DNA from: Microscilla marina ATCC 23134
GTDB lineage: Bacteria; Bacteroidota; Bacteroidia; Cytophagales; Microscillaceae
Reading direction: 5' to 3'
Length of the DNA stretch: 64,000 nt
Assembly: GCF_000169175.1 (NCBI RefSeq)
Contig: NZ_AAWS01000006.1
Location: forward strand, 71,192 to 135,191
Part shown: positions 1 to 64,000 of the stretch, one piece after another
Position numbering within the stretch: position 1 is the stretch's first letter
Layout: every line of letters begins with the position of its first letter
Notes under the pieces: generated by a model
Seen by the model: the letters and a program-made list of their open reading frames with translations, nothing else
What the model was told of the DNA's origin: nothing
Databases searched by the model: none
Translations under genes and position numbers: made by a program

Positions 1-2098
1 TTGAAACCTGCCCGATACACTGGTATTGGGCACCCGCATCATCATTACATGAAACTGGGGAGCTTCTTCTAATACTCCTGTTGGAAACAACAGCAAAAAG
101 TTTGGAGAGAAACTGCCCCATTTAATTTGCCTAAAGCTCCCCACAATAGTAGGCACCATTAATCCTTGTACATTAAAGGTGATCTTGTCGCCAATAGACA
201 GCTCCATTCGTGTAGCATGCTGCTCGTCTACTGATATATAAATAGGAGCGTTGGCACCAGTTACTTGACCCTGCCAGGTACCCTTTGATACTTTCTCCAG
301 TTCAGTATTGATGGTATCGCGATACGTTACCCGGTATTCGCGGTATAAAGTCCAACGTGGTATTTTTCTTTGTTTATCGTCTAACAAAGCTTTTCTACTT
401 CTACCATTGATTTTGGCAATACGCATAGTAACTACAGGCATTTGCTGTTGTACTTTTAAGTTAAACTTGCGCACAATACCTGCCACTGCGTCTTTGTCTT
501 TGTTTTGAATATCGAACAACACCATATTGGGTTGCCCCTCGATACCAGAACGTGCCACCCGATTGATAAGCAAACCTTGAGTAAAATACAAAGTAGTAAT
601 CAAGGCGGTACCCAAACCTATAGACACCAATAAAATGAGGGTTTGATTGTTGGGGCGATATAAATTGGCCAAGCTTTGGCGCCAAAGATAACTCCAGGAT
701 ACAGGAAAAAACCTGCGTACCAACCACATTACGGTACGTCCTAATCCATTGAGTAACAAAAAAGCCAGAAGCAAGGCAATCGTAAAAGAAATTGCGGGAG
801 TAATACGTTGCAACTGAAAATAGACAAACCCAAAAATAAACAGTACAATCAACAGTATTACCAGCCAACGAAGTGGGTCAAAGCTGGACTTTTTTTCTTC
901 TACCGAAGCCCGTAAAGTTCGCAAAGGAGAGATTTTTCTAATACTCAACAGGGGTAACAAACCAAATAAGACTGCTACTACAACGCCTGTTAGTAAACCT
1001 TGCCATACAGCAGTGAACGAAATACTCATCGTTACATCAACCACCAAAAAATCACTGAATACCTCTGGTAATATCACTTGAACCAACACCCCCAGACAAG
1101 TACCAATAAAAGCTCCGGCAAACCCCATCAATGCAATTTGCAACAAATAAATGGTAAATGCCTGGTTGCCGCTTAAGCCCAAACAACGTAAAACCGCCAC
1201 CGTTTTAAGTTTGCCTTTGATATACACATGTACAGAACTAGCCACCCCTAAACAACCTAAAAGCAAAGCAACAAAAGCCACCAAATTAAAAAACTCTGAT
1301 AAGTTCTCAAATACCCGCCCTACTCTTTGCTTACGGTCAGCAACCGTCTCAAAACGAAGGCTTTCTTGCTGCAGCAAAGGTTTAACACGCGTCTCAAGTT
1401 GCTCTAAATTGACCGAGGGAGGGAGTTTGAAATAATACCGATAATTGATACGACTTCCTTTTTTTATTAAATTGGTTTGAGACAAGTATTTCAAAGGAAA
1501 GTATACAATCGGCACAGCAGTAGTGCTTAGTTCGCTTTGCCCTGGAATCTGAAAGATGCTCCCAGCTACCATAAACGTCAATCTGCCAATGCGTATCGAG
1601 TCACCCACTTTTGCACTGTATTGGGTCATAATAGTGTTGTCTACAATTGCTTGTTGTTGGCTTGAGTAGGTCTGAGCAGCAGACACAGGCAGAGTTTCAA
1701 TTTTACCATAAAATGGGTAGTTGCCTTTAAGTGCTCGCACACGTACCAAGCGACTGCCTTGACTTTTGGGCAGATAAATCATAGATAGAAAAGCAACCTC
1801 TTCTGACACTTCGCCCAGGGCTGCTAACGAGTCAATCAACTGTTTTACCTGCGTTTTTTTATCAATAGATTGTGAACTACTAATGACCAAGTCAGCCCCT
1901 AATAAATCTTTAGACTGGGAGTCAATAGAAGCACGCATGTTGTTGCCAAAAGAGTTGATGGCCACCAAAGCAGCTATACCCAAAATGATGGAAGCAGTAA
2001 ATAGCAACAAACGCGACAGGTTACGTCGGCTGTCGCGCCACGCCATTTGTAAGAGCCACCTGAAGTTATAAGCATTTTTTTTTATTGTTGGTTGATTC
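1..2098 (-). CDS. ABC transporter permease, FtsX/MacB-like (YbbP-type, two FtsX domains); 3' end cut by window edge
   Basis: Absent from the supplied ORF track (no stop inside window). Manual reverse-strand translation from ATG (complement of 2096-2098) is open to position 1: MNQPTIKKNAYNFRWLLQMAWRDSRRNLSRLLLFTASIILGIAALVAINSFG... with several TM stretches, and ...FSPNFLLLFPTGVLEEAPQFHVMMMRVPNTSVSGRFQ at the edge. Listed ORFs 308-508, 461-868, 1151-1435 are out-of-frame shadows. Confidence 0.7.
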
Positions 2099-2401
2099 AT
2101 AGTTATATCAGTGCTTTGACGAAATATAGTCGTTTTGCTGGCATTTATGCAACACTGTATATACAAAAGTGACAATCTTTTGAAAGTTTTAACATCACCT
2201 GCCTGCTTACGATCCAAGGACATGTAACCCACCCAAAGAAAAAGAAAATGGTGAAGCTATTACTTACTTTGAACTATCACAGAAAATAGAAGACATAAAA
2301 AAAGCAGTTATTCAAAACGACTCACCTGTGTTTTGAATAACTGCCCTTATGGCTATATTCAATAATATTTATTGTACTTTTCCCAGTCCGAAAAAGTCTA
2401 C

Positions 2402-3127
2402 TTATTGATTGTATTTATACCCAAACTTTCGGGTAATTTTCTTCTTGCGCATTTTTCGCACCTTAATATCCATTTTTATATCCTTATAAGGACGGTTTGC
2501 CCGATCTTTTTCTTGTTGGGCTATTTTATCTATTACCTCAAAACCTTTCACTACTTCACCAAATACAGTATAATTTTGATCTAGCGGAGGAAAACCACCT
2601 AAGGTGGTATAGGCTTCTCGTTGCTTCGGGGTATATTTTATACCTTTACGAAGTTCAATGGCGTTCAACTCTTTACCTGTTACAGGTCTGCCATGTACTA
2701 TATAAAACTGACAAGCATTAGAAGCCTTTTTAGGATTACCATCACGTGCTGCTGCCAACGCACCTTTTTTGTGTATATGCTCAGACCTGAACTCCGCCTC
2801 AATCTTTGCCATGTCTGAGCCCCCCATTCCTAACATTTTACCCTTGGGAGCATTGCGCGAATCAGGGTCTCCACCTTGAATCATAAACCCTTTGATAATA
2901 CGATGAAATAATAAATCTTTATAAAACTTTTTCTTGACAAGCTTTATAAAATTATTCTTATGTTTTGGGGTATCATCATACAGTACCAGATACATATTGC
3001 CAAACGAAGTGGTAATCTGTACCAAGTAATCTTTAGACGATTTACGGCTTTGCGCCTGGAGCTTCAAACTACCAAAACTCAAAAGTATCAGCAAGACAAC
3101 TTGGATAAAAAAGTACTTTTTTTTCAT
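2402..3127 (-). CDS. cyclophilin-type peptidyl-prolyl cis-trans isomerase, secreted (signal peptide), basic C-terminal tail
   Basis: ORF 2402-3184; likely true start at internal MKKKYFFIQVVLLILLSFGSLKLQAQ signal peptide (ATG ~3127); cyclophilin core HRIIKGFMIQGGDP...GMGG...FYIVHG. Confidence 0.8.
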   Translation of the reverse strand: MKKKYFFIQVVLLILLSFGSLKLQAQSRKSSKDYLVQITTSFGNMYLVLYDDTPKHKNNFIKLVKKKFYKDLLFHRIIKGFMIQGGDPDSRNAPKGKMLGMGGSDMAKIEAEFRSEHIHKKGALAAARDGNPKKASNACQFYIVHGRPVTGKELNAIELRKGIKYTPKQREAYTTLGGFPPLDQNYTVFGEVVKGFEVIDKIAQQEKDRANRPYKDIKMDIKVRKMRKKKITRKFGYKYNQ

Positions 3128-3246
3128 TTTTCTGCTATCGATTAGTTTTTGGGGTAAATTATACAAAATAAAATAAGCAGTCAATACATTCCAAGGTGAA
3201 TCACTCAGAAAATTGACTGCTTATCGTTATATACTATTTTGGTAAC

Positions 3247-4476
3247 TTATACCAATTGCTCTAGGGCTATTTTGAAAGCTGCTTTTGCAATGTTTTTAGT
3301 ACTGGGGTGAGCCGCCTGTACTTTTGCCAAAGCCTCTTTGATGATCTCAGATGTATCGGAAAAAATTCCCTCATCACTGAGTTCTACCTCGCCTGACATC
3401 AAGTAACCAAATACCCTGGCCATACCACAGTTGGCAATAAAATCAGGAATAATAGCCACCTGAGTATCGGCAAAATCGCTGATAGGTCCAAAGAAGATTT
3501 CTTCGTCGGCAAAAGGCACATTGGCACCTGCCGAAACCACTTCCAAATTGGCAGCAATCATTTGCTCTACCTGCGCTTTGGTTACCAAACGAGAAGCTGC
3601 CGCTGGAATAAAGATTTCGGCACCCATGCTCCATACTTTTTGGTTAGCCTCGTCAAAAGGAACCAGTTTATCCGCCACCAGTTTATTGCCATTCTTGTTT
3701 ACAAACAGTGTTTTTATCTCTTCAAAACTAAAGCCATCTGGGTTTAACAAACCACCCACACGATCAATAATGCCTACTATTTTTACTCCCATATTGGCAA
3801 GGTATACGGCAGCAGCAGCACCTACATTACCCCAGCCTTGGATAATGGCACGTTTACCAACAAAATCGCCACCCCAAATATTATAATAGTGTTTTACAGC
3901 TTCTGCTACTCCATAACCTGTAATCATATCAGCCACTACATATTTGTGGGCAGCATTGGAAGGAATATAATTTTGGTTTTCTATGACTTTAGAAACACCC
4001 TGACGTAATTGACCAATTTTTTTAATTTTTTGGGGCTCATTGGCATGGTAGTGCCCATTTACTACGCCTTCTTGTGGGTGCCATAAGCCATATTCTTCAG
4101 TAATGGGAATTACCTCATTTATTTCATCCACATTCAAATCGCCACCAGTACCATAATAATTTTTTAGCAATGGAATTACTGCTTTATACCAGCGTTCCAA
4201 TACACCATGCTTTCGCGGATCGTTAGGATCAAAGTTAATTCCTGATTTTGCTCCTCCTATGGGGGGACCAGAAACCGTAAACTTTACTTCCATTGTTTTA
4301 GCAAGCGACTCAACCTCTCGCTTATTCAACCCCTTTCGCATGCGGGTACCTCCACCAGCAGCGCCATTACGCAATGAATTGATAACCACCCAACCTTCAG
4401 CTTCTGTTTCTGAATCCTGCCACTCAAATACAATTTCCGGGCGTTTATTTTCAAATTTTGCTAAAAGATCCTTCAT
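3247..4476 (-). CDS. Glu/Leu/Phe/Val-family amino-acid dehydrogenase (NAD(P)-dependent)
   Basis: 409 aa; substrate-domain motif GAAGGGTRM, Rossmann motif QGWGNVGAAAAVYLANMGVKIVGIID. Confidence 0.75.
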   Translation of the reverse strand: MKDLLAKFENKRPEIVFEWQDSETEAEGWVVINSLRNGAAGGGTRMRKGLNKREVESLAKTMEVKFTVSGPPIGGAKSGINFDPNDPRKHGVLERWYKAVIPLLKNYYGTGGDLNVDEINEVIPITEEYGLWHPQEGVVNGHYHANEPQKIKKIGQLRQGVSKVIENQNYIPSNAAHKYVVADMITGYGVAEAVKHYYNIWGGDFVGKRAIIQGWGNVGAAAAVYLANMGVKIVGIIDRVGGLLNPDGFSFEEIKTLFVNKNGNKLVADKLVPFDEANQKVWSMGAEIFIPAAASRLVTKAQVEQMIAANLEVVSAGANVPFADEEIFFGPISDFADTQVAIIPDFIANCGMARVFGYLMSGEVELSDEGIFSDTSEIIKEALAKVQAAHPSTKNIAKAAFKIALEQLV

Positions 4477-4828
4477 TTTACTTCTTGTGTTTTTAGAGGT
4501 TAAATTATAAATATGTCAGTAAATATAGAAGGTTTTTTGACCATTACCACTTCTATATATTTTAAAATGTTCTGCTTCTTACATACCCAAAGGAGACAAA
4601 AAAACATTGGACTGCGTAAAGACCACAGATATATGTTATTTTTGCAATCATAAAAAGCAATGTGCAAATTTATAGGAAAACTTTGTAATTATACATGCAT
4701 AAAACGTTGATAATCACACACTTTTTTTATTGGCAAATATTCTTCTTCTAATAAAGCCAATATTCCAAATTATCAATATTTTATTCTTCCTATTTATTTA
4801 TACAACCAAAGCCTTAACAAAAAATCGC

Positions 4829-5575
4829 GTAATGCATCCACTGAACTTGTGTATTGATCTAGGCAATACAACGGGAAAAGCCGCCTTTTTTAGGCAACAA
4901 AAAATGCTTGAGTACCATGAACAATTGTCTGAAAAATCAATTTTACACCTGGTACAAAAAGAGCAACCCCATCATATTATTATCTCTTCGGTAAGAAGTA
5001 ATCTTGACGGTTTGCTTGATCAACTCAAGCAATACAGTGAGGTGATGGTGCTGGATAGTATTTTGCCAGTACCAATGATAAACCATTATGAAACCCCTCA
5101 CACTTTAGGTACTGACCGCATAGCAGGTGTTGTGGGTGCCAGGGTGCTCTACCCGCAGGACAGTTGTTTGGTAATAGATGCAGGCACTTGTATTACTTAT
5201 GATTTCATAGATCAACAAGACAATTATTTTGGTGGAAGTATTTCATTAGGTTTACAAATGCGTTTTAAAGCCCTTCACCATTATACCGATCGTTTACCAC
5301 TGATAGAGGCGTCAACAACACGACCAGCACTGGTAGGTACCAACACTCCAAAAGCGATACTTAGTGGGGTAATAAATGGGTTGGTTGCCGAAATAGAAGG
5401 GGTAATAGCAGGTTATAGTGAAAATTTTGGTAATTTTGCGCCGATTTTATGTGGGGGAGATGCTGCTTTTTTTGAATCAAAAATAAAAGAGTCCATATTT
5501 GTAGCCTCCAATTTGATACTCATCGGGTTGAACAGAATATTAATCTACAATGTTGAAAACAAACTCAAGTCGTAA
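4829..5575 (+). CDS. coaX: type III pantothenate kinase
   Basis: ORF 4730-5575; start moved to MHPLNLCIDLGNTTGKAAFF (ASKHA fold N-motif); GTDRIAGVVGA, VIDAGTCITYD, GGSISLGLQMRFKALHHYTDRLP typical of CoaX. Confidence 0.75.
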   Translation, partial: VMHPLNLCIDLGNTTGKAAFFRQQKMLEYHEQLSEKSILHLVQKEQPHHIIISSVRSNLDGLLDQLKQYSEVMVLDSILPVPMINHYETPHTLGTDRIAGVVGARVLYPQDSCLVIDAGTCITYDFIDQQDNYFGGSISLGLQMRFKALHHYTDRLPLIEASTTRPALVGTNTPKAILSGVINGLVAEIEGVIAGYSENFGNFAPILCGGDAAFFESKIKESIFVASNLILIGLNRILIYNVENKLKS

Positions 5576-6839
5576 ATTTCATAGATTATTTTTGATTCTA
5601 TGTTTAAGCGGACTATTTCATGTTAGTTACGCTCAGAACTTTGGTAACTCTCCATATTCGCAAGTGGGTATTGGCGAAATGCTCGGTTCCACATTTTCTC
5701 ACCAAGCAGGTATGGGAGGGGTAGGCGTTAGCAACAACTCTATAAGCTTGCTCAATATATATAACAACATAAACCCTGCACTACTTGCCCGCAACCGCCT
5801 GACTGTTTTTGAAGCAGGAGTATTGGGACAAATCAAAACATTAAAAAACACCAATGACTCCCAACAAGATGTTGGAGGTAGTTACAACTACCTTGCACTC
5901 TCTTTTCCTATAGGCAAGGTATGGGCAACAGGCATAGGACTTACTCCTTATAGTACCATTAATTATGAGTCAAGATCACGTATTAATATAGCTAATTCCG
6001 ATTTTTCTACTGATTTGACTCAAAAAGGCGAAGGGGGTGTGAACTCTATTTTTATTACTAATAGTGTGGCTATATTCAAAAAACTTTTTATTGGCTTAAA
6101 GGTTAACTGGTTGTTTGGTTCTATCATCAATGAGTCCTCATCTGAGCTATTTTTAGGTTCAAGCCCTCTACGTACTACTGTTACTTATTTTAACCGTACT
6201 CGTGTAAACGATTTATTACTGGAACCAGGCGTGTCGTTCCAACAAAACCTGGGCAAAAACCTGTTTTTAAACCTGGGAGGCACCTTTAGCATGGCTACAA
6301 ACCTTAACGCCAAACGTTTTGTGTCTTTTGACCGTCGCAATGATAATGACATCATCTTAGTTCAAGATACACTTACTAATAACCAGGCAACCAGCATTGA
6401 CATGCCTAACCGTTTGCGCTTCGGCGCAAGTATAGAAAGAGCTTACCGGTGGCAATTAGGCGCAGATGTGATACTCGAAAACTGGTCAGCTTTTAAAGTA
6501 AATAATTCTACTACCAACTTAAGCAATATTTACGGAGTAGCAATAGGAGGTGAGTATACCCCCAACGTAAGCAGCTTAAACAATTATTGGAAGAGGGTGA
6601 CTTACAGGGCTGGATTTAAATATAAACAAAACCCCATCAATCCTGAACAGGTCCAAGATATGTCGATTAGCTTTGGAGTTTCGTTACCTGTACAAAAAAA
6701 CCGATCATTATTAAATCTTTCGGTGGTACTAGGACAACAAGGCCGTATATCTGATGGATTAGTTCAGGAAAGATACGTACGCATCCATTTGGGAGCTACA
6801 CTTAATGATAGATGGTTTGTTAAACCTAAAATTGATTAA
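5550..6839 (+). CDS. hypothetical secreted/outer-membrane protein (signal peptide, beta-rich, ends in aromatic residue region)
   Basis: 429 aa ORF; N-term MLKTNSSRKFHRLFLILCLSGLFHVSYAQ; overlaps coaX end by 26 nt (operon-like). Confidence 0.6.
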   Translation: MLKTNSSRKFHRLFLILCLSGLFHVSYAQNFGNSPYSQVGIGEMLGSTFSHQAGMGGVGVSNNSISLLNIYNNINPALLARNRLTVFEAGVLGQIKTLKNTNDSQQDVGGSYNYLALSFPIGKVWATGIGLTPYSTINYESRSRINIANSDFSTDLTQKGEGGVNSIFITNSVAIFKKLFIGLKVNWLFGSIINESSSELFLGSSPLRTTVTYFNRTRVNDLLLEPGVSFQQNLGKNLFLNLGGTFSMATNLNAKRFVSFDRRNDNDIILVQDTLTNNQATSIDMPNRLRFGASIERAYRWQLGADVILENWSAFKVNNSTTNLSNIYGVAIGGEYTPNVSSLNNYWKRVTYRAGFKYKQNPINPEQVQDMSISFGVSLPVQKNRSLLNLSVVLGQQGRISDGLVQERYVRIHLGATLNDRWFVKPKID

Positions 6840-6852
6840 AATTTAAAACACG

Positions 6853-8172
6853 ATGAAACGTTCACTATTCTTATTTGTATTTATGGCGTTGTTTGTTAGT
6901 CTTACAAACGCCCAAGCACAACCTACCAAAGGCATTAAAGGTGGTAACCCTAATGATTGGCCTTCAGAAGTAAGAGAGAAATTTATAGTATTAGGTGACA
7001 ATGCCAGCCAAAAAAACTACGAGACAGCCTTGCCTGCCCTAGAGTGGTTGTTGGCAAATCACCCACAGTTACACAAAAATGTATACATTAAAGGAATACA
7101 GGTATACCATGGGTTGGCAAAAAAAGCTACTGATAAAGCCAACAAAGTAAAGTATCAGGACAAAGCCATGGATTTGTATGACCAACGCATCAAGTATTTT
7201 GGCAATGAAGCGAAAGTGTTGGCTTATAAAGCTTATTACGCTCCTTATTACTGGACTGGTCGTCGTACAGAAGATTTGTATAAACTATATGCAAAGATTG
7301 TAAAACTAAATGGCAACAAGACAGACGCCAATGTAGTGTCTCATTATATGGGTATTGCTGCTGCCAAGAAAAAAGCCAATCAGCTGACCGAAGATGAGGT
7401 ACTTAACCTACACGAGCAGTTGACTAAGATAGCAGAGGCGAACTCTGGAGCAAAGTGGGACAAAGCCCAGCAAGCACTCAATGCTCACCTGGCAAGTGTT
7501 ATTACTATGAACTGCGACTTTGTATACAAATTTTATGTACCTAAGTACAAAGCAGACCCTGAAAATGTAAAAATGATTGAGCAAGTATTGGCTCGTATGA
7601 TTCAGGCAAGTAAAAACGCTAAAGAAGGCGAAGAACGTTGTACTAAGAAGCCTTTGTTTCTGGAGTTAGCAGAGAAGCTTTTCAAGAAAAAGCCTACTTA
7701 TGGCCGTGCTATGAACCTGGTAAATGCTTATCGTGATGATAAACAAAAATCGAAAGGGTATTTGGAAAAAGCCATTGAACTAGCTGATACTGATCAGAAA
7801 AAAGCAGATGGTTATTTACAATTGGCTGGTATGCAAAGAGGCATGGGCGCTTATGGAGCTGCTCGTAAAAATGCTTATACTGCGGCCAAACTTAACCCAT
7901 CTATTGCAGGCAAAGCTTACAACATGGTAGCTTATATGTATATGGCAAGCGGTAAAAGCTGTAATGGCACCAACCCTAAAAACCCTTGTCACGCCAAGGC
8001 TGTATACATTGCAGCTTATAACATGTTCCAGAAAGCTGGCAACAGTGGCGGCATGGCAAAAGCAAGACAGTATTTCCCAACCAAAGAAGAGGTATTTACC
8101 CACTCTATGTCGGGTAAAGCTGTAAATGTAGGTTGCTGGATCGGAGAAACTGTAACTATTGTAGGTCAATAG
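6853..8172 (+). CDS. hypothetical secreted protein, K/A-rich, possibly TPR-like helical repeats
   Basis: 439 aa ORF with signal peptide MKRSLFLFVFMALFVSLTNAQAQ; no recognisable catalytic motif. Confidence 0.55.
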   Translation: MKRSLFLFVFMALFVSLTNAQAQPTKGIKGGNPNDWPSEVREKFIVLGDNASQKNYETALPALEWLLANHPQLHKNVYIKGIQVYHGLAKKATDKANKVKYQDKAMDLYDQRIKYFGNEAKVLAYKAYYAPYYWTGRRTEDLYKLYAKIVKLNGNKTDANVVSHYMGIAAAKKKANQLTEDEVLNLHEQLTKIAEANSGAKWDKAQQALNAHLASVITMNCDFVYKFYVPKYKADPENVKMIEQVLARMIQASKNAKEGEERCTKKPLFLELAEKLFKKKPTYGRAMNLVNAYRDDKQKSKGYLEKAIELADTDQKKADGYLQLAGMQRGMGAYGAARKNAYTAAKLNPSIAGKAYNMVAYMYMASGKSCNGTNPKNPCHAKAVYIAAYNMFQKAGNSGGMAKARQYFPTKEEVFTHSMSGKAVNVGCWIGETVTIVGQ

Positions 8173-8404
8173 TTGGCCAGGCTCCTATCAACATTATAAA
8201 CAAAAAACGTGGGAATCTCTTTATTTAGGTTCCCACGTTTTTCCATTTAGTGTATGTTTAAAATTAGTAAATACTGTGTTTTAAACTTCCATCTAAGGAT
8301 TTTATAAATTGTTAAAAATCAATGTACTATAAAATCTATATGCTTGTAAACTGAACCTATAGCTTGCTATGGTGAGCTCTACGCAGTTAAGCAGGGGGCA
8401 TTTG

Positions 8405-8575
8405 TCGCTTGAAGCACCGATATGCATTGGTATCTAAAAACTTGAGGCTTGCCTCTGTAAGGACTTCTATCTACCGACTTCATAAACCGCTGATTTTTAG
8501 CGCTCTATAAAATCGGTAATAGGCTTGAAGAGCGACCTCAAGCTTGAAGCTTGTCGCTAAAAGCTTGAGGCTGTA
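8405..8575. repeat. intergenic repeat family C copy (near-palindromic core CACCGATATGCATTGGTATCTAA plus AGCTTGARG sub-repeats and hairpin 8531-8560)
   Basis: 450-bp gap 8173-8623; core and flanking motifs (TTCTATCTACYGAYTT, ATAAAATCG) recur at 62350-62460 in permuted order. Confidence 0.45.
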
Positions 8576-8623
8576 GAGGCTACCTACTAACAATCATCAC
8601 AACAACACTCACTTATATCATTC

Positions 8624-9154
8624 ATGCGATATTCTTTTGTATTCGTCATATTATGCTCTATACTTGGACTAATTGCCTGCGAAACCAAAGACACTACTAG
8701 AAAAGCTTCTCAGTACAAAGGACCTTTGATAGAAATTACCAATGTCAATGCTTTTTACAGCGATTCGGGTAAAGTAAAGGTTAACCTTAGAACTCCTTTG
8801 CAACAAGAATACAAGAATGAAGATCGAGTATTCCCAAAAGGTTTGACAGTAAATTTTTATGATGCCCAATTGCAAAATAATGGCAGGTTGGTGGCAGACT
8901 CTGCTTTTTACTCCAAAAAAGAAAAACTCTGGACAGCTGTAGGCAATGTTGTGGTTACAAATTTGTTGGAAAACAAGTCATTGTTGTCTGATACCTTGCA
9001 TTGGAATACCACCAAAAAAATATTTTATACCTCTGCTCCTATCAAAATAACCAGCCCTAAAGACAAATTGGCTGGCAAAGGCATAGAGGCACAGCAAGAC
9101 TTGAAGCGCTACCAGATAGGACAACCCAAAGGAATTATTACAGTAAAACAATAG
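8624..9154 (+). CDS. LptC-like periplasmic LPS-export protein (lipoprotein-type N-terminus)
   Basis: 176 aa, N-terminal anchor MRYSFVFVILCSILGLIAC, size and beta-rich composition like Bacteroidetes LptC; sits between coaX block and gldE-like gene as in many Bacteroidetes. Confidence 0.5.
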   Translation: MRYSFVFVILCSILGLIACETKDTTRKASQYKGPLIEITNVNAFYSDSGKVKVNLRTPLQQEYKNEDRVFPKGLTVNFYDAQLQNNGRLVADSAFYSKKEKLWTAVGNVVVTNLLENKSLLSDTLHWNTTKKIFYTSAPIKITSPKDKLAGKGIEAQQDLKRYQIGQPKGIITVKQ

Positions 9155-9213
9155 TTTGTTGTATAAAGCACCAAAAAAGAAGTTACTTTATAGTCGAAAA
9201 CACTTATTAAGAA

Positions 9214-9480
9214 ATGAAATTAGTTGATTCTATTCTATTATCTGCATCTGTTGGCTTTTTGGTGATAGGCATCAATCAGGTTTTTGCAGGCCAGGGAAAA
9301 GAAAGTTACTGGATTTTTATGTTTTCAATCATTTGCTTATTTAGCTACCAAGCACGTAAATTAAAACGAAAGGAAAAAGCTGCAGTAGCAGAGCAAACAC
9401 CTAACAAAACCACTGGCACAAAGCCCAAAAAAGACGCGTCCAACTCAAACTATACTAAAAAGAAAAAACGCCGAAAATAA
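9214..9480 (+). CDS. small membrane protein with Lys-rich tail (hypothetical)
   Basis: 88 aa ORF, two hydrophobic segments then KKDASNSNYTKKKKRRK; fills gap between lptC-like and next gene; may be spurious. Confidence 0.3.
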   Translation: MKLVDSILLSASVGFLVIGINQVFAGQGKESYWIFMFSIICLFSYQARKLKRKEKAAVAEQTPNKTTGTKPKKDASNSNYTKKKKRRK

Positions 9481-9483
9481 TCC

Positions 9484-10812
9484 ATGGAATTATACCAAAC
9501 GATTGGTGTTCTTATTTCGCTGGTGCTATCAGCCCTTTTCTCAGGTACCGAAATAGCTTTTGTGTCTGCCGATAAATTGCATATTGAGCTACAAAGCCAA
9601 AAAGGCAAACTTCCTGAACGATTACTGGCGCGTTTTATTGACAAATCTTCTTACTTTATAGCTGCTTTATTAGTGGGTAATACTGTCACACTGGTAGTAT
9701 ATGGCATTTACATGGCCGAAATTTTAGATCCACTGTTGCTTGCCTACTTGCCCCCAAGCATTAATAATGAGTTCAATATATTATTTATCCAAACTATCTT
9801 ATCTACTATTATTGTACTCATTACGGCTGAATTTCTTCCTAAGTCTATCTTTTTGATTAACCCTACCCGCCTGTTGACATTCCTCTCAATCCCTATGTCA
9901 CTGCTTTATTATCTGTTGTTTCCGTTTGTATACCTAATGGTTAATTTTTCAAAGTTTGTCATTATCAACGTTTTCAGGCTTGATTACTCTGAAGACCGGG
10001 CAGTATACAACCTGGTAGACCTTGACAAGTATGTAAGCAATATAGCCCCTAACACCAACGAGGCAAGCGAAAGCCCTGAAATAGACCCCAAAATATTTTC
10101 GGCAGCCCTTGAGTTCCGAGATATAAAAGTAAGGGAGTGTATGGTACCCCGTACCGAGATTGTAGCAGTAGAAGAGAACAATACTTTGATTAAGTTGCGT
10201 AAAGCATTTGAGGACTCAGGGCACTCTAAAATTTTGGTGTACCAAGAAAATATTGATGCAATCATAGGATACTGCCACTCACTTGACTTGTTTAAAAAAC
10301 CAGAAAACATTGCCTCTATCATCACTCCTATTATTAGTGTACCCGAAAGTATGCCTGCCCAGGAGTTGCTGGCACAGTTTATAGCAGAACACAAAAGCAT
10401 CGCACTTATTTTTGATGAATTTGGTGGAACTTCAGGTATTGTGACTATAGAAGATGTAATAGAAGAGATTTTTGGTGAGATACAAGATGAACACGATAAA
10501 GAAGTATGGGTAGAGAAAAAAATTGATGAGAATAACTTTATTTTGAGTGCCCGCCACGAAATAGACTACTTAAACGATAGATATGATTGGGATTTGCCTG
10601 AAGATGAATATGACACATTGGGCGGACTAATACTACATCTTAACGAAGATATACCAAAACCTAACCAGGTTTTACACTACCCTCCTTTTGTTTTCACCAT
10701 CTTAAGTATACAAGATCGTGCACGTATAGACACAGTAAAGGTGTCGTTGCAAAAAAATAAAAGTAAGTCTAAAAAACGAAAAAGCCCCCTAAAAGTTTCC
10801 CGAAATTCCTAA
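9484..10812 (+). CDS. CNNM/DUF21 + CBS pair + CorC_HlyC transporter-associated protein (GldE/hemolysin-family)
   Basis: 442 aa; N-terminal 4-TM DUF21-like region, tandem CBS-like segments (VRECMVPRTEIVAVEE..., ...IEDVIEEIFGEIQDEHD), C-terminal CorC-like domain. Confidence 0.7.
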   Translation: MELYQTIGVLISLVLSALFSGTEIAFVSADKLHIELQSQKGKLPERLLARFIDKSSYFIAALLVGNTVTLVVYGIYMAEILDPLLLAYLPPSINNEFNILFIQTILSTIIVLITAEFLPKSIFLINPTRLLTFLSIPMSLLYYLLFPFVYLMVNFSKFVIINVFRLDYSEDRAVYNLVDLDKYVSNIAPNTNEASESPEIDPKIFSAALEFRDIKVRECMVPRTEIVAVEENNTLIKLRKAFEDSGHSKILVYQENIDAIIGYCHSLDLFKKPENIASIITPIISVPESMPAQELLAQFIAEHKSIALIFDEFGGTSGIVTIEDVIEEIFGEIQDEHDKEVWVEKKIDENNFILSARHEIDYLNDRYDWDLPEDEYDTLGGLILHLNEDIPKPNQVLHYPPFVFTILSIQDRARIDTVKVSLQKNKSKSKKRKSPLKVSRNS

Positions 10813-10940
10813 TATTCCCAATATTTCTATGATTCTATGTCGAGCATTCCACATGAATCCGTATCTTTGCGGAATCCTAAAAAACCTACTGTGAATGACA
10901 CAATATTTTTTGTTTAATTTTTAACGAAGCATATAGGAAG

Positions 10941-13070
10941 ATGGCTATCATTAATTCAATTAGAAGGCGATCTGGGTTGGCTGTGCTAGTGATTGCACTG
11001 GCGATTGCAGCTTTTATTCTTACAGATTTATTTGGTAAAATGTTGCAGGGCGGTGGTCCTGAAAGTATGACTGTGGGGCACATTCAGGGTGAACGTGTTT
11101 CATACCAGGGCTTTAACAACCGTGTAAGTTTTGTAGAAGCTCAGTACCAGAGACAGGGATACCCTATTAATGATCAAACACGAAATAGTATTCGTGAGCA
11201 GGTGTGGGGCGATTTTATATTTGAAAAAGCTTACCAACCACAATTTGAAGAACTAGGCATAACTGTAACTCCACAAGAGATTAAAGAAATATTGCAGGGT
11301 GACTCATTAATGCGTGACTCTCAGTCTCAAGTAATTCAACAACTTACTCGTACTTTTAAAGACTCTACGGGTAAATACAGCCCTCAAATGGCTGGAAGTT
11401 ACTGGACTAACATACCTGCTCCTCAGAGAAATCAACTGAGAGAAGGAATTCGTAAAGATCGCCTGCAAAAAAAATACACTAGTTTACTACAGTTCTCTAC
11501 CTATATTACCAAGGCAGAAGCCAAACGTGACTACACTAACAAAAACACTAAAGGAGACTTTAAGTTTTTGTATGTACCCTATAGTAGTGTAGCTGACTCA
11601 ACTGTAAAAGTAACTGACGCTGAACTGGAAGCTTATATGAGAGATCACGCTGACGAATACAAGTCACAAGAAACACGTTCTCTTGAGTATTATGCACTTT
11701 CAATAGACCCTTCACCAGAAGACAGCACCAAGTTTGCCAACTTGATTCGTCAGACAGCTAAAGACTTCGCAAAGGCTGAAAACGATTCTGCTTTTGCTGT
11801 CATCAATTCTGATGACCCTCCTAACATGAATTTCCAAGACCCAACTAAACTCCCTAAAGAAATATGGGAAACTGTACCTACGCTTACCAAGGGCGCAGTA
11901 GTAGGTCCATTGAATAATAAAAACACTTACACTATCTACAAAATCAGCGATACTAAGGCTGACACAGCAAACTATTACGCCAATGTTTCTAACCTTTTGA
12001 TTAAGGCTGACTCTACAATGAAACAAAGTGAGCAGGATAGCGCACGTAGAAAAGCGGAAGGTATTCTTAAAAAATTACTGGATAATCCTGGTGATTTTGA
12101 AAATCAAGCAAATACCTACAATACAGATGGTACTAAAGGCAAAGGAGGCGCTTTGGGTTGGTCAAACTTAAAGACTTTCGTAAAGCCATTTAGTGAGGCT
12201 ATCAAAGGCACTGACAAAATAGGTGTTATTCCAAAAGTAGTAAAATCAGCGTACGGGTATCACATCATTAAAGTGGTACACCCTAGTACTAATAAGCTGT
12301 ACAAAGTAGCCACTATCAAGAAAACGTTATTACCAGGCAAAAGCACGATTGATGAGGCTTTCAAAACTACTGATAAGCTGGTAAATAACAGTAAAACATT
12401 GGAGGAGTTGAGAGCCAATGCAGCGAAAAATCCTAAATTGATCAAAAATACCGCACCTAAGCTACAACCTTCAGCTACTAACCTGGGAAGCTATCAAGGG
12501 GCTCGTGAAATTATCAGATGGGCGTTCAAAGATGAGACAAAAGTAGGGGAGATATTCAAACCTGTTGAATTGTCTGATCAAAATGTATACATCATAGCTG
12601 CTTTGACTGGGGCTACAGAAAAAGATGAGTTGAGTGTTGAAGCAAATCGTGAGGCTTTGACCAACAAGGTTCGCCAAGAAAAGAAAAAGGCACAAATTTT
12701 AGAAAAACTAAAAGCAGCCAAAGGTGCTAACCTCGAATCTATTGCTAAATCGTACGGCTCGTTGGCTCAGGTAAAAACAATGAACAACGCAAGTTATGAC
12801 AATAGCTCTATCCAGGGAGCGGGTTTTAACCCTCTGGCAGTTGGATATGCCTTTGGTACTACTAAAGGGGCGGTGTCTAAGCCGGTTGGTGACCAAACTG
12901 GCGTATTTATGTTTGAAGTAACCAAGGTTACCCCTGCTGGTGAAATCAAAGATTACTCTAAACAACAAAAAGAATTACTTACTCGTGCGCAAAGCCTTGC
13001 TCGTTTTTATATAGACCAGGCAGTGAGAGAGTTATCAGATATTGAAGATCAACGTTATAAGTTTTATTAA
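10941..13070 (+). CDS. periplasmic chaperone / peptidyl-prolyl isomerase, PpiD/SurA-like with parvulin domain
   Basis: 709 aa; N-terminal TM anchor GLAVLVIALAIAAFILTDLF; parvulin signature ...KSAYGYHIIKVV... Confidence 0.7.
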   Translation: MAIINSIRRRSGLAVLVIALAIAAFILTDLFGKMLQGGGPESMTVGHIQGERVSYQGFNNRVSFVEAQYQRQGYPINDQTRNSIREQVWGDFIFEKAYQPQFEELGITVTPQEIKEILQGDSLMRDSQSQVIQQLTRTFKDSTGKYSPQMAGSYWTNIPAPQRNQLREGIRKDRLQKKYTSLLQFSTYITKAEAKRDYTNKNTKGDFKFLYVPYSSVADSTVKVTDAELEAYMRDHADEYKSQETRSLEYYALSIDPSPEDSTKFANLIRQTAKDFAKAENDSAFAVINSDDPPNMNFQDPTKLPKEIWETVPTLTKGAVVGPLNNKNTYTIYKISDTKADTANYYANVSNLLIKADSTMKQSEQDSARRKAEGILKKLLDNPGDFENQANTYNTDGTKGKGGALGWSNLKTFVKPFSEAIKGTDKIGVIPKVVKSAYGYHIIKVVHPSTNKLYKVATIKKTLLPGKSTIDEAFKTTDKLVNNSKTLEELRANAAKNPKLIKNTAPKLQPSATNLGSYQGAREIIRWAFKDETKVGEIFKPVELSDQNVYIIAALTGATEKDELSVEANREALTNKVRQEKKKAQILEKLKAAKGANLESIAKSYGSLAQVKTMNNASYDNSSIQGAGFNPLAVGYAFGTTKGAVSKPVGDQTGVFMFEVTKVTPAGEIKDYSKQQKELLTRAQSLARFYIDQAVRELSDIEDQRYKFY

Positions 13071-13376
13071 TAGTCTGTAATCAAACAGCTAGGCAAAACT
13101 CATAAAAATCTTCCTACTAGAATGCCATCTGACAATATGTTGGGTGGCATTTTTTGTTAACAACAACCCCACTAAAGGCTATAAGCTTTTTGATTCAATG
13201 GTTTTCTCAAACTTACTCTGTACTTTTGCAGTTCCTGGGAACCTTTTTTTATATAGAAGTATTCTAAATAAAGTTTGTTTTATCAAGAAAATCAATCAAT
13301 ATCTAAAAACAAAAGCCCCTACAGTTGCTTATATAGCTACTGCTTTAAAACAGAGGCACTTAAAAATCAGAATATT

Positions 13377-14621
13377 ATGAACACAAATACAGAAACCAAT
13401 GCTGTCTTTGATATAAATAAAATCAGAGAAGATTTTCCCTTACTTACTCAAATAGTTAATGGAAAACCTTTGGTATACCTCGATAATGCGGCTACCACGC
13501 AAAAACCCAAGGTAGTGTTAGATGCATTGAATAATTACTACCTCACTACCAATGCCAACATTCACCGGGGGGCTCATTACCTTGCCTCTAAGGGTACACA
13601 AGAGTATGAGGCTACCCGCGAAACTGTCCGCCAGTTTCTAAACGCAGCTTCTACAGAAGAAGTGGTATTTGTAAGAGGTGTAACTGAAGCAATTAACTTG
13701 GTGGCGTCTACTTTTGGCAGGCAACAACTTCAGGCAGGCGATGAGGTGATTATTTCTACGATGGAGCATCACTCCAATATTGTTCCCTGGCAGCTATTAT
13801 GCGAAGAAAAAGGGGCTCACTTGAAAATAATTCCTATTACAGATGAGGGCGAGCTTATAATTGATGAGTACGAGAAACTGCTCAATGAAAAAACCAAAAT
13901 TGTATCTATTGTGCATGCTTCTAACTCGTTGGGAACCGTAAACCCTGTGAAGGAAATGATTGCCATGGCGCATAAAGTGGGTGCCAAAGTATTGGTAGAT
14001 GGTGCTCAGGCATCGGTACATTTAAACATTGACGTACAAGATTTGAATGCAGACTTTTATGCATTTTCTGGGCATAAAGTATACGCTCCTACTGGAATAG
14101 GTGCCTTATATGGCAAAAAAGAGTTGCTTGAAGCAATGCCTCCTTATCACGGTGGTGGTGAAATGATCAAAGATGTTACCTTTGAAAAAACCACTTTCAA
14201 TGATTTGCCTCATAAGTTTGAAGCAGGCACTCCTAACATTGCTGATGGCATTGCCTTTAAACAGGCACTTGACTACATAGCTACGATTGGCAAAGCAAAA
14301 ATAGCCCAATACGAAGAGGACTTACTACAATATGCCTCTGCACAATTGCAGGAAATAGAAGGGTTAAAAATCATAGGTACTGCCGCTAACAAAGTGAGTG
14401 TAATATCATTTATAGTAGAGGGGGTACACCACAATGATATTGGTATTTTGCTCGATACCGAGGGCATTGCCATACGTACTGGACACCACTGTACACAACC
14501 TTTGATGAACCGTTTCAATATTTTGGGCACTTCACGGGTATCCTTTGCGATGTATAATACCAAACATGAAGTAGATACCTTAATTAAAGGATTGCACAAA
14601 GCACTAAAAATGCTTCGCTAA
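13377..14621 (+). CDS. sufS: cysteine desulfurase, SufS-type (class V aminotransferase)
   Basis: ORF 13275-14621; start moved to MNTNTETNAVFDINKIREDFPLL; motifs HHSNIVPWQ, PLP-lysine FSGHKVYAPTGIGALYGK, C-terminal RTGHHC. Confidence 0.8.
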   Translation: MNTNTETNAVFDINKIREDFPLLTQIVNGKPLVYLDNAATTQKPKVVLDALNNYYLTTNANIHRGAHYLASKGTQEYEATRETVRQFLNAASTEEVVFVRGVTEAINLVASTFGRQQLQAGDEVIISTMEHHSNIVPWQLLCEEKGAHLKIIPITDEGELIIDEYEKLLNEKTKIVSIVHASNSLGTVNPVKEMIAMAHKVGAKVLVDGAQASVHLNIDVQDLNADFYAFSGHKVYAPTGIGALYGKKELLEAMPPYHGGGEMIKDVTFEKTTFNDLPHKFEAGTPNIADGIAFKQALDYIATIGKAKIAQYEEDLLQYASAQLQEIEGLKIIGTAANKVSVISFIVEGVHHNDIGILLDTEGIAIRTGHHCTQPLMNRFNILGTSRVSFAMYNTKHEVDTLIKGLHKALKMLR

Positions 14622-14696
14622 ACAAAGGTTGGGTAATTTTAATGGGTTTATTGAAACAATAAGAGCACTCTAATTCTTTTAATGATATGTTAAAAA

Positions 14697-14776
14697 ACTG
14701 ACACATATTCTAATTGTAACAACAAAAGTGACAATTATAGCGTAATGACAAGAGAAATATATGTTCAAGTTGTCAT
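14697..14776. promoter_or_regulatory. cluster of TGACA half-sites incl. 7-bp inverted repeat ATGACAA-N18-TTGTCAT upstream of trxA
   Basis: ctgacacatat (14697), gtgacaatt (14728), aatgacaag (14744-52), gttgtcatat (14769-78, reverse) in the AT-rich trxA leader. Confidence 0.25.
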
Positions 14777-14875
14777 ATAAATCACTGAAATGAACCATTT
14801 GTACACTATTTGTGTATTTGTGGTAAATAATTAAATAAGCTAAACAATTTTCATTATCATAAATTTTATATAGTC

Positions 14876-15196
14876 ATGGCAAATACACTTGCAATCACCG
14901 ACGCAAACTTCGATGAAGTTATAAACTCTGATAAACCAGTATTAGTTGATTTCTGGGCTGAGTGGTGTGGCCCTTGTAAAATGTTAAGTCCTATTGTAGA
15001 AGAATTGGCTGGCGAATACGACGGTAAAGCCATCATTGCATCTGTAGATGTGGACAGCAACCCTAATGTTTCGGCTAAATTTGGTATCCGCAGTATTCCC
15101 ACTTTATTGTTTTTCAAAAACGGCGAAATTGTAGACAAGCAGGTAGGTTATGTACCTAAAGCTGCTCTGGCACAAAAACTTGATGGCGTATTGTAA
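14876..15196 (+). CDS. trxA: thioredoxin
   Basis: 106 aa, active site WAEWCGPCK. Confidence 0.9.
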   Translation: MANTLAITDANFDEVINSDKPVLVDFWAEWCGPCKMLSPIVEELAGEYDGKAIIASVDVDSNPNVSAKFGIRSIPTLLFFKNGEIVDKQVGYVPKAALAQKLDGVL

Positions 15197-15229
15197 ACAA
15201 ACAAGGTCTCATTATACATTTATTTAAAA

Positions 15230-15263
15230 CGGATGTTGCCTCTGGGCAGCACCCGTTTTTTTT
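15230..15263 (+). terminator. rho-independent terminator after trxA
   Basis: cggatgttgcc-tctg-ggcagcacccg stem-loop followed by T8. Confidence 0.6.
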
Positions 15264-15596
15264 ACTTTTACGCTGTCTTTTTGGCAGCATCCGTGATATA
15301 CCATACACGAAGCATACAAACAACAATGTAGACCCCATATTTATGTCGTTTTACAAGCTATCAAACCATATTATATAACCATTCCAATAAGCAATTTTCG
15401 CTTACTACCACCACTCAAAGCATTATCGTCGTTGTAGTCCTAACCCCTTACTGACTTTATTAGTCACACAAAGGGAGTTCATCTACTCATATAGCTGAGC
15501 ATATCTTCTGCTCAAAAAAATCATATAGCACGGTTACCACTACCATATCTCATATTTATTCTTAATTTTACATTATGTAATCATAATTATAACGAT

Positions 15597-17027
15597 ATGC
15601 GATTGACATTTTGGGGTGCAGCTCGTCAGGTAACCGGGAGTATGCATTTGCTTGAACTGGATAATGATTTTAAGGTGTTGATAGACTGTGGGCATGATCT
15701 GGAGCGGGAACGCAAACCTCTCACTGATGAGAATGGGTTATATCAGGGTATATTCCCTTTTGAGCCTTCCCAAATCAACGCAGTAGTACTTACTCACGCT
15801 CATATAGACCATTCGGGTTTTTTGCCTAACTTGGTGCGTGAAGGTTTCGAGGGGGTTATTTATTGCACAGACGCTACTTATGACCTGACCAATCTATTGC
15901 TACATGATGCGGCTTCGTTGAACCAACGAAAATTAAAAAAAATTGCTAAAAGTAAAAAGTTTAATCCCGTTCATAAAGAGCAAAAATACGCCAAACGGGA
16001 GCTTTTTTTGGCACCTCATGTACATGAGGCATTAGGACACTTTCGTACTTTGTTGTTTCGACAGCGCAAAAAAATAGGCGATGGCATTTATATAACACTT
16101 ATACCCACCGGACATTTGCTGGGGGCAGCCAATGCCTTGATAGAAGTAGAAGAAAATGACCAAACAAAAAAATTATGCTTTTCAGGTGATTTAGGGCGTT
16201 ACAATTATCCCCTCTTGAGCGACCCTGAACCTACACCAGAGGTAGATTACTTGATATGTGAGTCTACGTATGGCAATCGCTACCATCAATCGGAGGGCAG
16301 CCCTGAAGAGATTGTACTGGATGTAATCAAAAGAGCCTGTGTGGATAAGCCGGGGCGTTTATTGATTCCAGCGTTTAGTGTTGGACGTACTCAGGCGTTA
16401 CTCTTTACCCTCAACAAACTTTGTTCAGAGGGCAAGTTGCCTCCTATTAAGATATACACAGATAGTCCACTGGCAAAAGCCAGCACTCAAGTATACCAAA
16501 AACACTTAAGTTTGCTTAATAAGGAAGCACAGGAGTTTCACAAATCTAATCAAAGCCTTTTTGATTTTGAAAACTTGATTTATCTCGAAACCTCCAAACA
16601 GAGTAAAGCAATCTCTAACTATAACCACCCCTATATGGTGGTATCTTCTTCAGGAATGATTCAGGGGGGACGCATAGAATATCATATCAAACAAAATATT
16701 CAGAACTCACTGGCTACAGTACTATTGATTGGTTATTCAGCAGAGGGTACACTGGGGAACGACTTGCTCAATGGACGTAAATACATTGTGGCTGATCGTC
16801 ACGAACTTGCAGTAAATGCTACCATTGAGCGTACCGATATTTTTAGCGGACACGGTGATTTGAATGATTTGATTAAGTTTGTAAAGTGGCAATCACCCGA
16901 AAAACTAAAGAAACTATTTTTAGTGCATGGTGAATCCTCATCTATGGACGACTTTAAAGAAACCTTGGGCAAAGAGGGATACTCACAAGTAGAGATTCCT
17001 GAAAAAGGGCAAAGTTTTGAACTGTAA
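15597..17027 (+). CDS. MBL-fold metallo-hydrolase with beta-CASP/RNA-specificity domain (RNase J/CPSF-like)
   Basis: 476 aa; HAHIDHSGFLP metallo-beta-lactamase motif, downstream beta-CASP-like region. Confidence 0.75.
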   Translation: MRLTFWGAARQVTGSMHLLELDNDFKVLIDCGHDLERERKPLTDENGLYQGIFPFEPSQINAVVLTHAHIDHSGFLPNLVREGFEGVIYCTDATYDLTNLLLHDAASLNQRKLKKIAKSKKFNPVHKEQKYAKRELFLAPHVHEALGHFRTLLFRQRKKIGDGIYITLIPTGHLLGAANALIEVEENDQTKKLCFSGDLGRYNYPLLSDPEPTPEVDYLICESTYGNRYHQSEGSPEEIVLDVIKRACVDKPGRLLIPAFSVGRTQALLFTLNKLCSEGKLPPIKIYTDSPLAKASTQVYQKHLSLLNKEAQEFHKSNQSLFDFENLIYLETSKQSKAISNYNHPYMVVSSSGMIQGGRIEYHIKQNIQNSLATVLLIGYSAEGTLGNDLLNGRKYIVADRHELAVNATIERTDIFSGHGDLNDLIKFVKWQSPEKLKKLFLVHGESSSMDDFKETLGKEGYSQVEIPEKGQSFEL

Positions 17028-17030
17028 AAC

Positions 17031-18536
17031 TTAAAAGTCGGAAAACAAGTCTTTCATCTTGACCAAAATTTGTTTGGATAAAGAAGAAGTCTCTGAAGCT
17101 CGTAATTCTTTAGAGGCTTTTTCAAATATGCTGGAATTGCGTAACTCTCTTTCAGCAATAATTAAACTAATGGTTTCCAGTACCTCACCTTTTTGGTGCA
17201 ATACTGGTAACAGGTCATCACGGGTAATTTCATATAAAATAGCGTTGGTAGCCGCTTTAGCAGTTGCCGACCTACTAGCACCAGTGAGCAATGACTTTTC
17301 ACCCAGAAATTGTCCTGGTTTTACTAGTCCTACCCTCAACTCATCGCCGTCGCCAAATACATCTACAAACACCTCTAGTAACCCTTCTAACACCACAAAC
17401 ATAGAATCACCTTCATCGCCTGTTCTAATGACTACTTCGCCCTTGGTAAACTCTATGCGTTTGATGCTTGTGCCCAAAACTGCCAGCTCTGACTCACCCA
17501 AGGGTTTGAATAGTTCTACTTTTCGTAATAAGGGGATACAGTCATCGCCTGTGGCAGAGTCTAAGTGGCGGGTCGGCATTTTTTCATGATAAATATCTTG
17601 CTTGGGGTAAGCAATAGAAATACCCGCATGGCGCAGCTGTTCCAATACACTGGCAAGTACCCTACTACGTGCTACAGGAGGCGATACTCCTTTCCAGGAG
17701 TTGATCCAATAATGTATTTCGTACTCTACCCCTATTTCATTGATGTTTTTGACCAACACTTTAGGCTCAGGATTTTCATAAAATCCGTGCTGACTGGACA
17801 CCGATTTAGCTGCCGACTGCAACACTCGTAAAGCTCGCTCTGTTTCTATAGAAAAATCCAAACTGATGAGTACCTCAAAACGGCTTTTATTATCAGGGTA
17901 AGCATAGTTTACAATGGGTTTTACACCAATATTGCTATTAGGTACCCTCACAATATTATTTTGCGGGGTACGTATGCTCGTTGTTCGCCAATTAATCTCT
18001 TCTACACAGCCCTCTAAACCACCTTCGAGCACGATCCATTCGCCTATTTTATAGGTTTGTTCTATGTTGATGGCCAATCCAGTAAAAATATCGGCAATCA
18101 TAGAACGTAAGGCAAAACCTAACACAATCCCTATCACCCCTGATGTTGCCCAAATGCCTGCCACTGATTGATCATACACAAAAGCCATAATGCCTGTAAC
18201 AGCTACCCCCAATACAATGACTGCAACCATATTGTGCAAAAAAGTAGGCACGCGCCCTTCTATGCGACGCGACATCCAGGTATCGAGCACGATTACAGTT
18301 AAAAAACGGGAAAAAAGAAAAGCTGTTGACAGCCATAAACCAGTCAAGAGGATATCATCGGCTATCTCAAGCCATAATTTTGCTTTGGGTAAACCAGCGT
18401 AATGAATGATTTCATTGCGAATAAGCCAGCTTATGACAAAAGAGGCAGTGAGCAATACAGGCAAGACAAACTGGTGTAATTTGCTTGTTTTCAAGGTTTT
18501 GTTCAGTTTAGTTCGTATTAAACGTTGAGTGTACAA
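17031..18536 (-). CDS. mechanosensitive channel (MscS family) fused to C-terminal cyclic-nucleotide-binding domain
   Basis: 501 aa; N-terminal TM helices, MscS beta-domain, C-terminal cNMP-binding-like segment (GEVVIRTGDEGDSMFVVLEGLLEV...). Confidence 0.7.
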   Translation of the reverse strand: MYTQRLIRTKLNKTLKTSKLHQFVLPVLLTASFVISWLIRNEIIHYAGLPKAKLWLEIADDILLTGLWLSTAFLFSRFLTVIVLDTWMSRRIEGRVPTFLHNMVAVIVLGVAVTGIMAFVYDQSVAGIWATSGVIGIVLGFALRSMIADIFTGLAINIEQTYKIGEWIVLEGGLEGCVEEINWRTTSIRTPQNNIVRVPNSNIGVKPIVNYAYPDNKSRFEVLISLDFSIETERALRVLQSAAKSVSSQHGFYENPEPKVLVKNINEIGVEYEIHYWINSWKGVSPPVARSRVLASVLEQLRHAGISIAYPKQDIYHEKMPTRHLDSATGDDCIPLLRKVELFKPLGESELAVLGTSIKRIEFTKGEVVIRTGDEGDSMFVVLEGLLEVFVDVFGDGDELRVGLVKPGQFLGEKSLLTGASRSATAKAATNAILYEITRDDLLPVLHQKGEVLETISLIIAERELRNSSIFEKASKELRASETSSLSKQILVKMKDLFSDF

Positions 18537-18587
18537 TAACTAAGCGATCATTTGGTTGAATAAGTTAATATTTTAAAATAAAAGTAA

Positions 18588-18620
18588 AAAAGCCTCCCTA
18601 ACAATCAGGAGGCTTATATC
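18588..18620 (-). terminator. rho-independent terminator downstream of AsmA-family gene
   Basis: reverse strand: aagcctcc-tgattgttag-ggaggctt followed by T6. Confidence 0.55.
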
Positions 18621-18638
18621 AATGATTCAGTGAGGTGG

Positions 18639-21600
18639 CTATTTCTTTTTATTTATGTTGTCCACCTTTTGATTGGCTTCTTCCAGTACTTTTTTACGCC
18701 TTGTCTCTGCCGCTTCTATAATCTTGTTGGAGAGTTGTAGTTGTTTCTGAAATTCGTGCTCGGCTCTTGAGTAGGCTTTTTGTTTAATTTTGGTTCCTGC
18801 TTTTTCAGCCACTTTTTTAGCTGCAGCTTTTAGCAATGGGTTTTGTACCTCGTTGAGCTTAGCTGCAACAAATTTGTTGTACTCAGCATCTGCTTGCTTT
18901 TTGGCTTCGTCCAGTTTTTTGCGGGCTTCGGCTTTGGCAGCATCTACTTTTTGGCGAGCTTCAGCCATAATTGCATCTGCTCGTTTTTGGGCATCAGCCA
19001 AAACCTCTTTAGCCTTGTCTTTTCCTTCTTCTATTTTGTCATCTACCACTTTTTTTACCTGGTCTTGCACACTACTACCTATCACCTTGATTTTAGGATC
19101 ATTGACAGGTCCTGTAATTCCTAGTTTTACATTTACCCGGTCTGACTTATCAAAATTTACTCCGGCAAGACGGCTAATTGCTGTGGTGGCACTTTGCCCT
19201 ATTTTACCCTTAGGGGCATCTATGTCTACTTTAAAGTTTAAGGTACCATCTACATCATTGCTTCCACGTACATTCAGGTTATAATTGCCTACTTTCAGGT
19301 CAAAGGGTTGGTAAGTCATTTTACCATTTTTAATCTCCGTTTGAATATTCACACCTGCAATATTCAACTCTTTTAGTTCCTGAATACCGGTCACCATGCT
19401 TAAGTTTTTTAGCATTCCAGAACCTTTTACTTGGGTTTGGGTAAGTTTGATAGACCCAAAACCATTGAGGGAGTTATCAAGCAATGGGGTCATGTATTGC
19501 GATAAGCCTCCACTTACTTTCAGGTTGGTAGATAAAAACCCAGTAATGTTTTGTGCCATTGGTATCAGTTTTTTTACTACCGAAAAACTCGAATGAGCTT
19601 TACCAATTGACAAACGGTTAATGTTCATTTTAAAATCATACTTTGGGTGGGTCACATCATACGTGTCATAAGCACCACTCATAGTAAAACCACCTTCCAG
19701 CATATTAAACTTTAGGCCATTGAGCAACACTCTTCCATCCTTTACTATTATTTTACCTTTGATATTCTTAATCTCAAGGTCTTCATACTCTACTTCATCT
19801 ATTTGAGAGTTAAGTACAAAGTCAATATTCTTGGGCACCGTCACCAAGGTTACTTCATCGCTTACTGTAGTAGAACTTCCCTCAGAAGTAGTGGTGGTGG
19901 TAGTTACAGTAGTACTACCTGCCTTTCCAGTTTCCCCTTCAGTACTATCCATCCATTCGTCTACCACAAACCTGCGAGACTTGAACACTACATTTCCTTT
20001 GATTGTGTGCCCTTTAAAAACATAAGGAATATAGTTGGAAATGGTACCAGTCGCATGAATATCACTCTTACCCGCAAACCCGTGAAACTTTTCAAGGGTA
20101 ATCGTTTTTGGGGTAAACTTGGTAATAGCTTCTGTAATTTTAAAGCCTTGTGGCAAATCTTCTTTACTTACAAATGAAAACTTACTAATGTCTATCTCTC
20201 CACTAGTAGGCAACTTATCATACTGTTCTTTGTCTATGTAAGACATTTTGCCTGCCGTAGTAATATCTGCCCTGATGATTCCTGCAAGGCTCATTCCCTC
20301 TAAAGGGTAAATATGTGTTACCTTGGCTAAATCAATGACTCCTTTCATTTGGGCATCATACGTAATGTCGGCAAAGTTTACCACATTTGCCTTTACCGAA
20401 AAAGGTTTGTTGTCCAAGGTCCAGCTTAGGTCTTTCACGTGTACTTCAGAGTCTTTATAGTCGCCCGTAGTATTGGTTACCGATGCATCCAGGGTAAGTT
20501 TATCCAGTGCTTCCGGAAACTCCTTAGACTTAGCATACCCATTGGTTAAGGTCAGCTTGGCGGCAAGGTTGGGCATACTAGAGGCATTGTATACCCCTTT
20601 GGCGGTAGCATTTAAACCAAATAAACCCCTCACAATAATGTCAGGCATAGGAAACATCTTGCTCAAATCTGCCAGGTTGAGTTTTGCCACTACATTGGCA
20701 TCTATTTTAAAATTAGATAACCCCTCTACCCTGGCTTTGGCATCTATTGGGTTTCTGCCCAGGTCGAGGTGAAGCTTTTTAAGGTCTACTACTGTTTTTT
20801 CCAAGTCACTGGTTTTGTTACCGACAGACACATCTATATTGATATTGTTGACTGACGTAGGTAGGTCAGGGTATTGGAAAAGAGCATCAGAAACCTTAAA
20901 GTTAAGCCCAAAGGCAGGGTATTTTTTTTCGTTATAAGTTCCTTTTACAAAACCATCAAAGGCAAACTTACCTTCGGTTTTCATTTTCTGAAACTCTTCC
21001 ATCTCGGTATATACACCAGGCACCAACGATAAAATGTTTTTAAACTCGTTTTCTTTGGCAGCGTATTTAATATCCATATTGATATCATTGCCTACCATTT
21101 GGACAAAGCCATCGAACTTAAACACAAACTCATTGATTTTGATAGCATTTTGTTTGAATGTAAACTTATTCTTCTCCATATCCATATTCAGCGTCAGGTC
21201 AACATCTATGGACTTGTTCTCTACATAGCGTACATTTTCGTAGCCAAAATCAATTTTATCTACAGTAGTTTTAGTTTTGAGATCAAACACCGCTTGGGTA
21301 AAGTTGCCACTTCCTTTGTGGGTAAGTTTGGTAATGCTGGCATACATAGGGGTAGCAGCGTCGGCATACACAATGTCAGCATTTTTAATCTTCCAGCGTT
21401 TGATACCAACATTAAAGTTAGTTTGCGTAGTATCACTCTTGTCCTTTTCAGGTTTTTTCTCGTCTTTCTGGGTTGTGTCAGCCTTCATAATGTCCCAGTT
21501 GGCAGTACCATCTTTCAGTACTTTGGCATATATCTTAGGCGAATCAAGGTAGATTCCTCTCACCTGGATTTTGTCACTAAACAGCACACTCCATACGTCT

Positions 21601-21932
21601 ACCTCTACCTCAAACTCTTTGACTGCAGTAAGGGTATCTCCTTTGAACTTGTCTTTGCCAACCACTCCAAAATCTTCCATCGATACAGTAATATTAGGGA
21701 AGTTGCTAAACATACTCAACCCAAACTTGTCAATATCAAAGTATACATGGGCATTGACCGATTTAGCTATTTCTTCATCGATTTTGGCTTTGATGTCTTT
21801 CTTAAAAATAATAGGAATCAAAATACCGAGCAGGATCAGTACTAAGAAGAATCCACCAAAGATAAAAAACAGCCTTTTTATCCATTTTTTCATCTTGCTT
21901 TGGCTTTTTGGTTTTTCACTTTCCTTGTCCAT
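18639..21932 (-). CDS. AsmA-family outer-membrane biogenesis protein (1097 aa) with poly-Thr linker and K/A/E-rich coiled-coil C-terminus
   Basis: N-terminal anchor MKKWIKRLFFIFGGFFLVLILLGILIPIIF then AsmA-like beta-rich repeats; TTTTTTSEGSSTTVSDE low-complexity; last ~150 aa apolipoprotein-like amphipathic helices. Confidence 0.6.
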   Translation of the reverse strand: MDKESEKPKSQSKMKKWIKRLFFIFGGFFLVLILLGILIPIIFKKDIKAKIDEEIAKSVNAHVYFDIDKFGLSMFSNFPNITVSMEDFGVVGKDKFKGDTLTAVKEFEVEVDVWSVLFSDKIQVRGIYLDSPKIYAKVLKDGTANWDIMKADTTQKDEKKPEKDKSDTTQTNFNVGIKRWKIKNADIVYADAATPMYASITKLTHKGSGNFTQAVFDLKTKTTVDKIDFGYENVRYVENKSIDVDLTLNMDMEKNKFTFKQNAIKINEFVFKFDGFVQMVGNDINMDIKYAAKENEFKNILSLVPGVYTEMEEFQKMKTEGKFAFDGFVKGTYNEKKYPAFGLNFKVSDALFQYPDLPTSVNNINIDVSVGNKTSDLEKTVVDLKKLHLDLGRNPIDAKARVEGLSNFKIDANVVAKLNLADLSKMFPMPDIIVRGLFGLNATAKGVYNASSMPNLAAKLTLTNGYAKSKEFPEALDKLTLDASVTNTTGDYKDSEVHVKDLSWTLDNKPFSVKANVVNFADITYDAQMKGVIDLAKVTHIYPLEGMSLAGIIRADITTAGKMSYIDKEQYDKLPTSGEIDISKFSFVSKEDLPQGFKITEAITKFTPKTITLEKFHGFAGKSDIHATGTISNYIPYVFKGHTIKGNVVFKSRRFVVDEWMDSTEGETGKAGSTTVTTTTTTSEGSSTTVSDEVTLVTVPKNIDFVLNSQIDEVEYEDLEIKNIKGKIIVKDGRVLLNGLKFNMLEGGFTMSGAYDTYDVTHPKYDFKMNINRLSIGKAHSSFSVVKKLIPMAQNITGFLSTNLKVSGGLSQYMTPLLDNSLNGFGSIKLTQTQVKGSGMLKNLSMVTGIQELKELNIAGVNIQTEIKNGKMTYQPFDLKVGNYNLNVRGSNDVDGTLNFKVDIDAPKGKIGQSATTAISRLAGVNFDKSDRVNVKLGITGPVNDPKIKVIGSSVQDQVKKVVDDKIEEGKDKAKEVLADAQKRADAIMAEARQKVDAAKAEARKKLDEAKKQADAEYNKFVAAKLNEVQNPLLKAAAKKVAEKAGTKIKQKAYSRAEHEFQKQLQLSNKIIEAAETRRKKVLEEANQKVDNINKKK

Positions 21933-22133
21933 AACCTTATTTATATTTTGGTTTAGAGGTTTTTATAAAAAAATCCGATCTATACTACTTGCTACAGGTC
22001 TTGAGCAAGATAGCATTATTTGCCGAACGATTTATTAAGTTTTGTATGAATATTATTGATGTGTTGCTACGGGCATCCCCAACAAATTTACTTTTTTTTA
22101 TGGGGATGTTCAGTAGGATTCTAAAAAAATAAT

Positions 22134-23621
22134 CTATTCTGAAGCAAAGCTCATTTTTTGTACAAAAAACACTTTCCGTTTGCCAGTACGTTTATTTTTG
22201 ATCCGTTGATACCCCCAAACCAAGTAAAAACCTCCATACCAACGTCGAGTTTGCAATCCCATATTCTCTTTGATGCTATCGTCTGGGTTAGAAGTTTTCA
22301 GCTTTACAGACTTCACCTCATTGTTGGCTTTGCTTTGAGCAAAAGTTTTGGCGTGTAACTCATCGTTAAAATAATAAGTCAAAGACGAGGAGTCAGCCCC
22401 TACATGAAACATAGATACAGGGTAAATCTGTGGTACCTTTACTCTATTGAGTTTAATTACATTGTCCCATTGCATAAAACCCTTGGCATTAAGCGCTATA
22501 CCAATGCTGCGGCTATATTCCCATTCTCTGGGTAAAGGGTTTTGTGGAAACCTTCTGGGGGTAAAAAAAGCACCACCTGGCACCCTTACACTTTCTATGT
22601 ACATGTCGCCACATAACAAATAGGTGTCTTTTTGCCTGACAATCTTATGCAACAATATTTTGTCTTGTACAGTATACTCTCTTTTGCCCTTTTTTTTGCG
22701 TCGGTTTACCTTGCGTTGAATCCGTTTTTGTTCTCGTTCGCTCAAATGCCCATAAAAGTTTTTTAGGTCATTGAAGCTATAATAACGTTTTGACTTCAAC
22801 TCGTTTTGTGCAGTCAAACGCGCCACAAATAACCCTTGATGGGCTTTTTGCTGTTGAGAGTGTGCATATATACCCACCACCAGCTGTTCATTGCGAGGGA
22901 TGGCTATTACTTGAGCATCTTGCAAATATTTATCTTTTTGATTAGGCAAGTTAATGCTCCTTACTTCTTGTCCTTTTTGGTATGACTTAAGCAAAACAGT
23001 AGGTTCGCCCCGGTGCACACTTACTACAGTGGCATTTACAAAATTGTTGAGCGTATCGAGGTATACAGCCTCTACATAAGCTCTCCCCTTAAAGCTTAAT
23101 GGTAATATTTTCGTTTTTTTAAGGATCAAGTTGGTATGTAACATGGCTGGCTCCCCCTGTAGCATGCCTCCTACATACAAATCGTTTTGAGACGCAGCAA
23201 AATGACTTACTTCTAACCTTTCAAGCAGGAATAGTTCAAACTTCTCTAAAAACCCGGCATTGGCATTTACCTTCACCACTTGATAAGTGCGGCTTTGTGC
23301 TTTACCAAATAGTAAATACAGGGTATTGGTAGAGTAAGCAAAATCAATAAAAGGCAAACTCTTTTTCACTACTCCTTTGATTGTCCACTCTGTTTTTAGG
23401 TGATGGTCATATTTTCTAAATACATATTCTACAAACCCTTTGCCCACATTACTACGGGTTTTGTTAAACACCACCACTCCTTTTTGGCCTATGGGAGCCA
23501 TATATAAGTCGTCAAACCCTATGCGTACTGGGACTTCCAGGCGTTGGTTTTGAGCATATACTGAACAAACCAGTAGTACTGACAACAAAAAACATAAACA
23601 ATAACCAATCAGTTGTTTCAT
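22134..23621 (-). CDS. hypothetical secreted protein (signal peptide)
   Basis: 495 aa, MKQLIGYCLCFLLSVLLVCSVYAQ; no recognised domain; its upstream region contains MITE-B copy 1. Confidence 0.6.
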   Translation of the reverse strand: MKQLIGYCLCFLLSVLLVCSVYAQNQRLEVPVRIGFDDLYMAPIGQKGVVVFNKTRSNVGKGFVEYVFRKYDHHLKTEWTIKGVVKKSLPFIDFAYSTNTLYLLFGKAQSRTYQVVKVNANAGFLEKFELFLLERLEVSHFAASQNDLYVGGMLQGEPAMLHTNLILKKTKILPLSFKGRAYVEAVYLDTLNNFVNATVVSVHRGEPTVLLKSYQKGQEVRSINLPNQKDKYLQDAQVIAIPRNEQLVVGIYAHSQQQKAHQGLFVARLTAQNELKSKRYYSFNDLKNFYGHLSEREQKRIQRKVNRRKKKGKREYTVQDKILLHKIVRQKDTYLLCGDMYIESVRVPGGAFFTPRRFPQNPLPREWEYSRSIGIALNAKGFMQWDNVIKLNRVKVPQIYPVSMFHVGADSSSLTYYFNDELHAKTFAQSKANNEVKSVKLKTSNPDDSIKENMGLQTRRWYGGFYLVWGYQRIKNKRTGKRKVFFVQKMSFASE

Positions 23622-23782
23622 TGGGGTTTAACAATTAGTCAAAACTTAAACATCACATCAAAAATGTGTTTGAATATATAACATCAACACCTGGCTGATG
23701 ATTGGGTTTCTAAAAGTTATTTTCGAGGTAGCGTAAACCCAAACTGCACTCTCAAGCGGCAAGTAAAACTAAATAAAAGCTA

Positions 23783-23958
23783 TTTGATCATTAGTGATCT
23801 TTCATAAATAATTTGAGCCATTAAAGTGTATCTATTGCCCTCATTCTTCTCAAAAAAAAAGCTTCATAGCTTTGGCTATGCACCGTTTTTTTTGAATCGT
23901 CTGAGAACAATATATTTTCTTGAATTGGCACATCTTCTTTTTTCCAGATCACTTACAG
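23783..23958 (-). mobile_element. MITE-like element, family B, copy 1 (TIR TTAGTGATCT...AGATCACTTA; internal A9-hairpin-T8 module)
   Basis: ~99% identical over ~166 bp to reverse complement of 58733-58910; 10-11 bp terminal inverted repeats; no coding capacity (ORF 23826-24104 is spurious). Confidence 0.6.
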
Positions 23959-24061
23959 TATTTCACTGTTTTAAAAAAAAAGGTACTGGCAGCTTGTACA
24001 CCAGTACCCAAAATAACAAAATGATTGACGTTAGTGATAGTTTTTATATCAAAAATATATT

Positions 24062-24553
24062 TTACTTCTCTTTAAAGTCCAGTGCCACCGAATTGACACA
24101 ATAACGTAAACGGGTTGGCTCTGGGCCATCACGAAACACATGCCCCAAGTGACCTCCACAAGCACTACAGTGTACTTCTTCGCGTACCATACCATAGCTA
24201 TAGTCTTTTTTTACATTGACCGATTTTTTGGACAATGGTGCCCAATAACTTGGCCAACCAGTACCAGAGTCAAACTTAGCTTTAGACGAAAACAAAGGGT
24301 TTTTACAAGCAACACAAGTATATATGCCCCCTTTTTTATGGTTCCAGTATTTGCCCGAAAAAGCTTTTTCAGTGCCTTGTTCACGCATTACATGAAAAGC
24401 CAATGGACTTAAAATTTCTTTCCATTCCTGATTGGTTTTAGACACTTGAAAGTTAGTGTTTGCTGGCGAAGTAGTGACGGCATACTTTGGTTTCTGGAGA
24501 CATCCTCCTAATAAAAACATAGCCGTATAAATTATTATAAATAACTTCTTCAT
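24062..24553 (-). CDS. msrB: peptide-methionine (R)-S-oxide reductase MsrB, lipoprotein-type signal
   Basis: 163 aa; CxxC ... GWPSYW ... HCSACGGHLGHVFRDGPEPTRLRYCVNS SelR signature; N-term MKKLFIIIYTAMFLLGGC. Confidence 0.85.
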   Translation of the reverse strand: MKKLFIIIYTAMFLLGGCLQKPKYAVTTSPANTNFQVSKTNQEWKEILSPLAFHVMREQGTEKAFSGKYWNHKKGGIYTCVACKNPLFSSKAKFDSGTGWPSYWAPLSKKSVNVKKDYSYGMVREEVHCSACGGHLGHVFRDGPEPTRLRYCVNSVALDFKEK

Positions 24554-24842
24554 TTATTTTGATGGGTTCTAGATTCTTGGTAACAGGTATATTGTATACA
24601 TTATTATACATGTAACAACATGCTTTTATTCAAAGAACGTACATTAATCTGATAATGGTTGTTAAGCAGGTGTTAATCAAGCCCTAAGCATTTGTTAAAG
24701 CTAATATAGGGGCAAAAAAAGACAGGCATCGGTTGAGCCTGTCTGAGGTGAAAATTGCACTATATAAAGAAACCGTTTGTAGGACAGTATTGTTTATTTG
24801 TTCAAATGGCTTAAAAATTTATCACAATGATTGCCTAAGCTC

Positions 24843-25766
24843 CTAAGCAAGTTGTTTTTCTTGCTCAAGCTCTTTTTGAATTTGTTTGGTTGTTTTGGTT
24901 GATCCATCAGGGCTCCAGCCTGGGGGCGAAAACAAATACATAAACTTATCTTGCCAAGTTTTAGCGTTCTTCACGTCTTGCCATAAATCACGGTATTCGT
25001 GAAAAACGATATTGACTAACTTGTTAGAATTAGGCCCTTTAATTACCCCAAACTCTGCCGGAACATTGTCGTCATACGCCTTGTATGTACCAAATAATCT
25101 ATCCCAAAACATAAAAATGGCTGCATGGTTTTTATCAAGGTATTCAATGTTTCGTGAGTGATGTACTGCATGTAACTTAGGAGTATTCATGAACTCTTCC
25201 ATAACACCCAGCTTAGGGAGTTTAGAAGAATGTAACCAATACTGATAAATGGTACTAACCCCCATTACTGTAACAACCATTACTGGGTGAAAACCTAAAA
25301 TGGGTAACCACAACCAAAACAGTGACTTATAAAATAGGGTAAAAATACCGTTGCGAATGGCATTACCAAAATTGTATTGCTCTGAAGAATGGTGCACCAC
25401 GTGGGCTGCCCACAACACCCTTACAGTATGACTCAGGCGATGATACCAGTAAAAACATAAGTCATCGGCAAGGATTAACAATACCCACACCCACCAGATA
25501 GTCCAGTCAATATATTGGTAACCCAACCACTCAACCCGCAAGTCAGCAAAACCTTTGTATAACATATAAAACACTGCTATAGAAGCGGTTTTAGTAAAGA
25601 TAGCTACAATACCCGAAGTAATTGCTACTTGAAAACTACTCCAAAAGTCTTTGGCATTATAGTGGTCCTTGTCGTGTTTATAAGTAAGCAAGTACTCACT
25701 AATGATTAGCACAAAAAAGAAGGGAACACCATAATAGAGGGGGTTGGTAATCTCTAAATTCATCAT
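24843..25766 (-). CDS. fatty-acid hydroxylase / sterol desaturase superfamily membrane enzyme
   Basis: 307 aa, multi-TM, His boxes HRLSH, HVVHHSSEQYNF, HAVHHSRN. Confidence 0.75.
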   Translation of the reverse strand: MMNLEITNPLYYGVPFFFVLIISEYLLTYKHDKDHYNAKDFWSSFQVAITSGIVAIFTKTASIAVFYMLYKGFADLRVEWLGYQYIDWTIWWVWVLLILADDLCFYWYHRLSHTVRVLWAAHVVHHSSEQYNFGNAIRNGIFTLFYKSLFWLWLPILGFHPVMVVTVMGVSTIYQYWLHSSKLPKLGVMEEFMNTPKLHAVHHSRNIEYLDKNHAAIFMFWDRLFGTYKAYDDNVPAEFGVIKGPNSNKLVNIVFHEYRDLWQDVKNAKTWQDKFMYLFSPPGWSPDGSTKTTKQIQKELEQEKQLA

Positions 25767-26022
25767 ATCTTAAAGAAAATTAATTTATCATCATATTACA
25801 ATTAAAATGATGAGCCCAGATAACTTTTACTACTGACTATCAGTTAATTATGTATTTAAAAAATCCACCTAACCTTTGATATATTAAAATCCAGTGACAA
25901 AGATAAAAGGAGAATCTTCATGCTACAATAAATCAAGGCTCTTTCTTGCTTCATTTACCTATGTTACTTACCCTATAGATACTGAGAAATTCACACAATT
26001 GTGTCAGTATGCAGTTCAATAT

Positions 26023-26697
26023 TTAGCTTTTAACATCTTTAGTCAACGCCTCTTCTACGATTTTAATACCAGATGAGGTTCCAATTCTATCTGCTCCAGC
26101 AATAATCATTTCCTGGGCTTTTTCATACGACCTGATTCCCCCAGAGGCCTTGATGCCTACAGTATCGGGCAAAATATCACGTAATAAACGAATATGTTCT
26201 ACCTTTGCGCCTTCAGGTGCATACCCCGTAGATGTTTTCATAAAATCAACCCCGGCATCTACACACACCTTGCTTGCTTCCCTTATTTCATGGTCATTCA
26301 GGTAAGCAGTTTCAAGAATGACCTTCATCATTGCTTCTTCGGCATGAATGACTTGAGAAAACCAAGCCATCTCCTGTTTAATCCACGCATAAGCGTTGCA
26401 CTTGATTGCAGAGATATTAATTACAATGTCTAACTCATTTACCCCTTCTTTTAAGGCGCTTTCTATCTCTTGCATTTTTACTTCGGCTCGTTGGTAGCCA
26501 AAAGGAAATCCTACCACAGTAACCAGTTGCACAGGGGCTTTGCCTAAATCACGCCTGGCTTTTTTTGCCCAATAAGGAGGTACACATATTCCTATAAAGT
26601 TATGAATAACGGCTTCTTCCACCAATGTTTCTATACTTTCGTAAGTCACGGTAGGTTTAAGGTTGGTATGTTCTATATACTCATTAATGTTTTGCAT
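26023..26697 (-). CDS. deoC: deoxyribose-phosphate aldolase
   Basis: 224 aa; Schiff-base region VGIKASGGIRS, DFMKTSTGY. Confidence 0.8.
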   Translation of the reverse strand: MQNINEYIEHTNLKPTVTYESIETLVEEAVIHNFIGICVPPYWAKKARRDLGKAPVQLVTVVGFPFGYQRAEVKMQEIESALKEGVNELDIVINISAIKCNAYAWIKQEMAWFSQVIHAEEAMMKVILETAYLNDHEIREASKVCVDAGVDFMKTSTGYAPEGAKVEHIRLLRDILPDTVGIKASGGIRSYEKAQEMIIAGADRIGTSSGIKIVEEALTKDVKS

Positions 26698-26926
26698 ATT
26701 TTGGGGAGTTTTTGCTGTATCAAGTACAAAGTTAAACTATTTCGGGTATTCTATCCATACCTGTATAGAGCTATTGTTGTTTAGATTAGCCATAGGCACT
26801 TCTATGATAGAGCTTTGGGTGGTTCTAAACTATTATATAACCCCAAACCACATGTAAGCTCAAATAGCCTCGTAACTATACCCTAATACCAACTTACCAC
26901 TGTGTAAACATAAAAACCGTTGTTTG

Positions 26927-27219
26927 TTAAGGAACATGATCGCCCCGTAAACGGGATTTCGGGCATAGCCCTCAACAATAACCCCGATAAGAAATCGGGA
27001 CTTTGAAGCTGTCCGGTTTAGAACATATTAGCTTCGCAGAGCTTGAACTTCGTTCTGCGGTTATCTTTACTGACTTTCGTTACTTTTAGCCTTTGGCAGA
27101 GCTCGGCGCAGCAGGGCTGCAGCCATCGGTTTTCGCCGTAGCTATGGCTACGACTGCAAAAAGTGCCTCAGTCGAGTATACGCCCTCAATCTCGACACTT
27201 ATTTTGAATATGTTCCTAA
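26927..27219. mobile_element. MITE-like hairpin-rich element, family A, long copy (~293 bp; termini TTAAGGAACATG ... TATGTTCCTAA)
   Basis: Shares both arms (AAGGAACRTGATCGC...CTGTCCGGTTTAGAACA...CTGACTTTCGTTACTTTTA...GCAAAAAGTGCCTCAGTC...CCTCAATCTCGACACTTATTTTGAAYATGTTCCTAA) with 38653-38848; internal variable palindromes (cccgtaaacggg, cgcagagcttgaacttcgttctgcg, gtagctatggctac). Confidence 0.6.
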
Positions 27220-27524
27220 GGCGAAGGTAGGAGGTATACAGCAGTGACTTTTGGCGTGATTGATGCTGTTTTTAACATTTTATTGGAGCAAAAAAAGACT
27301 AACATCAAAATATTCTGTTTCCTAATGAGGAATTACCAAAAAAAGATTTTAAAATGAGGGCTCGTTAGAATTTAAATCAATTTTTAGCGTAATTTAGGAG
27401 TTGGTTGTCTTTATATTGTTGTAAAAAACAAAGCAAGGTTGAGCTGGTTTCTTGGGCAAAAAAATGACTTTCTGAGTTGATTAAAAAATGCCGTAAACCG
27501 TTGGTTAATAATTAATAATTACGA

Positions 27525-29231
27525 ATGTTTGACTATCAGAAAGTGTTTTTAGATCACTTTGATCCAAAAACATTTTTAAATTATCAATGGAATGTAAGAG
27601 TATCCCCTGGTGAGGTGTTGCCTTGGCAAGGGTTTTATACAGGACCTCTGGTTTTAAGAGCTTATGAGATAGAAGACCTATGCGAACTATTATTGGGAGT
27701 AGCTTTGTCTGACCTGGCACAGGTTGTCACCCAAGAGCTTGTTTCGGTTACTCAACCTTCTGATGCCAACACTTTTTTATTTTTACATTCTACTACCCCT
27801 GACCTTAATACTTTTTTAGACGATTTAAACAAGCTTCAACAAGAAGTACCAGGCTTAGACTACACTACTTATAAGGAGGTACAGTCGGTGTATTTTACCC
27901 AACCAGGTGACTTGTGTGTAGGCAGGGTAACTGCCTGGGAAACTGCCATTGAAACCGAAAAAGTGAAAGGTGCCTGTATTACAAACATCGATTACTATTA
28001 CCTTTCACAAGCTTTGATTGTATTGGCAAAACAACATCTTGAAACTCCAATACCTGTCATTGAACAGATAATTGATTTTTTGACAGCCCACCCCAATACA
28101 GTGGCAAGGGTATATGCACTTGAGCAGGAAATGCAAATATTTTTGGTATGGCTTAAGCGAATGGCAGAGCTTGACCAACTCAAAATTGACAGCAACTTAC
28201 CTGAGGTTTCACAACATTGGAACAATAAGAAAGTGCTGTACCCTTCGGTAAAACAAGCGCTGAGCATACCCACAGAAAAAATCAAGCAACAAACTGTAAA
28301 AGAAACATTGGCAAGTGAAGGACAACTTGCTGACGTTTACCAAAAACTCAAGGTAGAAATACCCCGTTTGCCTGGTTACATAATTAATCGAGAAAATTGT
28401 GATGAAGCTCATTTTGCCAAGCAAATACAACAGGCAGCACAGCTACTTCAAAGTCGCTATGGACTTACTACAGGTTGTTTTAAAGCCTGTAACTCAGGCG
28501 ATGGGGCACGCATTACTCCCAATATACCTTTAGCTAATGCTGCGCTACTGACCCAACTGGCAAATGAGGCTTACACCTACGGCGATGACTATTTACTCGA
28601 AGCTCATGTTACGTATTTAGAAACTGTAGTAAATGATTTTACCCTAAAAACTACCCCCTCAGCACATATACGCCAAGGCGAACAAGCTCCTGGTATTACC
28701 CTACAGTTTATGGAAGGCACTTCTTGGAAGGGAAACTTATACCTGGATGCCCAACAAGCCGCCAAATTGAATATATCAGCTGAGCATTATGCCTGCATTA
28801 CTCACACAATGCAGGCGTTGGTCAGTGGGTTTCGGCAACATATTGCTGGTTTAAATATTGCTGGAATCGACTTTGCTATTGGTCGTTTAGGTGGACATTT
28901 TGGCGATGAAATAATGTTGGGAGTACAAGACCCTAACCTCTCATTTAACGGAGCTGAATGTTTGCGTACATTTATGGATAAAAAAAACGTGCTTGCTCAA
29001 GGGCTATATGGAGCAACATTGGTCATACACCCTCATATTGATTTTACCCTGCCCGAATTTCGACAAATAGTGGCCGAATGTTTTCCTGAGGCAACTTCCA
29101 AAATGGAAGTCATTAGTATAGTTCCCGACTGTTGGGGTATGATTGCTACCACTGGCAAAACCCCACAAGAAGCAGTTGATCAACTGGTTGCTCTACGCAA
29201 TGTTTTGGCAACAAAAGATATTATTCACTAA
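27525..29231 (+). CDS. hypothetical protein (568 aa), no confident family assignment; weak ATP-grasp-like C-terminal half
   Basis: long ORF with good coding texture; segments GCFKACNSGDGARI and GIDFAIGRLGG are loosely reminiscent of ATP-grasp nucleotide-binding elements only. Confidence 0.55.
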   Translation: MFDYQKVFLDHFDPKTFLNYQWNVRVSPGEVLPWQGFYTGPLVLRAYEIEDLCELLLGVALSDLAQVVTQELVSVTQPSDANTFLFLHSTTPDLNTFLDDLNKLQQEVPGLDYTTYKEVQSVYFTQPGDLCVGRVTAWETAIETEKVKGACITNIDYYYLSQALIVLAKQHLETPIPVIEQIIDFLTAHPNTVARVYALEQEMQIFLVWLKRMAELDQLKIDSNLPEVSQHWNNKKVLYPSVKQALSIPTEKIKQQTVKETLASEGQLADVYQKLKVEIPRLPGYIINRENCDEAHFAKQIQQAAQLLQSRYGLTTGCFKACNSGDGARITPNIPLANAALLTQLANEAYTYGDDYLLEAHVTYLETVVNDFTLKTTPSAHIRQGEQAPGITLQFMEGTSWKGNLYLDAQQAAKLNISAEHYACITHTMQALVSGFRQHIAGLNIAGIDFAIGRLGGHFGDEIMLGVQDPNLSFNGAECLRTFMDKKNVLAQGLYGATLVIHPHIDFTLPEFRQIVAECFPEATSKMEVISIVPDCWGMIATTGKTPQEAVDQLVALRNVLATKDIIH

Positions 29232-29481
29232 ATCTTTAGGACACACACCATCAAACCTTCCTCATTCTTAACACTTATTCACCTCTTAAAAGCAAAATGC
29301 TTGGGAAGTAGGTCTGCTTAAAAAGCCTGCATACCAACTACAAAACCACCTCACCTATTTCTTCGGTTATCCTGCACCTAATGCTCTCAGGCTGGCAAAT
29401 TCAGCAAAATGGTAGTACCTTCGTGTCAAATACCTAAGCGCTTGTTTAAATCCATATTCTGATCCCCAAAAATAACAGATA

Positions 29482-30057
29482 ATGAAACCGTTTATTCTTA
29501 CCGAATTTATTTTTATACTTTTAAGTATCACTGGTTTTGTTCTAAAAATAGCCTTGGTGTTTTGGGGTACTCCAGTGCTCATTATTGGCTTACTGGGTTT
29601 ATCCCTCATTTATTTTAGGCAAGGCTTGCGCCCTGCTTTACTCAATGATCAGCCTACTGCTGCCAGTGACCGCTTTTTTATTCCTCTTTACAAGTTAGGG
29701 TACCTTTTATTTGCCATCAACACCTTGGGGGTACTGTTCAAAAGTATGCTTTGGGACACTCGTTTTTTAGGCTTTAGTATGTTTATACTCATGGCATACA
29801 CAATATTTATTGCTGCTCAGGTACTCAAAGGAAAATTTTTTTTCAAAAAACTCCTGATCAAATCGATCTTCATTGCTACACTGGCACTTACCTTTTATCA
29901 AACACCTTTGTCTAAGTTGATCCAACTCTATTACCGTGACCAACCTGAGTTTGCCCAAAAGTTTATTGAATACCGAGAAAACCCTCAGAACGAAGTCAAG
30001 AAAAAAAACTATCTTGAAGCACGCAAAAAGATGTTAAACAAAAATGCAAAAAAATAA
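29482..30057 (+). CDS. hypothetical integral membrane protein (4-5 TM)
   Basis: 191 aa, hydrophobic helices; overlaps next gene start by 14 nt. Confidence 0.5.
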   Translation: MKPFILTEFIFILLSITGFVLKIALVFWGTPVLIIGLLGLSLIYFRQGLRPALLNDQPTAASDRFFIPLYKLGYLLFAINTLGVLFKSMLWDTRFLGFSMFILMAYTIFIAAQVLKGKFFFKKLLIKSIFIATLALTFYQTPLSKLIQLYYRDQPEFAQKFIEYRENPQNEVKKKNYLEARKKMLNKNAKK

Positions 30058-31858
30058 CGTCCTCTTTTATCTACATCAAGTATTAGCTTATGCTCTACAT
30101 AGCCTTTTTGCCTCTTGGTATAAGCTAATTACCCTCTTGGCTCTTTTGTGGTTTGGAGCACTGTTGGGGTGTTCTACAAAAACAACCAACCAGTCTCCTG
30201 TAGACTCTACTAAAACATCAGGCAAGGCAGCTTTGCAAGTAGACCAGGAAATGACCCAAAAACTAAAGTATGAAGTAGTATACAAACACCAAGGGGGATT
30301 TGCCAGAGTTTTTTTCAAAGGGAAATATGGATTTATTGACCAACAAAACAAAGAAGTAATTAAGCCATCTTATGATTGGGCAAGCGATTTTGAAGGTGGT
30401 TTGGCTATTGTGAATATAAACAACCAGGAAGGACTCATCGATACCCAAGGAAAAATAGTAGTGCCTATTGAGTTTCGTAGCATAGATATGCCTTCAGAGG
30501 GCTTAGCAAGAATAAGCGTAGAAGTAAAAGACAACAAAGACTCTTTAGCCAAACACTACTTATGGGGGTTTGTAGATACTAAAGGAGAAATTGTAGTATC
30601 GGCAACATACGATTATGCTGAATCTTTCAAACAAGGGCTTGCCAAAGTAGCCCAAACCCGTAAAGACGAACAAGGTTATACCCAGAAGGTTTTTGGGCTG
30701 ATAGACCGGGAAGGGCAAGCTGTTACCTCTCTCAAATATGGATTTATAGGTGATTTTCACGAGGGGTTTACTTTGGTTAGCTTAGACAATGGGCAATATT
30801 GGGGATTTATAGACCGTCAAGGCAAAGAAATTACGCCTATACAATATGATGAGGTACGGGACTTTAAAAATAACCGGGCATTGGTGAAAAAAGATGGCTA
30901 CTGGGGGGCCATAGACTCTACTGGACGCATCAGGGTAAACTTGAAATATCCTACTTTAGAAGACTTTGAAGGGCGATTTGCTCGCTATTTTGTATACAAC
31001 AAATATGGTTTTATAGACCAACAAGGCAATACACTTACTCCAGCAAAATATGACCAAACCCTTGATTTTTTGCAAGGGTTTGTGCAAGTAAAAAAAGACG
31101 GTAAATGGGGAGTAATCAACCAATTTGGAAAAGAAATTACGGCATTGAAGTATGATACAGTGCTTGCCTTTAGCGAACAACGGGCACTTGTGGGACAAAA
31201 TGGCTGGTATGGCTTTATCAACACTCAAGGCAAAGTAGTGGTTCCGTTGGTTTATCCCGAAGCCAGTAGTTTTGACAAAGGCAAAGCAAAGGTTACCTTT
31301 TTTGTGCCTAACGCTCAAGGCAAACAAATACAACACAAAGGTTTTGTAAACAAGCAAGGGCAACTTCTTATACCAGTAAACGAACAGTTGTATATAGTAA
31401 AACAAGGACCAAAGTATGGTGTGATGTATAAAGACACCCTGCGTACTGCCATAGCGTACGATTTTATCGAGGCATTACCAAACAAAACAGCACTTGCTGC
31501 AATCAAAAATAAAAAAACAGGCATATTGAGCCTTACTGGTAAACCACTTACAGCGTTTAAGTACGACCATTATCAACCATTGTCACACAACTTACTATTG
31601 GTTACTGCCAATAATAAATGGGGCATTATCAATCACCAGGGTAAGGAGGTAACCTCCCTCAAATATGACCAAATAATGCCTTTTACCCAAAAACGGGCTA
31701 GAGTAAAAATAGATAGCTTATGGGGATATATTACTCCAAAGGGCAAAGAAATTACACCTATACAGTATGGTTATGCCGAAGACTTTTTTGATGGGAAAGC
31801 ATCGGTAAGTCGTAATAAAAAAGCAAGCGTGATAGACCTAGCTGGAAAGGAACAATAA
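30044..31858 (+). CDS. WG-containing (KWG/Leptospira-type) beta-repeat protein, membrane anchored
   Basis: 604 aa; >12 repeats of YGFID.QGK.VI.P.YD.A.DF.EG.A.V...KWG. Confidence 0.75.
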   Translation: MQKNNVLFYLHQVLAYALHSLFASWYKLITLLALLWFGALLGCSTKTTNQSPVDSTKTSGKAALQVDQEMTQKLKYEVVYKHQGGFARVFFKGKYGFIDQQNKEVIKPSYDWASDFEGGLAIVNINNQEGLIDTQGKIVVPIEFRSIDMPSEGLARISVEVKDNKDSLAKHYLWGFVDTKGEIVVSATYDYAESFKQGLAKVAQTRKDEQGYTQKVFGLIDREGQAVTSLKYGFIGDFHEGFTLVSLDNGQYWGFIDRQGKEITPIQYDEVRDFKNNRALVKKDGYWGAIDSTGRIRVNLKYPTLEDFEGRFARYFVYNKYGFIDQQGNTLTPAKYDQTLDFLQGFVQVKKDGKWGVINQFGKEITALKYDTVLAFSEQRALVGQNGWYGFINTQGKVVVPLVYPEASSFDKGKAKVTFFVPNAQGKQIQHKGFVNKQGQLLIPVNEQLYIVKQGPKYGVMYKDTLRTAIAYDFIEALPNKTALAAIKNKKTGILSLTGKPLTAFKYDHYQPLSHNLLLVTANNKWGIINHQGKEVTSLKYDQIMPFTQKRARVKIDSLWGYITPKGKEITPIQYGYAEDFFDGKASVSRNKKASVIDLAGKEQ

Positions 31859-32084
31859 AATGTAATACAAACAATTTACTCCATAAATACAACATCACAC
31901 TTCACCCTATACAACACACCTAAAGCCGCCTATAAAACATTGTATCCTATCAAAGTACCCAAAGTACTGCCCCATCTATGAACGCAAAATCCAGCTAAAA
32001 ACGAGAAATTATTACGAAAATGTTTCTAAATTGTGTAAACAACAGCACACATATCAGAAAAATACAGCACACGATCAATAAAAC

Positions 32085-34382
32085 ATGAATAATATAGATA
32101 GCAATCGTCAGGTAAACCCACTCACGTCTGAAGAATTTACCGGACTGAAAATTAAGCCTCCCAAAGAAGTAGCTGCTGGCGCAGAAGCAGTCAAATCTGC
32201 TCTTCACCACATTGCCAAAGAATCGGGGATATTTAGAGGAAATCGTATACTACTCAACCTTAATCAAAAGAAAGGGTTTGACTGCCCTGGCTGTGCCTGG
32301 CCTGACCCCAAAGTTCGTTCAGCTGTTGCCGAATACTGCGAAAATGGCGCAAAGGCAGTAGCCGAAGAAACTACTCTAGAGCGGGTAGATCCTGCCTTTT
32401 TTAAAAAATACAGTGTAGGCGAGCTTTCCCAAAAATCTGATTATTGGTTAGGCAAAAGCGGTCGTATTACTCACCCTATGGTGCTCAAAACCAATAGCCA
32501 ACATTATGAACCCATCGCCTGGGAGGAAGCGTTTGCTATGATTGCTCAAGAACTCAATGACTTGAGCTCTCCTGATGAGGCTGTTTTTTATACTTCGGGA
32601 CGCACCAGCAACGAAGCTGCTTTTATGTATCAGTTATTTGTCAGGCAGTTTGGTACCAACAATTTGCCCGACTGCTCTAATATGTGTCACGAATCTAGCG
32701 GGGCTGCATTGAGCGAAACCTTGGGTATAGGCAAAGGCTCGGTTACATTAGAAGACTTTAATCACTCACAGGTAATACTGGTCATAGGACAAAACCCTGG
32801 TACCAACCACCCTCGCATGTTATCGGCATTACAGGAGGCCAAACAAAAAGGAGCTAAAATAATACATGTCAATCCTTTGCCCGAAACTGGGCTTCAGGCA
32901 TTTAAAAACCCTCAAAAAATAAGTGGTTGGATTGGCAAAGCAGATGCCTTAAGTGACATTTTTTTGCAGGTTCGAATCAATGGTGACATGGCTTTGCTGA
33001 AAGGCTTGCTAAAACTCATGGCAAACCAAGAAGCTGTAAACAAAGGTAGTGTGTTTGATCGGGAATTTATCGATCAATACACTGAGGGGTTTGAAGAATT
33101 TTGGGCTGATATTCAATCGGTAGATTTAGAACAATGTATTCGCGAAAGCGGTATTGACCCAACCCAACTTGAGGAAGCTGCCCAACTGTTATGCAACAAT
33201 GACCGCATTATTGTTTGTTGGGCAATGGGGCTTACCCAACACCCCAACTCGGTGGCAATGATTAAACAGGTAGTAAATCTACTACTGGCCAAAGGTAGCA
33301 TAGGGAAGCAAGGAGCAGGTACTTGTCCGGTGCGTGGACATAGCAACGTACAAGGTGATCGTACAATGGGCATTTGGGAAAAACCTCCTCAAGATTTATT
33401 AGACCAATTAGAAAAGCACTTTGGTTTTAAGCCCCCTTCGGCGCATGGATATGATACAGTAGATGCGATCAAAGCAATGTATGAAGGTAAAGGTAAAGTT
33501 TTTTTTGCGATGGGGGGCAACTTTTTATCAGCTACTCCTGACACTGTATATACAGCCCAGGCATTGCAAAACTGTCACCTTACAGTACAAGTATCTACCA
33601 AGCTTAATCGTTCGCACCTGGTTACCGGAAAGCAAGCCCTGATACTGCCTTGTATGGGTAGAACTGAACTAGATGTGCAACAATCAGGAAAACAGTTTGT
33701 CACTGTAGAAAACTCTATGGGGGTAGTACACCAAAGTAGAGGACGTATCAAACCAGCTTCGCCACACTTATTGAGCGAACCTGCCATTATAGCACGGTTG
33801 GCACAAGCCACGTTTGAACAAAGTAAAGTAGATTGGCAAGCAATGATGCATGATTATGATGTAGTACGCGACCATATAGAAGCAACTATTGAAGGATTTG
33901 AGCAATACAATGAACGGGTAAGGCAGCTCAATGGTTTTAACTTGCCCAATGTGGCGCGTGAACGTAAATTTATACAGGGCAAAGCATACTTTACAGTACA
34001 CCCTATACCTAAAAATACCCTTGCCAACGATGAGTTTATTATGATGACTATCCGCAGCCATGACCAGTTTAACACAACTATTTATGGGCTTGACGATCGT
34101 TACAGGGGCATTTACAATGAACGTCGGGTAGTGCTTATGAACCAGGAAGATATGAAAGAAATGGGACTGGTAAGCAAACAACAGGTAAACCTAAAAGGTA
34201 ACTATGAGGGAGAGCAAAGAGTGGCACCAGCGTTTTTGGTAGTACCTTTTGACATTCCTAAAAGATGCATTGCTACTTATTTCCCAGAAGCCAACGTATT
34301 GGTACCAATTAATAGCGTAGCCAAGAAAAGTAATACGCCTACCTCTAAGTATGTAGTGGTGAGTATTGAAAAAAGCATCTAA
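32085..34382 (+). CDS. molybdopterin oxidoreductase, FdhF/YdeP family (formate-dehydrogenase-like alpha subunit)
   Basis: 765 aa; N-terminal Cys cluster GFDCPGCAWPDP, ...SNMCHESSG..., molybdopterin-binding and C-terminal MopB barrel-like regions. Confidence 0.75.
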   Translation: MNNIDSNRQVNPLTSEEFTGLKIKPPKEVAAGAEAVKSALHHIAKESGIFRGNRILLNLNQKKGFDCPGCAWPDPKVRSAVAEYCENGAKAVAEETTLERVDPAFFKKYSVGELSQKSDYWLGKSGRITHPMVLKTNSQHYEPIAWEEAFAMIAQELNDLSSPDEAVFYTSGRTSNEAAFMYQLFVRQFGTNNLPDCSNMCHESSGAALSETLGIGKGSVTLEDFNHSQVILVIGQNPGTNHPRMLSALQEAKQKGAKIIHVNPLPETGLQAFKNPQKISGWIGKADALSDIFLQVRINGDMALLKGLLKLMANQEAVNKGSVFDREFIDQYTEGFEEFWADIQSVDLEQCIRESGIDPTQLEEAAQLLCNNDRIIVCWAMGLTQHPNSVAMIKQVVNLLLAKGSIGKQGAGTCPVRGHSNVQGDRTMGIWEKPPQDLLDQLEKHFGFKPPSAHGYDTVDAIKAMYEGKGKVFFAMGGNFLSATPDTVYTAQALQNCHLTVQVSTKLNRSHLVTGKQALILPCMGRTELDVQQSGKQFVTVENSMGVVHQSRGRIKPASPHLLSEPAIIARLAQATFEQSKVDWQAMMHDYDVVRDHIEATIEGFEQYNERVRQLNGFNLPNVARERKFIQGKAYFTVHPIPKNTLANDEFIMMTIRSHDQFNTTIYGLDDRYRGIYNERRVVLMNQEDMKEMGLVSKQQVNLKGNYEGEQRVAPAFLVVPFDIPKRCIATYFPEANVLVPINSVAKKSNTPTSKYVVVSIEKSI

Positions 34383-34503
34383 AAAAAATCATAAAAAACT
34401 CTGCTAAATATATTAACTTAGCAGAGTTAAATTTACTGTTGATCAATAGCAAAAATATAGCTGAATAGAAATCACTGGAGTAATGCTGTTCAACTGTATT
34501 TTA

Positions 34504-34665
34504 TTAATAGTAGTAATAATAAATAGCACCTCCACTGGTAGTATTATTACCTGCATCTGAAGACCCACCAGGATCTTCTGGGCAAGGGCATTTACCGCCT
34601 GAAGTTAGTGCTAACTGTGACTCTGACAGCTCACAATCTGTGAATGACTCGAATGAATTTTTCAT
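34504..34665 (-). CDS. candidate 53-aa precursor peptide with double-glycine-type leader (bacteriocin/RiPP-like)
   Basis: Not in ORF track (<60 aa). Manual translation: MKNSFESFTDCELSESQLALTSGG|KCPCPEDPGGSSDAGNNTTSGGAIYYYYY; leader fits L-S-x-x-(E/Q)-L-x-x-(I/T)-x-G-G; Cys/Gly/Ser-rich core with penta-Tyr C-terminus; 5' end overlaps putative start of divergent regulator. Confidence 0.35.
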   Translation of the reverse strand: MKNSFESFTDCELSESQLALTSGGKCPCPEDPGGSSDAGNNTTSGGAIYYYYY

Positions 34666-36287
34666 CTTTAAGCAACGAATTAAAAGTGTACAATATAAAT
34701 GGTGTATTTGTATTATTGGGTGTTTTATCAGGGTTCTTTACCTCAGCTAAAGCACAATCTGTAAATACATCTGAAATTTACAAAAAAAATTACGAAAAAG
34801 CTCGAAAACTCAGACACAAATACCCGGATAGTACAAAAATATTCGCCAACCGAGCTTTATTATCTGCCAGCAATAATGATCAAAGGGCTGAGGTATATTG
34901 CTTGCTTGGAAAAATGGCTAAAGCGCAAGAGTGGAACAATACGGCTATTCATTACTATCAACAATCGCTTAAGCTTTATACCAACGAAACAAGTAAAAAC
35001 AAAGTCAGACTGGCAATGATAGCTCCCTATCGTCGTCAGAAGAAGTATAACACTGCTTTAAGGTTAGCTAGGTGGGTAACAAAACATGCAGAAAAAAAAG
35101 GGGAACTGGGCAATCTCAAGAACAGTTATTCGTCGTTGGGGAATGTGTTTTATAACCTAAGCCAGGCAGACACTTTTTCTATCAAATGGATTGACTCTTC
35201 TTTACACTATCATCGCAAATCAATTGAGTTAAGGAAAAAATACTTCCCTCGCACTCAAGCTATGGCGTATTATAATTCTAGTTTTGCTTATGAAGCAATT
35301 TCGCCCGATTCTGCCATACATTATACACAATTAGCACTGCAACAACCTAACCTTGAGACTTACCATAAAGCTTTGTACAACATTCGGTTGGCGCAAATTT
35401 ATTACAAAAAAAAGGCGTTTAAATTTGGTAAATACTACTTGAATAAAGCTCAACAAATACACTATCAAGACCTGAATTTGCAAAACATGTATTGGTTTTA
35501 CAAAGCTATGATTGCTTTGTTTCAGCAAAACATTAGGGAGGTCAAGCAAGGATTCAATAAATATGATTCAGTCATTAGTTTGCTTCGTAACAACGCACAA
35601 AACATGGCTGACCAAAAAGGACTCACAGAAATGATCAGGGAAGATTACCAGGACGCCTGCAATGCTGCCATGCAAATGTACAAACGTACTAAAAATGAGG
35701 TGTATCTGGGGCTAATCAATCAATACAAAATCAAAAAACAGCAAGCAAGTAAAAAATACATTCGTACACATTTGCTTATAGAAAAACAAGACAGCCTACT
35801 ATTGAGTAAAGTATACTCAACCGCCGAACTGAGAATGACAAAACCTACTCTTGAAACCCAACTAAGTAACGAAAATACACAACGATGGATTTTTTGGGGC
35901 ATTATGATCATCCTCATCATGTTGGGCGGTATAGTTTGGTGGTATCAATTGCAGCAAAAACAGGCAATGCCTCCTCCTGCAGAACAACCGCAACTAATGA
36001 TTACCAACCAAAAGTTAAATACCAAACTATTGAGTTCTTTGGCAGAGCAAAACGAGTTTGAAAAAATATTATCATTGCTCAACACCCACCTGGGGAACGA
36101 TACCCTGAAACATTATACTCAAAACCTACCCAATGATGTCACATTGAGTGCACAAGAAAAAGTATACCTTAAACTACTGTCAGAAGGTTTTAGTCAGTGG
36201 GAGATTGGGCAAATGCTTAACAAGAACAAGCGAAGTATTATAGAGTGGGATAAAAAACTTAAGCAAAAGCTGAACAAAGTTCAATAA
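34644..36287 (+). CDS. TPR-repeat sensor with single TM segment and C-terminal LuxR-type HTH
   Basis: 547 aa; N-terminal hydrophobic segment, TPR-like repeats, TM (WIFWGIMIILIMLGGIVWWY), C-terminal LSAQEKVYLKLLSEGFSQWEIGQMLNKNKRSI. Confidence 0.65.
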   Translation: MTRMNFSSLSNELKVYNINGVFVLLGVLSGFFTSAKAQSVNTSEIYKKNYEKARKLRHKYPDSTKIFANRALLSASNNDQRAEVYCLLGKMAKAQEWNNTAIHYYQQSLKLYTNETSKNKVRLAMIAPYRRQKKYNTALRLARWVTKHAEKKGELGNLKNSYSSLGNVFYNLSQADTFSIKWIDSSLHYHRKSIELRKKYFPRTQAMAYYNSSFAYEAISPDSAIHYTQLALQQPNLETYHKALYNIRLAQIYYKKKAFKFGKYYLNKAQQIHYQDLNLQNMYWFYKAMIALFQQNIREVKQGFNKYDSVISLLRNNAQNMADQKGLTEMIREDYQDACNAAMQMYKRTKNEVYLGLINQYKIKKQQASKKYIRTHLLIEKQDSLLLSKVYSTAELRMTKPTLETQLSNENTQRWIFWGIMIILIMLGGIVWWYQLQQKQAMPPPAEQPQLMITNQKLNTKLLSSLAEQNEFEKILSLLNTHLGNDTLKHYTQNLPNDVTLSAQEKVYLKLLSEGFSQWEIGQMLNKNKRSIIEWDKKLKQKLNKVQ

Positions 36288-36826
36288 AATTGATTTTATT
36301 TTTCTTTGTGGAAAAAATAGGTAATTTTGGTTTTAATCCTTGTAAATTACAACCTTGCTCAATTCACCCCTGCTGTGCTTTTATACCTGTTGATTTATTA
36401 TTGCATACAACAGGTAATTAAGCCTTACCTAATATCAAATAGCTTTAAAATAATGATGACGGGTAAGACCAATACTTGCTCTATACAGCTATTTTGTATG
36501 CTGTAAAAAAAAATAATTTATCAACGGTGTATTGTTGCTTGCTGTCAAACTTACTTGCTCGAAGCTACCAAATGTCTAGAGAGCAAGAGACTCACCATAT
36601 AAAAGAAAGATCATCAGCAATAATACAAGAATAAAAAATAGCGTAAAGCACTAAATTACATGTGGCTCATGCCAACAAAAACAAGTGAGATGTTCTACAA
36701 TTTCACTTTTTTTCGTTATTTGGAACAAAAAATATTAAAAATTGCAATATAAGCACTTGATTTTGAAGTAATTATTTAATTTCTTACGAAGAATATTTGC
36801 GATAATTTTTTTTAATAAATTAAAGG

Positions 36827-37036
36827 ATGATTAAAATGAAAAAGTTTGATACCCTAGAGGATGCTTTCCAACATTTTTTGGACAATGTTTACCCTAAACT
36901 AGCACCTGAAAGAAAGATTAAATATAAGGATGCTCGTTATGACTTTCTTAAAAGAAAATCTATCTCTCATAACAAAATAGAGTCTATTTTAGGGGACTAT
37001 GCAACCATTAAAATGGAAATTACATTCGAAGACTAA
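36827..37036 (+). CDS. small hypothetical protein (69 aa)
   Basis: ORF followed by palindrome tgtcaattgaca and a hairpin+T-run (~37094-37133); in AT-rich low-density region. Confidence 0.35.
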   Translation: MIKMKKFDTLEDAFQHFLDNVYPKLAPERKIKYKDARYDFLKRKSISHNKIESILGDYATIKMEITFED

Positions 37037-37563
37037 ACACCTTTGTACAATCTCTACTTATGACATAAAAATATTTGTCAATTGACAGACAAAAAGCCCG
37101 CTTATATATAAGAGTGGGCTTTTCTTTTGCAACCTTCCTTAACCCACCCCAGGCACCACATTCACTTTTTAACTATTCAACCAATTTCCCTTCAGTATTT
37201 TGAAAAAAAACTATCTCCTTTCATTGCATACAGACAAAGCAGTTGAGTATCTGAGGCTTTGCCACAAAAGGTAAATACAAACTTTATTCAAAGTTAAAAC
37301 AGGTGAGACACTGTTATGCTGTAAAAATCAACGGAAAGCAAGCCATTAATACAGAAAAACTTAAGAAAAGAGCAAACAGATAGGTTTAAACAACTGTTAA
37401 AGTATATAATTATAAGTAGCAGCAAGTAATTAACTATAGGCGACAGGCAAGGGTAACTCACTCATAATATGGCTGTTACACCTACTCATTAGGTATATTT
37501 AATTCTACCTCGGTACTTAAATCATTCATAGATATAAAACCAACTCTTATTTTTTTTGATATT

Positions 37564-38034
37564 ATGGCACAACCCAGTACATTTTTGATAGAGGCTTTAC
37601 GCAAAACAGCGGATAAACTTGCCAAAGGGGCTCCCTACCAATGGGGGCACATGGGCAGTTGCAACTGTGGCAATCTGGCGCAAGAAATTACCCAGCTTAG
37701 TAAAGCCAAAATACACGAATATGCTTTGCAAACCCGTTTTGGTGATTGGTCGGAACAAACCTCAGAGTTTTGTCCCACCAGCAACTTGCCTATGGACATA
37801 GTCATCAGCGAGATGCTCAATGCCGGGCTTACCCGTACCGATCTTAAACACCTTGAGAAACTATCGGACAAACAAGTGCTCAAGAGATTGCCTGCCAACA
37901 ACCGCTACCTCATGCACAACAAACGCGACGATGTAGTAAAATACTTGCGTACCTGGGCAGATTTGCTTGAAGAACAGTTGCTCGAAAAAATAAACATCAA
38001 GAATGTAGTAGTGCCTGCTAAAGTGTTGGTATAA
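37564..38034 (+). CDS. hypothetical protein (156 aa)
   Basis: ORF with reasonable coding texture; no motif recognised. Confidence 0.45.
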   Translation: MAQPSTFLIEALRKTADKLAKGAPYQWGHMGSCNCGNLAQEITQLSKAKIHEYALQTRFGDWSEQTSEFCPTSNLPMDIVISEMLNAGLTRTDLKHLEKLSDKQVLKRLPANNRYLMHNKRDDVVKYLRTWADLLEEQLLEKINIKNVVVPAKVLV

Positions 38035-38219
38035 GGTTAGGGAGCAAACAAGAAATAACCTACCCATTTTGTAGCTGCTCTTTTGCCCCAAGACTTTGTT
38101 ACTTTTTGCAGCCATAGCTCTGCTATGACTTTAAAAAGTGCCGCGTCTCAGAATAAAATAGCTAGCAAAAATCCAGTATCCTATTTTTAATTGCTCCCTT
38201 ACTTTGTTGTATGGGTTGA

Positions 38220-38546
38220 TTGACTTACACCACATTTATTATTAAATTTCATTACGAACTAATGAGGATATATATGAAAAAAATATTAAACGGCATCGAT
38301 CAACTCATCAACCACCCCATCTACCAATTAACTGTGAGCATTTCATTAATTGCAGTCAGTATCTATGACATGGTGCATGTGGTTGTCAAAGATTTTATTC
38401 ACTTACGTTTACACAAAGATCATTTCATTATTTTGATAGGTGTACTCATGCTTATCAATGCTCTTAACACGTTGTTTAAGGGCATTAGAGGGATAGAGAA
38501 AGACATAGAAGAGGAAGAAGAACACACTACTACAAGTGCTAAATAA
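38220..38546 (+). CDS. small membrane protein with acidic C-terminal tail (hypothetical)
   Basis: 108 aa, two hydrophobic helices, EEEEEH tail; start may be internal (MKKILNG). Confidence 0.4.
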   Translation: MTYTTFIIKFHYELMRIYMKKILNGIDQLINHPIYQLTVSISLIAVSIYDMVHVVVKDFIHLRLHKDHFIILIGVLMLINALNTLFKGIRGIEKDIEEEEEHTTTSAK

Positions 38547-38652
38547 CGTTAAAATAGATAGAATGTGCTCAATGCTTTGTAACTTTGCATTCTATATCTA
38601 TTTTTTCAGACTTGCCTGTAGCTGCACCCTGTTAGATGCGGGTAATGTTTGA

Positions 38653-38848
38653 TTAAGGAACGTGATCGCAATAACTGTCCGGTTTAGAACACATCCTCTT
38701 TCCTGACTTTCGTTACTTTTATTGTCCGTGGTACCATCCCACGGTCTGGCTCAACATCCCCCGGATGTTGCCTTGCCCGCAAAAAGTGCCTCAGTCAGCC
38801 TTGAGTTTATGACCTCAATCTCGACACTTATTTTGAACATGTTCCTAA
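38653..38848. mobile_element. MITE-like element, family A, short copy (~196 bp)
   Basis: Termini TTAAGGAACGTG ... CATGTTCCTAA; arms collinear with 26927-27219; internal palindromes ccgtggtaccatcccacgg and catcccccggatg; ends 12 nt before methyltransferase start. Confidence 0.6.
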
Positions 38849-38860
38849 ACATTATTTACT

Positions 38861-39631
38861 ATGTTTAAGACTACCGAAATAACATCTAACGAGATAGTTT
38901 CTGACAATCCTGTTCACCAAAGATTGACTTTTGCCTACGAAGAGGCTATCAAATATGTAAGTGGCAATTTGCTGGAAATAGGCTGTGGCTTTGGTCGTGG
39001 GCTGGAAACTTTGCAAAAAGTATGTGACCAGTATACTGCTATAGACAAAAATGATAAGTTGATAGCCTGGCTATCAGAACAATACAAAGATTTTACTTTT
39101 CTTTCGCAAAACATCCCTCCTTTTACTGGGCTACAAGACAATACTTATGATTTTGTGGTTTCTTTTCAAGTAATCGAGCACATCAAAGACGATCATTTGT
39201 ATTTGAAGGAAATCAACCGGGTGCTGAAGCCAGGTGGCAAGGCTTTGATCACTACTCCTAATATTAAATATTCGCTTACGCGTAACCCTTGGCATATTCG
39301 TGAATATACTGCACAAGAGCTTGCCACGCTGATGGGGAAGTATTTTAGTCAGGTAGATACCCACGGAGTAAAAGGCAATGAAAAGGTGATGGGTTATTAT
39401 AACCAAAATAAAAAATCGGTAGAAAAGATTACTCGTTGGGATGTTTTTAACCTACAGTATCGTTTGCCACGCCAGGTACTACAGGTACCTTACGATATTT
39501 TGAATAGAATGAACCGTAAGAAGTTGCAGAAGCAGGATAATTCGCTGGTAGCACAAATCAATTTTGATGACTATTACCTAAGCGATCGCCCCGACGAGAG
39601 TTTAGATTTGTTTTATATAGCTACTAAATAG
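38861..39631 (+). CDS. class I SAM-dependent methyltransferase (small-molecule type)
   Basis: 256 aa; motif I LLEIGCGFGRG, motif post-I DFVVSF, LKPGGKALITTPN. Confidence 0.75.
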   Translation: MFKTTEITSNEIVSDNPVHQRLTFAYEEAIKYVSGNLLEIGCGFGRGLETLQKVCDQYTAIDKNDKLIAWLSEQYKDFTFLSQNIPPFTGLQDNTYDFVVSFQVIEHIKDDHLYLKEINRVLKPGGKALITTPNIKYSLTRNPWHIREYTAQELATLMGKYFSQVDTHGVKGNEKVMGYYNQNKKSVEKITRWDVFNLQYRLPRQVLQVPYDILNRMNRKKLQKQDNSLVAQINFDDYYLSDRPDESLDLFYIATK

Positions 39632-39748
39632 TCGGGAGTTTTTAGTTGGAAGTCGGTAGTACTGACGCAACTATAAGATCTTTACTAAAGAAATACATAT
39701 ATAAAAACCAAAGCTTCAGGCACCTCACCTGAAGCTTTTTTCATGTCT

Positions 39749-40003
39749 TTACTTTTGCAACCATTCCAACATTGCCCAATCGTTGCGAATGAGCTGGAGG
39801 TGGTCTTCTAAGAGTACCCAATGATTTTCGGCTTCGCGTGCATTTATACAATGGTTTTCACGAAGAAGCTCGAGAGAGTCTTGCCCCAATGCTATCAGGT
39901 TTTCAAGGCGACGTTGAAGACTATAGCGAATATTTTCGACAAAAAGAGCGGTTTCAACGTTCAATTGGGTTTGATTATTCAAGGGAGCATGTTTACTTTG
40001 CAT
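39749..40003 (-). CDS. small hypothetical protein (84 aa)
   Basis: ORF only; helical/acidic composition. Confidence 0.3.
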   Translation of the reverse strand: MQSKHAPLNNQTQLNVETALFVENIRYSLQRRLENLIALGQDSLELLRENHCINAREAENHWVLLEDHLQLIRNDWAMLEWLQK

Positions 40004-40124
40004 TGTTCAAGTTATTTTGATTTGAATACAAGCCTTTGGGGGATTCTCACGTCACTACCCAAAGGCTACTTTTTTACCTCAAAAGCATTGCAAAGATAGT
40101 AAAAAAAGAAATAAATTTCACGTC

Positions 40125-40325
40125 TTATTTTTCCTTTTTAAATTCTTTGTATCCATACTTTTCAAGCACAGGCATTAACTTGTCTAAAGTTTTTTGAGTT
40201 AAAGGGCGTCCCCCCATCAAAATAGCATGCAAATAGCTGTTTCCTAACCCTGCTTCTTTATTCACCGCATTAATGCTCAATGCCGAGTACTCTTCAAAAA
40301 ATGCTTTTAGTTCTTCTATGGTCAT
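40125..40325 (-). CDS. small hypothetical protein (66 aa), possible HTH-like
   Basis: ORF 40125-40472 shortened to MTIEELKAFFEEY...; the upstream part of the listed ORF contains a hairpin+T-run (40425-40462), arguing against the long form. Confidence 0.35.
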   Translation of the reverse strand: MTIEELKAFFEEYSALSINAVNKEAGLGNSYLHAILMGGRPLTQKTLDKLMPVLEKYGYKEFKKEK

Positions 40326-40777
40326 GTTTTTATAGGTAAATGGTGAGACTGCAAAGGTAAGGAAAAATGAGAGGCAAGGGAAGTTGATTTGGTACAGGTC
40401 TGAAGAGGTGAGAAATAAGCCTAAAGTAAAAAACGAGACCCTAATAGAATCTCGTTTTTTTTTCCTAACCACAAAGCTTATTAAATATCTTTGGTTATCA
40501 TAATATTCAAACCAAAGACCAAAAATATTTTTTTTACTTTAAAATAAAAACATAAAACACTGTAAATCAAGTCAATAAAATTCAAATATTTTCCATTTCC
40601 AGGAAATGCACCTTTCTAAATATTGCTTTTTAATACGAAATAACGTAACGTAAACGATATTTCGTTAGGCATCATCTGTTTTCACAAAAAATGAACAGGT
40701 AATCTGCATAATTCATCTCGATTTAAGCCATTTTATTTAATTTGCCCCTTCATAAAGTATAAATCAATCTGAAAAAC

Positions 40778-42682
40778 ATGAAAAACAAACTACTTCATTT
40801 ACTGAGTATCGCAGGGCTGTTGTTGGTGTTGGTAAGCTGTGGAGATAGCAATGATAATAAAGAGAATGGTGACTCTACCAAAACCCAAGATACCTCTCGA
40901 GCTACTTCAACTACTAAAAATATGGAACTAAAAAGCGTAGATGTACACACTTTTGCCAAAGCTAAAGAAGCAGTAATGACTGACTTGGCATTGGACATTA
41001 AGGTTGATTTTGACAACAAAATCATTGCTGGTAAAGCTATTATTACCTTAGACAATAAAGCTAAAACAGATGAGCTATACCTAGATACCAAGGAACTAGG
41101 CATTAATAAAGTAACCATTGGCGATGATGAAAAAGAAGCCAAGTTTACATTAGAAAGCACTATAGAACACTTAGGCAATGCGTTGGTGATAGATATTAGC
41201 CCTGATACTAAAAAAGTAACCGTATATTATCAAACTAACCCACAAGCTGAAGCATTGCAATGGTTGAGCCCCCAACAAACTGCGGGCAAAAAACACCCTT
41301 TCTTATTTACTCAGTCACAGGCTATTTTGGCGCGTAGTTGGGTACCTTGTCAAGACAGTCCCGGTATTCGATTTACTTACTCGGCTAAGATCACCGTGCC
41401 TAAAGGCTTGATGGCATTGATGAGCGCAGAAAACCCTGTAGAAAAAAATGCTGAGGGAGTGTATAATTTTAAAATGCCTCAGCCTATTCCGGCTTATTTG
41501 CTTGCTTTATCGGTGGGCGATTTGGCTTTTGGTAAAATAGGCGAGCGTACAGGGGTATATGCCGAACCAGCCATGCTGGACAAGTGTACTTATGAATTTG
41601 CCAATATGGAAAAAATGCTTGAGGCGGCTGAAGGCATTTATGGCAAGTATGAATGGGGACGCTACGATGTAATTGTGTTGCCCCCAAGTTTTCCTTTTGG
41701 AGGAATGGAAAACCCACGTTTGACTTTTGCTACACCTACTATTTTGGCGGGTGACCGTTCGCTTACTTCATTGATAGCCCACGAACTGGCACACTCATGG
41801 TCGGGAAACCTAGTGACCAATAAAACCTGGAACGACTTCTGGCTAAACGAAGGCTTTACGGTATTTTTTGAACGAAAAATTATGGAAGCACTTCGGGGAG
41901 AGTCTTACGCTGAAATGCTTGCCAAGTTAGGACTCCAAGATTTGCAGGAAACAGTCAAAGAGCTGGAAAAAGAGGATACTAAACTTAAGCTTGCCCTCAA
42001 AGGACGCAACCCAGACGACGGCATGAACGACATTGCATACGAAAAAGGCTATTTCTTTTTGAGACTCATTGCTGAAACTGTGGGCAAAGAGAAGTTTGAC
42101 GAGTTTTTGAAAAACTACTTTGCCCAATATAAATTCCAATCTATGGACACCGAAGGTTTTCTTGTTCATTTGAAGCAAGCATTGCCGGAGGCAACCAAGC
42201 TCAACTTAGACGAATGGGTATATCAGCCTGGTTTACCTGCCAACTGCCCTAAAGTAAAGGCTACTCGTTTTGAAAATATTGACAAGGCGTATGCTGCCTG
42301 GGAAGGCGGTAAAAATCCAGCAAAACTTGATACCAAAGAATGGAGTACCCACGAATGGTTACACTTTTTGCGTAAGCTACCTACTAAGGTAGAGTTGGCA
42401 AAACTTAAGGAACTGGATGCTGCATTTAAATTGACCCAATCGGGCAACTCTGAGATAGCCGCCGAGTGGTTGAGTCGGGCAGTGCCCAGTGGATACAACG
42501 AAGCGTACCCAGCTCTTGAGAAATTTTTGATAAATGTAGGTCGTCGTAAGTTTTTGGTGCCTTTGTACAAATCAATGATTACGACTGAAGAAGGCAAAGC
42601 ATTGGCAAAGCAAATATATGCCAAGGCACGCCCCAACTATCACTCGGTGAGTTACAATACTATTGATAAATTGCTTAAATAA
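40778..42682 (+). CDS. M1-family zinc aminopeptidase (leukotriene-A4-hydrolase/aminopeptidase-N-like), lipoprotein
   Basis: 634 aa; lipobox LLLVLVSCGDS; zinc motif HELAHSWSGNLVT + WLNEGFT(x)F; GAMEN-like GGMENP. Confidence 0.85.
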   Translation: MKNKLLHLLSIAGLLLVLVSCGDSNDNKENGDSTKTQDTSRATSTTKNMELKSVDVHTFAKAKEAVMTDLALDIKVDFDNKIIAGKAIITLDNKAKTDELYLDTKELGINKVTIGDDEKEAKFTLESTIEHLGNALVIDISPDTKKVTVYYQTNPQAEALQWLSPQQTAGKKHPFLFTQSQAILARSWVPCQDSPGIRFTYSAKITVPKGLMALMSAENPVEKNAEGVYNFKMPQPIPAYLLALSVGDLAFGKIGERTGVYAEPAMLDKCTYEFANMEKMLEAAEGIYGKYEWGRYDVIVLPPSFPFGGMENPRLTFATPTILAGDRSLTSLIAHELAHSWSGNLVTNKTWNDFWLNEGFTVFFERKIMEALRGESYAEMLAKLGLQDLQETVKELEKEDTKLKLALKGRNPDDGMNDIAYEKGYFFLRLIAETVGKEKFDEFLKNYFAQYKFQSMDTEGFLVHLKQALPEATKLNLDEWVYQPGLPANCPKVKATRFENIDKAYAAWEGGKNPAKLDTKEWSTHEWLHFLRKLPTKVELAKLKELDAAFKLTQSGNSEIAAEWLSRAVPSGYNEAYPALEKFLINVGRRKFLVPLYKSMITTEEGKALAKQIYAKARPNYHSVSYNTIDKLLK

Positions 42683-42704
42683 AGTTTTAATGCTGAGTTT
42701 TATG

Positions 42705-42740
42705 AAACTGCCTTGTTAGTACAAGGCAGTTTATTGGATT
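42705..42740 (+). terminator. rho-independent terminator after M1 peptidase
   Basis: aaactgccttg-ttagta-caaggcagttt then T-rich. Confidence 0.6.
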
Positions 42741-42806
42741 TGTCAGGTAGATCTTAACTAAGTTGGAGAACCAAACGTTTGACCAGAAAACGGTTACCAA
42801 CTAAAT

Positions 42807-43190
42807 ATGATGACGATGACAAAACAACTATTTTTTCTCTTACTGGTAGGCATGTTCTTTAGTACTATCAGCGCCCAGGCTCAATGGCGTAACAAATACA
42901 AGTGCCACAACTTTTATGGTAATGGTATTACAGAATACATTATTTCTAAGTCTGACAAAAATAACTCTAAAGTAGCTGAGTATTGGTATTATACCTCACG
43001 CAACGCCAAGCGTATCAAACTGGTGGTATTGAGTACAAAAGAAGTAATCAGTGGTATGGAAGGCACAACAATAGTCAAGGTGAGGTTTCCTAATGGTAAA
43101 ACTATATACACACTAGAGTTTGTTCCTGGTGGTTTGTATTGCTTGGCTCCTAATGGCAAAAAACAAGCATATACATATATACCAAATTAA
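42807..43190 (+). CDS. small secreted hypothetical protein (127 aa)
   Basis: signal peptide MMTMTKQLFFLLLVGMFFSTISAQA. Confidence 0.5.
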   Translation: MMTMTKQLFFLLLVGMFFSTISAQAQWRNKYKCHNFYGNGITEYIISKSDKNNSKVAEYWYYTSRNAKRIKLVVLSTKEVISGMEGTTIVKVRFPNGKTIYTLEFVPGGLYCLAPNGKKQAYTYIPN

Positions 43191-43200
43191 CCTATGACTT

Positions 43201-43238
43201 AAAAAAAGGCTTTCTGACGTATCAGAAAGCCTTTTTTT
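43201..43238. terminator. bidirectional terminator between convergent genes
   Basis: aaaaaaaggctttctga-cgt-atcagaaagccttttttt (A7-stem-loop-T7). Confidence 0.65.
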
Positions 43239-43273
43239 AACTTATGGACATTTTGACCTTGTATTGTTGTTTG

Positions 43274-44140
43274 TTATTTTTTTCTCAAATCGGCAAGGTG
43301 AGTAAACAAGTTTTTCTCGGCTTCGCTCAAGTCGGTAGGCAAAGCTACCCTAAGAGTAATGTATAAGTCGCCAAAATCACCTTCTTGTTTATATATAGGA
43401 AACCCCTTGCCCCTCAGACGCATCTTAGTGCCGTTGGCAGTTTCGGGCTTGATTTTAATTTTCACGTTTCCTCCCAGTGTTTCAACCTCTATATTTCCCC
43501 CCAACAATGCAGTGTATAAATCTACTGGCACATCGGCATATAAATCGGCACCTTTGCGTTCAAATACCGGATCGGGATGAATCCGAAAAGTTATATACAA
43601 GTCCCCCTTTTCGCCGCCAAAAGCGCCAGGCGCTCCTTGTCCTTTCAGACGAATTTTTTGACCATCATCTATGCCCGCCGGAATAGTAACGCGTAAACTT
43701 TTGCCGTTTATATCTAAAGTACGTTTGTGGGTTTGGTACACATCGCGCAGGTTGAGCTCGAGTTCAGCCACCATATTTTCGCCACGGGTACTGCGGGTAC
43801 GTCTGCCCCCGCCAAAACCACCACCACCGCCAAATAAATCATTAAAAAAGTCGGAGAAATATTGTGAATCGAAGCCCTCACTATCATAAGTAAACGGGTC
43901 TCCCCCAGCTCCAGCATTTTTCCAATTACTGCCATACTGGTCGTACTTGCTGCGTTTTTCGGCGTTGCTTAACACTTCATAGGCTTCGTTTACTTCTTTA
44001 AACTTACGTTCTGCCTCCTTATTACCTTGGTTTACATCAGGGTGATATTTGCGTGCTTGGTTGCGGTAAGCTTTTTTTATCTCTGCTTCGCTGGCATTTT
44101 TGCTTACCCCCAACACCTGATAGTAATCTATATAACTCAT
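43274..44140 (-). CDS. DnaJ-domain co-chaperone, CbpA-like (J domain + Gly/Phe-rich + DnaJ C-terminal, no Zn finger)
   Basis: 288 aa; [39 protein letters not shown] linker. Confidence 0.8.
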
Positions 44141-44592
44141 ATTGGTATCTTCTGTAATTTGGTCTATAGTCTTTGATTATATTGCTTATTCAAAAGTAAA
44201 CAATATGCAATATAACCTTGTTTGACATTGATTAGTGACAAGTCGAGCTAATTTAATCATTGATATAATAAAATTGCAACTATCTAAACGTTTGCATCTT
44301 ATTATATTACAAAAACAATGTGTCATTCGCCAAATTTTGTAGTAAAACCAACAAATAAACCATTGGCAGTCAATATTTCGAGTGTAGAAATACTCATCCT
44401 AAGCTTCATTTATACTACATATTGAAACATCATTGGCAAAATAATAGTTTGATAAACAAGCATTTAGCAGATTGCTCACACTTACCAAAAGAAATAAGGT
44501 CAAATTTCAGAAATGACGCCAGATATGCGTAAATTAACCATTATAAAGGTCTAAACTATACGATATTTCACAAAAGGCATCACTAAAATCGA

Positions 44593-47500
44593 TTGATTAA
44601 CTCAATGAATATTAAAACAGCTATTTACATTCTATTACTGTTTATTACTTCATCATCAGGCTTTGCACAACTACAACATTCACCTCATATCAAGCAATAT
44701 ACTACCGACAATGGATTGCCTCATAACATTGGGTTTGATGTAATCCAAGACAGCAAAAATTATATTTGGCTTGGTACCGATGATGGGTTGGTACGTTTTA
44801 ATGGTAAGCGCTTTAAGACTTATCGAAGCGCTGATGGCTTACTGAGCAATTATATCATCAACCTGACAGAAAGCAAAGAGGGTAAACTATGGATTGGCTC
44901 GTGGAAAGGTGGGCTCAACTATTTATACAACGACTCTATTTTTACCCCTAAACTTGATTACCCACTTTTTCGAGTATCTTATGTAGGTGTTCAGGGTGAT
45001 AAACTGTGGCTATCTGACCGTAGGTCTACACTATACCCTTATACTTATAAAAACAATGAATGGAAGTTTGGCCATCGTAAAAAATCCACTTTCCTGTACC
45101 AAACCAAGGATTCTTTCCCTAGATACAGCCATTATATACCTCCGTCTGAATACTCAAAATCAGGTTATACACGAAAACTAGATTATACCCAAGCCTATCT
45201 TACTACCACCAAAGCTATGTTATTATTTGGTTCACTTCCAGGAGTATGGCAATACCATAATGACACAACTTTCAGTCGTTTTTACCCTAATATAATCAAA
45301 AATGATACAGTATACGACATTTCTCAAGACGCTAACCAAACTTATTGGGTAAGCTGTAAAGGTAAAATTTTAAAAATAGATGCGGCAAAAAATGTAGAGG
45401 TGATTCAAAAGGGATTACCCAATCAAAATATTACCAATGTAGAGGTGACTTCTTCAGGTAAAATCTATTTTATTACAAACTATATCAATCTCAACAACCG
45501 GGGATTTTATAGCTATGACCCTACCACAGCCACTACGGTTGACCTTAAATCCAAACTTGGATTAAAGGTATTGCCAGTAGCAGTAAAAGTAGATCACGAA
45601 GATAATGTGTGGCTTATTACCAATGGTGAAGGAGTGTACTGTATGTTATCTCATCCTTTTACCAATTATGACAAACAAGATGGACTTACAAATATTTTTG
45701 TAAATACAATTAATGAAGATAAAGAGGGAAACATTTATGTAGGTACTATCAATGGGGTATTTGTTTATAAAAACAATGTTTTTTCAAGAAAGTATTTACT
45801 TGGGAAAAATGCTTCAGAGGAAGTAAACAGCATAATAAAAGATAAAAACCAATCATTATTGATTAGCATTTTACAAAATATTAAGCAAGGTTCACAAAGT
45901 CACCTATTCAGGAATACAACGAAAAAAGTTGAAAAACTCAATATCCAGTCGTTTAGTAAAAGCCCATACCTTGATAGTCAAAATAAAATTTGGACATTTC
46001 AAGATAATACTATTGTTTTTTGTGATTATTCTGAGACCAACTCTTTTTATACCAAGAGCTGCAAACTTGGTAAAGACCTAATGATCCATCAAGTATTAGA
46101 GTACCAAGGCAAACATTGGTTAGCTACTAATAAAGGGCTTCTTGCCTTTAAGCATACCATTTTAAGCAATAATAGTCTGGAGATTACCCTTACAGATACT
46201 CTTAATATAGCTGATGGTTTGAGCAGTAATTTTATAAACCAAGTAGCCATAGGTAAAAAAGGAGCACTATGGATAGGCACCAAAGAAGGAATATGTAAGT
46301 GGGTCAATGGAACCATAGCGTGTTTTGGCACTTCAGACGGGCTGGTATCTAACAACTGCAACCAGGTACTGGTAGATCATCAAGGTATTATATGGGTGGG
46401 TACTTCTAAAGGCTTGTCTCGTTTTGATGGCAAGCAATTTATCAACTATACCCATAAAAATGGACTCATTGCTTCTGATATTAACTGTTTGTTTTTAAGC
46501 AATAAAAAACAACTTTGGATAGGTACAAGTAAAGGAGTATCCAGGTTAGACCTTAGTAAACCCTTTAAGAAGGCGGCACCGCCCAAACTATACATAGAAG
46601 ATATTCAGGTCAACGGCATTGATCAGAGATTAAATACTCCCCTTCAGGTTAAATATCACTCTTCCCTTAAGTTGTACTTCTCAGCATTGACTTATACCTA
46701 CAACGAAGGGGTTCGCTATCAGTACCGACTCAAGGGAGATAAGTGGCAAGAAACCAGCCTAGCTTTTGTAGAGTACAGCACCCTTACCAAAGGAACCTAT
46801 ACGTTTGAAGTAAGAGCCAAGAAGTTTAACAGTGTCTGGTCTGCATCTACTAAAATAGTATTTGAGGTAATCCCTCCTTTTTGGGATACCTGGTGGTTCA
46901 AAGTATTGGTAGGTTTAGGCTTTGTTCTACTGGTATACGGCATTGTCAAGTGGCGGTCGCAACAACTGATAAAAGATAAACTTAAGCTAGAACAAGTAGT
47001 AGTACAACGAACTTTTGAGCTTGCCCAACAAAAAGAAGAAATTGCTTCACAAGCAGAAAAGCTTAAAGAAATGGATCAAATAAAATCTCATTTTTTCTCT
47101 AATGTTTCGCACGAACTTCGTACGCCACTTACTCTCATTATTGGTCCTGCCGAACAAATACTTCATTCGGCTGAAAGCACTACCACCCAATCTCACTCAA
47201 AGTCTATATTAAGCAATGCCCAACGCCTTTTAAAGCTGATTAACCAACTGTTAGACTTCTCTAAACTAGAAAGCGGCAAACTGATTTTACAACTTAAAAC
47301 AGGTAAATTTCACGTTTTTTTGAAAAACATTATCTATTCTTTCGAGTTGCTTGCCAATCAAAAAAACATTGGTCTTAAGTTGCTATTGCATCAAGAGGAG
47401 ATAATGGGTGAGTTTGACCATGACAAGCTTGAAAAAGTGTTTTTTAATTTATTGTCCAACGCACTGAAATTTACTCCCGAAAATGGCTTGGTTACAATAG

Positions 47501-48621
47501 AAGTAAAACAAAAAGAGGAGATGGTACAAATCAAGGTATCGGATACAGGGATTGGTATCCCTCCTCAGTCACTGCCTTTTATATTTGACAGGTTTTATCA
47601 GGTAGATGGATCACAAACCAGAACACACGAAGGTACTGGTATTGGGTTGTCACTGGTAAAAGAACTGTTGGAACTACACGGAGGCAATATAAAAGCAAGC
47701 AGTGAAGTGGATAAAGGCACCACATTTTTTATTCAACTCCCCATTGTTTGTCACTCTTCAAAAGCAATGGCTCCTACAAAAGAAACAGCTCTCACGCTGA
47801 CCGACCCAGTAGATATAAATACACAAGAAGATCAAACACCACCTCCTTTGCCAGTTGAGGCAAGTCATACCGTATTGGTGGTAGAAGATAACCATGAACT
47901 CCGACAGTTTATAAGGACAGAACTAGCCGTTACTTATCAGGTAATAGAAGCAGCAGATGGCGTAGAAGGTATTGAAAAAGCTAGCAACCAACTGCCCGAC
48001 TTGATTATAAGTGACCTGATGATGCCAAAAGCTGATGGGTTGGAGTTATTAAGAACACTTAGAAATAACCCACAAACTTGCCACATACCTATCATTATTT
48101 TATCGGCAAAGGCATCTTTTGAGAGTAAAATTACTGGATTAGAAACTGGTGGAGACGACTATCTCACAAAACCGTTTAGTCCTAGAGAGCTTGTGCTTAG
48201 AATAAAAAATACACTGGAAAGAAGGGAAAAACTAAAAGAGGCATTTATGCAGCAAATGGCCAAGCCAGAGCTTGTAGTAGAACCCTCTCAGGTAACGGCT
48301 ACTTCTATGGATGAAGTTTTTTTGACAAAAGCGCTTGATACAGTAGAAGAACACCTCAATAATACAGGGTTTGATGTTTCAGCATTTAGCAAAGAAATGG
48401 GCATGAGTCAATCGGGCTTGTTCAAAAAACTCAAGGCTATTACTAATTTATCTACCACTGAGTTTATTCGTACTATTAGGCTTAAGCGAGCGGCTTCGTT
48501 GATTAAACAAAAAAGTGGCCGTATCGAAGAAATTGCGTTTCAGGTAGGTTTTAATGATGTATCTTATTTTAACCGTTGTTTCAAAAAACAATTTGGAGTA
48601 ACCCCAAAAAAATACCAGTAA
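44593..48621 (+). CDS. hybrid two-component system protein: periplasmic beta-propeller/Y_Y_Y sensor - TM - HisKA/HATPase - receiver - AraC HTH (copy 1)
   Basis: 1342 aa; H-box SHELRTPLT, G-box DTGIGIP, receiver VLVVEDNHELRQF...DLMMP, AraC helix-turn-helix at C-terminus. Confidence 0.85.
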   Translation: MINSMNIKTAIYILLLFITSSSGFAQLQHSPHIKQYTTDNGLPHNIGFDVIQDSKNYIWLGTDDGLVRFNGKRFKTYRSADGLLSNYIINLTESKEGKLWIGSWKGGLNYLYNDSIFTPKLDYPLFRVSYVGVQGDKLWLSDRRSTLYPYTYKNNEWKFGHRKKSTFLYQTKDSFPRYSHYIPPSEYSKSGYTRKLDYTQAYLTTTKAMLLFGSLPGVWQYHNDTTFSRFYPNIIKNDTVYDISQDANQTYWVSCKGKILKIDAAKNVEVIQKGLPNQNITNVEVTSSGKIYFITNYINLNNRGFYSYDPTTATTVDLKSKLGLKVLPVAVKVDHEDNVWLITNGEGVYCMLSHPFTNYDKQDGLTNIFVNTINEDKEGNIYVGTINGVFVYKNNVFSRKYLLGKNASEEVNSIIKDKNQSLLISILQNIKQGSQSHLFRNTTKKVEKLNIQSFSKSPYLDSQNKIWTFQDNTIVFCDYSETNSFYTKSCKLGKDLMIHQVLEYQGKHWLATNKGLLAFKHTILSNNSLEITLTDTLNIADGLSSNFINQVAIGKKGALWIGTKEGICKWVNGTIACFGTSDGLVSNNCNQVLVDHQGIIWVGTSKGLSRFDGKQFINYTHKNGLIASDINCLFLSNKKQLWIGTSKGVSRLDLSKPFKKAAPPKLYIEDIQVNGIDQRLNTPLQVKYHSSLKLYFSALTYTYNEGVRYQYRLKGDKWQETSLAFVEYSTLTKGTYTFEVRAKKFNSVWSASTKIVFEVIPPFWDTWWFKVLVGLGFVLLVYGIVKWRSQQLIKDKLKLEQVVVQRTFELAQQKEEIASQAEKLKEMDQIKSHFFSNVSHELRTPLTLIIGPAEQILHSAESTTTQSHSKSILSNAQRLLKLINQLLDFSKLESGKLILQLKTGKFHVFLKNIIYSFELLANQKNIGLKLLLHQEEIMGEFDHDKLEKVFFNLLSNALKFTPENGLVTIEVKQKEEMVQIKVSDTGIGIPPQSLPFIFDRFYQVDGSQTRTHEGTGIGLSLVKELLELHGGNIKASSEVDKGTTFFIQLPIVCHSSKAMAPTKETALTLTDPVDINTQEDQTPPPLPVEASHTVLVVEDNHELRQFIRTELAVTYQVIEAADGVEGIEKASNQLPDLIISDLMMPKADGLELLRTLRNNPQTCHIPIIILSAKASFESKITGLETGGDDYLTKPFSPRELVLRIKNTLERREKLKEAFMQQMAKPELVVEPSQVTATSMDEVFLTKALDTVEEHLNNTGFDVSAFSKEMGMSQSGLFKKLKAITNLSTTEFIRTIRLKRAASLIKQKSGRIEEIAFQVGFNDVSYFNRCFKKQFGVTPKKYQ

Positions 48622-49062
48622 CTTTGATGAGTTATTGGCAAATACCCCTCACAATCAACCGACAAACAACATTTTAATACAAATTACAGATATGTCTGGT
48701 TTTTTTCAACATACGTCCAAGTATCCCTACCAGGTTTTACCTTCCTTTGCATCATCAAATAATACAAATAACTGGTCGGTTATCAAACTACAAATTGCAA
48801 GTATGGAGCTTGTCTTGTCTTTTTAAGTGTAAGCAAAAACAGTGATTTTTATCTCCTGTTGGTAACCCACTCTTAAAAGTCAAGATAAGTGATGATATAA
48901 GATAAAGCATATTACAAAAGCAGTGATGATTTATCTTCAATAAGTGACTCAAATTTTGAAAGATAAAGGCAAGTTGAAAGGCTTGCCTTTTACTTACTTG
49001 TTGGTTTGTAACGAAGTCCGGCTAACCACTTATTTTACTTAAAACTTAACCAGTATTCATCA

Positions 49063-49407
49063 GTGAATTTAGACGCTATTACCCAAGGTCATTTGGTAAA
49101 AAGAGCCATACTTGACCAAATCATTACTCAGGCTCGTTCTCAAGTACAAGCCACTAACAGCATTTACAATCAATTTAAAAACCTGCTGGACCCTATGGAA
49201 ACCTGGCGGCATGGGCATTATCGTAACCTTGCTTGTATGCTTGATATGTCCATCAATACTCTTAAGTACTATGTACAAGAAGGAGATCACCTCAAACAAA
49301 ACAACAGAAAAAAAATATTGCAATTTTTAGGGTACTCTCCAAACAACTGGGACACACTCGAACAAGAAGCCATATTTAAGTTACTGGCAAAAAAGCTGAG
49401 TGTATAA
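49063..49407 (+). CDS. small hypothetical protein with possible HTH (114 aa)
   Basis: segment YRNLACMLDMSINTLKYYVQEG resembles an HTH. Confidence 0.35.
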   Translation: MNLDAITQGHLVKRAILDQIITQARSQVQATNSIYNQFKNLLDPMETWRHGHYRNLACMLDMSINTLKYYVQEGDHLKQNNRKKILQFLGYSPNNWDTLEQEAIFKLLAKKLSV

Positions 49408-49689
49408 GACACGAACCTAAATTTCAACTCCAAATATTCTTTGCCAAAAAAGTTAAGAAAAAAAATCACAAACTGTTGATTATCAAAGTTTTTATTTTTT
49501 AAATCTTGGTATAAAACCATTGCTTGACCTCCTACTTTTGCAATGTCAAATATAAAGACATTGTACAGTGAATCTCTTGGGAAAACGGGTAAAACGGTGC
49601 TAAACACTTAATTATTTTTTAGCACTATTTATCTATGTAAACAATGAGGGTCAATCATTTCAAACAAAACCAGATTTAATATTTCACTT

Positions 49690-51060
49690 ATGAAACGACA
49701 GTTATCACTCCTCTTAGCAATGGCATGCTTTTGCATAGCTGGTTATGCTCAAACTAATGGTAGTTTTGAAAACCTTACAGGAACCAACCACGGTTTTGCT
49801 TTTTCAGCAGGGCAAGTAGTTGGCTGGAAACAATCGCATGGAACACCCAGCATTGCAGGTGGAGCGCCTGGTCAGGGAAACCGTTCCGCTTGGATGTGGT
49901 CTTACTCTGGCAGAGGCGAGGGTATTGTTCAACCGTATAGTTTCGCGGCAGGGCGTACTTATACCGTAAGCTTTTGGGTAAGAACCAATAATCCTGATGG
50001 ACAGTTTTATATAAAAGCTGCCAATGGTGTACCCAATGGAACCTCTAGTAGCATACCATCGGTCAGTAGTCAAAAAACGATCTACAGCGCAGGATTGGTT
50101 TTTCCAAACTGGACCAAAAGAACCGTTACATTTACAGCTACCAGCAACTACTCTCAGCTGTGGATTTACCCCCAGCTTAATAGTTATCCAAGCAATGGAC
50201 AAGCAGAGTTGATGATGGACGGGATCAGTATTTCTACGTGCACTCCTGTTTCTGTATATGTACCTAACTATAGCTTTGAGAGTTTGACAGGTACTAACCA
50301 TGGTTTTGCTTTTTCGGCTGGGCAAGTAACTGGCTGGAAACAATCGCACGGTACGCCGAGTATTGGTGGAGGAGCTACCGGACAAGGAAGTCGTTCGGCG
50401 TGGATGTGGTCTTACTCTGGCAGAGGCGAAGGCATTGTGACGAATGTGGGGCTTCAAAGTGGTAAAACTTATAAGATCAGGTTCTGGGTAAGAACCAATA
50501 ATCCTGATGGACAGTTTTATATAAAAATTGCCAACAATGTGCCTAGCGGAACATCTACCTCATCTACTATACCATCGGTAAGTAGCCAACAAACCTTATA
50601 TACTTCTGGCTTGAACTTCTCAAACTGGACAGAGAAAACAATTATTTTTAGGGCTAATAACAACTACTCTCAGTTATGGATTTACCCTCAACTTAACAGT
50701 TACCCAAGCAATGGGCAAGCAGAGTTGATGGTAGATGGAATCAGAATTGAGACTGTTTGCCACAAAAAACCTGTGATATGGCCATTGCCTATCAAAGATA
50801 TTAAAGAACTAAAAGTAGCTGTCTATCCTAACCCTACTACTGAACGTATTTCGGTCACTTTACCTACCGAGACAGAGGAAGCTACCATCACGCTTTATGA
50901 CTTGGTCAGTGGTAGAAAAGTAGGCACATTTAAGGCTACTCAAATAGACAACGAATGGAGCATACCTGAGCACATCAAAGGTGGGTTGTACCAAATGGTA
51001 ATCACTGATGCTAAAAACAATGCTACCAAATCTATGAGGTTAGTAGTAAACCGTAAATAA
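49690..51060 (+). CDS. secreted protein with two tandem ~163-aa beta-sandwich-like (CBM/lectin-like) domains and T9SS C-terminal sorting domain
   Basis: 456 aa; signal peptide; duplicated units NGSFENLTGTNHGFAFSAGQV.GWKQSHGTPSI...; C-terminus KVAVYPNPTTERISVTL...LYDLVSGRKV...GLYQMVITD typical Por/T9SS CTD. Confidence 0.75.
   Translation: MKRQLSLLLAMACFCIAGYAQTNGSFENLTGTNHGFAFSAGQVVGWKQSHGTPSIAGGAPGQGNRSAWMWSYSGRGEGIVQPYSFAAGRTYTVSFWVRTNNPDGQFYIKAANGVPNGTSSSIPSVSSQKTIYSAGLVFPNWTKRTVTFTATSNYSQLWIYPQLNSYPSNGQAELMMDGISISTCTPVSVYVPNYSFESLTGTNHGFAFSAGQVTGWKQSHGTPSIGGGATGQGSRSAWMWSYSGRGEGIVTNVGLQSGKTYKIRFWVRTNNPDGQFYIKIANNVPSGTSTSSTIPSVSSQQTLYTSGLNFSNWTEKTIIFRANNNYSQLWIYPQLNSYPSNGQAELMVDGIRIETVCHKKPVIWPLPIKDIKELKVAVYPNPTTERISVTLPTETEEATITLYDLVSGRKVGTFKATQIDNEWSIPEHIKGGLYQMVITDAKNNATKSMRLVVNRK
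49756..50760 (+). repeat. in-frame tandem duplication (2 x ~490 bp) inside the T9SS protein gene
   Basis: unit 1 ~49756-50241, unit 2 ~50266-50760; long stretches identical at nucleotide level (e.g. tggatgtggtcttactctggcagaggcga; aaccaataatcctgatggacagttttatataaaa). Confidence 0.8.
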
Positions 51061-51094
51061 GTAGCATTTACTTACCTATAATATTAATATTTAA

Positions 51095-51125
51095 CCCCTT
51101 GTTGTGAACAACAGGGGGCTTTTTA
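51095..51125 (+). terminator. rho-independent terminator after T9SS protein gene
   Basis: ccccttgttg-tgaa-caacaggggg then CTTTTT. Confidence 0.65.
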
Positions 51126-51140
51126 TATCTCATTTTACAA

Positions 51141-51656
51141 TTGATTATGAAATTTGTGATTAAATATTTGCCCATTTTATTCTGTACATTATTCATTTTT
51201 ACGGCTTGTAATAAAGAAGCAACCCAACCCGATAACAATGACTTGCCACAAACCAAAAGTAAACAAACGTTAGATTGTAATATTACTTATTTGACAAGTA
51301 CTTTTAAGGAAATGACCGTAGGCAACACTGTTACAGCCAGCATTAGAGGGGGCAGAGTGGATACTAAAGTCAAAACTTTTAGTTATAATATAAGCAATGC
51401 TACCAATGCCAACAGAACTTACTTAAAAATAAGTGGTTTTGATGATGGTTGCTCTTGTTACTCTCCTTCTGACGATGCCAACGGTTGCAAAAGGTTGGTT
51501 ATAAAAGATAAGTATGGCAACGTAGTACTCAATACACTTTGTCAGCCAGTAGATAAATTTGTAAAAATTTCAGGTACTCAATTTTCGGTCATCCTCAATG
51601 TGCCTTGTTGGATTGGTGGGAGCTCAGAAGTAAACATTGAAGCAATGGATTGGTAG
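51141..51656 (+). CDS. small Cys-rich lipoprotein, paralog family member A
   Basis: 171 aa; lipobox FIFTACN; shares GCSC...RLVIKD..GN..LNT.CQP..KFV...G..FSV pattern with 56915-57367 and 57457-57963. Confidence 0.65.
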   Translation: MIMKFVIKYLPILFCTLFIFTACNKEATQPDNNDLPQTKSKQTLDCNITYLTSTFKEMTVGNTVTASIRGGRVDTKVKTFSYNISNATNANRTYLKISGFDDGCSCYSPSDDANGCKRLVIKDKYGNVVLNTLCQPVDKFVKISGTQFSVILNVPCWIGGSSEVNIEAMDW

Positions 51657-51683
51657 TTTTAAATATTACTTTACACGCTATTA

Positions 51684-51730
51684 AAACCACGCCTTACTTA
51701 TACAAGCAGGGCGTGGTTTCAGCTATTTTA
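51684..51730 (+). terminator. rho-independent terminator after lipoprotein A
   Basis: aaaccacgcc-(loop)-ggcgtggttt then T-rich. Confidence 0.55.
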
Positions 51731-51949
51731 ACGGTTGAGTTGCTTACCTATTGAACTCAAAAAATGACAGGACATGTGCCTTTTCCTTGTTATTATCCTA
51801 TGCAAATAGCAAAATATCACAAAACACTTCGCTTTTACAGCAACCCTATAAGTCAACAATACGTTTTTCTAAAACAAAATCTCATTACTTGTCCTCTTCA
51901 TGGGTAAGGTTAATCCTTAAAAATCAGTTTTCACCTAATTTCATTCCTT

Positions 51950-52354
51950 ATGATTATTTATGAAAGTCAGTTCATACAAATAGAATTTTTCAAACAAAGT
52001 AATTCATCACTGGTCACCTGGTCATCTAAGTCTATAGATATGGATGAAAGCATCTATAAAACAGAGATGATGAACTACCTTCAGGCGACATTGAAAGCTA
52101 AACCAGATCGAAGTATTATTGATACTCGCCTGCTTAACTTCCCCATTTCTCCTGAGCTCCAAGCTTGGACTAATGAGGCATTCTTCCCTCCGTTATTAAG
52201 CATTGGCTTGACAAAAGCTGCATTTTTAGTCAGTACAGAGTTTGTCACCCAGCTTTCGATAGAACAAACCGTAGAAGATGCTGAAGATAATCCATTCACT
52301 ACCCGGTATTTTGATAATTTAGAAGAAGCTAAAAGTTGGCTCTTAGCCTTGTAA
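51950..52354 (+). CDS. hypothetical protein (134 aa)
   Basis: ORF with coding texture; no motif recognised. Confidence 0.4.
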   Translation: MIIYESQFIQIEFFKQSNSSLVTWSSKSIDMDESIYKTEMMNYLQATLKAKPDRSIIDTRLLNFPISPELQAWTNEAFFPPLLSIGLTKAAFLVSTEFVTQLSIEQTVEDAEDNPFTTRYFDNLEEAKSWLLAL

Positions 52355-52719
52355 CTTCCAAAACAGGCAAATAATGCTGGTGTAGCATTATTTGCCTGTT
52401 TTCATTCATTAAATATACAGTACTGTCCACTGCTGTTTAGCCAGCCATCAAGTCTAACACCTTAACCACTAAATATCTAACTTATTAACCTCAAAAAAAA
52501 CGAATCAAGTTCGGCTTGACACATCTAATACCAAAACTTCCAGTAAACAACCGCTTTAAACGAGCTCTAAAAGAATTTTAAAGCTGAAACAGCAAAAGTT
52601 CAAGAAAAACCACTAGTGTTATTTATTGGGCAACAATAGATATACCTGCCTTGTTGTATGTAGTTATTTTGAATAACTTTATCTATCAAGCAAAACTACT
52701 ACTATTTACTACTTCTTTG

Positions 52720-55700
52720 ATGAGAATTACTGTAACTATAGCTTTACTATCAACCCTTTTACTAAACGGCTGTGGGGTGTTTGCCCAGCCCCAGTTCAAC
52801 GTAAAACACTATACAACTGACAACGGGTTGCCCCATAACATAGGCTATGGGCTACTGCAAGACCGTAAGGGGTATATTTGGATTGGTACTGATGATGGCT
52901 TGGCACGATTTGATGGAAAGAGTTTTAAAGTCTATCGTACTGATGATGGCTTATTGAGCAATTATATCATCGATATAGTAGAAGATCGCCAAGGAGTACT
53001 GTGGTTGGGTAGTTGGAAAGGTGGGGTTAACTGTATAAAGGACGATTCAGTATTTACACCGACGCTTAACAAACCTCTGTTTAGGGTAGCCTATATTGCC
53101 AAGGATAAAAATCAACTATTTTTATCAGATTTAGGTAATACAGTACGTCATTACACCCTCAATAAAAACCAATGGCTCAATCGTCCTTCTGGCTTAGTTT
53201 ACCTTACTCACGACACTACTCTTACCTATGCGCAGAAGAAACAAACTAAAAAACTGATCAATGTACTCAATGTGCAAATACACTTGGCAAGTGATGGTAC
53301 ACCTTTATTTTTTGGCAAATTCCCTGGAGTTTGGCAATACCAAAACGACCAAATTTTTACTCCTTTTTGCAGCAACATTATTCGCAATGATTCTATTACT
53401 CACCTTTCGCAAGATACCCAAGGAAGGTACTGGTTGGGGACTCAAGGCAAAATACTGATAATTGATGCCCAAAAGCAATTGGATAAAACATACCATCATT
53501 TGCCCAATGAAAGTATTTATAGCATAAAAGTAGCCTCTTCGGGCGTGATTTACTTTCTCACTAACTATCACAAATTTAGTCATCGAGGGTTTTATAGCTA
53601 CAACCCAACCACTCAAGAACTAACTGATTTAAAAAAAGCCCTCAAGCTCAAAACAACCCCTGTTGCCATAGAAATAGACAAAGAAGATAATGTATGGCTC
53701 ACTACCAACGGCGATGGAGTGTATTGTATTAGTCCTTCATTGTTTCAACACTACGATCAAAAAGATGGCTTACCCAATGTCTTTATCAGAAATGTAAAAG
53801 AAGATAATGCTGGTAACATATACGTAGGTACTATTGATGGTTTGGTGCGCTACCAAAACGGGAAATTTGTCAATCAACAAGTACTTGACCATTCCTCTCG
53901 CTATCAAGTACTTAGAATGTTTTTAGATCGCCGCCACAATGTTTTGACATCAGTAGCTCCTTCAGAGTTGAATACTTCCAATAACATATTTTTGTATAAA
54001 GTAGCACACAAGACATCAACAAAACTCTACAATGCTTCTTTTTATAACCCATCATATGTAGACCAACAAAACCGCCTCTGGAGCTTTACTAACAAAAGTA
54101 TTTTTTGGTATCCTTACCCAAAAAAATCACCGTTCAAAGTCCCTTATTATTATTTTAAAAAAGGGCTGATAGTCTCACAAATATTTGAGCATGAGGGGCA
54201 ACACTGGCTTGCCTCTAACCAAGGTCTACTGGCTTTTGATACGCATAAGCGTCCAAATTTACGTTTTTTAGATACCCTCAACACTCGCCAGGGCTTGATT
54301 AGTAATGATGTAAATGTGGTAAAAAAAGCGCCTGATGGGGCATTATGGATAGGTACCAAAACAGGGTTGTGTCGCCTTAAAAATGGACAAATCACTTGTT
54401 TTACTCAAGCAAAAGATGGATTGATACATAATAACTGTACCCAACTAGAGTTTGACCGATATAACCGTTTATGGATAGGCACTCTTCAGGGTTTATCGTG
54501 TTTTGATGGACAAAGCTTTATCAATTATAGCCATAAAACAGGACTCATTGCCTCTGACATTAACTGCTTGTTTGCTGATAGTAAACAAAAACTTTGGGTA
54601 GGTACAAGCAAAGGCATATCGGTGTTAGACATTCGTGCATCGCTCAAAAGAATTCCCCTTGCCAAGGTATACATAGACCAGCTTCTACTGAATGATGTGC
54701 CACAAGAGATTCATTCTACACTAAGGGTTAATTATCCCTCTAACCTCAAAATCTATTTTAATGCATTGAGCTATACTTACCCCAAGGGCATAAGGTACCA
54801 ATACCGTTTGAATAAGGGCAAGTGGAAAAACGTCCCCCAGCAAGTAATAGAGTACAACGCTTTTGAACAGGGGAATTATATTATTGAGATAAGGGCTAAA
54901 AAATTTAACAGTGGATGGTCACTGCCTAAGAACATTTTGCTCATTGTACGCCCCCCTATGTGGCTTACCTGGTGGGCAATCAGCTTGTACATTATAGTGG
55001 GGTTATTTATGATGTGGGGGGTGATCAGGTGGCGGTCAGCCACATTGGTAAAAGAAAAACTAAAGCTAGAACAGGTGGTCGTTCAACGAACTTATGAGCT
55101 TGCCCAGCAAAAAGAAGAAATTGCTTCACAAGCCGAAAAACTCAAAGTATTGAACCAGGTACAGTCCAACTTTTTTTCTGGCATTTCGCACGAGTTAAGG
55201 ACCCCACTCACGCTTATTGTAGAACCTGCCGAAAAGCTACTACAATATAACCAAGAAGAGCCTGGGAAAAGGTATACACAAACGATACTTGGCAATGCCC
55301 AACGATTGCTCAGACTTATCAATCAATTGATGGATTTCTCGAAATTGGAAAGTGGTAAAATGACTTTGCAGCTTAGTAACAACAGTTTATACCAGTTGTT
55401 GGTAGAGGTAATAGCATCGTTTGAACTGCTTGCCCAGCAAAAAAACATTGAGCTTAAGCTTACTGCATCAAATCAGGCTTTACACTATAAGTTTGATCAC
55501 GACAAGGTCGAGAAAGTAGTTTTTAATTTAATTAGCAATGCCCTAAAGTTTACCCCAACACAAGGAAACATAGAGGTTCATTTGTGGCAAAGCCCTGATG
55601 AGGTAAAGATCACTGTTACTGATACAGGCATTGGCATTGCTCCTGCAGATTTGCCTTTTGTATTTGATCGTTTTTATCAGGTAGATGGCTCTACTACCAA

Positions 55701-56721
55701 AAACTACCCAGGAACAGGCATTGGGCTTGCCTTGGTAAAAGAGCTGGTAGAGCTACACGAAGGCAGCATTGAAGTAACCAGCCAGGAAAACAAGGGAAGT
55801 ACATTTGTGGTGAAGTTCCCCTTTACCTCAGTCAGTGCTAGTGAGGGCATCTCAGTAGTTATTGATACTCCACTGTATGGTACACCAGTAGCCTCTACCC
55901 CACTAGCAAATGCTTCTCCTGAGCCAGGTAGCCAGCCAGGTACTATCAACCTGCCTACAGTATTAGTCACAGAAGATAATTCTGAGTTACGGCAATTTAT
56001 TGCCTCTGAGCTCATCGGTACTTATCGAGTAATAGAAGCCACCAACGGGGCAGAAGGCATTGAGCGGGCAATCAAGCAGTTGCCCGACTTGATTATCACC
56101 GACATTATGATGCCTCAAACAGATGGTTTTGAGCTGGTAAATACACTCAGGAACAACCCTGCAACAAGCCATATTCCTATCATTATTTTATCGGCTAAAG
56201 CCTCTCCCGAAAGCAAGCTCAAAGGGTTAGAAATCGGGAGTGATGACTACCTTACCAAACCATTTAGCTCAAAAGAACTCTTGCTAAAAGTAAGAAACAT
56301 TATAGGCAGAAAAGAAAAACTATGGCAGGTTTTTCAACAAAGCCTGACTAAACCCAACCTACCTATTGAACCTTCGCAGGTAACTGCCACCTCTATGGAT
56401 GAGGCATTGCTACAAAAAGCACTTGAAATAGTAGAAGTTCACCTTAACAATACCGCCTTTGATGTTACACTTTTTTGTCAGGAAATGGGCATGAGTCGCT
56501 CTAGTTTGCACCAAAAACTCAAGGCTTTGACCAATATGTCTACTACCGAGTTTATCAGAAGCATTCGGCTAAAAAGAGCGGCTTCATTGATTCAACAACA
56601 AAGTGGACGGATAGAAGAGATTGCATTTCAGACAGGCTTCAATGATGTATCTTATTTTAACCGTTGTTTTAAAAAACAATTTGGGATGACGCCAAAAAAA
56701 TACCAACAACCAAATACATAA
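52720..56721 (+). CDS. hybrid two-component system protein (Y_Y_Y sensor-HisKA/HATPase-REC-AraC), copy 2
   Basis: ORF 52651-56721; start moved to MRITVTIALLSTLLLNGCGVFAQ; paralog of 44593-48621 with nucleotide-level near-identity in HisKA region. Confidence 0.85.
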   Translation: MRITVTIALLSTLLLNGCGVFAQPQFNVKHYTTDNGLPHNIGYGLLQDRKGYIWIGTDDGLARFDGKSFKVYRTDDGLLSNYIIDIVEDRQGVLWLGSWKGGVNCIKDDSVFTPTLNKPLFRVAYIAKDKNQLFLSDLGNTVRHYTLNKNQWLNRPSGLVYLTHDTTLTYAQKKQTKKLINVLNVQIHLASDGTPLFFGKFPGVWQYQNDQIFTPFCSNIIRNDSITHLSQDTQGRYWLGTQGKILIIDAQKQLDKTYHHLPNESIYSIKVASSGVIYFLTNYHKFSHRGFYSYNPTTQELTDLKKALKLKTTPVAIEIDKEDNVWLTTNGDGVYCISPSLFQHYDQKDGLPNVFIRNVKEDNAGNIYVGTIDGLVRYQNGKFVNQQVLDHSSRYQVLRMFLDRRHNVLTSVAPSELNTSNNIFLYKVAHKTSTKLYNASFYNPSYVDQQNRLWSFTNKSIFWYPYPKKSPFKVPYYYFKKGLIVSQIFEHEGQHWLASNQGLLAFDTHKRPNLRFLDTLNTRQGLISNDVNVVKKAPDGALWIGTKTGLCRLKNGQITCFTQAKDGLIHNNCTQLEFDRYNRLWIGTLQGLSCFDGQSFINYSHKTGLIASDINCLFADSKQKLWVGTSKGISVLDIRASLKRIPLAKVYIDQLLLNDVPQEIHSTLRVNYPSNLKIYFNALSYTYPKGIRYQYRLNKGKWKNVPQQVIEYNAFEQGNYIIEIRAKKFNSGWSLPKNILLIVRPPMWLTWWAISLYIIVGLFMMWGVIRWRSATLVKEKLKLEQVVVQRTYELAQQKEEIASQAEKLKVLNQVQSNFFSGISHELRTPLTLIVEPAEKLLQYNQEEPGKRYTQTILGNAQRLLRLINQLMDFSKLESGKMTLQLSNNSLYQLLVEVIASFELLAQQKNIELKLTASNQALHYKFDHDKVEKVVFNLISNALKFTPTQGNIEVHLWQSPDEVKITVTDTGIGIAPADLPFVFDRFYQVDGSTTKNYPGTGIGLALVKELVELHEGSIEVTSQENKGSTFVVKFPFTSVSASEGISVVIDTPLYGTPVASTPLANASPEPGSQPGTINLPTVLVTEDNSELRQFIASELIGTYRVIEATNGAEGIERAIKQLPDLIITDIMMPQTDGFELVNTLRNNPATSHIPIIILSAKASPESKLKGLEIGSDDYLTKPFSSKELLLKVRNIIGRKEKLWQVFQQSLTKPNLPIEPSQVTATSMDEALLQKALEIVEVHLNNTAFDVTLFCQEMGMSRSSLHQKLKALTNMSTTEFIRSIRLKRAASLIQQQSGRIEEIAFQTGFNDVSYFNRCFKKQFGMTPKKYQQPNT

Positions 56722-56914
56722 CATACTCAATTACAGTAATTTAAAAACACTTACACATATCTTCAATTTTTCTATACATACGTCCAAGTCTCCCCATTTT
56801 TTTTCCTCTTCCTTTGCATCGCTAACCTACTGAGGCTACAATCATAACTTATGGAGCTTCAGGTATTAGTGTTGAATTATTTAACATTTATTAACAAACA
56901 AAACATAATTCATT

Positions 56915-57367
56915 ATGCAATCTGTATTTAAATACCTTTTAGTTTTTGTATGCGCTGCTTTTATATGTGTATCATGTAATAGCACTGAAGAAGTAAACCC
57001 TGCTACTCAAAATACACCTGAAGCTATCAGTAGTCGTGTGACAGATGATATACTACAAGCTGGTGACGTTGTAACCCCAGGCATTAACAATGGAACCATT
57101 ACTTATAGCTATCAAGTAGAGGGTAACTCTAACACCAGTAGAACCTGGATCAAGGTAAGCGATTTTGCGGAAGGCTGTTCTTGCAGTAGTGACTGCCCAA
57201 GATTAATCATTAAAGATATAAATAATAATACCATACTGGATACTAACTGCCAGCCACTTACTAAGTATGTACGAGTACCTGGCAACTATTTTTCTGTAAC
57301 CATATATGATCCAAGTTGGATGACAAGCAACGGCTCTGATGTTAACATTCAGATTCAGAGCTGGTAG
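56915..57367 (+). CDS. small Cys-rich lipoprotein, paralog family member B
   Basis: 150 aa; MQSVFKYLLVFVCAAFICVSCNSTEE; tandem paralog of next gene. Confidence 0.65.
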   Translation: MQSVFKYLLVFVCAAFICVSCNSTEEVNPATQNTPEAISSRVTDDILQAGDVVTPGINNGTITYSYQVEGNSNTSRTWIKVSDFAEGCSCSSDCPRLIIKDINNNTILDTNCQPLTKYVRVPGNYFSVTIYDPSWMTSNGSDVNIQIQSW

Positions 57368-57456
57368 TGATATACCACCCAAAACCTCATAGGACTTGTT
57401 TCTTACGAGGTTTTTCATCATATCTATTGGTTCTAACAAGCAAAACGTAACTCATT

Positions 57457-57963
57457 ATGCAATCTATGTTCAAATACCTTTTAGTTTTTGTATGTGCAGC
57501 TTTTATATGTGTATCATGCAATACTACCGAAGAGGTCAAGCCGGAGGCTCAAACATCTACTATTAGTAAAATAAATCAACGTTCTACCTGTAGATTAATT
57601 CCTTCAAGTATGCTTCCACAAAACATAACCACAGGTCAAATTGTCACGCCATCTGTTACAGGTAACGGTTCTAATACAATACTCAAAACATTTACTTACA
57701 CAGTAACTAACCCACGTAATGCTTCCAGAGTATGGCTACATGTAAAAGATTTTGTTGATTGGTGTGGCGCTATAGATAACAACGATAGTTCTCCCTATAC
57801 TACCCTGGTGATTAAAGATGCTAATGGCAACGAGTTGTATAACCAAAGTTGTGAAGTAGCCAGGTATGTAAAAGTACCAGGTAATAAATTTACTGTCACC
57901 CTGAAAGTACATTGTGCACTCACTATCACCCCAGAAGCCAATATTGAAGTAACCAATTTGTAA
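57457..57963 (+). CDS. small Cys-rich lipoprotein, paralog family member C
   Basis: 168 aa; MQSMFKYLLVFVCAAFICVSCNTTEE; 5' end and ~20 bp upstream ~90% identical to member B. Confidence 0.65.
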   Translation: MQSMFKYLLVFVCAAFICVSCNTTEEVKPEAQTSTISKINQRSTCRLIPSSMLPQNITTGQIVTPSVTGNGSNTILKTFTYTVTNPRNASRVWLHVKDFVDWCGAIDNNDSSPYTTLVIKDANGNELYNQSCEVARYVKVPGNKFTVTLKVHCALTITPEANIEVTNL

Positions 57964-58021
57964 TCAAATTAAGTAAAGGGTTATATACAATGACCTAATA
58001 CTATCTAAAACCTAACTATAT

Positions 58022-58058
58022 CAGCGATGCTTCTCCTCTGAAAGCATCGCTTTTTTTT
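58022..58058 (+). terminator. rho-independent terminator after lipoprotein C
   Basis: agcgatgctt-ctcctctgaa-agcatcgct then T8. Confidence 0.65.
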
Positions 58059-58075
58059 GTAATAAATACAATTCT

Positions 58076-58627
58076 ATGAGTTATCAAATATATTACATGT
58101 ACACAGCCCCTTATACTACAGGTGTTGTCACATTATTATCATTTATTTTTATCATCGTTATATTACTCGATCTGGCAAAGGTATCTGCTGCTTTATTCTC
58201 TGATTTTGAAAAATATAAAGCCAGAAAAGCTATGATAAAACCAATGGTAAAACACAAAAGTAAAATATTGAGCTGGGGTGGCACACTATTAATAGGAGCC
58301 TTGGCTTTTACTCATTATTTCTTATCCGAAACAGAAACAAACCTCAAGGCAGGAGGTGTTATGTTTGGGGTAGCACTTGGGGTGGGAGTTTTATTTTTGA
58401 TTGCAGGCTTAATCCATGCTTATCTTCAACCCAAAATAGAAAGTAAGAAAGGGTTAGTCATTTATTTTATTGTTTTGTCATTATTGTGTGGAGTCGTTTT
58501 GTACGCTACCTATGTTTTTAGCATAGTGCAACACCCCGAATTGATGGAAAAATGGCAGGAGTTACAATCAATAAATATACAAAACCCACTTTTTGTGGGG
58601 GTACATAAAACTGCTTATTTTTCTTAG
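58076..58627 (+). CDS. hypothetical integral membrane protein (183 aa)
   Basis: multiple hydrophobic helices. Confidence 0.5.
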   Translation: MSYQIYYMYTAPYTTGVVTLLSFIFIIVILLDLAKVSAALFSDFEKYKARKAMIKPMVKHKSKILSWGGTLLIGALAFTHYFLSETETNLKAGGVMFGVALGVGVLFLIAGLIHAYLQPKIESKKGLVIYFIVLSLLCGVVLYATYVFSIVQHPELMEKWQELQSINIQNPLFVGVHKTAYFS

Positions 58628-58732
58628 AAATCAGTACCCATTGTAAAATAAGAAGATTCAAATTAATACTAAACCAGCGTATTTTACAGGATAACTTGTC
58701 AATTATCCTAAAAATAGAAATAACATTATCCG

Positions 58733-58910
58733 TTAAGTGATCTGGAAAAAATAAGATGTGCCAATTCAAGAAAATATATTGTTCTCAGACGATTCAAAAA
58801 AAACGGTGCATAGCCAAAGCTATGGAGCTTTTTTTTTGAGAAGAATGAGGGCAATAGATACACTTTAATGGCTCAAATTATTTATGAAAGATCACTAAAG
58901 TTGATCAAAC
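58733..58910 (+). mobile_element. MITE-like element, family B, copy 2 (inverted relative to copy 1)
   Basis: reverse complement matches 23783-23958 with ~2 substitutions and one 3-nt indel; termini AGATCACTTAA / TTAGTGATC; ends ~45-85 nt before next gene start. Confidence 0.6.
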
Positions 58911-58952
58911 TGTTGCTAACAACATGTCATAAAATAAGTATCCAACTAAACG

Positions 58953-60098
58953 GTGTTTAAGCACAGCCTTAAAAACCCGATAATTAATTGTTATATGAAG
59001 AAAAAGGCGAAAGTAGAAGCTAAATATATATTTCCTCTAATTTGTTTACTTGTAGCCATCTGTGTAGGTATTATTTACTTATTTGTAACGGGTATTATCG
59101 ATAGTAATCCTGATACTTCTTATGGAGTATTAATTCGAACATCCTCTGGTTTAAAGCACCAAGTCGAGCTCTATAGTACATTTTTCTGGATAACCACCTT
59201 GATTGGCTATACTATATACATAGTAGCCAAAGGAATTAAACAAAAGGTGAAATTCACTTTTAAAGAACTTAAAACTTATACTCAAGAAGTACTGATGGGT
59301 TTTGTAGGTGCTTGGTTCTTTACTCTTCTAATGTTGGTCAGTGCATTTAGTAGCTACAACCAAAGCTTTAAGGAAGTAATAAAAACAGAAACAATTTATA
59401 TAACAGCAATAAAAAGTCGAGTAAAACACCATGGGGGCAACAGAGGTAGTTCGGCTAAAACATATTATTATATTTCTACCAACTCCAAAAATAAGGCGTT
59501 TAAAAAAATTACTACCTCTAGTCTTTTTTATGGTTCGCTTCGAGAAGGGGTTCCTCTCGTAGTAAACTCATATCGTGGAAGGCTAAATTATTCATTTTCG
59601 GAGGTCAAAATTCCCAAAAGATACATTAACAAGGACTTGATTAATTTGAGGGGAAAGGCACTCCAAGGTTTTCTTAATCAAAAGGCTATCCCAGTTTATG
59701 TACTTTGGTTTGCGCTTATGGCAATACTTTGGCTCTTCATTTTTCTCTTGATAGCTTCACCAAGCTATAAGGAAAAAGCAAAGTTAACCTATAAAATCTT
59801 GTTAGTATTAGGGCTATTTCCACTCCCATTCGAGCTATACTTTTACTTTTTTAGCTACAATACATTTACTGCCACTATCATACTCGCAGCATTTTGGATG
59901 TCGATGGTATTATCTGCATTGCCAGGATCTATACTAGTGAAACAGATACTTCCTTTGATCATAAAGTTTCAAGCAAAAAAAAGAGGGGTATTGATATACT
60001 ATATTTCAGTCTGTATTATTTTTTTAAGCCTATTGGCAGGGTTATTCATTTATCTCATCTACTTTATTGCCAAGCTCCGAAATATAGAGTTGTTTTAA
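58953..60098 (+). CDS. hypothetical polytopic membrane protein (381 aa)
   Basis: many TM helices; possible internal start MKKKAKVEAKY (58995). Confidence 0.5.
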   Translation: MFKHSLKNPIINCYMKKKAKVEAKYIFPLICLLVAICVGIIYLFVTGIIDSNPDTSYGVLIRTSSGLKHQVELYSTFFWITTLIGYTIYIVAKGIKQKVKFTFKELKTYTQEVLMGFVGAWFFTLLMLVSAFSSYNQSFKEVIKTETIYITAIKSRVKHHGGNRGSSAKTYYYISTNSKNKAFKKITTSSLFYGSLREGVPLVVNSYRGRLNYSFSEVKIPKRYINKDLINLRGKALQGFLNQKAIPVYVLWFALMAILWLFIFLLIASPSYKEKAKLTYKILLVLGLFPLPFELYFYFFSYNTFTATIILAAFWMSMVLSALPGSILVKQILPLIIKFQAKKRGVLIYYISVCIIFLSLLAGLFIYLIYFIAKLRNIELF

Positions 60099-60133
60099 CT
60101 GTTCAAAATAGACTGTATGTTTACAAATGAATA

Positions 60134-60163
60134 ACCCCCACAAAAATCGCTTTTTGTGGGGGT
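60134..60163. terminator. perfect 12-bp palindromic hairpin (bidirectional terminator-like)
   Basis: cccccacaaaaa-tcgc-tttttgtggggg. Confidence 0.45.
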
Positions 60164-60196
60164 TAAAAAACTATGGACTACTGACTACCAACTAAT

Positions 60197-60232
60197 CTAC
60201 ATGCTTCGTCTATACTGCCCACCTACTTCTTA
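60197..60232 (-). pseudogene. orphan 3'-terminal fragment of a methylmalonyl-CoA-mutase-type gene (encodes ...[10 protein letters not shown]-stop between two stops)
   Basis: ~78% nt identity to 62493-62529, the true 3' end of the mutase gene ([10 protein letters not shown]-stop); differences mostly synonymous. Confidence 0.45.
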
Positions 60233-60244
60233 GAATACCTTTTA

Positions 60245-62185
60245 TCAAAACTGAATATTACACTTAGGTAGCCATTTCTTTATTTTTTCTTTTTCAGTTG
60301 CTGATATAGGGTTTTTTCTTAAGTTTAAATCTTTCAGATTTTTCAGCTGTCCAATATGCTCAGGTAAACTCTTTAAATTATTATATGAGAGGTTCAGTTG
60401 CTTTAATTTTTTGAGTTTTCCAATGCTTTGAGGTAATGTAGTAAGTTTATTAGAACTTAAATCTAACCGGAGTATGCTTTCAAGTTGTCCAATATTTTGA
60501 GTTAGTACAGTTAATTTATTATTCCCCAATATTAAAGCTTGCAAGTTTTTGAGTTTTCCAATGCTCTCAGGCACAATAGAGATTTGGTTATATAATAAAT
60601 TCAATTTTTTCAAGTTTTTAAGTTTCTGAATACTTGTAGGTAAAGTATCCAAGCGATTGACTAATAAATATAATTCTTCCAGGCTTGTAATTTGTGTAAT
60701 ACTTGCAAATGATTTAGGTGTCTGATTAGCAGTTGCTAAATATAATTTTTTCAAGTTTTTGAGTTTTCCAATGCTGTTAGGCAAAGTTACAAGTGGGTTA
60801 GCACCTATATTCAATTCTTCTAATTTTTTCAACTGCCCCAAGCTTTCAGGTAAAGTAGAGAGCCTATTTCTTCTTAAATCCAGATATTGTAATTCCTGAA
60901 GCTGTCCTATGCTTTCTGGTAACCTATCCAATTTATTACGAACCAACGTCAGGTATTGTAATTCAGGAAGTTGCCCTATATTTTCTGGTAATGTGGTTAG
61001 GTTATTACTTGCTAAATATAATTTTTTTAAAGATTTTAACTGACCTAATATAGTCAGCATAGTTTGAAAATAATTTCCTTCTAAATTTAGTTCTTCCAGC
61101 TTCTTGAGTTGTCCAAAACTCTTGGGTAACCTGGTTAATTTATTTGAACTTAGACTTAACCAACGTAAGCTTTTAAGTCGTCCAATACTGTTAGGTAAAG
61201 TTGTAAGCCGATTTCTCCTTAAATTTAATACTTTCAACTGTTTAAGTTTGCCAATATCATCTAATAAACTAGTCAATGTATTGACTTCTAAAAAAAGCTG
61301 CTGCAAGTTTTTAAGTTGCCCTATGCTTGTAGGTAAGGTTGTTAGCTGGTTTGCTCCTAAATCTAGTTTTTTCAAGCTTTTGAGTTGCCCTATGCTTATA
61401 GGTAAAATTGTTAGCTGATTTCCTTGTAAATCTAGTTTTTCCAGGCTTTTGAGCTGCCCTATGCTTGTAGGTAATTTGGTAAGATAATTCTCTCTTAGAT
61501 TTAATATTGTTAGATTTTTGAGTTGTCCAATATTATTAGGCAAAGCTACCAAGCCACTACTTTTTAAGTTTAATACTTTCAAGTTGTGAAGTTGTGAAAA
61601 GTTTTCTGGTAAAGTAGTTAGCAGATGGTCGTTCATATGTAATATTCTCAAGCTTTCTGGTAATTGGATATTGGCAGGCAAGATAATTCGTGAACTTCCA
61701 TTTAAGTTTAATACCTTCAGTTTTTTAAGCTGTGTAATATTTTCAGGTAATTTCTTTAAGCTAAGATTAGATGTTAAGTTCAACTTTTGCAAATTTTTGA
61801 GCTGTTCTATATTATCAGGTAATTTCTTTAAGCTAAGATTATCTGTTAAATTCAACTCTTCTAAATTTTGAAGCTTTGTAACACTCGCAGGCAAAGTTGT
61901 GAATTTATTACGTGTTAAATTCAACTCTTCTAAATTTTGAAGTTTCGCAAAACTCGCAGGCAAAGTTGTGAGTTGATTATATTCTAAGTTTAATTTTTTT
62001 AAATTTTTTAGCTCTCCAATATTTGCAGGCAAAGTTGTGAGTTGATTATGTTCTAAGTTTAATTTATAAACTTGTTCAGGAGTTTTCAGAGCTTCAGTCA
62101 AAGACATATAAACTTTATTTTCCTGTGCCTGAATGGTCACTGTAGTCAACAGTAAAAATAGAGTGAAATAGAGTAGTAATTTCAT
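60245..62185 (-). CDS. leucine-rich-repeat protein (646 aa), signal peptide, ~25 tandem 23-aa LRRs
   Basis: repeating L..L..L.L..N.LTTLP.SIGQLK.L..L; N-terminal MKLLLYFTLFLLLTTVTIQAQ. Confidence 0.8.
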   Translation of the reverse strand: MKLLLYFTLFLLLTTVTIQAQENKVYMSLTEALKTPEQVYKLNLEHNQLTTLPANIGELKNLKKLNLEYNQLTTLPASFAKLQNLEELNLTRNKFTTLPASVTKLQNLEELNLTDNLSLKKLPDNIEQLKNLQKLNLTSNLSLKKLPENITQLKKLKVLNLNGSSRIILPANIQLPESLRILHMNDHLLTTLPENFSQLHNLKVLNLKSSGLVALPNNIGQLKNLTILNLRENYLTKLPTSIGQLKSLEKLDLQGNQLTILPISIGQLKSLKKLDLGANQLTTLPTSIGQLKNLQQLFLEVNTLTSLLDDIGKLKQLKVLNLRRNRLTTLPNSIGRLKSLRWLSLSSNKLTRLPKSFGQLKKLEELNLEGNYFQTMLTILGQLKSLKKLYLASNNLTTLPENIGQLPELQYLTLVRNKLDRLPESIGQLQELQYLDLRRNRLSTLPESLGQLKKLEELNIGANPLVTLPNSIGKLKNLKKLYLATANQTPKSFASITQITSLEELYLLVNRLDTLPTSIQKLKNLKKLNLLYNQISIVPESIGKLKNLQALILGNNKLTVLTQNIGQLESILRLDLSSNKLTTLPQSIGKLKKLKQLNLSYNNLKSLPEHIGQLKNLKDLNLRKNPISATEKEKIKKWLPKCNIQF

Positions 62186-62339
62186 TAGATGTTTAAGATA
62201 AAAACTTTGTTAAACAAAAACCCCACAAAATCACTTCTGCAGGGTTATTAAATATCACTTTTAAAAAGCACTAACTAACAAGTTTATAAGTCAGCGCTTT
62301 ATGAACAAATTCTTTTTTGTAGAACAGAACCTGTGCCAC

Positions 62340-62480
62340 TAAAAACCGATGCCTTCTATCTACTGATTTATAAAACATTAAAGATCAATGTTTTATAAAT
62401 CGACAAGTTGCTTATAGAACAGCGTCAAACTTGCATCACCGATATACATCGGTATCTAAGGACTTGCCCCCTGTCGGGGC
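62340..62480. repeat. intergenic repeat family C copy
   Basis: core tcaccgatatacatcggtatctaaggacttg (62435-62465) and ttctatctactgatttataaaac (62354-62378) match motifs at 8414-8500. Confidence 0.4.
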
Positions 62481-62492
62481 TATAGACTAGTC

Positions 62493-64000
62493 CTACATAT
62501 TTCTACGGTACTGCCCACCTACTTCATACAAAGCATCAGACATTTGCCCCAATGAGCAAACCTTAGCGGCTTCCATCAAAGCATCAAACATATTCCCGTT
62601 TTCTATGGCAGTTTGCTGCAACTCTTTCAAACGTTGTTTACCAATTTCCTCGTTACGTTGGTGAAACGCATCGCGGGTGGTAATGGCAAACTCTTTTTCT
62701 TCGGTAGTAGAACGAATCACTTCATCAGGTACAATGGTAGGCGAACCATTTGGATCAAGGAAAGTGTTTACCCCAATCAATGGCAGTTCACCAGTATGCT
62801 TTTTCATTTCATAATGCATAGACTCTTCCTGGATCTTGGCACGTTGGTACATACGCTCCATTGCGCCCAGCACCCCACCACGCTCCGAGATAGACTTAAA
62901 CTCGGTCAGCACGGCTTGTTCTACCAAGTCAGTGAGTTCCTCAATAATAAATGCTCCTTGCAACGGATTTTCATTTTTGGCAAGTCCCAACTCGTGGTTA
63001 ATGATCAACTGAATAGCCATTGCTCGACGCACCGATTCTTCAGTAGGGGTAGTAATCGCCTCGTCGTAAGCATTGGTATGCAAAGAGTTACAGTTGTCAT
63101 AAATGGCATACAATGCCTGAAGGGTCGTACGAATATCGTTGAAACCAATCTCTTGGGCATGCAAAGAACGTCCTGAGGTTTGAATATGATACTTGAGCTT
63201 TTGTGAACGCTCGTTTCCACCATACTTGTGCTTGATGGCTTTTGCCCAGATTCTTCGAGCCACTCGCCCAATCACCGAATATTCAGGGTCAATTCCGTTT
63301 GAGAAGAAGTAAGAAAAGTTAGGGGCAAAATCATCGATATGCATTCCTCGTGAGAGGTAATATTCTACGAAAGTAAAGCCGTTAGACAAGGTAAGCGCAA
63401 GCTGGGTAATGGGGTTGGCGCCTGCCTCGGCAATATGATAACCAGAAATAGACACTGAGTAGAAGTTGCGTATCTTATGGTCAATAAAATACTGCTGAAT
63501 ATCACCCATCATACGCAAGGCAAACTCAGTAGAGAAAATACAAGTATTTTGTGCCTGATCTTCTTTGAGTATATCAGCTTGTACTGTTCCACGTACTTTC
63601 GATATAGCACTGGCTTTTATTTGCGCATATACATCAGCGGGCAATACCTGGTCGCCCGAAACCCCCAATAACATCAATCCTAAGCCATCGTTTCCTTCGG
63701 GCAAATCACCGTTGTAGCGAGGACGCTCTACACCTTTGTCGGCATAGATTTTCTCAATTTTAGCTTCTACTTCAGCTTCCAGCCCATTTTCTTTAATGTA
63801 CATTTCACATTGTTGGTCAACGGCAGCGTTCATAAAGAAACCTAACAACATAGGCGCAGGGCCATTGATGGTCATCGACACCGAAGTTTTAGGATTACAC
63901 AGGTCAAAACCAGAATATAGTTTTTTGGCATCGTCCAAAGTAGCCACACTCACCCCAGAATTACCAATCTTACCATAAATATCAGGACGGTGGTCGGGAT
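62493..64000 (-). CDS. methylmalonyl-CoA mutase family protein (catalytic N-terminal-domain type); 5' end beyond window
   Basis: ORF runs to window end; motifs [18 protein letters not shown]-terminus ...[10 protein letters not shown]. Confidence 0.8.

What the first reader, a model, noticed from the sequence alone, without database searches (positions are those of the whole stretch)
44593..57963. Duplicated sensor module: two paralogous hybrid sensor-kinase/REC/AraC proteins, each followed by members of a small Cys-rich lipoprotein family and a T9SS-secreted tandem-domain protein, with no SusC/SusD
In Bacteroides, hybrid two-component systems of this architecture (Y_Y_Y beta-propeller sensor, HisKA/HATPase, receiver, AraC) normally control polysaccharide-utilisation loci with SusC/SusD pairs. 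Here both copies (44593-48621 and 52720-56721) are instead followed by ~150-170-aa lipoproteins (51141, 56915, 57457). These lipoproteins share a conserved Cys pattern: ...GCSC/WCGA..., then (R/K)L(V/I)IKD.NGN.(V/L).N..CQP/CEV, then .(K/R)(F/Y)V.(I/V)(S/P)G..F(S/T)V. The first locus also has a small HTH protein and a secreted protein with two lectin/CBM-like domains and a T9SS C-terminal sorting domain. Lipoproteins B and C are a tandem duplication with ~90% nucleotide identity through the signal peptide and ~20 bp upstream. The two sensor genes share long near-identical nucleotide runs in the HisKA region (around 46960-47110 and 55040-55190), which suggests ongoing gene conversion. Together this looks like an expanding sensor/target gene family that has not been described.
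Basis: partly seen in the sequence, partly recalled or inferred. Interest (0 to 1): 0.6.

Follow-up and report, generated by a model that had tools for sequence, protein, structure and literature searches.

The report
Sensor pair controlling orphan surface proteins
Two neighbouring copies of a membrane sensor-regulator in the marine gliding bacterium Microscilla marina are each followed by the same conserved DNA switch, which appears to turn on a small set of genus-specific, fast-changing surface and secreted proteins; this is a modestly new use of a well-known regulator type.

Summary
The window is from Microscilla marina (Cytophagales), not Bacteroides. The described genes are real. There are two AraC-type hybrid two-component sensors (52% identical), three paralogous lipoproteins (34-39%), an XRE-like 114-aa protein and a tandem CBM4_9/T9SS protein. 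The 64 kb hold no SusC/SusD.

The lipoprotein family is a true orphan: about 11 representative clusters among 1.84 billion. Every member found on a contig long enough to show its neighbours lies beside a sensor of this Microscillaceae-specific clade, including one non-syntenic locus. Its predicted fold is a CUB-like beta-sandwich.

A cis element sits just after each sensor gene. It has two 13-bp sites 21 bp apart ([C/G]ATAYGTSCAAG), then a -7-like TTTG box. That is the architecture predicted for Bacteroides HTCS operators. It also precedes lipoprotein genes and the CBM/T9SS gene in other genomes, linking these orphans into one putative regulon.

Gene conversion between the sensor genes is not supported. 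It is clear at the 5' ends of lipoB and lipoC. The mature part of lipoC through the downstream membrane protein genes is a recombination mosaic between close relatives.

Verdict: a new variant of a known regulator kind. Ligand and lipoprotein function remain unknown.

The parts
44593..48621 (+). HTCS1: hybrid two-component sensor/regulator. It has a periplasmic Reg_prop beta-propeller plus Y_Y_Y, a TM segment, HisKA, HATPase_c, REC and an AraC HTH. The likely start is the ATG at 44605.
   Evidence: Pfam domains. The H-box SHELRTPL and the REC acidic pocket can be read in the translation. Orthologues are P0010 (88% over the sensor domain, aa 1-780) and P0011 (59%).
48689..48751 (+). Operator/promoter element 1. 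Distal site GATATGTCTGGTT (48689-48701), T-rich 8-nt spacer, proximal site CATACGTCCAAGT (48710-48722), then CCTTCCTTTGCA with a -7-like TTTG at 48746-48749.
   Evidence: The 12-nt core (ATACRTCCAAGT) has only two matches in the 64 kb, both exact, even allowing one mismatch. The element is conserved in L001, L002 and L005. All nine instances in the window and L001-L004 have 21-bp site spacing, as do the L096, L097 and L029 elements.
48760..48995 (+). Structured leader or candidate small RNA between element 1 and the 114-aa ORF. It has a conserved block CAGTGATGATTTATCTTCAATAAGTGA and a conserved hairpin plus U-run at about 48965-48993.
   Evidence: Alignment with L001 and L002 shows the block and hairpin conserved; the stem is unchanged and only the loop differs. 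RNA fold -59.7 kcal/mol, z = -3.7. No Rfam match.
49063..49407 (+). 114-aa orphan protein with an XRE/Cro-type HTH fold (GTG start).
49690..51060 (+). Secreted protein with two tandem CBM_4_9-like domains (76% identical to each other) and a T9SS C-terminal sorting domain.
   Evidence: Pfam CBM_4_9 38.1 bits and Por_Secre_tail 27.3 bits. TIGR04183 33.5 bits. Repeat identity. In L029 a homologue is preceded by the same operator element.
51095..51118 (+). Intrinsic-terminator-like hairpin between the CBM/T9SS gene and lipoA.
   Evidence: Terminator scan: 10-bp stem, 6 GC pairs, T-run. A similar hairpin precedes lipoA in L002 and L004.
51141..51656 (+). lipoA: small lipoprotein (169 aa from the ATG at 51147). 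The mature part is predicted to be a 10-strand CUB-like beta-sandwich.
51950..52354 (+). 134-aa cytoplasmic orphan protein upstream of HTCS2, with a sub-threshold SpoIIAA/STAS-like match. It is duplicated in L001.
   Evidence: Pfam SpoIIAA-like E = 0.054. L001 has two copies, at 4002-4403 and 4775-5179.
52651..56721 (+). HTCS2: paralogue of HTCS1. The ORF runs from the TTG at 52651; the ATG at 52720 aligns with the HTCS1 start.
   Evidence: Pfam. 52% identity to HTCS1. It has its own orthologue clade: P0027, P0035 and P0031.
56756..56818 (+). Operator/promoter element 2. Distal site CATATCTTCAATT (56756-56768), spacer, proximal site CATACGTCCAAGT (56777-56789), then CTTCCTTTGCA with TTTG at 56813-56816. 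It lies about 100 nt upstream of lipoB.
   Evidence: In L002 and L004 the two sites are near-identical direct repeats 21 bp apart.
56915..57367 (+). lipoB: 150-aa lipoprotein paralogue, with the N-terminus C-N-S-T-E-E after the lipobox.
   Evidence: dN/dS 0.11 against L001. The first 66 nt were converted to the lipoC type in the M. marina lineage.
57457..57963 (+). lipoC: 168-aa lipoprotein paralogue. The signal-peptide region is conserved; the mature part is hypervariable between close relatives.
   Evidence: Against L001: signal peptide 97% aa and dS 0.30; mature part 33% aa, dN 0.6 and dS 1.2. The nucleotide match stops at about 57609.
58023..58058 (+). Hairpin AGCGATGCTT..AAGCATCGC followed by T8: a likely terminator of the lipoB-lipoC unit.
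   Evidence: Read directly from the sequence printed. The scan did not list it, probably because the loop exceeds its 8-nt limit (my reading).
58076..60098 (+). Two orphan multi-pass membrane protein genes (58076-58627, 183 aa; 58953/58995-60098, about 367-381 aa). They belong to the same variable, mosaic segment.
   Evidence: No Pfam family. The 183-aa gene is missing from L001. The larger protein is 72% identical to L001 but 79% to the otherwise more distant L002.

Best explanation
This is a Microscilla-lineage regulatory module built on a known part.

Mechanism proposed:
- Two tandem paralogues of an AraC-type hybrid two-component system (HTCS) sense an unknown periplasmic ligand through their beta-propeller/Y_Y_Y domains.
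- After His-Asp phosphotransfer within the same polypeptide, they bind as dimers to a tandem operator. The operator has two 13-bp sites 21 bp apart, consensus [C/G]ATAYGTSCAAG. The promoter-proximal site occupies the -33 position of a Bacteroidetes-type promoter that keeps only its -7-like TTTG box.
- One such activator-dependent promoter lies directly after each sensor gene.
- The promoter after HTCS2 drives the lipoB-lipoC pair.
- The promoter after HTCS1 drives a structured leader and an XRE-like 114-aa regulator. By read-through or cascade it may also reach the CBM4_9/T9SS protein and lipoA.

Proposed output: a change of the cell surface or secretome rather than nutrient import. The products would be small CUB-like beta-sandwich lipoproteins (probably surface-exposed) and a T9SS-secreted carbohydrate-binding protein. 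The lipoprotein genes are the fast-evolving end of the module. They exchange 5' ends by gene conversion, and their mature parts are swapped by recombination.

Shown: the domain architectures, the restricted distribution, the sensor-lipoprotein linkage, the conserved cis element and its positions, the predicted folds, and the recombination pattern.

Inferred: that the HTCSs bind this element, that it is an activated promoter, that the lipoproteins are surface-exposed, and what they bind.
For: 1. The HTCS architecture is complete in both genes.
2. The 12-nt core of the proximal site (ATACRTCCAAGT) matches at only two places in 64 kb, both exact. They lie on the + strand, 89 and 56 nt after the two HTCS stop codons. 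The coding sequences have diverged to 52% aa identity, so the sites are under selection.
3. All nine instances in the window and L001-L004 have a second site exactly 21 bp upstream. Its PWM score falls in the top 0.005-3.6% of random positions. A TTTG box follows about 20 nt downstream.
4. In L002 and L004, and in the non-syntenic L096, the two sites are near-perfect direct repeats. L096 uses a variant half-site, GATATGTGCAA(T/G).
5. Ravcheev et al. 2013 (PMC3878776) predicted that Bacteroides HTCS operators are direct repeats with a mean spacing of 21 bp. They also predicted that paralogous HTCSs within one locus share a motif.
6. The element precedes lipoprotein genes in L003 (twice) and L096. 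It also precedes the CBM-like T9SS gene and the two 114-aa homologues in L029. One cis element therefore links all three orphan gene types.
7. All 12 lipoprotein family members found with genomic context lie beside an HTCS of this clade.
8. lipoB and lipoC carry a polar residue followed by Glu-Glu at +3..+6 after the lipid Cys. This resembles the Bacteroidetes lipoprotein export signal (PMC5080379).
9. The predicted lipoprotein fold is a CUB / C-CPE / collagen-binding-domain-like sandwich, a fold class used for binding.
Against: - There are no expression or binding data. The element could be the promoter of an alternative sigma factor, or the site of another regulator.
- lipoA and the CBM gene in M. 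marina have no element of their own. A terminator-like hairpin lies just upstream of lipoA.
- A conserved terminator-like hairpin lies between element 1 and the 114-aa ORF.
- Most linkage evidence comes from one syntenic locus in closely related genomes. Only L096 and L029 are independent.
- The four AO1-C paralogues of the sensor have neither the element nor the lipoproteins nearby.
- L029 shows the element without an HTCS in the 10 kb available.
- The lipoA N-terminus (C-N-K-E-A) fits the export signal poorly.
- The fold match is generic (TM about 0.45-0.6) and says nothing about the ligand.
Confidence: 0.55

Rival explanations
1. Co-location without control. The lipoproteins, the 114-aa protein and the CBM/T9SS protein are lineage-specific orphan genes that accumulated in a recombination-prone variable islet which happens to hold two sensor genes. 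The conserved element is an ordinary or alternative-sigma promoter. The real targets of the HTCSs lie elsewhere in the genome.
For: - The segment is plastic. lipoA is missing from L001, the CBM gene from L002 and the 183-aa gene from L001. The LRR gene is present only in M. marina, and L002 carries HTCS pseudogene fragments.
- dS is elevated, and the phylogeny is discordant, from lipoB to the 381-aa gene.
- In L029 the element occurs with no HTCS in view.
- The AO1-C paralogues show no fixed neighbour.
Against: - The element has the tandem 21-bp direct-repeat form predicted for HTCS operators, not a two-hexamer sigma promoter.
- It is retained at the same place after both paralogues despite saturated synonymous divergence.
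- The half-site sequence differs in L096, where the sensor has also diverged.
- Sensor-lipoprotein adjacency recurs in the non-syntenic L096.
Confidence: 0.2
2. The lipoproteins are accessory sensors rather than outputs. They would be outer-membrane lipoproteins that capture or report a signal to the periplasmic domain of the adjacent hybrid kinase, as RcsF does for the Rcs phosphorelay or NlpE for Cpx. They might be autoregulated together with the sensor.
For: - They are small lipoproteins with several Cys, encoded next to a hybrid kinase in every case with context.
- The predicted fold is a binding module.
- That RcsF and NlpE are small disulfide-bonded lipoprotein sensors is my own knowledge. 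It was not tested here.
Against: - Copy number varies from 0 to 3 per sensor. L001 keeps an intact HTCS1 without lipoA.
- The mature part of lipoC is 33% identical between genomes whose HTCS2 is 89% identical. That is poor co-evolution for a partner.
- Cys positions are not conserved, and one member has none.
- No RcsF or NlpE structure appears among the fold matches.
- The Glu-Glu motif suggests that lipoB and lipoC face outward, not into the periplasm.
Confidence: 0.1
3. A cryptic glycan-utilisation system. The HTCSs sense an (algal) oligosaccharide as in Bacteroides. The CBM4_9/T9SS protein and the lipoproteins act as surface glycan-binding proteins. The transporter and enzymes (SusC/SusD, CAZymes) are encoded elsewhere under the same operator.
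For: - The sensor has the same domain architecture as glycan-sensing Bacteroides HTCSs (PMC3878776).
- CBM_4_9 domains are present.
- The operator form is the same as that of PUL-controlling HTCSs.
Against: - There is no SusC/SusD or glycoside hydrolase in the 64 kb, nor next to any clade member examined.
- The sensor domain is at most 30% identical to anything outside the Microscillaceae clade, so ligand class cannot be transferred.
- The lipoprotein fold is CUB-like, not a recognised CBM or SusE/F type.
- No further operator sites occur in the window.
Confidence: 0.15

Closest known systems
Bacteroides AraC-type hybrid two-component systems (e.g. BT4663, BT1754, BT4124) and their predicted operators
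   Same: - The domain order is identical: Reg_prop propeller, Y_Y_Y, TM, HisKA, HATPase_c, REC, AraC HTH.
- The putative operator is a direct repeat with 21-bp periodicity next to the sensor gene, as predicted for 16 B. thetaiotaomicron HTCSs (PMC3878776).
- Two paralogues sit in one locus with a shared motif, as proposed for BT4111/BT4124.
   Different: - No SusC/SusD, glycoside hydrolase or other PUL gene is under or near the operator.
- The apparent targets are orphan lipoproteins, an XRE-like protein and a T9SS cargo.
- The sensor domain is at most 30% identical to anything outside a clade of about 30 Microscillaceae proteins.
- The ligand is unknown.
CUB domains, the C-terminal domain of Clostridium perfringens enterotoxin, and the clostridial collagen-binding domain (structural neighbours of the lipoproteins)
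   Different: - Sequence identity is 5-16%, and there is no Pfam CUB hit.
- Here the fold is lipid-anchored and stands alone, not as part of a multidomain protein.
- The Cys pattern is not conserved within the family.
Bacteroidetes surface lipoproteins carrying the lipoprotein export signal (LES)
   Same: lipoB and lipoC-type members have a polar residue followed by two acidic residues within +2..+6 of the lipid Cys (C-N-T-E-E or C-N-T-T-E-E). This matches the rule in PMC5080379.
   Different: - The acidic pair sits one or two positions further from the Cys than the optimum reported for Capnocytophaga.
- lipoA-type members have only K-E or Q-E.
- No LES has been defined for Cytophagales.
- Surface exposure was not tested.
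RcsF / NlpE-type sensor lipoproteins of envelope stress phosphorelays
   Same: They are small Cys-containing lipoproteins functionally tied to a (hybrid) histidine kinase. This comparison rests on my own knowledge, not on a test done here.
   Different: - No sequence or fold similarity was found.
- The genes here sit downstream of an operator-like element, vary in copy number and evolve far faster than the kinase.

Membership tests
AraC-type hybrid two-component system (HTCS) | Periplasmic two-component-regulator propeller repeats plus a Y_Y_Y domain | tested here: met
   Reg_prop scores 88.7 and 115.8 bits; Y_Y_Y scores 36.2 and 28.5 bits. All are above the Pfam cut-offs in both proteins.
AraC-type hybrid two-component system (HTCS) | HisKA, HATPase_c, receiver and AraC-type HTH in one polypeptide, with the phospho-acceptor His box | tested here: met
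   All four domains are above cut-off in both proteins. SHELRTPL H-boxes can be read in the translations. Phosphotransfer itself cannot be tested here.
AraC-type hybrid two-component system (HTCS) | Operator made of two direct-repeat sites about 21 bp apart near the regulated promoter (predicted for Bacteroides HTCSs, PMC3878776) | tested here: met
   All nine instances in the window and L001-L004 have 13-bp sites with exactly 21-bp spacing, as do the L096, L097 and L029 elements. Binding by the HTCS was not tested.
Polysaccharide utilisation locus (PUL) | Adjacent SusC-like TonB-dependent transporter and SusD-like lipoprotein pair | tested here: not met
   No SusC/SusD family was found in any large ORF of the 64 kb. 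None lies beside the related sensors in L001-L004, L025-L028 or L096.
T9SS cargo protein (type A CTD) | N-terminal signal peptide and C-terminal Por_Secre_tail sorting domain | tested here: met
   PF18962 scores 27.3 bits against a cut-off of 27. TIGR04183 scores 33.5 bits against a cut-off of 23. The N-terminus MKRQLSLLLAMACFCIAGYAQ is read. Secretion was not tested.
Carbohydrate-binding module CBM4_9 | Sequence match to the CBM_4_9 profile | tested here: met
   PF02018 scores 38.1 bits against a cut-off of 25.9, in two stretches. Sugar binding was not tested.
Bacterial lipoprotein | Signal peptide ending in a lipobox with an invariant Cys | tested here: met
   A hydrophobic N-terminus is followed by (V/T)-(S/A)-C. 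This Cys is the only invariant one in the family. No dedicated predictor was available, and lipidation cannot be tested here.
Bacteroidetes surface-exposed lipoprotein (LES-bearing) | Polar or Lys residue followed by two acidic residues close to the +1 Cys | tested here: inconclusive
   lipoB and lipoC have C-N-(S/T)-T-E-E, and some orthologues have C-N-T-E-E. lipoA has C-N-K-E-A. These were compared with the rule in PMC5080379. The position is shifted, and no Cytophagales LES is defined.
CUB domain | CUB fold and a match to the sequence profile | tested here: inconclusive
XRE/Cro-C1 HTH regulators (114-aa protein) | Five-helix HTH_3-type fold and a match to the sequence profile | tested here: inconclusive
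HYR_4C / Ig-repeat adhesins | Homology of the lipoprotein to the repeat unit | tested here: not met
   The profile search hits giant repeat proteins only through short multiple stretches. hhalign of the family against P0139 gives probability 1.4%.
RcsF/NlpE-type sensor lipoproteins | Sequence or fold similarity to RcsF or NlpE | tested here: not met

The most novel reading that the evidence does not exclude
The module is a signal-induced surface-variation system. HTCS sensors switch on a small cassette of hypervariable, surface-displayed CUB-like lipoproteins. Their genes keep a constant promoter, leader and signal-peptide 'handle'. That handle serves as the recombination substrate for swapping mature domains within and between genomes. 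This would give Microscilla an inducible and diversifiable recognition or evasion surface against phage, grazers or competitors. It would be an output class not previously tied to hybrid two-component systems.
Probability: 0.12. Interest if true: 0.6.

Novelty: new variant of a known kind. Interest (0 to 1): 0.35.

Why it matters
Hybrid two-component systems are studied almost only as glycan sensors that switch on SusC/SusD loci in gut Bacteroides. This locus offers a compact, testable case in a marine Cytophagales bacterium. The same regulator type, with the same 21-bp tandem operator design, appears wired to orphan surface lipoproteins, a small XRE-like regulator and a T9SS cargo.

It supplies a defined candidate operator ([C/G]ATAYGTSCAAG x2), which could be used to map the regulon genome-wide. 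It also gives a first functional handle, through inducibility, on a protein family with no annotation.

The recombination pattern is a neat example of localised gene conversion at a signal-peptide 'handle'. The 5' ends stay constant while the mature parts are swapped.

The value is moderate. The parts are known kinds, the distribution is narrow, and both the ligand and the lipoprotein function remain unknown.

Tried and rejected
1. Gene conversion between the two HTCS genes.
- Sliding nucleotide identity peaks at 0.77-0.85 in 150-nt windows, and the longest exact matches are 26 and 29 nt.
- The same regions are equally conserved between orthologues, and the tree separates an HTCS1 clade from an HTCS2 clade. 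Rejected.

2. More operator instances in metagenomes.
- All 63 hits lack the distal site, the T-rich spacer and the CTTCCTTTG box. They were judged chance matches.

3. Further operator sites in the window.
- The PWM scan gives nothing above 13.4 bits, against 22.5 for the two real sites.

4. Remote homologues of the lipoproteins.
- The word-indexed search found 9 proteins. The exhaustive HMMER profile search found about 11 small proteins plus giant Ig-repeat adhesins.
- hhalign does not support homology to HYR_4C.

5. Known RNA families in 43000-61000: none at a meaningful score.

6. The afdb50 fold library was unavailable, so no bacterial predicted-structure neighbours could be checked.

7. 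The genome-contig scan did not return M. marina itself. Paralogue counts and a genome-wide regulon scan in this genome could therefore not be done.

8. The sigma-70-type promoter scan is uninformative here: 60 hits against 52.7 expected. That scan does not model Bacteroidetes promoters.

9. Literature searches for this locus or for Microscilla HTCSs found nothing relevant.

Full report
**Source and gene content**

A profile of the three small proteins hits, at 100% identity, proteins named from Microscilla marina ATCC 23134. The window therefore comes from a marine gliding member of the Cytophagales, not from a Bacteroides.

The ORFs in 44.5-60.1 kb, all on the + strand, are as follows:

| Gene | Coordinates |
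|---|---|
| HTCS1 | 44593-48621 |
| 114-aa ORF | 49063-49407 |
| 456-aa secreted protein | 49690-51060 |
| lipoA | 51141/51147-51656 |
| 134-aa ORF | 51950-52354 |
| HTCS2 | 52651/52720-56721 |
| lipoB | 56915-57367 |
| lipoC | 57457-57963 |
| Membrane protein genes | 58076-58627 and 58953-60098 |

**Check of the observation**

- Both large proteins carry Reg_prop, Y_Y_Y, HisKA, HATPase_c, Response_reg and HTH_18/AraC above the Pfam cut-offs. They are 52% identical end to end.
- The 456-aa protein has two CBM_4_9-like repeats and a Por_Secre_tail domain. The two repeats are 76% identical to each other.
- No SusC/SusD-like protein is encoded anywhere in the window. The 1097-aa ORF is AsmA-like, and the other large ORFs are unrelated.
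- lipoB and lipoC are 85-91% identical in nucleotides from about -26 to +70 and about 54% beyond.

The 'near-identical runs' in the HisKA region are not there. That stretch is 75-82% identical, with a longest exact match of 26 nt, and a 29-nt match occurs elsewhere. It is just as conserved between orthologues as between the paralogues.

**The lipoprotein family is a true orphan, tied to this sensor clade**

- The word-indexed search of 5.8 billion proteins found 9 members.
- An exhaustive HMMER profile search of 1.84 billion cluster representatives found about 11 small proteins. Its remaining hits are giant Ig-repeat adhesins matched through short stretches. hhalign does not support a relationship to them (probability 1.4%).
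- Neither Pfam nor NCBIfam has a model for the family.
- Every member with usable context lies beside an HTCS of the same type. The contexts are L001 (an uncultured Microscilla sp. about 90% identical in DNA), L002, L003 (sensor followed by three lipoproteins) and L004.
- L096 is the most informative. It is a more distant, non-syntenic contig where a FUR gene, an HTCS, one lipoprotein, a 260-aa gene and a second, convergent HTCS lie together.
- Most of this evidence comes from one inherited locus. Only L096 is independent.

**The sensors form a narrow clade in which the absence of SusC/SusD is normal**

The HTCS1 sensor domain finds 28 proteins at 42-88% identity. They come from Microscilla, 'marine bacterium AO1-C', a Microscillaceae MAG and metagenomes. 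Identity then drops abruptly to 30% or less.

The four AO1-C paralogues sit in four unrelated contexts:
- a MacB-type ABC transporter;
- FG-GAP/CHU_C proteins with PorP/SprF;
- an ATP-grasp MvdD-like cluster;
- giant DUF6443 proteins.

None of these contexts has SusC/SusD, and none has the lipoproteins. A distance tree separates an HTCS1 clade from an HTCS2 clade, each holding orthologues from several genomes. The duplication is therefore old. It is not an ongoing expansion.

**A conserved cis element links the genes**

The 13-mer CATACGTCCAAGT lies at two places, 89 nt after the HTCS1 stop and 56 nt after the HTCS2 stop, both on the + strand. Its 12-nt core (ATACRTCCAAGT) has no other match in the window even with one mismatch allowed.

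Aligning all instances from the window and L001-L003 gives a block of about 70 nt:
- a weaker copy of the site exactly 21 bp upstream;
- a T-rich 8-nt spacer;
- the strong proximal site;
- about 20 nt further on, C(T/G)TC(C/T)TTTGCA.

The last box resembles the Bacteroidetes -7 box TAnnTTTG. This comparison rests on my knowledge of that promoter type. No -33 TTTG is present; the proximal site occupies that position.

In L002 and L004 the two sites are plain direct repeats, CATACAACCAAGT and CATACGTCCAAGT, 21 bp apart. In all nine instances the -21 position scores in the top 0.005-3.6% of random positions under a matrix built from the proximal sites. No other site in the window comes close.

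L096 has the same layout with a variant half-site: GATATGTGCAAT, a spacer, GATATGTGCAAG, then TTGTTTTG.

L029 contains a homologue of the CBM/T9SS protein (58-60% identical to each repeat), followed by two homologues of the 114-aa protein. The element there is ATATGACCAAC, 10 nt, ATATGTCCAAG, then CCGTCTTTTG. It lies about 100 nt upstream of the CBM-like gene, just after a terminator hairpin.

One element thus precedes lipoprotein genes, the 114-aa gene and the CBM/T9SS gene in different genomes.

Ravcheev et al. 2013 predicted that all 16 HTCS motifs they found in B. thetaiotaomicron are direct repeats with a mean distance of 21 bp. They also predicted that paralogous HTCSs within one locus share a motif (PMC3878776). 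The element here has that form.

That the HTCSs bind it is an inference.

**Likely transcription units**

- Element 2 lies about 100 nt upstream of lipoB.
- A weak hairpin separates lipoB from lipoC. A strong hairpin followed by T8 follows lipoC (sequence).
- Element 1 is followed by about 310 nt before the 114-aa ORF.
- That leader holds a 27-nt block invariant between M. marina and L002, plus a hairpin and U-run whose stem is conserved while only the loop differs.
- The leader folds well (z = -3.7) and matches no Rfam family. It may be a small RNA or an attenuator.
- The CBM gene has its own canonical TAnnTTTG box at -157.
- lipoA is preceded by a terminator-like hairpin, so the link between lipoA and element 1 is uncertain.

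**What the products look like**

- The AlphaFold model of lipoA has pLDDT about 88 over the mature part and is a ten-strand beta-sandwich.
- These are generic binding modules with 5-16% identity. The fold suggests binding but names no ligand. It is neither a recognised lectin/CBM family nor a protease-inhibitor family.
- After the lipid Cys, lipoB and lipoC read N-(S/T)-T-E-E. This resembles the Bacteroidetes lipoprotein export signal, a polar residue followed by two acidic residues (PMC5080379). lipoA fits the signal less well.
- The 134-aa protein has a sub-threshold SpoIIAA-like match.

**Evolution of the locus**

Values against L001:

| Gene or region | dS | Other values |
|---|---|---|
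| HTCS1, 114-aa, CBM, 134-aa, HTCS2 | 0.18-0.41 | dN/dS 0.03-0.15 |
| lipoB | 0.75 | - |
| lipoC signal peptide | 0.30 | 97% aa identity |
| lipoC mature part | about 1.2 | dN 0.6, 33% aa identity |
| 381-aa membrane protein | 0.78 | 72% aa identity to L001 |

The nucleotide match with L001 stops about 155 nt into lipoC. The 381-aa protein is closer to the otherwise more distant L002 (79% aa) than to L001 (72%).

This is the signature of allelic replacement by recombination, with one breakpoint just after the signal peptide. It is not simply fast divergence.

Within M. marina, the first 66 nt of lipoB are 89-91% identical to lipoC-type genes of three genomes, but only 68-71% identical to its own orthologues. 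Its upstream 26 nt remain of the lipoB type (96% to L001). The upstream 26 nt of lipoC have become lipoB-like.

It is not a recent tandem duplication.

Gene content also varies:
- L001 lacks lipoA and has a second copy of the 134-aa gene;
- L002 lacks the CBM gene and has HTCS pseudogene fragments;
- the LRR gene at 60245-62185 is present only in M. marina.

**Interpretation**

The best-supported reading (confidence about 0.55) has two parts. The two HTCS paralogues activate promoters directly downstream of themselves through a tandem 21-bp operator. The output is a small set of lineage-specific surface or secreted proteins and a small regulator, not a nutrient-import locus.

Three rivals remain:
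- co-location in a plastic islet, with the element belonging to another regulator (0.2);
- a cryptic glycan system whose transporter genes lie elsewhere (0.15);
- lipoproteins acting as co-sensors in the manner of RcsF or NlpE (0.1).

The co-sensor rival is weakened by variable copy number, non-conserved Cys residues and very poor co-evolution with the sensor.

**Comparison with what is known, and novelty**

The sensors pass every testable membership criterion for the HTCS family, including the operator form. The locus fails the defining criterion of a PUL.

The lipoproteins are an undescribed family with a CUB-like predicted fold. The T9SS cargo and the CBM domains are ordinary members of their families.

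I file the whole as a new variant of a known kind. A familiar regulator with its familiar operator design is wired to an unfamiliar, narrowly distributed and recombining output.

Interest is moderate (0.35). The cis element makes the regulon hypothesis directly testable. However, the distribution is confined to Microscilla and close relatives, nothing here contradicts current understanding, and the biological function remains unknown.

Noticed in passing
window 48760-48995 (+): A structured leader of about 235 nt lies between the HTCS1-downstream promoter-like element and the 114-aa ORF. It has a 27-nt block invariant between M. marina and L002, and a conserved hairpin plus U-run whose loop alone varies. 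The fold z-score is -3.7 and there is no Rfam match. It could be a small RNA or a transcription attenuator.
   Followed up: partly
window 56889-56985 and 57431-57527: There is reciprocal gene conversion between the 5' regions of lipoB and lipoC, specific to the M. marina lineage. The lipoB signal-peptide codons are of the lipoC type (89-91%, against 68-71% to its own orthologues). The 26 nt upstream of lipoC are of the lipoB type.
   Followed up: yes
window 57609-60235, compared with L001 and L002: This is a mosaic segment. The mature part of lipoC has no nucleotide match in L001, although the flanks are 88-94% identical. The 183-aa membrane gene is missing from L001. The 381-aa membrane protein is closer to the more distant L002 (79% aa) than to L001 (72%).
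   Followed up: partly
window 60245-62185 (-): A 646-aa leucine-rich-repeat protein gene lies in the lowest-GC stretch of the window (0.31). It is absent from the syntenic position in L001 and L002, where the membrane protein gene abuts the methylmalonyl-CoA mutase gene. It looks like a strain-specific insertion.
   Followed up: no
L001 4002-5179; L002 4338-5604: Two cases of locus plasticity. The close relative L001 has a second copy of the 134-aa SpoIIAA-like gene where M. marina has lipoA. L002 carries two ORF fragments with Reg_prop repeats, remnants of a third HTCS, between lipoA and HTCS2.
   Followed up: partly
L029 7800-10474: In a more distant metagenomic contig, the operator-like element precedes a T9SS protein whose N-terminal domain is 58-60% identical to each CBM-like repeat of the window protein. 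Two paralogues of the 114-aa protein follow. No HTCS lies in the 10 kb upstream, and the contig ends just downstream.
   Followed up: partly
L027 12047-15735: In 'marine bacterium AO1-C', one paralogue of the sensor is followed by 1.4 kb with no called gene and then an ATP-grasp MvdD-like gene with two small ORFs. This may be a graspetide-type peptide cluster with unannotated precursor genes.
   Followed up: no
window 51141-51656, compared with P0139: There is a motif-level resemblance between the lipoproteins (KTFSY.V...RT, RLIIKD..GN) and the repeats of a 1772-aa HYR_4C protein (TRTFTYNYTD, PVIKDACGN). It produces a multi-stretch HMMER hit, but hhalign gives only 1.4% probability.
   Followed up: yes
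L096 7288-8070: A 260-aa orphan protein is encoded between the lipoprotein gene and the convergent second HTCS in the non-syntenic locus. It was not analysed.
   Followed up: no
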